A DNA stretch of 64,000 bases from Macrostomum lignano (Eukaryota). Every line of letters begins with the position of its first letter. Within the stretch, counting starts at the first letter, position 1. Location: positions 62,001 to 126,000 of the forward strand of contig NIVC01002803.1 of NCBI GenBank assembly GCA_002269645.1, written 5' to 3'. Both the position numbers and the translations under genes were made by a program. The notes beneath the pieces are model-generated. The model did no database searches. It was not told the origin of the DNA and worked only from the letters and a program-made list of their open reading frames with translations. Below are positions 1-64,000 of the stretch, piece after piece.

Positions 1-330
1 AAGGTAGATTGGGGATCAAGGTAGATTGGGGATCAAGGTAGATTGGGGATCAAGATAGATTGGGGATCAAGATAGATTGGGGATCAAGGTAGATTGGGGA
101 TCAAGGTAGATTGGGGATCAAGATAGATTGGGGATCAAGGTAGATTGGGGATCAAGATAGATTGGGGATCAAGATAGATTGGGGATCAAGGTAGATTGGG
201 CATCAAGATAGATTGGGGATCAAGGTAGATTGGGATCAAGATAGATTGGGGATCAAGATAGATTGGGGATCAAGATAGATTGGGGATCAAGATAGATTGG
301 GGATCAAGGTAGATTGGGCATCAAGGTAGA
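1..330. repeat. 17-bp minisatellite (AAGGTAGATTGGGGATC)n
   Basis: About 19 near-identical tandem units visible from base 1; the array runs off the window start. Confidence 0.95.
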
Positions 331-827
331 TTAGGAATTTCCGTTCATAGGATTTAAGTAGAATGAGGATCAGGGTATCTGATATAGTATCTGAAACGAG
401 AATCATTCCTGCTTTCAAACGGCAGTTGAACTGCGCTAATTAGCATAGACAGCTAATTAAACCTGGTCGTTAGTTTCTATCTATATTGACAAACAGCCCA
501 AGCTTAACAATGGGTTGGATTTTGACTACCCTGGAGTTGAGCGGGCGGCGTCGTAAATTGTTTTTAAGTCCAGAATTTATTCACAGAATTTTGGTATCCG
601 TGCATGCAGTGTGGGTGCCAGATTAGCATGGGATTAGCCTATAGAGCGGCCGACAGTTGGTATTTTGAAATGTAAACTTCATAGATTTTGCAGAACTGGG
701 CCGGCAGGTGTACACCTCTACATCTTTGCTTTTACACAAAAATTCAAAACAATATTATATCAATATATTCAACTATGCTTACAATCGTATGAGAAAGTTT
801 ACATTGACTTTTCGTAGCATACAAATG

Positions 828-1402
828 TGTTCACCTGTCAGTGCCGTGACTCACTCAATACAGTTCACTTATCAGTGCCGTGACTCATTCAATACAGTTC
901 GCTTATCAGTGCCGTGACTCACTCAACACAGTTCACCTCTCAGTGCCGTGACTCACTCAATACAGTTCACTTATCAGTGCCGTGACTCACTCAACACAGT
1001 TCACCTGTCAGTGCCGTGACTCACTCAACACAGTTCACTTATCAGTGCCGTGACTCATTCAATACAGTTCGCTTATCAGTGCCGTGACTCATTCAATACA
1101 GTTCGCTTATCAGTGCCGTGACTCACTCAACACAGTTCACCTCTCAGTGCCGTGACTCACTCAATACAGTTCACTTATCAGTGCCGTGACTCACTCAACA
1201 CAGTTCACCTGTCAGTGCCGTGACTCACTCAACACAGTTCACTTATCAGTGCCGTGACTCACTCAACACAGTTCACCTGTCAGTGCCGTGACTCACTCAA
1301 CACAGTTCACCTGTCAGTGCCGTGACTCACTCAACACAGTTCACCTATCAGTGCCGTGACTCACTCAACACAGTTCACTTATCAGTGCCGTGACTCACTC
1401 AA
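828..1402. repeat. 34-bp minisatellite (CAGTGCCGTGACTCACTCAACACAGTTCACTTAT)n
   Basis: About 17 head-to-tail units with no unique spacers. Confidence 0.95.
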
Positions 1403-1403
1403 G

Positions 1404-1492
1404 CCTCCTCTACGTCACGAACTGCAAAAATATGCGCCTTAGCACTCAGATTTGGGGGTTTCCTCAGGCATACAGAAACCGTTCAGGACAAG
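1404..1492 (+). CDS. possible upstream (amino-terminal domain) exon of the iGluR/IR gene
   Basis: AAG acceptor at 1401-1403 and AAG|GTGCGA donor at 1493. The frame LLYVTNCKNMRLSTQIWGF has C/G-ending codons like the other exons. Phase linkage to neighbouring exons is unresolved. Confidence 0.3.
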
Positions 1493-2089
1493 GTGCGAAA
1501 AGGATAATGGCAGATCAGCGAGTTTATCCCCAGGGGATTTGCTGCCAAACAAATTCTCTATAGTGCTAACAAATGGATTTTCGCCCTACGAAAGTGCTCA
1601 TTTATTGCGGTTGGTTAATCCGCGATAATAGAGGTGGCCAACTTTGATGGGGTCTAGAAATCTAGGAAGCCATAAACAGAAAATCAAAAATGCTCTTTTT
1701 ATGGGTCCTCCTGTTTTCTAGCGTTCAGCTGGGATAACCTCAGACCTGTAGCACTGTTCCCTCCAGTGGGAATCGATGGAGTAGCGACTGCAGAGAGAGA
1801 ATCTCAGAGGATCTTGTTGCAAAACTGCCATTTTGATTTCTTCTGCTTCTGCTAGCTTTCCTGAGAGTGCAAACAGGCTGCTGCGGTTCATGGCCTGTTG
1901 AAGAACTTGCATATACATATCAGAGAGTGGCGGAAGAGAGCTGATGAAACTGGGGGGGGGGGGGGGGAAGGGGGGAATTTAATTGTAAGCTTTGCTGCCT
2001 CTATATTGAGAGCCCGGACTGACCATGGAGTACTGGGGACCTGAAATCTGGAGAGGAAACGAATAAGATTCATAGGGGAGATGGATGGA

Positions 2090-2655
2090 GAGGATTGGGA
2101 AGAAGGGAGGGAGAGCAGGAGAGAAGGGAGGAGAGGGCAGGAGAGAAGGGAGGGAGGGCAGGAGAGAAGGGAGGGAGGGCAGGGGAGAAGGGAGGAGAGG
2201 GCAGGAGAGAAGGGAGGGAGGGCAGGAGAGAAGGGAGGGAGGGCAGGAGAGAAGGGAGGGAGGGCAGGAGAGAAGGGAGGAGAGGGTTGGGGAGAAGGGA
2301 GGAGAGGGTTGGGGAGAAGGGAGGGAAAGCAGGGGAGAAGGGAGGAGAGGGCAGGGGAGAAGGGAGGAGAGGGTTGGGGAGAAGGGAGGGAAAGCAGGGG
2401 AGAAGGGAGGAGAGGGTTGGGGAGAAGGGAGGAGAGGGTTGGGGAGAAGGGAGGGAAAGCAGGGGAGAAGGGAGGAGAGGGTTGGGGAGAAGGGAGGAGA
2501 GGGCAGGGGAGAAGGGAGGAGAGGGCAGGGGAGAAGGGGGGAGAGGGTTGGGGAGAAGGGAGGAGAGGGCAGGGGAGAAGGGAGGAGAGGGCAGGGGAGA
2601 AGGGAGGAGAGGGTTGGGCAGAAGGGAGGAGAGGGTTGGGGAGAAGGAAGGGGAG
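2090..2655. repeat. purine-rich (GA) low-complexity tandem repeat
   Basis: GGAGAAGGGAGGAGAGGG(C/T) variants repeated; the ORFs over it are repeat translations. Confidence 0.9.
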
Positions 2656-3137
2656 AGTAAGGGAGAAAAGTCAAGATTTGATTTTGGGCTCACATTTTGA
2701 TGTGACCCAAATATTTTTGCTACAAAAATTGCATGTATTTTTACATTGCCACTAGCAAACCTTACAGAAACAGATAAGCAACTTTCCCTCTCCAGACAAC
2801 GGACTTAGAGCTCCATTGCCCAATAGCAATCGGTGCACTTGACAGCGGGCACAACCTTCCCAGTTCTCTCTCTCTCTCTCTCTCTCTCAGTTCCCACCAC
2901 GATAGGAAAATTCCTTCTATTCCTTCATCCCAATCTCAAGTTTAGCCGAAGGAACCCACAGTATTGACGTGTTGTTCTTCGTATTTTTGCCTAGTTTTAT
3001 TCTATGTCACCAGACGTTAAGAGACTAAATAAACTTTGTTACTGGGATTTTTCAAATCTAATTTTTCTTTGTTGCTTATTTTATCTTACAATTATACTCA
3101 TAATAGTACATTAGCGTTACTGCACTCCCCGCCGCAG

Positions 3138-6100
3138 AGTCTGGAGGTTCGAACGGTCGATGCGATCGAATCTGTTGGCCTCGCCCTGGATCGGCTGATT
3201 TTGTCTGGCAACTTTTCTGGCGCCGCCCTGCTGAGCAACGCTAGCTGCTCCCCAGCTGCCCCAGCCCCACTCACTGGTCCACGGGCAGGCTGCTGTACCG
3301 TGAACTGGCTGGGGTTAGGACTGGCTGAACTTTAATTATGGGTGTAGCTGCTTGACCAGATTTTTAGGCGATGAAAAAGGAAATTTATGTTTCTAATCTT
3401 GAGGGGTCAACTGGCTGCACAGAATGGGGTGGTGGGATAGGCTATGAGAATCGGGAAGAGTTTAACTGGCTGCACAGAATGGGATAATGGGCTAGGCCAT
3501 GAGAATCGAGAGAGGTTCAACTGGCTGCACAGAATGGGGTGGTGGGATAGGCTATGAGAATCGGGAAGAGTTTAACTGGCTGCACAGAATGGGGTGGTAG
3601 GCTAGGCTATGAGAATCGGGAGGGGTTCAACTGGCTGCACAGAATGGGGTGGTGGGCTAGGCTATGAGAATCGGGAAGAGTTTAACTGGCTGCACAGAAT
3701 GGGGTGGTAGGCTAGGCTATGAGAATCGGGAGGGGTTCAACTGGCTGCACAGAATGGGGTGGTGGGCTAGGCTATGAGAATCGGGAAGAGTTTAACTGGC
3801 TGCACAGAATGGGATAATGGGCTAGGCCATGAGAATCGGGAGAGGTTCAACTGGCTGCACAGAATGGGGTGGTGGGATAGGCTATGAGAATCGGGAAGAG
3901 TTTAACTGGCTGCACAGAATGGGATAATGGGCTAGGCCATGAGAATCGGGAGAGGTTCAACTGGCTGCACAGAATGGGGTGGTGGGATAGGCTATGAGAA
4001 TCGGGAAGAGTTTAACTGGCTGCACAGAATGGGATAATGGGCTAGGCCATGAGAATCGAGAGAGGTTCAACTGGCTGCACAGAATGGGGTGGTAGGCTAG
4101 GCTATGAGAATCGGGAGAGGTTCAACTGGCTGCACAGAATGGGGTGGTGGGCTAGGCTATGAGAATCGGGAAGAGTTTAACTGGCTGCACAGAATGGGAT
4201 AATGGGCTAGGCTATGAGAATCGGGAGAGGTTCAGCTGGCTGCACACAATGGGGTGGTAGGCTAGGCTATGAGAATCGGGAGGGGTTCAACTGGCTGCAC
4301 ACAATGGGGTGGTAGGCTAGGCTATGAGAATCGGGAGGGGTTCAACTGGCTGCACAGAATGGGGTGGTGGGCTAGGCTATGAGAATCGGGAGAGGTTCAG
4401 CTGGCTGCACACAATGGGGTGGTAGGCTAGGCTATGAGAATCGGGGGGGGGGTTCAACTGGCTGCACAGAATGGGGTGGTGGGCTAGGCTATGAGAATCG
4501 GGAGAGGTTCAACTGGCTGCACAGAATGGGGTGGTGGGCTAGGCTATGAGAATCGGGAGGGGTTCAACTGGCTGCACACAATGGGCTGGTGGTGCCCGAC
4601 AAAAGACTGATCAGCCAGTAAGAGAGAGAGCTAGGATGCTAATGCACCAGAGTCCGTTTCAACAGGGACAGGGGATGAATTCCTCTACTCATCTTCTCCT
4701 AGATTCGCAACTACCCTACCGTGCGCGGCCCCATCTCCTTCAACGCTACGACGCGCCATTTCGACAGCCAATACGGCATCGACTTGTACGCCACCTACAA
4801 CCTGAGGCGAAGCGAGCCGCTGCACTTTGTGCGCTCTGGTAGATTTGATCGCCGAAACGCGGCGGGCGGGCTGACCGACCTGTACCGGCTCAGGGGCAAG
4901 CCGGTGGCTTTTCCCAACACCTTCACCGGGTTCAAGAATGACACCCTGCTGCTGTGTACTATGGATGTGAGGCTCGACTCGCTGTCTTTCACCGAGCACC
5001 GAATGTTTTGACACCCTACTGGTTTTTCTGACACCCTACTGATGATTCTGACACCCTACTGGTGTTTTTGATATCCTACTGATGATTCTGACACCCTACT
5101 GGTGTTCCTGACACCCTACTGATGATTCTGACACCCTACTGGTGTTCCTGACACCCTACTGATGATTCTGACACCCTACTGGTGTTCTTGACACCCTACT
5201 GATGATTCTGACACCCTACTGGTGTTTTTGATATCCTACTGATGATTCTGACACCCTACTGATCTGATGTTCCTGACACCCTACTGATGATTTCGACACC
5301 CTACTGATGTTTTTGACACCCTACTGATGATTCTGACACCCTATTGGTGTTCTTGACACCCTACTGATGATTCTGACACCCTACTGGTGTTCCTGACACC
5401 CTACTGATGATTCTGACACCCTGCTGATGTTTTTGACACCCTACTGATGATTCTGACACCCTACTGATGTGATGTTCCTGACACCCTACTGATGATTCTA
5501 ACACCCTACTGATGTGATGTTCCTGACACCCTACTGATGATTCTGACACCCTACTGATGATTCTGACACCCTACTGATGTGATGTTCCTGACACCCTACT
5601 GATGTGATGTTCCTGACACCCTACTGGTGTTCCTGACACCCTACTGATGATTCTGACACCCTGCTGATGTGATGTTCCTGACACCCTACTGATGATTCTG
5701 ACACCCTACTGATGTGATGTTCCTGACACCCTACTGATGATTCTGACACCCTACTGATGTGATGTTCCTGACACCCTACTGATGATTCTGACACCCTACT
5801 GATGATTCTGACACCCTACTGATGTGATGTTCCTGACACCCTACTGATGATTCTGACACCCTACTGGTGTTCCTGACACCCTACTGATGATTCTGACACC
5901 CTGCTGATGTGATGTTCCTGACACCCTACTGATGATTCTGACACCCTACTGATGTGATGTTCCTGACACCCTACTGATGATTCTGACACCCTACTGATGT
6001 GATGTTCCTGACACCCTACTGATGATTCTGACACCCTACTGATGATTCTGACACCCTACTGATGTGATGTTCCTGACACCCTACTGATGTGATGTTCCTG

Positions 6101-9100
6101 ACACCCTACTGATGTGATGTTCCTGACACCCTACTGGTGTTCCTGACACCCTACTGATGATTCTGACACCCTGCTGATGTTTTTGACACCCTACTGATGA
6201 TTCTGACACCCTACTGATGTGATGTTCCTGACACCCTACTGATGATTCTGACACCCTACTGATGTGATGTTCCTGACACCCTACTGATGATTCTGACACC
6301 CTACTGGTGTTCCTGACACCCTACTGATGATTCTGACACCCTGCTGATGTTTTTGACACCCTACTGATGATTCTGACACCCTACTGATGTGATGTTCCTG
6401 ACACCCTACTGATGATTCTGACACCCTACTGATGTGATGTTCCTGACACCCTACTGATGATTCTGACACCCTGCTGATGTGATGTTCCTGACACCCTACT
6501 GATGATTCTGACACCCTACTGATGTGATGTTCCTGACACCCTACTGATGATTCTGACACCCTACTGATGTGATGTTCCTGACACCCTACTGATGATTCTG
6601 ACACCCTACTGATGATTCTGACACCCTACTGATGTGATGTTCCTGACACCCTACTGATGATTCTGACACCCTACTGGTGTTCCTGACACCCTACTGATGA
6701 TTCTGACACCCTGCTGATGTGATGTTCCTGACACCCTACTGATGATTCTGACACCCTACTGATGTGATGTTCCTGACACCCTACTGATGATTCTGACACC
6801 CTACTGATGTGATGTTCCTGACACCCTACTGATGATTCTGACACCCTACTGATGATTCTGACACCCTACTGATGTGATGTTCCTGACATTTTCTTGATAC
6901 TTATATACTTTTCCTGAAACTCTCCTGATTTTCCCGACAATTTCAGTTTCAGCCATTCGTCAAGGTCACGAAGGTGTACCCGAACAACACCGTAGAGATC
7001 ACGGGGATGGTTCTGGAACTTCTGGAATATTTGAAGGAGAAGATGGAGTTCAAGTGAGCCCGGCTAAGAAGAGATTGAAAAGCAGTGTCACAACGATATT
7101 AGAAACATTCCATGACCATTTCAGCTACATATTGAAGCAGTCAGATGACGGCCTCTGGGGCAACGTCGAGGACGGGCAGACCTACGCTTCAGGCTGCATT
7201 GGAGAGGTTCAGAACCAGGTGATGGTTGCTCCTGTGTGCTTACCTGCCAAACATTGAGATTGAGGTGGAGGTTGAGATTGAGATTTAGATTGAGATTGAG
7301 ATTGAGATTGAGATTGAGATTGAGATTGAGATTGAGGTTGAGATTGGGATTGAGGTTGAGATTGGGATTGAGATTGAGATTGAGATTGAGATTGAGATTG
7401 AGATTGAGATTGAGATTGAGATTGGGATTGAGATTGAGATTGAGATTGAGATTGAGATTGAGACTGAGGTTGAGATTGGGATTGAGATTGAGATTGAGAT
7501 TGAGATTGAGATTGAGATTGAGATCAAGATTAAGATTGAGACTGAAAATGAGATTTAGGGTGAGGTTGAGATTAAGATTGAGATTTAGATTGAAAATGAG
7601 ATTGAGGTTGAGATTGAGATTGAGATTAATTGCTGGATAGATGCTGGATAGATGCTGGATAGATGCTAGATAGATGCTGAATAGATCTGGCATTCATCTG
7701 ATAAAGACCTGGCATAGAGTCTGGCATAGAGTCTGGCATAAAGTCTGGCATAGAGTCTGATATACTAGTAGAGTCTGCCATAGAGTCTGGCATAGAGTCT
7801 GGCATAGAGTCTGGCATAGAGTCTGGCATAGAGTCTGGCATAGAGTCTGGCATAGAGTCTGGCATAGAGTCTAGCGTAGATCTGGCATAGAGTCTAGCAT
7901 AGAGTCTGGCATCGAGTCTAGCGTAGAGTCTGGCATAGAGTCTGGCATAGAGTCTAGCGTAGAGTCTGGCATAGAGTCTGGCATAGAGTCTAGCGTAGAG
8001 TCTGGCATAGAGTCTGGCATAGAGTCTGGCACAGAGTTTTGGCATAGAGTCTGGCACCGAGTCTGGCATAGAGTCTAGCGTAGATCTGGTATAGAGTCTG
8101 GCATAGAGTCTGGCATAGAGTCTGGCATAGAGTCTGGCACCGAGTCTGGCATAGAGTCTAGCGTAGATCTGGCATAGAGTCTGGCATAGAGTCTGGCATA
8201 GAGTCTGGCATAGAGTCTGGCATAGAGTCTGGCATAGAGTCTGGCATAGAGTCTGGCATAGAGTCTGGCATAGAGTCTGGCATAGAGTCTGGCATAGAGT
8301 CTGGCATAGAGTCTGGCATAGAGTCTGGCATAGAGTCTGGCATAGAGTCTGGCATAGAGTCTGGCATAGAGTCTGGCATAGAGTCTGGCATAGAGTCTGG
8401 CATAGAGTCTGGCATAGAGTCTGGCATAGAGTCTGGCATAGAGTCTGGCATAGAGTTCGCATCGCTCCGCAGTCGGTGGTGTTCGGCGCCACTACGTTCA
8501 CCAAGTCGGCCTCTCGCTCCCGCGTGGTGGACTTCGGCTACACCCTGTTCGAGGACGCCTTCACCCTGCTGCTGCCGCGGCCGGCCCCGGCCAGCAAGCT
8601 GTGGAACATCTTCTCGCCGCTTCACCCGGAGACCTGGCTGGCAGTTCTGGCAGCTCTCGCGGTAGCCTCACTGACAATCTTCGCCCTGGCCTACTTCAGC
8701 CCGTTCTCGGCTTGGAATCTGCAACTGGAGTTCGCCATCGCCGACGAGGTGTGGCTGCAGGAGTACATCTGGAGCTGCATAGGCAGCTTCCTGCAGCAGG
8801 GCCAGGACTTTTATCCCTACGCAATGTCACCTCGGGCAGTGATGGTCTTCTGGTGGCTGTTCACCGTGATCATCTATGGAGCTTACACCGGTGAGTGAAG
8901 GGAGCTGACAGCACACCGGTGAGTGAAGGGAGCTGACAGTACACCGGTGAGTGAAGGGAGCTGACAGCACACCGGTGAGTGACTGAAGGGAACTGACAGC
9001 ACACCGGTGAGTGAAGGGAGCTGACAGCACACCGGTGAGTGAAGGGAGCTGACAGCACACCGGTGAGTGAAGGGAGCTGACAGCACACCGGTGAGTGAAG

Positions 9101-12100
9101 GGAGCTGACAGCAGACCGGTGAGTGAAGGGAGCTGACAGCACACCGGTGAGTGACTGAAGGGAACTGACAGCACACCGGTGAGTGAAGGGAGCTGAAAGC
9201 ACACCGGTGAGTGACTGAAGGGAGCTGACAGCACACCGGAGAATGAGTGAAGGGAGCTGACAGCACACCGGAGAATGAGTGAAGGGAGCTGACAGCACAC
9301 CGGAGAATGAGTGAAGGGAGCTGACAGCACACCGGAGAATGAGTGAAGGGAGCTGACAGCACACCGGAGAATGAGTGAAGGGAGCTGACAGCACACCGGA
9401 GAATGAGTGAAGGGAGCTGACAGCACACCGGAGAATAAGTGAAGGGAGCTGACAGCACACCGGAGAATGAGTGAAGGGAGCTGACAGCACACCGGAGAAT
9501 GGGTGAAGGGAGCTGACAGCACACCGATGAGTGACTGAAGGGAACTGACAGCACACCGGAGAATGAGTGAAGGGAGCTGACAGCACACCGGAGAATGAGT
9601 GAAGGGAGCTGACAGCACACCGGAGAATAAGTGAAGGGAGCTGACAGCACACCGGAGAATGAGTGAAGGGAGCTGACAGCACACCGGAGAATGGGTGAAG
9701 GGAGCTGACAGCACACCGATGAGTGACTGAAGGGAACTGACAGCACACCGGAGAATGAGTGAAGGGAGCTGACAGCACACCGGAGAATGAGTGAAGGGAG
9801 CTGACAGCACACCGGAGAATGAGTGAAGGGAGCTGACAGCACACCGGAGAATGAGTGAAGGGAGCTGACAGCACACCGGAGAATGAGTGAAGGGAGCTGA
9901 CAGCACACCGGAGAATGAGTGAAGGGAGCTGACAGCACACCGATGAGTGACTGAAGGGAACTGACAGCACACCGGAGAATGAGTGAAGGGAGCTGACAGC
10001 ACACCGGAGAATGAGTGAAGGGAGCTGACAGCACACCGATGAGTGACTGAAGGGAGCTGACAGCACACCGGAGAATGAGTGAAGGGAGCTGACAGCACAC
10101 CGGAGAATGAGTGAAGGGAGCTGACAGCACACCGGAGAATAAGTGAAGGGAGCTGACAGCACACCGGAGAATGAGTGAAGGGAGCTGACAGCACACCGGA
10201 GAATGGGTGAAGGGAGCTGACAGCACACCGATGAGTGACTGAAGGGAACTGACAGCACACCGGAGAATGAGTGAAGGGAGCTGACAGCACACCGGAGAAT
10301 GAGTGAAGGGAGCTGACAGCACACCGGAGAATGAGTGAAGGGAGCTGACAGCACACCGGAGAATGAGTGAAGGGAGCTGACAGCACACCGGAGAATAAGT
10401 GAAGGGAGCTGACAGCACACCGGAGAATGAGTGAAGGGAGCTGACAGCACACCGGAGAATGGGTGAAGGGAGCTGACAGCACACCGATGAGTGACTGAAG
10501 GGAACTGACAGCACACCGGAGAATGAGTGAAGGGAGCTGACAGCACACCGGAGAATGAGTGAAGGGAGCTGACAGCACACCGGAGAATGAGTGAAGGGAG
10601 CTGACAGCACACCGGAGAATGAGTGAAGGGAGCTGACAGCACACCGGAGAATGAGTGAAGGGAGCTGACAGCACACCGGAGAATGAGTGAAGGGAGCTGA
10701 CAGCACACCGGAGAATGAGTGAAGGGAGCTGACAGCACACCGATGAGTGACTGAAGGGAACTGACAGCACACCGGAGAATGAGTGAAGGGAGCTGACAGC
10801 ACACCGGAGAATGAGTGAAGGGAGCTGACAGCACACCGATGAGTGACTGAAGGGAGCTGACAGCACACCGGAGAATGAGTGAAGGGAGCTGACAGCACAC
10901 CGGAGAATGAGTGAAGGGAGCTGACAGCACACCGGAGAATGAGTGAAGGGAGCTGACAGCACACCGGAGAATGATAGGTTACGCGGACTGAACATTAAGT
11001 CACCGGGAAATGTTTTCTAATTATTGCTAAGCTGTGTGGCGCCATTTTGGTTAAGCGAATAAGCAAGTGAAGGCAGTTACTCCGGCTTCCGATTGTCTAT
11101 TCAAATTGTATTTTGCCAATTTCCTGTCTGGAAAGCATTTAGCCCAGTGCTCATAGTGCATTCGCAGGCAGCTGCAAGTCAAAACGACTCTATTCATTGC
11201 GAGTTGGCTTGTGAATTTTGGGATACATCAACTGGGAGCTAAATTATTTATATCACTGTGAGAGAGGGTCGGGAAGCAGAAGTCGAGAATGGGATGACGG
11301 GAGAAGGGTTTAGATGAAGCACAGAGAGTTGATGGGTTTTAAGAGAAAAGAAATTAGGAGAGAGGGAGAGAGAAGAGAGGGTGAGAGGAGAGAGGGAAAG
11401 AGAGAGAAGGGGAGGGGGAGAGAGGGAGAGAGGAGAGGGAGAGAGGGTGAGAGGGTGAGAGGGGAAGGGAGAAAGTGAAAGAGGGACCGAGGGAGAGAGG
11501 GAGAAATCAAGGGGAGAGGAGAGAGAGAGGGGGAGAGGGGGGAAGGAGAGAGAGAGGGGGAGAGGAGATGAAGAGAGGGAGAGAGGGGGAAAGGAGAGAG
11601 AGAGAGGGGGAGAGGAGATGAAGAGAGGGAGAGAGGGGGAGAGGAGAGAGAGAGGGGGAGAGGCGATGAAGAGAGGGAAGAGGGAGAGAGGGGGAGAGGA
11701 GAGAGAGAGGGGGAGAGGCGATGAAGAGAGGGAGAGAGGGAGAGAGGAGAGAGAGAGGGGGAGAGGCAATGAAGAGAGGGAGAGAGGGAGCGAGGAGAGA
11801 GAGAGGGGAGAGGAGATGAAGAGAGGGAGAGAGGGGGAGAGGAGAGAGAGAGGGGGAGAGGAGATGAAGAGAGGGAGAGAGGGGGAGAGGAGAGAGAGAG
11901 ATGTGGAGAGGGGGAGAGGGAGAAAGGGAAAATGGACAGAGGAGAAGAGAGAGGGGGAGAGAAGGAGAGAGGAGAGGGAGAGAGGGAGAAGTAAAGAATA
12001 AGTTTGAACAGGAGAGGAAAATGGGGAAGGAGGGAGAGAGGGTGATTGGCGAGAGTTGGAAAAATCAGAGCGGGAGATGGGAAGAAGGCAGCTTCAGAGA

Positions 12101-14536
12101 AGGGAGAAGCTCCCACAGGGCTGAGATTCCTAATTACATTTTCGCAGCACTCATGACAGTCACGGGTGCAGCAGTTTACAATTGAGCTCCCTGATCCGCT
12201 CTCGCAGGCGACCTGACTTCAGCTTTGACCGTCTCAGTCACCAGCCTGCCAATTCAGAGCTTCGAGGACATGCTGGCTGATGGCAGCCTGACGCCAATAA
12301 TGCCGCGAGGCACCACGATCCACAATGTATTCAGGAGTGCGCAGTCGGGCGTGTACAAGCAGATCACGGACCAGATGCTGCTGGCTGACACCATCCCAGA
12401 CTGTGCTCAGGCGGTGAGCTGTGCGCACTGAAAGCTGCCACCCATGAGGCCCCAGAAATATCGACAATCAGAGAAATTCTCTCCCTAGTTACCCTAGAGA
12501 CCTCTAACCAGGTAGTATCATAAATCATTTATCCCGAACCGCTACCCCATATACACCTTTTACAAGGTATTCGACAAGGGCCTGGTCTGCCTCAGTGACT
12601 ACACCTTTTTGCTAAACGTGGCCAACAACAACTGCGACAAAGTCTACCTGGCCAAGGAGAGGGCCAACGTGGCACCCTGCGGCTTCGCCTACCCGAAGAA
12701 TGCCTACTTCTCTGAGCTGCTGGATGAGCAGTGAGTTGGGTGAATGGGGACTGAGTTTGGTGAATGGGGAATGAGTTGGGTGAATAGAGACTTACTTTAG
12801 TGAATGGGAACTGAGTTGGGTGAATGGGGAGTGAGTTGTGTGAATAGAGACTGACTTTGGTTAATGGAGACTGAGTTGTGTAAATGAAGACTGAGTTGTG
12901 TGAATGGGGAAAAAGTTGTGTGAATGGGGAATGAGTTGTGTGAATGGGGAATGAGTTGTGTGAATGGAGACTGAGTTGTGTGAATGGAGACTGAGTTGTG
13001 TGAATGGGGAAGAGTTAGGTGACTGAGGAGTGAGTTGTGTGAATGGGGAAAGAGTTAGGTGACTGAGGAGTGAGTTGTGTGAATGGGGAGTGAGTTGGTT
13101 GAATAGAGACTGAGTATGGTGAATGGGGAGTGAGTTTGGTGAATGGGAACTGAGTTGTGTGAATAGAGACTGACTTTGGTTAATGGAGACTGAGTTGTGT
13201 AAATGAAGACTGAGTTGTGTGAATGGGGAATAAGTTGTGTGAATAGAGACTGGGTTGTGTGAATGGAGACTGAGTTTTGTGAATGGGGAATGAGTTGTGT
13301 GAATAGAGACTGAGTTTTGTGAATGCGGAATGAGTTGTGTGAATGGGGAATGAGTTGTGTGAATGGAGACTGAGTTGTGTGAATGGAGACTGAGTTGTGT
13401 GAATGGAGACTGAGTTGTGTGAATGGGGAATGAGTTGTGTGAATGGGGAATGAGTTAGGTGACTCAGGAGTGAATTGGGTGAATGAGGATTAAGTTGGGC
13501 GCATCATGCATGGGAAGATACGCGCGAATGGGGATCGTACACAGAGAATGGGATTAAGTTTATTGGATAGAATTAAATAGGTTAGACAAACTTGATAGCT
13601 ACACGAATTTGGGTCCCAATTAGCCACGTACAGACGAGAACACAGCTTTTTTTAACTTTAACAACTTGTTTTGTATCAGGTGTCATTTCACATGGCTTGA
13701 GACGTAACTCTGGGTGTTTCTATCCAGGTTAATTAGCAAGTCCCAACAGTCCTGTTTACTGCACGAGTTAAGCGATTAGTTAATAAATTAAGAAAGTTCA
13801 AGCTTTTCAAGTTGCTAAGATGCCGGGAGCATGAATGGCATAAATTTAGTTTCAAACAGAGCGCTCCCATTCACTAGTTAGAAAGGAAATTTTTTATCTC
13901 TACTTTTTAAAAATTAACATTGGTTTTGAATTACATTTTTTAACTTATGATTTCAAAGACAGAATTTGAGCGCTTGCCACATTATGCTACTATCAGTAGA
14001 GTAAAAGCGAGATTAGGGATTTTATATAAGCGATAATAGGGAAAATCGAGACGGGCCGAGCGGTACCGCAAAAAAATTTTTGAAGGCCTAGATTACCAGG
14101 AAAATTCCTCTATCTACATCTAAATAGAAGCGTATCCCTTTTTACCATTAGGATTTCGACAAACTTCCTCAAAAATTGTGTCCCGGTTGATGATTCGAGA
14201 TATATAGAAAAGCTAAAGACAAGATTGTTTCCAGAATCGAAAAGACTTTAAAATCGATTTCCTACCCCCCCCCCCACCCGAATTAACAGCCTGCGCAACC
14301 TGGACATAATCGGCGCGAACTCGCGACTATTCACCAAATACTTCACGAATGACGCGCCCGACCAATCCTGCTCAGTTGGCATGTCAACAGAGGCTGATAG
14401 CATCAACATGGAAGGCGTGGGCGGCGCCCTGATCATCACTGGTGCATTCTACGTCGCTGGCCTGATCCTACTGGCGTGCGAGCTGGTCTGGACTCGGCTG
14501 CTCAGAAAGACGCCCTTCGATTGCGCTGTGTTCTGA
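3138..14536 (+). CDS. divergent ionotropic glutamate receptor / IR-like ligand-gated channel (5' partial, spliced)
   Basis: Phase-compatible GT-AG exons: 3138-3313 (needs +1 nt near 3265), 4703-4966, 6947/6953-7053, 7125-7218, 8473-8890, 12208-12413, 12567-12730, 14290-14536. Motifs: ATD-like VDAIESVGLAL and HWSTGRLLY; S1 PFV...GLWG...TFTKSASRSRVVDF; M1; pore loop WSCIGSFLQQG; M3 VFWWLFTVIIYGAYTGDLTS; S2; M4 GVGGALIITGAFYVAGLILLACE; stop TGA at 14534-14536. Confidence 0.9.
3402..4585. repeat. 55-bp intronic minisatellite
   Basis: AACTGGCTGCACAGAATGGGGTGGTGGGCTAGGCTATGAGAATCGGGAGAGGTTC, about 21 units with alternating variants. Confidence 0.95.
5005..6888. repeat. 20/25-bp intronic minisatellite (CTGACACCCTACTGATGATT / CTGACACCCTACTGATGTGATGTTC)
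   Basis: About 1.9 kb of mixed 20- and 25-bp units. Confidence 0.95.
7254..7628. repeat. (GAGATT)n hexamer microsatellite
   Basis: Directly visible. Confidence 0.95.
7635..8456. repeat. 11-bp then 12-bp (GAGTCTGGCATA)n minisatellite
   Basis: Directly visible; ends about 15 nt before the acceptor at 8471-8472. Confidence 0.95.
8885..10975. repeat. 28/32-bp minisatellite starting at the exon-intron junction
   Basis: GTGAGTGAAGGGAGCTGACAGCACACCG units from the donor at 8891, switching to 32-bp CCGGAGAATGAGTGA... units from about 9237. Confidence 0.95.
11255..11995. repeat. GA-rich low-complexity repeat
   Basis: Polypurine tract with degenerate units. Confidence 0.85.
12731..13490. repeat. 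20-bp minisatellite (GTGAATGGGGAATGAGTTGT)n starting at a splice donor
   Basis: Begins at the CA|GTGAGT donor (12731). Confidence 0.9.
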
Positions 14537-14553
14537 GGAAATGTATCTCGTTG

Positions 14554-14676
14554 CTAAAAATAGAAACAGGAATTATGACACCAGCGCGTTGCTAAAAATA
14601 GAAACACGGCATTATAGCAAGTGTTTTGCTTAAAAAAGAACCTGACGTCAAGTATGAATCACATTTCTAAAAATAG
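14554..14676. promoter_or_regulatory. cluster of three CTAAAAATAG (MEF2 consensus) sites plus one TGACGTCA (CRE)
   Basis: Exact matches at 14554, 14592 and 14667, and TGACGTCA at 14643. Function is not shown. Confidence 0.3.
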
Positions 14677-15084
14677 AAATAAACGTTTAGCAGAAATAGT
14701 TTCGCTAAATATTAAAAACTGGTGTCAGGCAATAAATATGTCGTGTTTTTTTCTAAAAAAACAAGCTCAGTTAAAAACTTTGCCGCACGTCTATTTATCA
14801 AACGTCTTATGCTTTTTGCCTTCACCAGGGACTACTCAAACACCGGGACGGGAAACTAGGAATTTTTTACGAGGCTCCTGGCAACTGCACACCGTATGCT
14901 AAAGACATCGGTCACTTAGTATTGTAGCAGTACAGCTGGTACATGTAACACAAACTGTTTACTTTGCAACGCAAAAAGCAACTCGTTTTCACTTTGTTGC
15001 TAAATTTAAAAAAAAAAGATATTAAAATATCCGCGTACTACTGCACTATCTCTGGAGAAATTTGCAATCCAGTCTGATGGGCCG

Positions 15085-16126
15085 TAACCAGTAGCGCAAC
15101 CAGAAATTTTTCAAGGGGGGCGGATTCTGAGGGTAAAGTCCCGGGAGGGGGGGCGGCGGAGGGGTGGCTCTGTTTTTGGCGAAAATTCGCTTGGTCCCCC
15201 CTTTGATTTTTTTTCGGTCCCCCGCCTAAGGGGGGGGGCGACCGCCCCCCCCGCCCCCCCCCCCTGGTTGCGCCACTGGCCGTAACAGTAACAGTAATAA
15301 GTAATCCGGCGCCCCAGCCATTGATCAGGCTCTTACGCCACTAGTGAAAACTTAGATTCCAAATAGGGAGTGTACTTATGTACACAAAAAGCCAGGTTAG
15401 ACTATAGAGGACTGTACAAAGGGCAATATCACAAAAACCAAACTTCCCCGGGGGACAGTGACAGCGGTTCGACGAACCAGTCAGGGAGCCCGTGCCCAAA
15501 AACCAGGTTAGAAAGACCCCTTGCCTATTAGGGTTGGCCCGAAGGCCGAGAGCCGTGGCAACCATGCTGGGGCCGACCGCCCACCACCCCCGGGTACAAA
15601 TCGAAAACCTCCCCGGGGCCAGAGGGGGAGTGCGAACCAATCAGGGAAGCCCGTGCCTTCACCGGGTTAGGAAAGCCAAAAAAACCGGTCGTATGACCGC
15701 CCCCACGGCCGTGGCAACCCTCGAGGAACCTCCCCAACTAAACCCCGGGTACTCTTGCCAGACAGTCTCTTATCTTTGAAGCGGCAGGAGGGCTAATCGC
15801 CGGGACTATTTCACCCTTTGCTTCGCCAACCCGCCATTTCTATAGTGACCGTGCCAACGGTCTCGTCCTGCTCAGACTCAGTCCTGGTTCTGGCACACTC
15901 CAGCTTTAATAGGGTCGCTGGCTGTTCGCTCAGAGGGCACTTGAGGGAGACCGTCAATGCACCACTGGAACAGGTATAGGCCTGCCTTCCTATACAGCTA
16001 CCCGCAGCCCTTCCCGATCCACTATTACCCTCCAACCCAGCCTACTCACTCATAACAAGCTTTCAGCCAGGCAGAGACAAGTTTCACAGGGGTACTGCGG
16101 TTAGGCGCCTCTATGCGAGACAGAAC
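15085..16126 (-). mobile_element. non-autonomous or 5'-truncated retroposon with 22-bp flanking direct repeats and a short-repeat tail
   Basis: TGCAATCCAGTCTGATGGGCCG occurs at 15063-15084 and 16127-16148. A tail TAACAGTAACAGTAATAAGTAAT lies at the left end. There are two diverged ~155-bp internal units at about 15440-15750. Confidence 0.6.
15089..15278. mobile_element. 190-bp hAT-type MITE
   Basis: TIRs CAGTAGCGCAACCAG / CTGGTTGCGCCACTG. Perfect 8-bp TSD GCCGTAAC at 15081-15088 and 15279-15286. G/C-run subterminal tracts. Confidence 0.85.
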
Positions 16127-16984
16127 TGCAATCCAGTCTGATGGGCCGCAATAAACACGTTATTATATCGATTCTACCAAATTTTACAATTCGATTGTGA
16201 TAGTTATTTTCTTTTATATGTGGTGCACTACTTGAAGTACCATTGACCAAGAGTTTCACGCGTATAGTAGTCTCTGACGTGCAGGGAGGGTGGCAGTCAC
16301 ACGGACTACTTAAGTAGCAGGACGCGACACGCTCAAGACGTGCGAATTTTATTGGAGGCTGAATATTCAATTTTATGTTGCCCGGCTCCAGAAACTCGCC
16401 GAAGTGTAATTTTCTTCATAGCATGTACATAATTTAGTCCTTGTTCAGGTACGATATAAACGACAATAAGTAGTCCCTGAGGGTATGAAGCACTGTTTGC
16501 TATTTGATTATACAAGCTGCATGATTTTTAATGTATTAGCAAAGTTCTCAATGCATGAGGTACTGTAGCTCTTCACTTAGAATAAGTAATTCCCTGTTGG
16601 ACTGCTGGTCTCCATGCCATTACAACTTCACTATTTTTAGCAGGAACCGTTCCAGCATCATCCAGCATCAGCTTTTGAAAGGTACAGCAAATTTATTAAA
16701 CTAAAAATATTTTTTCACTTTTCGCGGGGAGGCAGCTGACTTATTTTTACATTTTCTAATTGAAATTCTTCACTTGCGTAATTGAAAAATTCGCGCTAAC
16801 TACTTGCAGTAGTAGAGGCTATAAATAAAATCGGATTTTAAAAGAAAACTTTATTGGTGACTGGGACTTTTTAATCATTGTGCTGGTTGGTCTAATTGCG
16901 ATTTTGAGCTGTTATTTTACTAGCAAAATTTGTTTTACTGACTGTTCTAACTTCTCGGAACCCCCGGTGTACCTGAGTGCTTCC

Positions 16985-17205
16985 TCTCCCTCAGCTCTCC
17001 CCTCCCAGTCTCCCTCTCTCCCTTCCCAATCTCCCTCTCTCCCCTCCCAGTCTCGATCCCTCCCTTCTCAGTCTCCCTCTCTCCCTTCCCAGTCTCCCTC
17101 TTTCCCCTCTCAGTCTCCATCTCTCCCTTCTCAGTCTCCCTCTCTCCCCTCTCAGTCTCCCTCTCTCCCCTCTCAGTCTCCCTCTCTCCCTTCCCAGTCT
17201 CTTAG
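16985..17205. repeat. 21-bp CT-rich minisatellite
   Basis: CAGTCTCCCTCTCTCCCTTCC variants. Confidence 0.85.
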
Positions 17206-17734
17206 CACATTCCCCACTGATGCATGGCCCATCCTGACCTTATCCGTCTCAATCCTCATTATCCCAAAGTCCAAGGACAACGGAGTCCATGCCAGTCAGG
17301 CGGTCAGCAGCGGCTACTCAGCAGGCCAGGAGGTGCCGATCCAGAGTTGGCAGGTAAAAAAACAGGCCGCACACACACCTGGCTCACCCTGTCGACTGTC
17401 CTTATAGTTAATTCTATGTTCGTGCATTTCTTCCTGCCCAGAATCTGAGACTGCATCGCTTCGCAGCTTTAAAACGTCATTTCTAACTCAATAGATGCGT
17501 GCTCGCTACTTTAAATACTATCTATTGTGAATTAGCTAGATTTTAATGGCTGTTGTTATTGCAAAACCCTATAGCTTGTAGCTTGTGTCTGCCACAAGTC
17601 ACCGCGTCGCAATGCTGCACTTTATGCTTTACTCAATCTTGCGCTAAAACTATTCGGAATCTTACAGTTTATCTGTCACTCCAGCAACACTGTCACTGCT
17701 ATCACTACCATGGTCTCTATCAAGCCCGCTATCA

Positions 17735-18225
17735 CTCCTGGCTGTCACTCCTGGCTGTCACTCCCGGCTGTCACTCCTTCTGTCACTCCTGGTTGTCACC
17801 CCTTCTGTCACTCCTGTCACTCCTAGCTGTCACTCCTGTCACTCCTAGCTGTCACTCCTGTCACTCCTTCTGTCACTCCTGGTTGTCACTCCTGGCTGTC
17901 ACTCCTGGCTGTCACTCCTGGCTGTCAATCCTGGCTGTCACTCCTGGCTGTCACTCCTGGCTGTCACTCCTGGCTGTCACTCCTGGCTGTCACTCCCGGC
18001 TGTCACTCCTTCTGTCACTCCTGGTTGTCACTCCTGGCTGTCACTCCTGGCTGTCACTCCTGGCTGTCAATCCTGGCTGTCACTCCTGGCTGTCACTCCT
18101 GGCTGTCACTCCTGGCTGTCACTTCTGACTATCACTCCTGACTGTCACTCCTGACTGTCACTCCTGACTGTCACTCCTGGCTATCACTCCTGGCTGTCAC
18201 TCCTGGCTGTCACTCCTGGCTCCTG
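17735..18225. repeat. 13-bp minisatellite (CTGTCACTCCTGG)n
   Basis: Directly visible. Confidence 0.9.
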
Positions 18226-19192
18226 GCCATCATGACTCAATGAGGAAGCCCCTCAAGCTTTGGATTGCGGGTAGCTCTCGTTCGTACTCGACGATTCTAT
18301 TTCGGATTTTTAGCGCCAACTGGTTACACGAAACAAATTTTCCTTCTGCTCTGGCATGCGCGTTGCGTTTTGTTTTAATTTCTAACAGCGTCTTTTTTTG
18401 CTAAGTTTCTTTACTATATTTGCCATGGACAATATTTGCCAAACATACTCAGAGGTCAGAGTACCGTGCTATTTGTTAGCTTGGTACTCTTTGCTTTGCA
18501 CATACTTTAAACTAATTTTATCGTGCGATGGAGCATGATGAAACTCTCATAGTGCCCGCAATTTCAAATGCTAAATCTCGTTGCGGCTTTAATTTTTGTT
18601 CTTTTTGTCTATGGCCCTGACCGTGCCCTGCAAATCCATGAGAGTTGCATCACGCTCTTTATGAGCACTAAAAATAGTGCCCGGAAAAGCGTGCTTCATC
18701 TTCTATGGTATTAATAACTCTCAGAATCCATTTCAACTTGATCTTACTGGACGTGAAAAGACTGGGTATGGAGAGGAGCCTCAACTTTAGCCATAGACAA
18801 TTGGGTATTGAATTGAGAAGCGTCATTGCGAGAGTACCAACGGAACGGCTTGACAGGAATTTGAGGGTACCCCAACAGATGTTTAATCATTAGAGGCTTC
18901 ATCAAATGTAAATTCGAAAATAACTAAGGTCAAATACACTGCAGTGAGCTGAATGCAATTACACTGAAAATGCTCTTTTGATGTAACTAGTTGATTGACA
19001 GCTGTCATTAAATAAAGAGATGTCACTCAGACTCTGCTCTCGTGAATGCAGACAAATCAAACGTTTATCCTCGGAACGGAAACACGTGCCAATCTGATGT
19101 GCATAAATTCGGAACTGCCGACTGCTCAACACAACAATCTCACATTCGACTCAATCTACACAGCTCGAAGACTCGACTCGACTCAAGCAATC

Positions 19193-19381
19193 ATGAAGTG
19201 GCAACTCGCTCTCGGACTTTTGCTGTTCGCAGCCATGGCCGTCGCCATGCCCACCCAAGAAGAGAAGGCCCAGGCCGAACGTGTGCTGGAGGAGACTCTG
19301 TCCAACCTGGACGAGTCCAGCCTGTCGCAGGAGCAGAGCCCGAAGCTGAAGAAGAAGTTCATCCATATTCATTTCGGTTAG
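19193..19381 (+). CDS. small secreted peptide precursor (62 aa): signal peptide, acidic spacer, KKK, FIHIHF-Gly-stop
   Basis: MKWQLALGLLLFAAMAVA-MPTQEEKAQAERVLEETLSNLDESSLSQEQSPKLKKKFIHIHFG*. GC-rich, C/G-ending codons in an AT-rich context; the terminal Gly is an amidation signal. Confidence 0.8.
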   Translation: MKWQLALGLLLFAAMAVAMPTQEEKAQAERVLEETLSNLDESSLSQEQSPKLKKKFIHIHFG

Positions 19382-19964
19382 ATGAGCTCTCCGCTGCATC
19401 TGAGATCGATGTCGCTTCATAGACAATGACTGACCGGATTCTGAACTCTGACTCTTGACCACATTGTTGTTTAGTGTTGAGGGTGAAATTTACACAGCTC
19501 TCTTTGCTGATCAGTTTTACCAAATATAAACAGCAAGCACAATAAGTTTAAGCACTCAGCAATGCTTCGTTAGGTTGAAATTATTTTATTTCTGCAATGC
19601 AACTCAAAAGCGATAAATTGGAGCTTATAATGGTGCAAGCTATTCATTTTAGACAACAATTTTTTTGATAAGTTGGTATTTCAAAGTTTGTTTATTCGAT
19701 AAAGTGCGAATTAAAGCACTGATCAGTTTTTGGCATAGTTTAGCTCATTATTAATGCGATCCTTAAAATTATATACTGGTAACTTCAAAGACTCCTGATA
19801 TTAGGAGCAGAGCTAATTTGTGCTTTATAAGAATGCTAAACAAAATTGTCAACAAATTAGTGAAAATGTCTGTCTAAATCCAACAGATCCCAAGTTAGAC
19901 TTAAAGATATGTCTGTAGTAAGATTTATGATTCTAAGATTGTAATTTAAGATTTAGTTTTAAAT

Positions 19965-20362
19965 GGTGGGGAGGGTGGCAGCCACTGGAGGTGGGGGAGG
20001 GTGGCAGCCACTGAAGGTGGGGAGGGCGGCAGCCACTGGAGGTGGGGAGGGTGGCAGCCACTGGAGGTGGGGAGGGTGGCAGCCACTGGAGGTGGGGAGG
20101 GTGGCAGCCACTGAAGGTGGGGAGGGTGGCAGCCACTGGAGGTGGGGAGGGCGGCAGCCACTGGAGGTGGGGAGGGTGGCAGCCACTGGAGGTGGGGGAG
20201 GGTGGCAGCCACTGGAGGTGGGGAGGGTGGCAGCCACTGGAGGTGGGGAGGGTGGCAGCCACTGGAGGTGGGGAGGGTGGCAGCCACTGAAGGTGGGGAG
20301 GGTGGCAGCCACTGGAGGTGGGGAGGGTGGCAGCCACTGGAGGTGGGGGAAGGTGGCAACTG
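19965..20362. repeat. 25-bp G-rich minisatellite (GGTGGGGAGGGTGGCAGCCACTGGA)n
   Basis: About 16 units. Confidence 0.95.
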
Positions 20363-21034
20363 CAAGGGACGTCTCCGAGTTCTCATAAGTTCATAGAACA
20401 CAGCTGTACTGAAAAGTTCATTTTATTTTTAGGAAATTTCAATAATATTTCACCTGACCGGCCCAGCGCAGGAAAAATTCTATAACAGTGTATTAAAAAT
20501 ATTATTTAGTATATTTCACATCAAAAAAGAATTTATATGCATCAAGTTAGGAAATGATAGTCATTGTCATAAATATTCATGGATAGATCATACAAGTATA
20601 TATATATATAATCGCAGAACACAGAAGACAATAAATAGTAATTAGAGACAAATAGATAACAGTGGCTGCAGATCCATATTCTGTTTGAGTAGTCAGTCAA
20701 TTAGAAAGTTAATTAATGCAAATTTGAAGGCGGTTGTGCAGTCACTCAAACTAGGGCACAACAAGCAGCGTTTTCATACAACTGAGCTGTGATTGTTGAA
20801 AATCAACCTTCTCTTTTTTAAAAATGTTCAAAAAATTAACAAATCATAAGAAATAAGAAATAAAAACGCGAAAATTAAATTCGAATAATATTCCTAGAGA
20901 AGAAACCAAAAAGGGACGACTTTTTCTGAACATTTCTACTTACGGCAGTAGGCTGATACGCAACAACGAAGAAAAATTAATATTAATATCGCGAGAAAAT
21001 TGTTAAAGAAAAAGATTTTTCCGATAATTAATCG

Positions 21035-21082
21035 AGACTGATAATTAATTGATAATTAATTGATAATTAATTGATAATTAAT
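21035..21082. repeat. short 11-bp AT-rich tandem repeat (TGATAATTAAT)n
   Basis: About four copies. Confidence 0.8.
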
Positions 21083-21484
21083 AGAGTAGCTTTTCTGAGA
21101 GGAAATCTACCTGAGCTAATGTTTTTTTGTTAACAATAGATCAAATATTTTGTCTTCCAAGCTGAGTCTGCGTAAATACAAGAGAAAGTAGATAGACCAT
21201 AAAAATCGCAGAAATTGGATACCAAGACACTATTGAAACATATTGTCGTCTCTTGACTGACTGACCTGTGTTCAACTACAGCTAATCATTCAGATAGTAT
21301 CTAGATAGTCTGTTTGCCTGGATTTAAACATATTTTTATGGAACGTTAGAGTGCCGAAAAAGGTGGTCTCTGTATGGCATTGTCTGCTCAATATATTTGT
21401 TAGTCAATATCGGGGGTGGGGGAAGTGATGCATGATTGGTCGAAACTAAAAAGTTTAGTCGAGAGTGCAGTGTATGCCCTACAA

Positions 21485-21722
21485 AGGGGAATCCAGTCCT
21501 CTTAGGGAAATCCCGTAGCTAAGGGAAATCTAGTCCTCTTAGGGAAATCCCGTAGCTAAGGGAAATCTAGTCCTCTTAGGGAAATCCCGTAGCTAAGGGA
21601 AATCCAGTTCTCTTAGGGAAATCCCGTAGCTAAGGGAAATCTAGTCCTCTTAGGGAAATCCCATCGCCAAGGGAAATCCCATCGCCAAGGGAAATCCCGT
21701 ATTCAAGGGAAATCCCGTATCC
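21485..21722. repeat. 37/18-bp minisatellite containing 8 GGGAAATCCC motifs
   Basis: GGGAAATCCC at 21505, 21542, 21579, 21616, 21653, 21671, 21689 and 21707. Confidence 0.9.
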
Positions 21723-21891
21723 AAGTGAAACCGTTGGTTCAGGAAAGGTCAAATTTAAAAGCAGACAGAGACCATACTGTCATTGAGAAGAATCTCCTGC
21801 CATATTAAAAAAGTAAGTTTAGCAAGCAGAAATACAAAGCTGAAAATTGAATTCAGTTTAACTTAAACAAAAATTTGTCCCAGCCGCAGCC

Positions 21892-29032
<7,141 letters not shown>

Positions 29033-29645
29033 GTTAGTTTTCACCACCATTTCTCCGTCCATTTTTTATTTATTTTCACGCCAAATACATGTATTTATAC
29101 AATTATTGCAAGTTTGCATATAATATTCCTCCTTATTTTCAGGTTCGAACTTTACAGGTGGTGAAATAAACAGACTGGTGTGACGTAAACCAGGCTCATT
29201 AATACAGAATGTCCTATCTAACAGATTTTCTGACTTAGACGAATCACTTAAAATTTATGTACAAGAATTAGTTTATTGATAAGCCCGATGTATACTTAAT
29301 TTTGATTATGTAGTATGTATATATTCAGGAAAGGAATTAGGCAGGATAAAAACATCAAGTTGGAATTGATTTTCAGCGTGCAACTTGTAAGGAGATTTGC
29401 TTGCACAAATCTGCTGGCATACGGTCGTATTCTATTTAGATTCACTGCTCATGTGAGAGTCTACTTTAGATGTTAATGTCCTCCTAGATCTCTTACAAGG
29501 TAGTGTTGCAGTACGAGCGTATTTAAAATGTACTACTTTGATACCAGCTGCAGCTTTAATTGTTTGCTTCGTAAACATCATTATCTTATTGAAACTGCTC
29601 TTGGCATCGAGCGTCACGTGGCAGAGGTCCCAGGCCCAGTGCGCA

Positions 29646-29712
29646 TCAGCCCATTCTGAAATGACGAAATTTGCAGTGGATTCCTCAGACATTACAGTGT
29701 ATGTACAGAATC

Positions 29713-29749
<37 letters not shown>

Positions 29750-29750
29750 G

Positions 29751-29843
<93 letters not shown>

Positions 29844-30244
29844 AGACGCACCGGACGCGCTGGGTGAGGAAGTCGTTCTTAGCCTTGAGTTCTGCCAGCT
29901 TGGCCAACACTTTGGCTGCATCAAAGGAGCCGCCGCGCTTGGCCACTCCGGCCCGCCTGACCAGCCGCATGCGACCGCTAAAATTGGCAGAATTGAATGC
30001 GCGCAACTCTTTATAGCTCAAAACATTGCTGATTGAACAGAAGCATGCCGGAATTTCGCCAATACCTCACGGAATCTTCGAACCCCGCATGATCCAGCTC
30101 GTCCAGGAGCTCTGCAGCTTCGAGCAGCTGCGACTCGCTGAGACGCGACAGCGGGGCCGCCTCCGCCGTGTTGCTGGCGGCGAAGAGCGTCAGGGCGAGA
30201 AGAGCGATGGCGAAAACAGCTGGAGTGCTCTGCGGCAGCGGCAT
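29646..30244 (-). CDS. neuropeptide precursor (104 aa, 3 coding exons), NPF/NPY-like; mature GGSFDAAKVLAKLAELKAKNDFLTQRVRM-amide
   Basis: Exons 30244-30066, 29977-29852, 29655-29646 join in phase 2/2. Signal peptide MPLPQSTPAVFAIALLALTLFAASNTAEA; RLVRR and KR cleavage sites; C-terminal RVR|M-G-stop with a phase-2 intron inside the last Arg codon. Confidence 0.82.
29714..29843. repeat. (CTAT)n / GATA microsatellite in the neuropeptide gene intron
   Basis: Directly visible. Confidence 0.95.
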
Positions 30245-30294
30245 TTCTTGTGTCTGGCGCGGGTGGACAGGGGGGGGGGTATTTTGAAGCTTGA

Positions 30295-30920
30295 GCCGCC
30301 GTCCCTCCCTCAGTGTACTCAGCTTGTACCGCCATCCCCTCCCTCAGTGTACTCAGCTTGAGCCGCCTTCCCTTCCCTCAGTGTACTCAGTTTGAGCCGC
30401 CATCCCCTCCCTTAGTGTACTCAGCTTGTGCCGCCATCCCCTCCCTCAGTGTACTCAGCTTGTGCCGCCTTCCCTTCCCTCAGTGTACTCAGCTTGAGCC
30501 GCCTTCCCTTCCCTCAGTGTACTCAGCTTGTGCCGCCGTCCCTTCCTCAGTGTACTCAGCTTGTGCCGCCTTCCCTTCCCTCAGTGTACTCAGCTTGAGA
30601 CGCCTTCCCTTCCCTCAGTGTACTCAGCTTGTGCCGCCGTCCCTTCCTCAGTGTACTCAGCTTGTGCCGCCATCCCCTCCCTCAGTGTACTCAGCTTGTG
30701 CCGCCTTCCCTTCCCTCAGTGTACTCAGCTTGAGCCGCCTTCCCTTCCCTCAGTGTACTCAGCTTGAGCCGCCTTCCCTTCCCTCAGTGTACTCAGCTTG
30801 TGCCGCCTTCCCTTCCCTCAGTGTACTCAGCTTGAGCCGCCTTCCCTTCCCTCAGTGTACTCAACTTGAGCCGCCATTATCACCACTAGCCTGAGCCGCC
30901 ATCCCCTCCTTTAGTTTGAG
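30295..30920. repeat. 34-bp minisatellite (CCTTCCCTTCCCTCAGTGTACTCAGCTTGAGCCG)n
   Basis: About 18 units, upstream of an acceptor 9 nt before the neuropeptide ATG. Confidence 0.9.
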
Positions 30921-31654
30921 CTGCCATCCCCTGATTCTGTGTCCCCAGCTGTTGCCTAATTATTACTCGAATTCCGCAAGGCCGATTCCTCAGCATCGGA
31001 ACTTAACGACAATAACATCTTTCCCATCCTGAGTAACGCAAGCACTAATTAGTATCTGAATAAAGATGTAGACAGTGAAAAACCAAAGAACTACTTGTCT
31101 CATTTCTCGTACTCTTACAAGCCCGCTGCCGAACTCAATGAGACTGCGGCTCTATTAGAGTCCAATGTTTGCCTAGCACTCAGGCGGCATGGGTGCATGC
31201 GGATGGATAGATAGTAGGATTAACTCATAAGAAGGGCTCTGTTTCATCTAGTAGGCCATGCCAGCGCCTCAATGCCAGTGAATAGAAACAATGGGACCGA
31301 CGCTCTTTCAGCCCCCTTCCCCTCAGAGTCTGCAACACTCGCTATTCACCATCGATTGATTTTGTGTCTATGGACAGCCAGCCATGCCTGCTCGAAGCTC
31401 GAATTACCGCCATTAACAGTCAATGAACCGGGGGCTGAGATGTTCTCGCTGCAGTCCGAGTTGGCAACCTGCAGGCAGACTGTCGGCCTGGTGGACATCT
31501 TCTAGTAGCAGTGTGCAAGGTCCTGCCCCTCTCTCACTCTCTCCTCTCTCTCGCCTCTCCTTATCTTCCTCTCTTCCTCTCTAGCAAGGAGTAACCTAAG
31601 CTCGAAATATCGCCCTCTTTCACTATTATTAGTCCATGAGATTGGATCGTTGCC

Positions 31655-32045
31655 CTCCTCTCTCCCCTCTCTACCTTTCTCCCCTCTCTCTCCCCCTCTC
31701 CCTTTCTCCCCTCTCTCTCCCCCTCTCCCTTTCTCCCCTCTCTCTCCCCCTCTCCCTTTCTCCCCTCTCTCTCCCCCTCTCCCTTTCTCCCCTCTCTCTC
31801 CCCCTCTCCCTTTCTCCCCTCTCTCTCCCCTCTCCCTTTCTCCCCTCTCTCTCCCCCTCTCCCTTTCTCCCCTCTCTCTCCCCCTCTCCCTTTCTCCCCT
31901 CTCTCTCCCCCTCTCCCATTCTCCCCCTCTTTCCTCTCTCACCCTCTCTCCCCTCTTCTCTCTTTCCCCTCTCCCACTCTCTCCCCTCTCCCCTCTCCCA
32001 CTCCTATTCCCAGCCGCTCCCCTCTCTCTCTCCTCCTCTCGCTCC
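31655..32045. repeat. CT-rich low-complexity repeat
   Basis: Polypyrimidine tandem units. Confidence 0.85.
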
Positions 32046-32279
32046 ATCCCTTCGATTAATGGCTCCAATTTTAAAATAATAAATATTCTAATTTCAACTA
32101 GTCTCTCTCAGAGCCGTTAATCAATCAATTCCGTTGGCAAACACCGCACCCAGGGTTACTTGTAGCGTCATTTAAAAAATCACTCCATAATTCTCTGAAA
32201 TTATTTCGTTCCAGTTTTGTAAACAGATAAACAATAATCACAGAAAAATCATAGAAAAGGGCATATTGATACCCAACCG

Positions 32280-33090
<811 letters not shown>

Positions 33091-33539
33091 TGGACAAAAA
33101 ACGCATGATAAACTGATTAACCGATCAAAGCAAAGGTTAAACGAGGCCAGGGGCATTTTCAGTCATTTTCTAAATTCGCTGTGCCGAGCAGACACAATGC
33201 ACAGTAAGCCGTAGAACGCGAGTGTGCAGTGCAAATCGTATGCAAATGAATCCTTTGGCACTTGCCTTGAGAACCCGAGGTGGAGAGCTGAGATCTGCTT
33301 CTGGAAGGGTGGCGGAAGTCGAAGAAGCGTGAAAATCTTCAAGTCTAGTTTGACTTCAATTTTAACTGGAAGTGGGAATGAAAGTCCCCTGGGAAGTTGC
33401 CGGTGCGAGACTGGATGCCGCTCTTTGATTGGCTGTGGGAGTGCCAGACAATTCTCTGCTGGCCGCATTTGATGGCGGAATACGTCATCTACTTCAGACT
33501 CTCGTGTCTGGCCTCTGTATCTCACCGCGGCTCAGTCAC

Positions 33540-34940
33540 GCATTCTCATATCTCCCTCTCTCACCTGTCTCCTCTGTCCCCCTCTCACATGTCTCTTCGG
33601 CCTCTCACCTGTCTCCTCTCTCCGCTCACATCTCTGTCTCCTCACACCCTCTCATCTCTGTCTCCTCTCCCACCCTCTCATCTCTGTCTCCTCCCACCCT
33701 CTCATCACTTTCTCCTCACACCCTCTCATCTCTGTCTCCTCCCACCCTCTCATCACTTTCTCCTCACACCCTCTCATATCTGTCTCCTCACACCCTCTCA
33801 TCTCTGTCTCCTCACACCCTCTCATCTCTGTCTCCTCCCACCCTCTCATCTCTGTCTCCTCACACCCTCTCATATCTGTCTCCTCACACCCTCTCATCTC
33901 TGTCTCCTCACACCCTCTCATCTCTGTCTCCTCACACCCTCTCATCTCTGTCTCCTCTCTCCCCTCTCATTTCTGTCTCCTCTCTCCCCTCTCATCTCTG
34001 TCTCCTCTCTCCCCTCTCATCTCTGTCTCCTCTCTACCCTCTCATCTCTGTCTCCTCTCCCACCCTCGCATCTCTGTCTCCTCTCCCACCATCTCATCTC
34101 TGTCTCCTTTCTACCCTCTCATCTCTGTCTCCTCTCCCACCATCTCATCTCTGTCTCCTCTCTACCCTCTCATCTCTGTCTCCTCTACCACCATTGCATC
34201 TCTGTCTCCTCTCCCACCCTCGCATCTCTGTCTCCTCTCCCACCCTCTCATCTCTGTCTCCTCTCTACCATCTCATCTCTGTCTCCTCTCCCACCCTCGC
34301 ATCTCTGTCTCCTCTCCCACCATCTCATCTCTGTCTCCTCTCCCACCCTCGCATCTCTGTCTCCTCTCCCACCATCTCATCTCTGTCTCCTCTCCCACCA
34401 TCTCATCTCTGTCTCCTCTCCCACCATCTCATCTCTGTCTCCTCTCCCACCATCTCATCTCTGTCTCCTCTCCCACCATCTCATCTCTGTCTCCTCTCCC
34501 ACCATCTCATCTCTGTCTCCTCTCCCACCATCTCATCTCTGTCTCCTCTCCCACCATCTCATCTCTGTCTCCTCTCCCACCCTCGCATCTCTGTCTCCTC
34601 TCCCACCATCTCATCTCTGTCTCCTCTCCCACCATCTCATCTCTGTCTCCTCTCCCACCATCTCATCTCTGTCTCCTCTCCCACCATCTCATCTCTGTCT
34701 CCTCTCCCACCATCTCATCTCTGTCTCCTCTCCCACCATCTCATCTCTGTCTCCTCTCCCACCATCTCATCTCTGTCTCCTCTCCCACCATCTCATCTCT
34801 GTCTCCTCTCCCACCATCTCATCTCTGTCTCCTCTCCCACCATCTCATCTCTGTCTCCTCTCCCACCATCTCATCTCTGTCTCCTCTCCCACCATCTCAT
34901 CTCTGTCTCCTCTCCCACCATCTCATCTCTGTCTCCTTCT
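33540..34940. repeat. 26-bp CT-rich minisatellite (CATCTCTGTCTCCTCTCCCACCATCT)n
   Basis: Degenerate at the left end, homogeneous at the right. Confidence 0.92.
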
Positions 34941-35361
34941 CAATTAATTATTCAACAGAAGTGGCCGCTGCGCCGCACTCATTAGCAATTATGTCATAAA
35001 GAAGATAATTATAAAAAATCATCCTTACTTAAATATTCAAGGACTTGGTTGAATAAATCCAGAAAAAATTCAACATTCAATAGGGGGCTACTTTCAGTTT
35101 AAAATTCTAGCAAGATGCATTAAAATTTAATCCCTTATTGAGATGCAAAACTGATACGGGATTCCATTAAATTCTCATTTTTCCCGACTGAATTGATTTC
35201 CACTTTTATAAAATGGAACGGAGCCTCCGCAGCCTCTTTTATTTGGATGATGCGACTGCAGATGCGAAACGAGATGCGCGCTCTGAATAATTAATAATTT
35301 TTTTACTGAATGTGACAATTGAAATATCATAATAGCTGATTTTACACTTCAACACTGCACC

Positions 35362-35990
35362 GTCACTGATATTGTGTGACGCCATGCTCTGACATTGTGT
35401 GACGTCATGATCTGACATTGTGCGGCACCATGATCTGATATAGTGTGACGTCTGATCTGATATTGTGTGACGTTATGATCTGATATTGTGTGACGTCATG
35501 ATCTGATATTGTGTGACGTCATGATCTGATATTGTGTGACGTCATGATCTGATATTGCGTGACGTTATGATCTGATATTGTGTGACGTTATGATCTGATA
35601 TTGTGTGACGTTATGATCTGATATTGTGTGACGTCATGATCTGATATTGTGTGACGTCATGATCTGATATTGTGTGACGTCATGATCTGATATTGCGTGA
35701 CGTCATGATCTGATATTGTGTGACGTCATGATCTGATATTGTGTGACGTCATGATCTGATATTGTGTGACGTCATGATCTGATATTGTGCGACGTCATGA
35801 TCTGATATTGTGTGACGTCATGATCTGATATTGTGTGACGTTATGATCTGATATTGCGTGACGTCATGATCTAATATTGTGTGACGTCATGATCTGATAT
35901 TGTGTGACGTCATGATCTGATATTGTGTGACGTGACGTCATGATCTGACATTGTGTGACGTCATGATCTGATATTGTATCTGATATCTGA
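35362..35990. repeat. 23-bp minisatellite (TGACGTCATGATCTGATATTGTG)n
   Basis: About 25 units; about 17 contain the exact palindrome TGACGTCA. Confidence 0.95.
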
Positions 35991-36789
35991 TATTGATCTG
36001 ATATAAAGCAGAGAGAAGAGAGAGCATGCATTCACAAAGATTTCGACAGCCGGTGTAGATCTGAGTCGAAAAAAAAATTGATTCAGCAGACTTTGTATGA
36101 TCGAACACGTAGCGTAATTGCTTCTGTGCAACAACCTCTATTCCAGGCTTTTTTATTTTAATCTTTTAACAATTTCGCATTTTTTACAGTAATTTTTTAA
36201 TTGCTTTAATTTGCATATCGTCTAATCTACGAACAATAATTTATTCCATTTCTTTCATTCGATTACTTTTTACAGAGGTTCCCGCGGGTTACCCTGAGAC
36301 CACTTGAAAATAGCTGAGCATGACGTTAAAAAATTGACTGGGAAACCTAAAAATATCGAATTTCAGCACTGCCTACTTAATCAATGAGGATCGCTACTTC
36401 AAAATTGCTGCCTAATCCGTGCCGAAATCTTTAAGAGATTACGTATGTGACTCGCCTGACTCTTATCAAGCAAGGAGTATTCAAGCACTTATAATACAGT
36501 ATCACGTTTCAGGTAAAGATCAGCGGTAGTATACTGGAGAGGTCCGTCCTGCAGTAATACCGCAGTCGGGACCTCGATCTACATGGAATTGATCTGGAAT
36601 ATAATTTTACATCAAATATCATGTAAATTGTAGTTCATAATTACTACTCGTATATAGTAATACATTTTATTGTAGCCGAGATTATAAATTATGATTAAAA
36701 AATAGCAGGTATAAATGCATGTCAGAACAAACATGAATGAACATGTAATTAGAAACAGCTTTATGTACCAATTAGTTATGCTACTTTTG

Positions 36790-37745
36790 CTGCGCTGGTG
36801 AGCGCGGTGATGGACTTCGACCCGCGACTCCAGGGCTTTTGTCATGTCGAGCGATGGCCCCACAGAAGAGTTTGGCACCAGCTCGGGTGTCCTTCAGGGC
36901 GACCCGCTGGCTCCTCTGCTCTTCCTCGTGGTTGTGGACTACGTGCTTCGTCGGTCCCTCCGCGAGGATGACAGCTAGTTGCTGGTCCCACGCCGAAGCT
37001 TCAGACATCCTGCTGTTTCGCTTCCCGCTCTCGCGTATGCTGACGAAATCCCGCTGTTCTGCCGCCCAGCGCGCTCTCACAAAGCTCTGCGACGAGGGTT
37101 GGGCTCCAGGTAAATGCTCACAAGACGGAGGCGCTGCACGTGGGCACGAATACCGCCCCATCTCTCCTACTGCCCAATGGAGCCCGCATCGCGGTGTGCG
37201 AGGACTCCCGGTACCTCAGCTCGGCGCACTGGGTGATGAACCCCGATGTCATTGTCTCCGACAGGAGGAATTGAACCAGGCCTAGCGCGCCGCGCACCTC
37301 CTCAGGAACGTCTTCAATAATTCAGCTGCCAGAGACGACCTGAAGGTGCGCCAATTCCGCGCGGCCGTAGAGCCGATGACCGAGACGCGAGAGCGAGTCC
37401 TGGACGCGTTCTACCGATCGTTGCTGCGCTACGTGCTAGGCGTGCACTACCCGGAGCGCCTGCCGACCAATGCTCCGATAGCCCGCGCTGGAACTCCGTC
37501 AGATGCTGCTGGGCAACTTCTACGGACCCTGAGCCGCGGTGCACCCGTCCCTCTGGCCCTGGCCATGCTGCACCGGCCGACCGAGCAATTGCGCCGCGAC
37601 CAGGCCCGCACTGCCACTCTGACCGACTGCGTCATCGCTGACTTGCAGGCTTGTGCTGACCCCTCAGGCTGCTGCATGCTGCCTGCCCCTCTCGCCTAGC
37701 TGTTCTGCGAACGCATGCGCGCAAGGGGCCTCCGGCCCCTCTGAT
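36790..37745 (+). mobile_element. decayed, 5'-truncated non-LTR retrotransposon (RTE-like reverse transcriptase remnant)
   Basis: One frame reads GVLQGDPLAPLLFLVVVDYVLRRSL...LAYADEI (RT motifs) with in-frame stops. Downstream LLRNVF...LKVRQFRAAVE resembles the RTE thumb region. 3' hairpin AGGGGCC-TCC-GGCCCCT at 37724-37740. Confidence 0.8.
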
Positions 37746-40214
37746 TCCTAATTTATATACTTCTCTGAGGCTAAAGCCTAGCTGCATTTAACTTATCAAA
37801 GGACTTCTTTAAGTCAAGGGATAAAAATAAAACAACTGAACAAATTATTCAAATCGAGAGAAGATTTCAAGATCAACAAAAACCAGCTGGAAGAAAGGAC
37901 TTAAAAATTTACCATTGTGATTTATTGTTTGCGATTAATTTCTTTAAACAAAGCCAACAACTTATAGGATTTTTACAGCCGTTTCAGTGACAAGACTTCC
38001 GGTAAAATTGTTTCGGCAACAAGAAAAAACCCTCTTCTGGACAATTAGTCAAGGACCACTGTATATAGCTATATTCAGTAATCCTTGTAATTAAGTATTC
38101 GAATTCGTTTCGTTACGACGAAACTTGAAAGTTCAAACTGCTGTAATTTTGTTTATGAGTGTTGTAAGCCTATCAGAATTACACGGAGCAATTCAGAAAG
38201 TAAGTAGAAACTAATTAGTGTTGTTTTTTTATATAAAATAACTGCATTCATGCCAATGTTTTAAAAACACTGACCCTTAATTCCAGAGCTTTCTTGTTTT
38301 TTTTTCGTGAGCATTTAATTTACCATTTTAATTTTCTTGAATCACTAATACTCACTCGAAATTTTCGAAGCATAACTGCTTGCAGTACCATCGTGTGCAT
38401 TTACTTTTAATCAAATAATATGCAGTTGAACAAATTACGAAGAGTTTTTTAATTCAACTCCTCGAATTTTAACTCCTTGAAAATACAACGGCTTGAAAGT
38501 AGTATGTTTAACAAAGATTATTTTGTTTTATTTCTTTTTAGTAGGTTATATTATGTTTGATAATTATATTTTTATGTTAATGTTTTTTAACTGTAAGTTT
38601 TAAATAAGTAAAAAAATACTTTTTAACATGATATGACATTTTAAATTCGCGCGAAAAGACTTTATTGCTTGATTAAATTTCTAAACAAGTCTTGTTAATA
38701 GACAATCTAGCGCTAGGCCTATTCGCATACAATTTGTACGCAGATACTCGACCTATTGCACTATGACTAGGGCATACTATCAGTGATGATAACAAAATTA
38801 AAAGGTATGCGGTCAACTTAGTGTTCACCTATTAAGCCAAGGCCGCTAGCCAGTAGCCGCTACCCGCTAGACCTGCTTATGTTTTGTGCCATAGGCCTAG
38901 ACGGTCTAGACCTAATAGTTGTCCCAAGAATTCTTTTAACTTGTACGCTTGCACACTGCACATTGAAGATTGAATCCATTTAACACATTGTGCACTGATA
39001 GACTGGGGGAACATAGTATCAATGTTAGTATCTCAATGTATTTCAGTAATTGGTAAATAAATTTCTCGGCCTACGTTATGTAGAGTTATTGCCTAATTAT
39101 TAGACTAGGCCCTAGGTAGGCTTTAAAGATTCCTACATGGCATAGAATACTAGTACTACCAAATAAGTAGTCTATATATGGTTTACAATATTTATATAAT
39201 ATGATAGGGGACCAGGGCCTAGCATTATTTCTTTTTAGGCCTAAAAGTTTCTTTCTTCAAGATAAATCATATGGTCTATGACTACATATTTGTTAGAGTC
39301 TAAAAATGTTTTAGACTAGCTAGGAACTAGGATTTATAACATTTTGACTTCAAATTTACAGGGTCTATTATATTTATATTTATAATATAAATTTAATATA
39401 AATTTATAGGCCTATCCTCAAATATGACTGGGTTAAGGCTTAGATGCAATTTTGTATTTTATTTTTTAGACCTAGGCCTAGGGCCTATTGTTAGCAAAAA
39501 CCTGGGTATATATAAAAATTTCTATTTTAATTTTAAATATTATATGTCTAAAATATCTTATCTATTAATTATGATCTAGTTGAATCATAACAATAAATAT
39601 TTGAAATATATATATATATATTAATGCCATAATGGTAATGATTATCCTCATGCATAGGCCTAATATCATAGGAATAACTTGTTTTAAGCCTACTCTTCTT
39701 TTTTTCTCCCAATTTTTTGTTTTTTGCATTTTTTATTTTGCAACTTGCCTTGGCTAGTAGCCATTTTATCCATCCAGTTTAGATAAGTTGGACAGGTGTT
39801 AGCATGTATAATCTAAATAGTTTATAGTTTTTATAAGGGAACTTGAAGATACTAAAAAGCTATTGATCTATAGACTTGAATCAGTTCTAGATTATTCTGT
39901 TTTAATGATAATTTATTCAATCATAAATGTATTTCTTTCAACTTTATTTAATTTTATTAGAGGTAGGGAGTTGTGTGCACCCTGGCACACAACTGGCAAG
40001 AGGCATTACTGCCCATTCTGCTGACTCCCCTGAGCAGGCATACAAGTGTAAGAAAACATATGCAGGCACACACACATAGGAATATATAGTGGCTAACTTT
40101 ATACTATCGTTATTGTTAGGCATGTAAACTTCACTGCGCCTGAGGAGGTTGGCTTTTAAGGCTATTAATTACACAAGCAGAGCCAAGCTGAGATTCCAAT
40201 TCAGCCCCAAATTA

Positions 40215-40290
40215 ATGTGACTGCACTTGGAATCGAGCCTAGGTCACTGGCACACCAGTGCAGCTGCACTACCGCTAGGCTACAGCCCTG
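40215..40290 (-). mobile_element. tRNA-derived SINE head or pseudo-tRNA
   Basis: The minus strand reads GGGCTG TAGCCTAGCGG (A-box-like) ... GGCTCGATTCC (B-box-like) ... CAGTC (pairs with the 5' end). The anticodon arm is irregular. Confidence 0.5.
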
Positions 40291-43059
40291 GCCTGACCTA
40301 CTATGAGCATGGCTTGACCCACTAGCTTACCTGGTGAAGTTGCGGCTGTGCCTGCCGGCCAAGTTCTGCCCAACCCAGCTAAAGCCTGGCAGTCGTTGGT
40401 TTCAGGCCCAGTCTTGGCTGACCTGGCACTTTCCCTTCTTCCAACTTACATATAGTTTAACAGTTCAAAAATAAAGTAAAAATAATATAAAAAGAATAGT
40501 TCTTAGAAAGACAAATGATAAAGCAAGGTTGTACTATTTTATTGCAGCTAAATTGTATGTAACAAATTGTAAACTATTTTTACAGTATCTTTAGCAAGTA
40601 AAGATAGCTGTCTTGTTAATATGCCATATGGATAAGAAGAAAATTATTTTTACTATTATATGAATACGACTACGAAAATGAAAACTACAAAAACTATTCC
40701 TAAAAAAGGACAAAAAAGATAACAGAAAAATGCTGCCAATATTGATATACAACTTATAAAATTATATTAGCCATGTGATAAATAAACTAGTTTTAAAAAA
40801 AACTGTTTTATACCTTGACTAAAAAAAGTAAATAAATATATAAAAGATCATTTATTCTATGATTTATTATTTTTTAGGATACTATTATTGTCTATAATTT
40901 ATAATTATATAGGCTAAATCAACTAAGTTAGCTAGTGTTTAATAGTATTAGGTTATAAGACATAAGAACCTTGTCAAGTATATATATTGCCATGGTTATA
41001 AAAATATATAAGCAAAATGAGATCATTTAACTTTTTATGTATAAACATTAGGAAATATTTCTATATTTCTATTTATAAAAATCACTTATTATATTTGAGT
41101 AAATCAAGCTGTTTTAATTTTTGTTTTAAAATAATAATTGTTAAATTGTAAATTATTAATATTAAAAGATTAATTAAAATATTTTTATAAACTATTTTAA
41201 ATCTATAATTATATATTCAACAAGTAGAAGACTATAAGGTATATCCCAAAAGTAAGTTTCAGTCAGCTGCTAATAGTAAGCAAAGTTTAAAAAATATAAA
41301 ATTTGTCTAGCCACAACTTCAAGTATTTGTCATTCTATAAATTGGCCACCAAGCTCAATGCACTTTTCCTAGCAATGCACCTACACTTCAAAATCAGGCT
41401 TGCAGCTGGCGATTCCCAGATGTTGGAAAGCTGATGAAGTGCTATTGTTCATCTGCTCCTCAGATCCAAAACTGCTAGCCACAAAGGCTCTCTTTTATCT
41501 TTGGGAACAGATTAAAGTCTGCTAGAACCAAATCAGGCAAGTAGTATAAGTGGTAGAGAATTTCTCAGTTCTAGGAGTTGAGCAGCTCTTCAACCTATCT
41601 GGCCTAATGCATTGGGGTGTTGTAGTAATGGAAGATGATACCTTTCTCCGGAAGGCCTAGTTGCTTTTTCCTTATCACTGGTTGCAGTTTCTCTTGAAGC
41701 ACCCATCAATAATACTTAGCATTCACTTTGGTTATCCAGAATGCTTTTTGTCTTCTGTGCAGTCCCATCCTTCTCAAATTTCCCACACCTACTTCTTGAC
41801 CATTTGAATAAATAGTGTAGCTTCTCCTAGGAATCTTACAAGTTTTTGGTGAATCTCTGATATCAATTTTCTAGATAGCACAGTTGTAGCAAGAGAATGA
41901 GCTCAATGTGGCCATGGTTGCAAAGGGTTGTATGCTTGAGTTGCAGGCATGCAACTCAAAAACATGCTAGGACTTAACAACCTATTTGGGGTTAGGCCAT
42001 AGACAAAAAAGCAACAATATACATGGCACTTAGCTGAGCATCTTCAGTGCTAAGTTATATATGAGGGAAACTTACTTTGGGGATAAACATTGTAAAGTTG
42101 GTTGTTATAAGTTGTATCCCAATATGATACCAATCTCTTATTAATTAATTATTTTAGTATACTGTTTTTTGTATAATACAGACCTAAAAGTCTCATATAA
42201 ATTGTAATTTTAGGGCCTAGTTATAGTTATAATTTACCATAAATAATTTCAAGAGCTTGAATAAGTAAATAAAATATAATTTTAATATAGATATTTGCCA
42301 TTAATATAAGTATTAGTAAAGCTAGAATATAATTTTTTCTATCTGATATCTAAACAAAGTAATTTTTCAATGAATATTTTAATAATGATATTTCAAAGAC
42401 AGGAACAATTTTCCCCACATAAATATACAAGCGTATATATCTAAACTGTAAAATATGAGTTAGAGAGCTCTATATAAAAAATTTATTTTAGTATAATGGA
42501 CTTAAGATTTAAAAGCTTGAATTTAAACTTGATATTTCTGTATTGTATTTTTTATTATCTAATTGAGCTATTTGAACATATTGTTTTGACTGATATCTAA
42601 GTTACAAATAGATTTTCAATTGTTAAAAAGATTAAAAGTGGAAATATATTATTTGGTCTTACATTTTGGTTTTTACTATTTTTCTATTTAAAAACTTTTT
42701 AGTTTATAGAATAATTTTTATGAAAACATAGAAAAAATTATTGATAAAATTTAACTTTTTAATTCTGCTACTAAAATATGTTTAAATTGTCCTGTCACTT
42801 TCTAGGAAGCATTTAATTTTTAAAATGGATACTGATAAACAAAATATTTTCAGGCAAAGTTATCTGAAAATATTAAGTTAACATTGACAGGTATTTTATT
42901 GAAAAATGATGCTTTAATTGCATTTTAGTTAGAAGGCATCATTTACAACTTCTTATCTATAGGTTTTAGAGAATAGCACAATGGTACATAGAAACTGATT
43001 TAAAAATTCAAATAAGCAATATCAAGTTAAAAGTTTAATTACTTCTACTAATTGAATTA

Positions 43060-46000
43060 ATGCATGGCTGCCGTTGCATGGCTGATGCTCAGTCACCGAC
43101 GCCTCCACCAGCTGATGCCATCTCTAATGACCAAAATTCCAACTGTGACAGTGCGCCACCCATCAGAGATAATGCAGCCCCTGCTGCTGCTAGAGAACTT
43201 TTGGACTCCAGTCTGACTGCTCCAACAGACACAAGCATTCTGAAAGAACAATTGCCTAATACTGAAGCACAGATGGAGCCTGTCAAAGCTGATAGAGCTC
43301 AGGAAGTGGCAGACTTTGGCGGAGGTCAAAATAACATTGCTGAATCATCTATGCCTGATCGGCCAGAGCCTCAAGTTGCATCGGAGGTGTTTCAAATGGA
43401 GCAGCAAGCGTCTGGTGCTGAATTAGGAGAGGAATTCGATTCTTCTGGGCCGCCTGAGCAGCCTGCTGAGTCAAACACAGTTGAGCAGAGTACTGAATCG
43501 GCTGAGCCTACTGCTGAGTCAGTTGAGCAGTCAGCCGCGAAAATCGAGATGCCAGTTGCGTCAGTTGAGCAGTCAGCTGAGTCGGTTGAGATGCCAGCTG
43601 AGTCGGTTGAGATGCCAGCTGAGTCAGTCGAGGTGCCAACTGAGTCGGTTGAGCAGTCAGCTGAGTCGATTGAGCAATTAGCTAAGTCGGTTGAGCAGTC
43701 AGCTGAGTCGATCAAGCAGTCAGCTGAGTCGGTTGAGATGCCATCTGAGTCGGTTGAGCAGTCAGCTGAGTCGGTTGAGATGCCATCTGAGTCGGTTGAG
43801 CAGTCAGCTGAGTCGGTTGAGATGCCAGCTGAGTCCATTGAGCAGTCAGCTGAGTCAATCGAGCAGTCAGCTGAGTCAGTTGAGCAGTCAGCTGAGTCAA
43901 TTGAGCAGCCTGCTAATGCTGATTTAGTCGAACAGTCTGTTGAGTCGATTGAGCAGTCCACTGAGTCGACAGAGCAACCTGCTGAGTCGGTTGAACAGTC
44001 TATTGAATCAATTAAGCAGTCTGCTGAGTTGGAAAAAGAAGATTTAGCACCGCCAACGGTTGCCCCAGCTGCAGCAGCTCAGCCTGCTACTATGGAGACT
44101 GAGCCTTCCATCGAGCGCGGTCCGGAATTCCAGTCAGAGAAATTGCCAGAAAAGCAGCCTACTGTTCAAGACGAGACCTTAATGCCCGAGACTGCTACAG
44201 AAGACGATGCGCCCGCTCTGAATGATGGAGAAAAGCTCAATACGGAGCCGTCTGCTGCCGATGCTGTTCCGGATTCCGCATTAGAATCAACTACTGCTGC
44301 CACTGATGAAAAAACGGCGGCAGCTGAAACTACTGAATCTGGCATAGATGGCAATGACGCAAAAAAGCCAATAGTAGAGACTGAAGACTCCGCTGCGCCT
44401 AACTTGAGCGAATCTTTAGCAGCCGAGGATTCTACCGCCGTCGACACTTCGGCAATCGAGCAGGCTCGCGGCGACGATGGCGAAGGTGCCAGTTCGGCGA
44501 ACGCCGTCCCGACTGCCGACACCGGCGTCAGTTTGTTGGACACGAGCGGCGTGTCGCTAGGCGAGGCCGAGCCGCGCGACTCGGACACTGCCGAGCCCGA
44601 CCAGGCCCAGGCCGAGAAGCCGGCAGAATTGGCCGAAGAACAGCAGAAGACGCCGCAATCGTCGCTCCCGAAGGATTGGAAATCGCTTGGCACTGCTATG
44701 ACAGGCCTGGACGACATTCTGGCTAACGCCGAGAGCATCGACGTGGAACAATACGAGGCATATCACGCGCCCAGGGTGCCTCCGCGCAAGCCCATGCCGC
44801 CGCAGCCGCCGCCGCAGCAACCGCAGGTGCCCGGCATGGCAGCCGGCGGTCCAGCGGCCGTACAGCAGCAGCAGCAGCACCTGCAGCACCATCACCAACA
44901 GCATCATCACCATCAGCAGCCGCAACAGCAGCAGTCGCAGCAGCAGTCTCAATCTCACTTACAGCCGCACGAGCTGGCGGCCGCTGCTCATCAACATTTC
45001 CGACAGCCTGGGGCAGCTGCCGCCGCCGCCGCCGCGGCCGCAGTTGGGTTCCCAGCCGCTATGCAGCCGCATCACGCTGCCGCCGCCGCCCAGATGATGT
45101 ACGCGCCGCAGTTCTTCGCCGCGCCGCACATGGCCGCCGCAGCCGCCGCAGCTGCTAGCGGCGCTCCGCCGGCTGCGCATCATCACCAGCACCACCAGCA
45201 GCTGATGCAGCAGCAGCATCACCCGCAGCATCATCAGCAGCTGCATCAGTCGCAACATCCGCAGTTCCAGCACTTGCAGCAGCAGCAGCAGCTGCAACAG
45301 CCGCAGCAGCAGGTGGCAGCTCAGCCAGCTCACAAATTCATGTGCAAGCACTGCAGCAAAAGCTACGCCAGCAAATCGTCTCTCCGATCGCACGTGAAGT
45401 CCATCCATCCTCAGCAGGCCGCCGCTGCCGCACTTGAACGACAGCAGGGGAGCAGCAGCGCCGTCAGCAGCAGGCTGCGGCTTTTCATCATCAACAGCAG
45501 CAGCAGCAGCAGCGTGGCATGCAAGCCCAGGTGGCGAGTAAGACGCCCATGCCTCAGCACCCTAACATACCACAGGCTCACGCTAAGCAGCTGCCACAGC
45601 ACCATCTCCAGGCTCAGCAGCAGCATCTTCATCAGCAGCAGCAGCCGCCGCAGCTGTACCCGCAGACTCCACTGCATCAGCAGCCGCCGCCTCCACCACC
45701 GCAGCAGCAGCAGCAACAACAGCAGCAGCAACAACAGCAGCAACATAGGCTATCGAATGATTGCCCAGTGCGCAACTGTTCTCAAGTATTTAGTCGCCGT
45801 TCGCAGCTTCGACGTCACATCGCCGAGATGCACGGCAGCCGGATGGTCTGTCCGTGGCCCGGCTGCGGTAAGATGTACAGCAGCGCGTCAGCCATGGGGG
45901 CCCACACCTGCAAGCACACGGGGCTTCGGCCGCTTGCCTGCCAACTCTGCGACTATCGCTGCCGGCTGCGCCTCTGTCTGCTGCGCCACCACCGCCAGAT

Positions 46001-46219
46001 GCATCCGCAGCACCCGCTGCCGCCGCTGCTCCACGCTCTAGCCAACCGGCCAGTTCCGGACACCTTTAACGACAGCCAGTCCGCCTCGGACTCGGACGAT
46101 TCCGACGCTGCTGTTGGCGGCGGAGGCTCGTCCGGTAAAGACAACCAGCTGCCGCCTCAGCTTCATCCTTACCAGACTGCGCCCCATCAGCAGCAGCCGC
46201 CTCCGCCGCCACCGCCGCC

Positions 46220-46281
<62 letters not shown>

Positions 46282-48407
46282 CTTCTCAAGCTCAGCAAGA
46301 CGAGAATTGCCTGTACGGCTTCAGCGATTTAGATAGCAGCAACGACGCGCCGTACATTCCGCCCATTGCCGGCCAGCAGCAGCCGCCGCAGCAGCAGCAG
46401 CAGCTTCAGGCGCATCAGCAATCGGCAAGTCGGGGAGGCGGTGGCCCGCCCCACGGTGTGCCGGCGGCGCCTAAGCAGATCGACTCGCAGATTGACGGCA
46501 TAATTAGCAATCTGGAGCAGGACTCAAATCTTATCGACTTCTTAGAGGACAAGCAGCAGCAGGCCGCTAGCGCCAAGGTCGGCCACTCCATCACCGACAT
46601 TGTCACCCCGGCCTCGTCCGTGGTAGCTTCGGAGGCCGCCGTCAAGCGACGCAGCGGTGGCGGCCCGTCCACTTCGCAGCAGGCGATGAAACGGCAGCCG
46701 TCCGACTCCGCTGGCGGCACCCCGGCCAAGCACCGGCACCAGATTCCGGACCTCATCAGCAGCGTCACCCGAGATCCGCCCAGCGTTGCCGGTCAATCGG
46801 ACGCCGGCAAAGACTTCCTAGACGAGGTGCTCGAAGATATACAGAGTATTCAGGACAAGGAGCGGGTTGGCGGACGGCATAGTAAAGCAGCCTCCCAGCA
46901 ACAGGCTCAACAGGTGCAGCAGCAGCAGCAGCAGCAGCAACCGCAGCAGGAGCAGCAAGCCAAAGCTGCGGCGGCAGCTGCGGCCGCGGCTGCAGCAGAT
47001 CAGGCCAAGGCGCTGGGCTCCATTGCCGGCCTGGGCGCTCTGGGCTCGTCTTCGTCCCTATTGGCGTCCTATTATTCAGCTGGCGCCTACGGCCAGATGT
47101 TTAACAATCAGTTTAATAGGCCGAGCTTTCCCGTGCACCCTGATCACCTGCGCTCCCTGTCCGCTCTCGGCTCCAAGTACATGGACGCCGCCGGCCCGTA
47201 CGCGCAGTACGCCCAGCAGCAGGCTGGGGTTTCATCCGCCGACCCCGCCTCCGCCGTGTCCACCTCGTCAACTGTCGCACCCGGCCTACCGCCGGCCGCC
47301 GGACCATCGGCCACCGTCGCTTCGTCGACGGCTTCGTCGGCCACCTCGTCGGCTGCTGCAGCCGCAGCCGCTGCTGCCGCCGCCGCTGCCGCCGCTGGCC
47401 AGACGTCGCTGGGCCTGGCAACTCCGTGGGATGCGTACGGCACCGGCGCCGGCGCTGCCTCGGCGGCAACCTCGACTGCCAATCCGACGGCTGCGTTCGA
47501 GTATCTGCGCAACCAGCTGTCCTCGGATTCTGGTAAGGCGGCTCCCGCTCTCTGAGTCATGATCCCACACTAATCCCACACTCTGAGTCATGATCCCACA
47601 CAAATCACACACCTTAAGTCATGATCCCACACAAATCACACACCTTAAGTCATGATCCCACACAATTCCCACACTTGGAGTCATGATCCCACACTAATCT
47701 CACACTCTGAGTCATGATCCCACACAATTCCCATACTCGGAGTCATGGTCCCACACAATTACCCCACCCTGAGTCATGATCCCACACAAATCTCACACTC
47801 TGAGAATCGTTATCCCACACACTGAGAATCGAAATCCCACACACTGAAAATCAAAATCCCACACACTGAGAATCGAAATCATACACTTTGAGAATCGAAA
47901 TCCCACGCACTGAGAATCGAACTCCCACACACAATGATCCCACAACCAGAGTGACACCCATAGGATTAGCATGGAAATGCTATTTCTGATGCCAATTGCC
48001 TCCCCCCGCCCCCAGCGGCCAAGCCCGATCCCTACCGGTCGTTCGGCGACGCCTACCGAGCCTCAACGGACCTGTACAACCCGCTGCACCAGTCGCTGCC
48101 GTACAACTCCAGCCTGTACGGCGCCAGGGACCCGGGCGCCATTGGCAGCTACCCGACTGCCCCGTTCGTCCAGCCGCCCAAGCCTGGCGCGGCCGGACCC
48201 GCTGCTGCTCATCCCGGCACCGCGGCCGCCGCCGCAGCCGCCGCTTTCATGCCGCCGTCCGGTTTCTATAATCCTGCCGCCGCCGCTGCTAATGTCTACG
48301 GCGCGGCGGCTGCTGCCGGCGGCCAGTTGAGGCCGCCGCTCACCTCGGACCCGTATAGGAATCCGATGCTGCCCACCATGCCGCTGAACCACCGCTACCC
48401 GTTCTGA
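43060..48407 (+). CDS. large C2H2 zinc-finger protein with acidic repeat N-terminus and polyQ/polyA tracts (1-nt frameshift at 45447-45450)
   Basis: ORF 43060-45447 (finger CKHCSKSYASKSSLRSHVKSIH) continues in the -1 frame to a G|GTAAGG donor at 47533, with fingers CPVRNC..H..H, CPWPGCGK..HTCKH and TGLRPLACQLCDYRCR..H..H. Last exon 48016-48407 ends ...NHRYPF*. The finger cluster loosely recalls the ZFP91/ZNF653 group (unconfirmed). Confidence 0.8.
43480..44030 (+). repeat. in-frame 21-bp coding minisatellite (7-aa SAESVEQ/PAESVEM units)
   Basis: GAGTCGGTTGAGCAGTCAGCT repeated roughly 20-25 times within the open frame. Confidence 0.9.
47552..47945. repeat. intronic 32-bp then 22-bp degenerate minisatellite
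   Basis: GAGTCATGATCCCACAC... followed by GAGAATCGAAATCCCACACACT. Confidence 0.85.
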
Positions 48408-50564
48408 TGCAGTGTACAGACAAGGTAATTCAACTTTATGAAACTTCAGCTGTTGCGTAATTAAGCGCGTGATCTTGAGAAGTGTCAGCTGGTCACGTGA
48501 TATCGGATAGAGAGCGCCCGAACCTGATAAATCTGCAGGTAGGAAAAAAAAGCTCAAAAAAGGTTTATCAACTGGCCCGAGAGTTCCAATTAATGCAGCT
48601 GAGAGTGATTATTGTCACGCGGATGTTATGATAATTATCATATCCAGTATTTATGCTTTGGAGTCCAGCATATATGATTTGTGTGTTTGCGTGTCACTAG
48701 CGATACTACTGCTGCCTAGCTAAACTCAGTAGTATTTTTCTCTATGTCCGCTCGCCTTTATATAGCTTCTAATGCTGCTTAATTATTAATTAATTTTATT
48801 CTGTAGCTCAGTCATCTCTATTGGCCTCCCGTTTATGATAATCCTTTGTGATGAACCCCCCCCCCTCTATCTGTGTGTTTATCCTGTTTATACACATACA
48901 TTGCTTTGAAATCGCATGTATCAATTTCTGGATTCAAGTGTACGTTTTTTATGTAAGAAAAAACTTTTTAAGCGCATGCAGAATTGCAAATTGATTAGTT
49001 TTAAATCGTGGCCCCTGTAAAATCCCTGATTGAGCGTTTTGGGGATCAATGCTGCTTTTTATAAAAAAAGAAAGTCTGGAACTAGCTCACCTGTACTACT
49101 AAGGCTTTTTTCTACTCGATATTACTGTCAGTAGCCACTTGCGCGTCTTTGCACAGCCGTCGCGTTTTACTAATTTATTTTGTATAAACATTTTTTAGTA
49201 CATGTAAAAATATACGATATCGGTTTTAATTGTTTTTTTCTAATCTAAACTGCATGTATATTCACCTGCCTTTATTATACTACTTGTCGTTAATAGTAGT
49301 AGTAGTATGAACAATTTTTTGTCGCCTAATTTTATTTATTCAACGGTTTTTGTAGAGCAAACGCCAGCTAGGGCCTTTTTAGCCTCTTCCCCAGCCGATG
49401 AAATGCATGCCTGTTTTCGCAACTTTGCCTCGCGAGCAATGACCAGTTTAGTATGTTTATATATTTATAATTTCACTCAGCTGTGCATAAGGTTCTCCAT
49501 CATTATATATTGACTTGCGTAAAAACTCGTACTTAACGCTTCGACGCGTCCTCCACTAGTTTTTGCACCTTTTTGTGTGTCTCACTGCAACTGTGTAAAT
49601 AATTCTGTTTTATATATTATATCATATATATTATACTAACCGTTTGCTTGTTAATTTAATTGTTAATAATAATGTTAATCAGCGATATAGATATCGTGGC
49701 AGTCCCCCATGTGTCTGCAGCTTTTATTATTTAATAATATAATTACTATAACTATATATTATTATTATTATTATCGTTATACAAAAATTTGCAGTAAAAC
49801 TATAGCCGATTATGCAGACTTACAATCTTTGAGAAGCAAGCCTTTGTATGTTGTCTGTCTGTCTCTTGGTCTAATTTATTTCCAATTAGTCCGCCATTTT
49901 GGTTCCGTTCTCACCTGTCTCAATGATGCAGCACTTTTTATTTATTAATCGCTTTTTAGTATTATAAAAAATAGGTGTGCGCGCTTGATTGTTGTAACCG
50001 CGAGCCATATTGCGCTTGCTACTACTGATAATGAAATTAATAAGTAGTATGATTGCAATCTAGTTAGTCTGTCTTTAATCGCCTTTTTTTAACTGGCTAA
50101 ATAATCCCAGCTGTCGCCTAGCTTAGCTAATCTCCCATCTTTTGCGCCCCTCTCACCTGTTTGGCCTCTGCTTCTAACTTTTTTATTTAACCTGCTCTAT
50201 ACATTATCAATTTCGGTTGCACCTGAGTGGTTATTATATTTCACTAAAGCTATGCAAAGTTGGCCCGTAACACTGGGTACAGTTTTGCTCTCATCTTCAT
50301 CACCATCATCATCACTATTACTAATTCTAATTTGCAATTAAATTTGAAAACAGCTTCTCCCACGTTATATGAACCGCAAACTAGCATACATATTCATATT
50401 CATAAATATATAAATCTAGCATATAGCATTCTCTGCTGTTATAACTTTTTTGTTTTTCTCGGCAGCATCCTGTAAAACTACGCAGATATTTGTTATTGGT
50501 GGCCTTTCTATCGACTTGCTTCTTTGGGGAACTCTTGATTGCCTTGCGCCAGCCATCACTTGAA

Positions 50565-51525
50565 GCTGATGCCATAATTAGCAGTTGCATCATCTGCAAT
50601 CACCTGTCATCATCAGCAGTTGCATAATCTGCAATCACCTGTCATCATCAGCAGTTGCATCATCTGCAATCACCTGTCATCATCAGCAGTTGCATCATCT
50701 GCAATCACCTAGTCATCATCAGCAGTTGCATCATCTGCAATCACCTGTCATCATCAGCAGTTGCATCATCTGCAATCACCTGTCATCATCAGCAGTTGCA
50801 TCATCTACAATCACCTGTCATCATCAGCAGTTGCATCATCTGCAATCACCTTGAAGCTGTGGGTGTCATCAGCAGTTGCATCATCTGCTATCACCTTGAA
50901 GCTGTGGGTGTCATCAGCAGTTACATCATCTGCAATCACCTGGTCATTATCAGCAGTTGCATCATCTGCAATCACCTGTCATTATCAGCAGTTGCATCAT
51001 CTGCAATCACCTGTCATTATCAGCAGTTGCATCATCTGCAATCACCTGTCATTATCAGCAGTTGCATCATCTGCAATCACCTAGTCATCATCAGCAGTTG
51101 CATCATCTGCAATCACCTAGTCATCATCAGCAGTTGCATCATCTGCAATCACCTGGTCATTATCAGCAGTTGCATCATCTGCAATCACCTAGTCATCATC
51201 AGCAGTTGCATCATCTGCAATCACCTAGTCATCATCAGCAGTTGCATCATCTGCAATCACCTAGTCATCATCAGCAGTTGCATCATCTGCAATCACCTAG
51301 TCATCATCAGCAGTTGCATCATCTGCAATCACCTAGTCATCATCAGCAGTTGCATCATCTGCAATCACCTAGTCATCATCAGCAGTTGCATCATCTGCAA
51401 TCACCTGGTCATCATCAGCAGTTGCATCATCTGCAATCACCTAGTCATCATCAGCAGTTGCATCATCTGCAATCACCTAGTCATCATCAGCAGTTGCATC
51501 ATCTGCCATCACCTTGAAGCTGTGG
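50565..51525. repeat. 36-bp minisatellite (CATCAGCAGTTGCATCATCTGCAATCACCTAGTCAT)n
   Basis: About 26 units lying between the converging 3' ends of the zinc-finger and cullin genes. Confidence 0.95.
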
Positions 51526-51735
51526 CTAGCATTACCATCTCTATTGTTCAAATAAAGTACGGAACTACTTCCGAAAAGTGTAGGAAGAATCTGTTTAATC
51601 GCGTATATTGCTCTAGAAATTAAGAGAACTATATAGTATGCTCGTTCAAAAAGTAGCCATGTTCTTACGGTTTCTTACGGTTTTTTGAAAACTTTGAAAT
51701 AAATAATAGCTATGCAAGTTGCTCACTCCGCCTTG

Positions 51736-54700
51736 TTACGGAATGTACTCGATGATGCTGCTGTCGTCAGTCTTTTCGGCGGCATCATCTTCGGCGAATT
51801 TCACGTAGCCCCCGGCAACCAGATAGGCGAGCTGGTCCTGCGAGGAAGTGTGGGGTGTATTGATTAGGAATTTGTGTACCGTTGTTTATGTAGCATCGAA
51901 ATAATTAACACTAATTGGACTAACGACGCACATTGGATTGGATTGACTAGGCTGTACAAAGACCTTAATTGGATTGACTAGGCTACACAAAGACCTTGGA
52001 TAGGATTAACTAGGCTGCACAAGATCTGAATTGGATTGACTAGGCTGCATGTACAAAGACCTGAATTGGATTGACTAGGCTGCACAAAGACCTGAATTGG
52101 ATTGACTAGGCTGCACAAGATCTGAATTGGATTGACTAGGCTGCACAAAGACCTTGGATAGGATTAACTAGGCTGCACAAGATCTGAATTGGATTGACTA
52201 GGCTGCACAAAGACCTGAATTGGATTGATTAGGCTGTACAAAAACCTGAATTGGATTGACGTCGAGACTGAACGAAGACCTGAGTTGGATTAACTTGGCT
52301 GCACAAAGACCTGGACTGGATTGACTAGGCTGCACAAAGACCTGAATTGGATTGACTAGACTGAACAAAGACCTGAGTTGGATTAACTTGGCTGCACAAA
52401 GACCTAGACTGGATTGACTAGGCTGCACAAAGACCTGAATTGGATTGACTAGACTGAACAAAGACCTGAGTTGGATTAACTTGGCTGCACAAAGACTTGG
52501 ATTGGATTGACTAGGCTGCACAAAGATCTATATGTAAATTGGATTGACTAGGCCCCACAAAGACCAATAAATTTAGAACAAAGATCTTAAACAAAAGCAG
52601 CTATATAAGGTTAAATTGGATAAATGCCACACAGTTCAAGCTTTTTGGATTAAGGACCCCAGCAACTCACCGCAAAAAAGGCAGTCTGCAGTGTGAACTG
52701 CTGCAGCTGTTCCTGCACTAATTGGAAAAGATCTTTTCTAGTCAGCTGACGCCGCTGCTTCATCACTGTCACGATGGCGCACTGGACTTTCTTCTCTTTC
52801 ATCCGTTGGTCCAGCTTCTCAAGGCGTCTGCGCTGCTTCTGGGCCTGCTGCTGCTGCAGGATCATCAGGTTCACCTGCTTTGCGTCACTGCGGAGCGGGT
52901 GGGATCAACTGTACACCACTCCCTGCAGCTCCCTCACAACCAGTCCGCTGACTCCTGAACACATGCAAGCGTGTCAATACTGTACGCAGGCACGGGCTCA
53001 TGCACACGCTCACGCAGGGTGTACAACGGCCCCTGACTTTCTAATCGTCAGACATGTACACTCTGTGTGGCTTGGGGGCTGGCCGTCACGGCTGTGAAGC
53101 GCACGACAACCCACCCGGTCAATTTTCGTTCACGCATCAAGCCCCAAATGAATATTTGGAACCGACCGACTAAGCTTCAACTCCGCTCACCTGTCAAAGC
53201 CGTCATTAACAGCGTAACAACGAGACCGTCTCCGACCTCCACCGCCACGGTCCTCGTCCTCGATCTCAGACTGCTGCACTTCGCTGCTGTCAGAATTTTC
53301 GAGCAGCACCCCGGCGCGGCTCAGATGGTGCAGGTAGAACGCCAGCTCCGTCTGCTTCATCCCGGTGCTCAGCTGCAGCTGGGTCTCCGTCACGCCCCGG
53401 TCCGATTCAGCTTCGTCGCAGTGCAGCAGCAGCAGCAGCACCGCGGCAGAGCAGCGCAGGTGAATCGGTGCGGCGCGTTGGCGCGGCCAGAATGCCAGCA
53501 GGCCGGAGCCGAACGAGTGCACCAGGCTCACCCTGCGCCCGCTGTGCCGCGACTCGTACTCTCGGACAGCCGCTTCGGCTACGGGAGCCAGCTGCAGGGG
53601 ATGCGGATCTTTGGTTGCTATCCGTGCGTGCAAGCCTTGCTTCTACATTTCACTCACCATCGTCAAAATTAATTTCGATACATATCGGTTATCGACACAG
53701 GCCTGGCCTAGTTTCCGCAGGTTCTATACATTTAAAGGCTTATAAATCACATTAGCAAACAGCTATAGATAGGCCTCAAAGGACTCCAAAATCTTTTTGA
53801 ATTTTATGGTGCTGCTGCATGAAAACGCCTAACTCACATAGAAGTTATATTGATGGATTTGGCAGGGATCTTCCCCACACTCCCTCTCTCGCTCACTCTC
53901 TCCCCTCTGACTCTCTCCCTCTCACTCTCTCCCCTTTCACTATCTCCCCTCCCGCTCTCTCTCCCCTCTCACTCTCTCCCCTTTCACTATCTCCCCTCTC
54001 GCTCTCTCTCCCCTCTCACTCTCTCTCGCCTCTCACTCTCTCCCCTCTCACTCTCTCTCGCCTCTCACTCTCTCCCCTCTCACTCTCTCTCGCCTCTCAC
54101 TCTCTCCCCTCTCACTCTCTCTCGCCTCTCATTCTCTCCCCTCTCACTCTCCCCTCTGACTCTCTCCCCCCTGACTTTCTCTCCCCTCATTCTCCTCCTC
54201 TCACTCTCTCCCCTCTGACTCTCTTCCCTCTGACCCTCTCCCCTCACTCTCCCCCTCTCATTCTCCTCCTCTCACTCTCTCCCCTCTGACTCTCTTCCCT
54301 CTGACCCTCTCCCCTCACTCTCCCCCTCTCATTCTCCTCCTCTCACTCTCTCCCCTCTCACTCTCTTCTCTCTTCACTCTCTCCCCTCTCTCTCCCCCTC
54401 CCTCTCTCTCTATATCTCCTTCGCTTCCTCTCCCATCTCCCTCCATCCTAGCCCCAGCTGGTCACCTGGCGCGGCAGGCGCGCAGACTCGGCGGAGATCC
54501 GCCAGAAGTAGCCGCGGGCGAAGGTGAACCGGACGGGCACCTGGCCGCCGAACAGCCGCCGCTGCAGGTCGCGATAATCCGTCCGTTCGCGCAGCTCCGC
54601 ATTGAAACTCTCTGATTCGCGGAAATCTTTCAGCACACTTTTCACCTCGTAGAGAGCCTTCCAGCCGCTCAGCTGGGTGAAGCTGTCGAGGGCGAAGGTC

Positions 54701-57700
54701 TCCGCCTCGAGGCTCAGCTGTTCGGAGGCCTCCGAGAGCAGGCGCTCGCGCAGAAGCGAGTGATAGCGCAGCATGAACGATTCCTTGTCCTCTAGCAGGC
54801 TGTAGAGCGTCATCTGACCACGCAAGGGTTGCACCTGTGCCTGTCACTTCATTTAGCAACACCCAAAACGAATAGAAATTCTAAACTTACACAAACGACA
54901 AACCCACACATCCTGCACCCACACAGAAAAAAATGAAACCCCACCCCAGCTGAAACACCACACTCGCAGACTCCCATACCAGCGGAATCCCACACTAGCG
55001 GAAACCAAGCACCAGCGGAATCCCACACTAGCAGAAACCCCACACTAGCAGAAACCCCACACTAGCAGAAACCCCACACCAGCGGAATCCCACACTAGCA
55101 GAAACCCCACACTAGCGGAAACCCCGCACCAGCGGAATCCCACACTAGCGGAAACCCCGCACCAGCGGAATCCCACAATAGCGGAAACCCCACACCAGCG
55201 GAATCCCACACTAACAGAAACCCCACACCAGCGGAATCCCACACTAGCAGAAACCCCACACCAGCGGAATCCCACACTAGCGGAAACCCCACACCAGCGG
55301 AATCCCACACTAGCAGAAACCCCACACCAGCGGAATCCCACAATAGCGGAAACCCCACACCAGCGGAATCCCACACTAGCAGAAACCCCACACCAGCGGA
55401 ATCCCACAATAGCGGAAACCCCACACCAGCGGAATCCCACACTAGCAGAAACCCCACACCAGCGGAATCCCACACTAACAGAAACCCCACACCAGCGGAA
55501 TCCCACACTAGCGGAAACCCCGCACCAGCGGAATCCCACAATAGCGGAAACCAAGCACCAGCGGAATCCCACACTAGCGGAAACCCCGCACCAGCGGAAT
55601 CCCGCACTAGCGGAAACCCCACACCAGCGGAATCCCGCACTAGCGGAAACCCCACACTAGCAGAAACCCCACACTAGCGGAAACCCCACACCAGCGGAAT
55701 CCCACACTAGCGGAAACCCCACACCAGCGGAATCCCACACTAGCGGAAACCTCGCACCAGCGGAACCCCACACTAGCGGAAACCCCGCACCTAACCGAGC
55801 ACCCAGACTGGCCCAGCAGGCGCACCAAGTCTCCCAGCGCCTCCACTGTCGCGGCGTCCAGCGCTCGCACGGCGCGCATCTGCCTGTGGAAATGGTGCGC
55901 CAGCGCCGCCGCCGGGTAGCCGCTGCCCACCGACGAGAGCGGGCCGACGCCGCCAGAGTTCAACACGTCCGCGATGCCGGCTCGGACCTGCGAGGGGGAA
56001 TATTGAAATACAGTTGGCTTCTTTAGAGCAGTTTTAGTACAAGGTTTCAATATTTCGATTTTTCTTTCTTGGCTCATCTCAGCCAATTATCTTTGCCTTA
56101 TCTATTATCGTATTTTATTTTATCTTCTTATCTCACTCTTATGTCCCGTGGAGCAGTCCCCCAGGCTTTTGGTCTGGGGGTCGCGTCATTTTATCCTAAG
56201 TGTGATCTTATCTTTTTTCATTGTTATCTTATCTGGTCTCGTTTTTTAGCTCAACGCGCATTTCATTTCATCTCATCGGGACTAAACTTGATTGCAATTT
56301 TGATTAAATTTATTCCGCCAAGTTCAAAGTTTAGAGGTCCGCCAAGCGCCCAGTCTGCTCAATCATCTGGCAGTCACGCGCGGCTCTCAGTCTCACCGTG
56401 CCCAACAGGAGACTCCTGCTGAGAGACGGCTGCTGCAGCTCGATGGTCGCCTCGATGATCGATTTGCAGTGGCGCAGCTGCGAGACGCAGGCCTCGATGT
56501 ACATTGAGGTGGCCTGAGTTGAGAAGGGCGAGTGAGACAGCGTAATGAGGTCATTACAGAGAACTTTCGCGAGAAATCTCATCTCAAATATCTACCTGAG
56601 AATCTCAACCCAAATATCTACCTGATAATCTCACCCCAAATATCTGCATGAGAATCTCACCTTAATATCTACCTGAGAATATATATAACTAAACCTGAAA
56701 TCTCACCCTAAAAATCTCATCTCAAATATCTACCTGAGAATCTCTACCCAAAATCTACCCGAGAATCTCACCTCAAAATATCTACCTGAGAATCTCATCA
56801 CAGATGTCTACCTGAGAATCTCTCCCTAAAAATTCACCTGAGAATCCTACCCGATACCCGAGAATCGTTAGTATCACACCAATCTCAACAGAATCTCAAA
56901 AGTCAAAGCGGCAACTCAACAATGGATTTGAGCGCACCTTAGCCGAATTAGGATCCAACGATCTGAATTCCTCTCTAATTCCGTCAAAAACTTGGAGCAT
57001 TTTGTCTTTAACGAATCGCCTGATGACCTCCAGAAGGTGCTCCTGCCCGCCGTCAACCATGATCATGACGCTGAAGAACAAGCTGAGCCCGTGACTGTCG
57101 CTGTCAATCAGCAGCTGCTTCACCGTCTCGCCAAGCTCAGCCAGGTGCGCCTTCACCGTCTCCTGCAGCAGGCAGCTGACTACAGCATCGCGGAAGCCGT
57201 GAACGTTGAAGCTGACGGCTAGCAGCTCCTCAGTCATCAGCCAGTCGCTGACGCTGCGAGCAACCAAGTTGGAGTCGAACGGATGCAGCTTTGGCTGGTA
57301 GAACTGCTCCAGGCAGTGCAGGTACGGCTTGACCAGCACTCTGGCCACGGTGAACTGCTCAGGAGAGTCGGCGGCGGCGTCTGCATCCTCGGTAGAGCTG
57401 CCGCCCTGCCACCGATCGTACGGGCAGATTCGATGCCCATCGGTGGCCAGGTACATCTGGAATCTTTCGTACTCTTGCAGCAGGCTCACGAACTGGTGCA
57501 CCGGCTGCAGTTCGCTGGTCTCCCAACTGCGGCCCGCGGCGTGAATCTCGTGGAAAATGGAAACAGCCACCTGCCTGGCTACGTGCTTGAGAAAATTTTC
57601 CAAGCAGACTTGGCGAATTAAATCGGCAAGACAGAGGCTGCGGTGCCCGATCAGCACGCTGTCGCTCAGCCACTGTCTCATGGGACTCAGGCAGGCTCTA

Positions 57701-58104
57701 ATTACCCGAGAAAACGTATTCAACCGATTCATAAGCTCCAGAAAGTGCTCAATCAGCAGCTGCCAACATTGAGCAGCTGTCTCATTAGACAATGCGGAGT
57801 CCAGCTGCTTTGCACTGCAGCTCATTGCGTCCAGGAGTCTTCTGCGCATTTCGTCGATGCCTAGCTTGAGCACGCGCTCAAACTGTTTCATGAATTGAAG
57901 CTGCGGGCTCTGAGCGTCGGCTGGCACTGATGAGTCGTTTGAGTCGGCGCCGCTCCACAGAGGAGCGACTTTGTGATGAGCGGCTGGGCGCGGCAGCAGC
58001 AAGTTGTGCAGCCTGCTGGCAAACTGCATGCCCTGGCGCACTGTTAGGGACTGGGGCTCCGCTAGGATGCTGTTGATTTCGTCCGTAAATTCTGTCAAAT
58101 CCAT
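51736..58104 (-). CDS. highly divergent cullin-family scaffold (847 aa, 7 exons)
   Basis: Phase-compatible exons 58104-56938, 56513-56397, 55987-55796, 54813-54466, 53591-53191, 52887-52671, 51837-51736 (2544 nt). Cullin-like motifs: LLEDKESFMLRYHSLLRERLL; HSGRRVSLVHSFGSG; QCAIVTVMKQRR (neddylation-site Lys at 52758-52760); LVAGGYV...EYIP*. Confidence 0.85.
51935..52560. repeat. 31-bp intronic minisatellite (AATTGGATTGACTAGGCTGCACAAAGACCTG)n
   Basis: About 20 units. Confidence 0.92.
53875..54415. repeat. CT-rich intronic low-complexity repeat
   Basis: CTCTCACTCTCTCCC variants. Confidence 0.85.
54965..55790. repeat. 33-bp intronic minisatellite (CCACACCAGCGGAATCCCACACTAGCAGAAACC)n
   Basis: About 25 units, beginning immediately after the donor at 55795 (minus strand). 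Confidence 0.93.
56575..56895. repeat. ~26-bp degenerate intronic minisatellite (AATCTCACC...ATATCTACCTGAG)n
   Basis: About 11 degenerate units. Confidence 0.8.
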
Positions 58105-60099
58105 TTTCGCGTTGATAATTCGATATTAGAATCGGCTTGATTGTGGGAATCAAGTCTAAATAAGTTTAGTTACCCATGGTCTAAACTAAATTTTAGGGAG
58201 TTTATTTATACAATTAAGCACTCTATGGAAAATATCAGTTAATTGTTACCCTACCAGCTTCACTTATTGAATTCCGTGGCTATTTTTTTGTTTAAAAGAT
58301 GAGTTAAGAGGTCATGTTCAGAGCTACATGTAAATTTACATAATGTGTATTGAGTAGGACTCTGGAATCAGTTCAGCAACTACATGATGTACATCTAAAT
58401 CACTACATGTTATAACTGGAGACAGTCACAATTAATTGAATACGGCCCTCTCAGTGCCCTGGCGCAATCCTAATTAGGCCGCTATGCGTACCTGGGCGCG
58501 ACAATGTCAGCCAGCAGGCAGTCGACGAAGCTCTCAGTGCGCACCTGTCCTCGATATGGTACAGTTAAGGGCCGCATGCATGCATCAAGCTCGATCCGCA
58601 CGAGCACCAGCAATGGCAGTACATGCATGTACAACTCACCGGTACTCGCGGCGTAAAAATGATCATGGGGCGTGTATGGATTTAATGTCCAACTTTTTCG
58701 CACTTCGGATCGGACAAGACAGCACATTTTGGACTGCTGATCGAGCGAACCCAGCAAACGCAGACAAAACATACTTGTATATACTTATGTCCTCGATCCG
58801 CCACTCGTTTTCGATCCAAGGAGAACCACATGTAAAGCAACGACGACTATAAAGTCCTTGTTTCGATCTTTACTGACTTGTGACTATGTAGGCAATAATT
58901 TGGCAGATTAACATATTGCAGGTCGCTGTCACAAATTCGACTGCACCCCCAATTGCACGCTCGTAACTGGCCAGAAACATTGCTCGGGTCATGCAGTGGC
59001 ATAAATTGGGTGAATAATGAATAATGGTAAATAAAAATAAAATAATACGCATCAAGAGATATTTTAGATTTCTAACATTGCATGATTTCAACAATTGTTT
59101 CGCGATGCTAGAGCTACATGTATCCCTGCTAATATATCCGCTGGAAAACGGAGCGCGAAATACGCCTAAAATGCGCTTTAAAAACGCTCCGGGGGAGGGG
59201 TGGGTGGGGGTGCGCGGCTATGGGGAGGATGGGGGAGCTTCGCGTAAACTTGGCGTAAACATAGCAGGTTGTGCGTAAAGAAGCGTAAAACAGGCGTAAA
59301 ACTGAGGCACATTTTCAGAAACCGCCAAAAATACGCCTAGAAACCGCCCACGCACGCCTAACCAGCTGGGGTTTGGGGTGGGGTTAACGCTCGCGGTACG
59401 CTTGAAATACGCCTTGCCCGCTAAGCTTACGCCCGCGGTACGCTTGAGATACGCATGTTGCCAGCCTGGCATACGCCAGTGCTACGCTTGAAATACGCCT
59501 TGCCCGGTAATTGCTTACGCCGCGGTACTTCGGGAATACACTGTACTAGCTGCGTCCCGTACGTAGAAAATAATCAAAAGTGTAAGAGATAATGGCTGAA
59601 AATTTTTAGCTAGTTACCTTAATTGGTTTTTTAATTTATAACACAACTAGGAACGTATGTATTTAATTAAATATTATTTTTTAACATTAACATTAACATT
59701 AATTCGCTGGCAAATGACTGAGCAAAAAGACAAGCTGCATAAAAGTCGTAGCTGTAACAAGAAAGTAATACAAACAGCAAAGAAAGTTGTAAACGTAAAT
59801 CTTGAACTGGAACATAATAAAATGCTGTGGAGCTGGAGCAGCAAAAACAGTGGAGCTGGAAATGTAATGAGAGCCACAATGTAATTTTTTTGTTTTTTGT
59901 AATGCAATGCAAAGTACTAAAGAACAATAAAAGCATGGCGCTGTTGAGTCAAACTCAACAGATATCCCGGTGCAGCAATAATGAACTTTTCGCCGGGACA
60001 AATTTTGTGGGGAATCACTAGTAACTTGCAACTGAAAAAACAGTGGATGAGTTGAAGCTAGCTTGCAAGAGCGCTTTTAAACCAGCATGAAGACGAAAA

Positions 60100-61882
60100 C
60101 GTGCTCAAACTGAACTCAAAGCTTCATGCTCGAGAACTATTCGAGAAAAACTGATGTTCCTATCTCCACAATGTATTAGATTGATATTCGATTTCGAGTA
60201 CTTCTGCTTGCTCTTTGTCGCTGAAAATTGACATGCAGGACTTCACCCAGACACTAAGCGATTATCATAACTCAAACTGAACTCAAAGCTTCATGCTCGA
60301 GAACTATTCGAGAAAAACTGATGTTCCTATCTCCACAATGTATTAGATTGATATTCGATTTCGAGTACTTCTGCTTGCTCTCTGTCGCTGAAAATTGACA
60401 TGCAGGACTTCACCCAGACACTAAGCGATTATCATAACTCAAACCGAACTCAAAGCTTCATGCTCGAGAACTATTCGAAAAAAACTGATGTTTCTACATG
60501 TACATGTATCTCCACAGTGCATTAGACTGGGATAATAATTTTGTTCATTGTGTGAAGATATAGTAAGATATTTGCATGCATGATGTACATATATTGGCTG
60601 ATTCACAATAATTTTTTAAAAGATTCTCTACGAACTAGTAAGCACTGACTCATTAGGTTCAATCAGTTAAATTGATTTCATTAAGCCATTCAGCACTATT
60701 AAACTTTTTCGCGTTGTGTACACTGACCTGCCTACACTGTTCGTACAGTTTCATGCCGTGCAATCAAACATGGTATTTCATTTTTAGGAAGCCCGTTTGA
60801 TTTTGGTTCCCATGTTTACTGGAAGCCATTTTACCTGGTAGCGATTAACGTATCAGCTAGAAATGTTTACCTCTTTGACTCCTCTACCAGTAATATCCGC
60901 CAGCAGAATGTGTTGCCCAGAATTGTAGAAAACTGGAAGTATATAAGAAGCTTTTCCCTTCAACCTTTGACTTCAGATAAGACAATTATGAATGTAAGGA
61001 TACACATCCATGTAAGCTTTTCCGAACACTGCAATTGTAGTGCTTTTCTACGTCTGGCACCAAAAGAAATCTACGAGTATTTTTCACTCAAAGAAAATAC
61101 TACTTTTCGCAGTGACAACGCTCCACACACTAAGCAAGACGATTCTTTTAGTTGTGGTGCCTTCGTCTGCTTGTATGCCAGAAGCATAATTCTTGGTAGG
61201 GAGCTACAATATCAGAAAGCAAGCAAAGAATTTCTTGATAATGTGCGTTGTTACATATGGAAAGTAATCAGTAACAACTCCGTCGATAGCAACCAAGGTT
61301 CTTGTGCCATTTGTCAAGCAGAAGAGCCACCAAAAGCAGACGGTGCAGCAACAATTGATTGGGTGAGTTGTAAAATTCTTGTACGTATAAATACCTCTGT
61401 GCCAAATATCAATACACATGTACTCACTTTACCTTTACTTCTTGTACATGCACTACTGGTAGATTGAGTGCTCATTCTGTCTTGACTGGATCCACTGCGT
61501 CTGTGCATCCACAACGCAAGAAGAGGAAAACTTCTGCTGCTCGACCTGCAGAAGTTCTCGAGCATGAAGCTTTGAGTTCGGTTTGAGTTATGATAATCGC
61601 TTAGTGTCTGGGTGAAGTCCTGCATGTCAATTTTCAGCGACAGAGAGCAAGCAGAAGTACTCGAAATCGAATATCAATCTAATACATTGTGGAGATAGGA
61701 ACATTAGTTTTTCTCGAATAGTTCTCGAGCATGAAGCTTTGAGTTCGGTTTGAGTTATCATAATCGCTTAGTGTCTGGGTGAAGTCCTGCATGTCAATTT
61801 TCAGCGACAGAGAGCAAGCAGAAGTACTCGAAATCGAATATCAATCTAATACATTGTGGAGATAGGGAAGCACCAGTTTTTG
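60100..61882. mobile_element. foldback-like structure: ~310-bp inverted arms built of 167-bp tandem units flanking a protease-PHD gene fragment
   Basis: The left array has GCTTCATGCTCGAGAAC at 60121, 60288 and 60455 (period 167). Its reverse complement is at 61554 and 61721. The arms 60159-60471 and 61553-61866 are near-perfect inverted copies. No TSD identified. Confidence 0.6.
60788..61567 (+). CDS. Ulp1/SENP-like (C48) cysteine protease C-terminal part plus C4HC3 PHD finger; 5' partial, 1-nt frameshift
   Basis: Acceptor at 60786-60787. Reads LILVPMFTGSHF(+1 nt at the T-run 60829-60832)YLVAINVSARNVYLFDSS ... KQDDSFSCGAFVCLYA (His, Asp, Gln/Cys). Then CAIC...IDW, donor GTGAGT at 61363, and exon 61463-61567 IECSFCLDWIHCVC...CCSTCRSSRA*. 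Confidence 0.7.
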
Positions 61883-62614
61883 GCAAATTGTAAAAAATCC
61901 TTTCAATCTGTAGCCGTAGTTTTTTTTAAGTCGGTTTATCTCGTGGGTGATGTTTCTTCTGTAAAAAATCATGGCGTTTGGTGCTTTAAAAGCAAAGATT
62001 TTTGTTATTTCCGAATATCGATCTTGAATATCGCTCGGGGAATCCCTGCATATAAGGCTGCACTAACATAGACGTCAAAGCTAGGAATATGGCTTTCATT
62101 TTCTATGCGGGAGAGTAGAGTGTCATTCATGAAAATTGAGCAATAAAAATGTTAAAATCGTATATAAAATTAGAAATAAAAATTTGGCCTATTATTCAGC
62201 AATTAAAATTGCTGCAGTAACAACATTGCTGGCAATAGGCCCAAATTCATCAGGAAAAATAAGCTTCATAGAAAATGTAGCTACATTTTACTTATTTTTA
62301 GTCTTTTTATCTGCTGCTGGTCAACAAAAATGCAGCAGACAAAATGGCTGCTATACTCTAGTGACCTATTATTGAAATCAATAATTGCTTCAGGGTTACA
62401 AAATCCATATATTAATATTGTGCCTTAAAGTTATGGTTTTTTATATAAAAAAATCAAAAAAATCTAACTTAACAGGGGGAGGGGGTGCGCCAAGGGGCCC
62501 CCTCAGCTGCAGCCAAAGAAATTTTGATCATAGGCCTAGGCCTACTTTTTTGGCTTGCTACTATGCCAGGTCTATTTTCCAATATGGGGTTAGGCCCTAG
62601 CCTATAGTGCTTGG

Positions 62615-62662
62615 TATAGCTTGGCCCCCTCCCTTCAAAAATTTTCTGGATCTGCGCCTGGG
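62615..62662 (-). mobile_element. solitary MITE-like terminus (CAGGCGCAGATCCAGAAAATTTTTGAAGGGAGGGGG)
   Basis: Similar in layout to the 15089 MITE end; no partner TIR or TSD found. Confidence 0.3.
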
Positions 62663-64000
62663 CCAAAATGAATATTTGCAATGCCAAAATAAATGCTTTG
62701 CTTCTAGTATTAAATAAAATGAGTGCTTGCAATATTATGTCTATAATGAGTGCTTATTAGGCCTATGATACCCAAAACTAAAATAGTACTTAATGATACC
62801 AAAATAAACATTTATAGTGCCATACTAAGTGACTAAGCCTAGGTCTATAACACTAAAATAAGTGCTTATAGCATCATAATAAGGGCTTGCAGTGCCAAAA
62901 TGAGCATTTACAGCACTAAAATTAATGTTAATAGCATTGAAATGAACAACTGCAATGTTAAAATAACTGTTTACAATTTGCAATAATTATACTAAGATAA
63001 ATGTATACAATACAAAAATGAATGCCTAGGCTTACATTATAAAATCTATGGTAATACCCTTGCTTCTAACAACTTTAGATAGGGCCTATACCATATTATA
63101 TCCTAGATTAGGCCTAGGCTAGATCTATATATTTTTTAATAATTTTAAAATATGCCTAGGTTATTCTAAAAATTAATTAATCAGGGCTAGGCTTATTATC
63201 TGCTCAATAGACCTACTTTCAGCTCTAACTAGAGTTCCATTGTAGCATTGGATATAGCTATGAAAAGTTATAGATATGGTTTTTTGGCAAAGGCAAAGTA
63301 TATAAATATGGATATGGTTGTGGAAATATATTTCCCATATCTAGTTATTATATCTAGGCCTACCTAGCAATATTACTCAATTGAAACATGATTTACAACC
63401 ATTAGAAAGTTGTTAATTTGATAGATTTTATCACTTTAAAAGAGCTTATAAGTCTTTATAGGCCCCTAAAGATTTAGAAACTTAAGCAACAAAGAGTTTT
63501 GATTCCATATGCATGTTGTAGTTGGGCAGTAGATTCATTGCCCAAAAGTATAAGAGTTTTTATTTTACAATGTAAAATCTAGCTAAAGCTCTTAAGTCTA
63601 GGGTTGGGGACTAGGATGGGATTGGGATTGTGGGACTAAATTTGATATGAATTTTAGTATTAATTTAATATAACATTAATTATAATATAACATATAGCAT
63701 TAAATATAACATTTAACATTAATTTAATATATTAATGTAGCTCCCTACATTAATATAGGGAGCTCTTGAGTCTTGAGTTTCTAAAATCAGGGACTCAAGC
63801 AACAAAGACACTATATGCACTCTAGTGTTGAAATGGGAGGGAAGGTAAAGTTAAGACGTTTTCACTTTCAATACAAAGGTAGCTAGCTCTAAAGTCCTTG
63901 GGTTCAAAGACTCAATTTTTACACCATATGCACATTGTGGTTAGGATGGTAGGGGCTTATTAGAATGAATGAAACTAATAAAGAAGCCATCTAGCATTTG

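Follow-up and report, generated by a model that had tools for sequence, protein, structure and literature searches.

The question raised by this locus of Macrostomum lignano is what a very small secretory precursor, ending in six residues in which hydrophobic side chains alternate with histidine, could be made for. The gene lies at 19193-19381 (+) of the 64-kb stretch of DNA that was analysed (the whole of which is called the window here), and its translation is MKWQLALGLLLFAAMAVAMPTQEEKAQAERVLEETLSNLDESSLSQEQSPKLKKKFIHIHFG-stop, 62 aa. An earlier note on this DNA had described a signal peptide, an acidic pro-region, a KLKKK site and FIHIHFG-stop in a single exon, and had offered a neuropeptide, an antimicrobial peptide or a metal-binding self-assembling peptide as the product. 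All the elements that it had described are present in the translation (Table 1). The cleavage site AVA|M was placed by eye using the -3/-1 rule and not by a computed prediction. The propiece carries 8 acidic residues, and the basic residues outside KLKKK number 2. Judged from the sequence, the ORF is far beyond chance expectation, since an identical protein has been annotated, the paralogs match with E values of 1e-11 to 4e-30 and the reading frame is intact in 13/13 genomic copies. The genomic copies are all colinear with their proteins (tblastn), which supports the single exon. An AlphaFold2 model built from the family alignment had a mean pLDDT of 61; it gave generic helices for the signal and pro-region, including one of low confidence at residues 22-43, and was uninformative for the tail.

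In M. lignano assembly GCA_002269645.1 a gene on contig NIVC01000619.1 is annotated for the identical 62-aa protein, and three loci of this contig have gene models whose product is identical or 98% identical to it. The only basis of the Mlig_3_7 annotation is genome-guided assembly of RNA-seq transcripts, the ends of which were defined by experiment (PMC5730564). The gene models are thus transcript evidence for the identical protein, with reads that are not assignable to the window copy as against the near-identical copies; the window agrees with the annotated locus at no more than 92-98% identity. The lack of any transcript would have spoken against the gene, and this is not what was found. 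It had also been considered that the GT at 19377 might be a splice donor leading to a longer and different C-terminus. This was ruled out, as GGT-TAG or GGT-TAA is found in 13/13 genomic copies and the RNA-seq-derived models all end there, none of them being spliced at 19377. Several models at the NIVC01000619.1 loci are '5'-partial' ORFs which read in from the 5'UTR, and these too end with Gly-TAG. Because all models stop at Gly-TAG/TAA, the GT at 19377 is to be read as bases 2 and 3 of the conserved Gly codon.

Family members were sought with a word-indexed search, by running a full HMM scan over 1.84 billion representative proteins, and by searching again with a profile. These searches returned M. 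lignano proteins only, together with one 929-nt genomic Logan contig. Orthologs, which the earlier note had proposed to look for along with paralogs, were not found outside Macrostomum, other flatworms included, in the profile search of 1.84 billion proteins. Paralogs on the other hand were plentiful: at least 42 annotated M. lignano paralogs (counted as locus tags) were found on at least 12 contigs, all of them named 'hypothetical protein' (BOX15_Mlig). Tandem clusters exist, with at least 8 family copies in ~40 kb of NIVC01000619.1, and the FIHIHFG precursor itself is encoded at a minimum of 3 further loci genome-wide. When all family members were used as tblastn queries no further family copy was found in the 64-kb window. 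The description of the gene as a single copy therefore holds for the window and fails for the genome. The common layout of the family is a near-invariant signal peptide MKWQLALGLLLCAALAVA, an acidic propiece, an invariant KK and a hypervariable tail. The signal consensus is MKWQ[LIF][AV]LGLLLCAALAVA; residues 1-11 are invariant in the 15 closest members, and M1, L7, G8, L9 and L10 are invariant family-wide. The window copy has the MKWQ[LIF][AV]LGLL... signal, the acidic propiece, the KK, the Gly-stop and the single exon. By its sequence, the gene belongs to a large family of small secretory precursors that is restricted to one lineage and amplified in tandem.

In Pfam, the PDB and the literature searched, the family has no named counterpart, in line with the earlier note, which had not recognised a known neuropeptide family. 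Only sub-threshold matches were obtained from Pfam for the ORF and its neighbours and for 16 family members (e.g. Lock_Gag1-like, 14 bits against a cut-off of 27), and a PDB profile search gave nothing below E = 0.29. Seventeen family gene IDs were not found in the full text of the literature searched, nor were family gene IDs found in the M. lignano supplements searched. In the Macrostomum literature searched no antimicrobial or comparable peptide family was found to be described.

The way in which the copies differ from one another is informative. Mean pairwise DNA identity was determined by region in an alignment of 13 distinct genomic copies. It was 0.91 for the signal-peptide codons, 0.82 for the 120 nt upstream of the ATG (promoter/5'UTR) and 0.78 for the propiece, 0.53 for the mature region, the lowest of the coding segments, 0.50 for the 3'UTR and 0.31-0.51 for the flanks. 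Identity of the mature region is thus about equal to that of the 3'UTR. The indels in the CDS are all multiples of 3 (3, 6, 9 or 12 nt), and the mature region is lengthened or shortened in units of 6 nt, equal to one dipeptide, as in (AGG GTT)n. The window tail differs from that of the closest Arg-type paralog, FVRVHVRF, by GTC>ATC, CGT>CAT, GTT>ATT and a 6-nt deletion, and over the 55 prepro codons the two differ at 13/165 nt. Prepro dS is low (0.03-0.15) while the 3'UTRs are ~50% diverged, and replacements concentrate toward the tail. Prepro dN/dS is noisy (0.1-3.6) and indecisive because the prepro region has only 55 codons. The signature is that of a conserved prepro region joined to a hypermutable mature region.

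The surroundings of the gene were compared with those of a locus on NIVC01000619.1. Over the gene unit, identity between the two is 92-93% across ~1100 nt (blastn), with weaker colinear blocks back to 18226, and the 3' limit of the unit is the start of the downstream minisatellite. Colinearity is confined to ~18226-19955 (83-98% identity), and the flanks differ, for the most part in their minisatellites. From this limited match and the differing flanks, the window locus is, on alignment grounds, a homeologous or paralogous counterpart of the NIVC01000619.1 locus. An Rfam scan of the whole window gave 0 matches. Upstream of the gene, identity at -120..-1 is 0.82 as against 0.51 farther upstream (13-copy DNA alignment), and it is here that a block conserved in all paralogs is located. 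In the window variant the block has AACGG at its 5' start, and it is partly kept in the 929-nt Logan contig. The block is a candidate core promoter, a role that we infer, and some annotated transcript models run through it. In the 3'UTR, AATATAAA within the block at 19508-19529 is likely to be a poly(A)-signal variant, to go by its position and conservation.

Table 1. Features of the locus, with positions numbered within the window
Feature	Position	Strand	Remarks
Upstream minisatellite	17728-18221	.	13-mer x39
Gene unit, ~1.1 kb	18882-19955	+	common to the paralogous/homeologous locus on M. lignano NIVC01000619.1; blastn
Upstream conserved block	19076-19108	+	CCGGAAACACGTGCCAATCyGATGyGCATAAAT, present in all paralogs; candidate core promoter
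E-box CACGTG	19083-19088	+	inside the upstream block
CCAAT box	19089-19093	+	inside the upstream block
TATA-like GCATAAAT	19101-19108	+	inside the upstream block
Signal peptide MKWQLALGLLLFAAMAVA	19193-19246	+	18 residues; predicted cleavage AVA|M
Acidic pro-region MPTQEEKAQAERVLEETLSNLDESSLSQEQSP	19247-19357	+	37-residue propiece including the terminal KLKKK
Basic processing site KLKKK	19343-19357	+	K54 and K55 invariant in the family
Predicted mature peptide FIHIHF	19358-19375	+	hydrophobic/His alternation; His is position 3 after the predicted cut
Gly codon GGT (predicted amide donor)	19376-19378	+	GGT then stop in 13/13 aligned M. lignano genomic copies
TAG stop	19379-19381	+	annotated proteins all terminate here
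3'UTR	19382-19545	+	3' end approximate; 13-copy alignment
Conserved 3'UTR block GACTGACCGGATTCTGAACTCTGACTC	19428-19455	+	13-copy alignment
3'UTR block TGATCAGTTTTACCAAATATAA (TGATCAGTTTTAC-CAAATATAA)	19508-19529	+	conserved in every copy; 13-copy alignment
Downstream minisatellite	19965-20358	.	25-mer x15.6

Within the family the length of the tail lies between 6 and 33 residues and its charge between +1 and +14. Most paralog tails are cationic (+3 to +14) with a high muH at 180 degrees. Some alternate hydrophobic residues with arginine (FVRVHVRF, IFRVHVRF, IFRVRVHI, IFRVRVRI, IFRVRARIHI, WLRVRARVRI, FVRVRVRL, FVRVRARIRL and FIRARVRVRL) and others with histidine (FIHIHF of the window gene, GFHVHFH with at least 12 distinct GFHVHFHG entries, and FHLHLP). 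The alternation fraction is 0.8 for FIHIHF and 1.0 for both GFHVHFH and FHLHLP. There are also long cationic tails with a charge of +7 to +14, namely FRIRIRWGRVARNVLRLL, WLLRRIRIRWRRVLRVASRVYRIYRYLPI, WRIRFRRIRIRWRRVYRVVRTAYRIYRHLPFP and WRRRRRFRWRKAIRVAGKVAKAVL, one with two Cys (WRIKSACKIFRRLLHLARKCYAKK) and one rich in Arg and Pro (FLRVRLPRVRMPRVRLPRVRLPRLRVRFRWSKK). The amphipathicity of the short tails is at its maximum when they are taken as beta-strands, with a muH of 1.1-1.45 at 180 degrees vs 0.2-0.8 at 100 degrees. No tail in the family is shorter or less charged than FIHIHF, which is amphipathic and has a net charge of only ~+1 unless both His are protonated. Conservation of the C-terminal motif, on which the earlier note had made its proposal depend, was found at one level and not at the other: exact FIHIHF occurs only in near-identical copies, and the alternation of hydrophobic residues with His or Arg, followed by Gly, is family-wide. 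His-alternating tails occur in two subfamilies with different propieces, the second of which has many copies. With the number of GFHVHFHG entries, this argues that the His class is maintained and is no one-off product of decay.

How the precursor is processed can be predicted from the same comparison. A C-terminal Gly or Gly-Lys is the canonical amidation signal. Nearly all members of the family end in G or GK before the stop, as do 17/23 distinct tails, from which it can be argued that C-terminal amidation is selected. The proposed processing logic of a dibasic site and a C-terminal Gly is supported by the family. It had been suggested that the product could be KKKFIHIHF-amide. This was rejected as the default product, since only the KK directly before the tail is invariant and the residue preceding it varies (K/A/R/Q/E/I) across the family. 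The expected product is therefore FIHIHF-NH2.

We hold with moderate confidence that the precursors form a new family, specific to its lineage, whose secreted and amidated products serve in defence by acting on membranes or binding metal, and that the window gene belongs to its His type. The conserved-prepro/hypervariable-mature architecture and the amphipathic tails together lead us to propose the following secretory pathway. The signal peptide would be removed first, and the acidic propiece would keep the product inert in transit. A prohormone-convertase-type enzyme would then cleave after the invariant KK, and the terminal Gly, or Gly-Lys once trimmed by a carboxypeptidase, would be converted to a C-terminal amide. 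The products would be short amphipathic peptides of beta-strand type or longer cationic peptides, which could act as extracellular host-defence (antimicrobial/cytolytic) effectors. As in antimicrobial families, the paralogs agree far better in the prepro region (0.91 and 0.78) than in the mature peptide (0.53). Of the options first put forward it is thus the antimicrobial one that is favoured by the family context, that is, by the conserved prepro region and the hypervariable cationic tails.

It should be noted here that six residues with a charge of ~+1, as long as His is not protonated, would at the pH of seawater make a weak cationic antimicrobial peptide of the classical kind. The window copy would yield FIHIHF-NH2 as a His-for-Arg variant, which in seawater would carry almost no charge at the prevailing pH and would become cationic on acidification. 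If the precursor is cut directly after KKK, the peptide would start with an X-X-His sequence (Phe-Ile-His, an ATCUN-type Cu/Ni site) and would in addition have an HxH face. Because of these two features and the His-for-Arg exchange, its activity is expected to be gated by pH and/or metal. Its charge, membrane activity or self-association could depend on pH and/or on bound Cu/Zn/Ni.

The closest analogy that we can draw is with the precursor families of the preprodermaseptin type from hylid and ranid frogs, which are reportedly the subject of work by Vanhoye, Nicolas and Amiche. These have, like the present family, a conserved signal and acidic propiece, a basic site and a hypervariable, often Gly-amidated cationic peptide, and they form large multigene families. 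The likeness does not extend to homology, as no Pfam family reached the cut-off and the profile search found only Macrostomum and one contig. The frog peptides are mostly alpha-helices of 10-35 residues, whereas many of the flatworm products would be of beta-strand type, alternating and 6-10 residues long. As the second analogy, the arminins of Hydra and comparable antimicrobial families, each restricted to a lineage of early-branching animals, are likewise orphan; their signal peptide is followed by an anionic N-terminal part and by a cationic C-terminal part in which the activity resides, and their paralogs are diversified. Arminins show no homology to the family, and their active part has ~30 residues.

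Host-defence peptides which are rich in His or carry an ATCUN motif are known, such as the piscidins (piscidin 3 begins with FIHHIF), histatin 5 and the clavanins. They resemble the window peptide in being rich in Phe, Ile and His, in amidation, in an X-X-His Cu/Ni site and in an activity that depends on pH or metal, the last three being predicted here. They differ from it in being helical and 22-24 residues long, and no homology of their precursors to the family was seen. Phe-Ile-His fits the ATCUN motif (H2N-X-X-His) if cleavage takes place directly after KKK, which is the predicted cut point.

Short alternating peptides have also been made by chemists. IRIKIRIK (IK8L), for which Ong et al. 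are cited, is a synthetic antibacterial octapeptide that forms beta-sheets. It shows the same alternation of bulky hydrophobic and cationic residues, and the paralog product IFRVRVRI-NH2 would be nearly the same design. IRIKIRIK is synthetic and the family is gene-encoded; the window peptide has His in place of Arg/Lys and only 6 residues. The designed heptapeptides IHIHIQI and IHIHIYI are acetylated and form Zn-dependent esterase amyloids in vitro. In common with them the window peptide has the alternation of Ile and His, an amidated C-terminus (predicted here) and an HxH face for Zn/Cu. FIHIHF-NH2 would have 6 residues and a free N-terminus, in contrast to these acetylated 7-mers. A more daring reading joins these likenesses. 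The His-type peptides FIHIHF-NH2, GFHVHFH-NH2 and FHLHLP-NH2 would be natural gene-encoded counterparts of the designed 'IHIH' peptides, binding Cu/Zn/Ni through the X-X-His site and the HxH face and switching with pH or metal between a soluble form and beta-sheet assemblies; with the Arg-type peptides, linear beta-strand antimicrobials of the (hydrophobic-Arg)n-amide kind would be found in nature for the first time. Taken as a whole this reading is doubtful; if true, it would give the animal a metal-dependent antimicrobial, catalytic or material function.

It is unlikely that the products are a self-assembling structural or metal-binding material, i.e. beta-sheet fibrils, possibly bridged by Zn/Cu, that would serve in mucus, rhabdites, eggshell or an adhesive matrix or as a natural catalytic amyloid. 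The hydrophobic/His alternation in FIHIHF, GFHVHFH and FHLHLP would suit such a material. Designed His/hydrophobic 7-mers (IHIHIQI, IHIHIYI) form Zn-dependent esterase amyloids, and alternating Val/Lys or Val/Arg peptides are known as hydrogel formers. However, the designed precedents are N-acetylated 7-mers, unlike the window peptide, and the highly charged (XR)n 8-10-mers would repel one another unless neutralised. Moreover, the same prepro scaffold bears long non-alternating and highly cationic tails like those of classical antimicrobial peptides. Self-assembly leaves these tails unexplained; for the His class it is a live minority reading.

That FIHIHF-amide and its paralogs are neuropeptides or hormones which signal through GPCRs or peptide-gated channels is rather unlikely. 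With a signal peptide, a dibasic site and a C-terminal Gly the precursor is built like a canonical prohormone, and products of 6-10 residues have the size typical of neuropeptides. Precursors of flatworm FMRFamide-like peptides and NPF likewise have a signal peptide, dibasic cleavage, Gly-directed amidation and short products. Two paralogs would end in -RFamide (FVRVHVRF-NH2 and IFRVHVRF-NH2), which recalls the FMRFamide-like peptides of flatworms; the window peptide itself would end in His-Phe-amide and not in Arg-Phe-amide, and only these two paralogs have ...VRF-Gly. Receptor-ligand systems normally keep the mature peptide conserved, and the mature sequences of flatworm neuropeptides are conserved across flatworms. 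Here, on the contrary, the mature part is hypervariable, and by the profile search the family is confined to Macrostomum. The mature region is the least conserved part of the coding gene and the signal and pro-regions are the most conserved, so that the neuropeptide option of the earlier note is disfavoured. The spread of the tails in length and charge, the dozens of tandem paralogs and the failure of the profile search to find homologs in other flatworms also speak against signalling.

Offensive or defensive toxins, that is, cytolytic peptides directed at prey or predators and not at microbes, are quite unlikely. The logic of a conserved prepro and a hypervariable mature region is found in venom peptide families as well, and the tails are cationic and amphipathic. 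But M. lignano, a small animal that feeds on diatoms, is not known to have a venom apparatus, and the mechanism overlaps with host defence to the point that sequence cannot separate the two. It is very unlikely that the window gene is a duplicate in decay or without expression, in which an Arg-type peptide has lost charge and one dipeptide unit. In favour of this, no other tail is as short or as weakly charged, three point changes and a deletion of 6 nt suffice to obtain it from FVRVHVRF, and the locus lies between minisatellites without neighbouring paralogs. However, the ORF, upstream block, Gly-stop and 3' block have all stayed intact, and at least 3 other loci with RNA-seq-derived models code for the same peptide, which together make decay improbable; His-alternating tails are also found, independently, in many copies of a second subfamily.

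The architecture of a conserved prepro and a hypervariable antimicrobial part is already known. What appears to be undescribed is the Macrostomum family, together with the occurrence in nature of ultrashort linear products of the alternating (hydrophobic-Arg/His)n-amide kind. The 6-10-residue alternating amidated peptides predicted here converge on de novo designs of chemists, namely the IRIKIRIK antibacterials and the IHIHIQI catalytic amyloids, and the family could thus offer naturally optimised ultrashort templates. It is also a natural series of Arg-to-His exchanges and of length changes by dipeptide units for structure-activity work. The 33-bp block with E-box, CCAAT and TATA motifs could be a compact cell-type-specific promoter in M. 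lignano transgenesis. To our knowledge, almost no antimicrobial effectors have been characterised in free-living flatworms. If the products do act in host defence, a large expressed gene family in a transgenic model species would provide a handle on the innate immunity of flatworms and on the interaction between host and microbe.

The upstream region of the family genes carries an E-box/CCAAT/TATA-like block of 33 nt, which is almost invariant in all the paralogs and was found at the genomic loci L001-L003, L005 and L006. It is kept in part (365-423) in L004, a Logan genomic contig. The block could act as a compact promoter with specificity for the cell type of the family. L004 carries the sole family member found beyond the NCBI annotation of M. 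lignano. Its tail of 33 residues is an Arg/Pro-rich repeat of PRVRL/PRVRM units, and in this it resembles the proline-arginine-rich antimicrobial peptides.

Several gene models of the family are irregular. The propiece is duplicated internally in P0011 (Mlig004661g1), P0034 (Mlig001477g4) is a fusion of two signal/pro units and P0030 (Mlig016106g1) has a long N-terminal extension, which looks like an antisense frame. Listed in UniRef as 'SERPIN domain-containing protein', P0037 appears to be a family member that is frameshifted and misannotated.

Minisatellites are extraordinarily abundant throughout the window (1-64000), where TRF gave 82 rows of tandem repeats, among them arrays with units of 12-66 nt and 20-90 copies. 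Most of the long 'ORFs' in the window are a product of these arrays, as are its marked fluctuations in GC content and GC skew. The poly-Gln-rich ORFs gave single C2H2 zinc-finger matches slightly under the Pfam cut-off and probably belong, as exons, to a gene for a zinc-finger transcription factor. No Pfam match was found for the 402-aa ORF, and none of the genes recorded in the collection searched encodes exactly its product. Near the window end, a 185-aa ORF, for which no Pfam match was found either, lies between two inverted-repeat arms separated by 1080 nt; together they may constitute a foldback or transposon-like element.

Features located in the window and in L004
Feature	Position	Strand	Remark
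E-box/CCAAT/TATA-like block, 33 nt	19076-19108		about 85-117 nt 5' of ATG
Minisatellite arrays (examples)	5003-6888, 8892-10974, 23067-24798, 33601-34937, 54940-55791		TRF
Long poly-Gln-rich ORFs	43060-47555	+	CAG runs
402-aa ORF	56896-58104	-	ATG start
Inverted-repeat arms, 314 nt each	60159-60472, 61553-61866		99% complementary
185-aa ORF	60910-61467		between the arms
Family member, Arg/Pro-rich tail	L004 541-813		Logan SRR31628392

Two family members, P0002 and P0003 (L002 10067-10258), have a predicted peptide C-terminus of Arg-Phe-amide. Their predicted products, FVRVHVRF-NH2 and IFRVHVRF-NH2, could cross-react with anti-RFamide antibodies or RFamide receptors.
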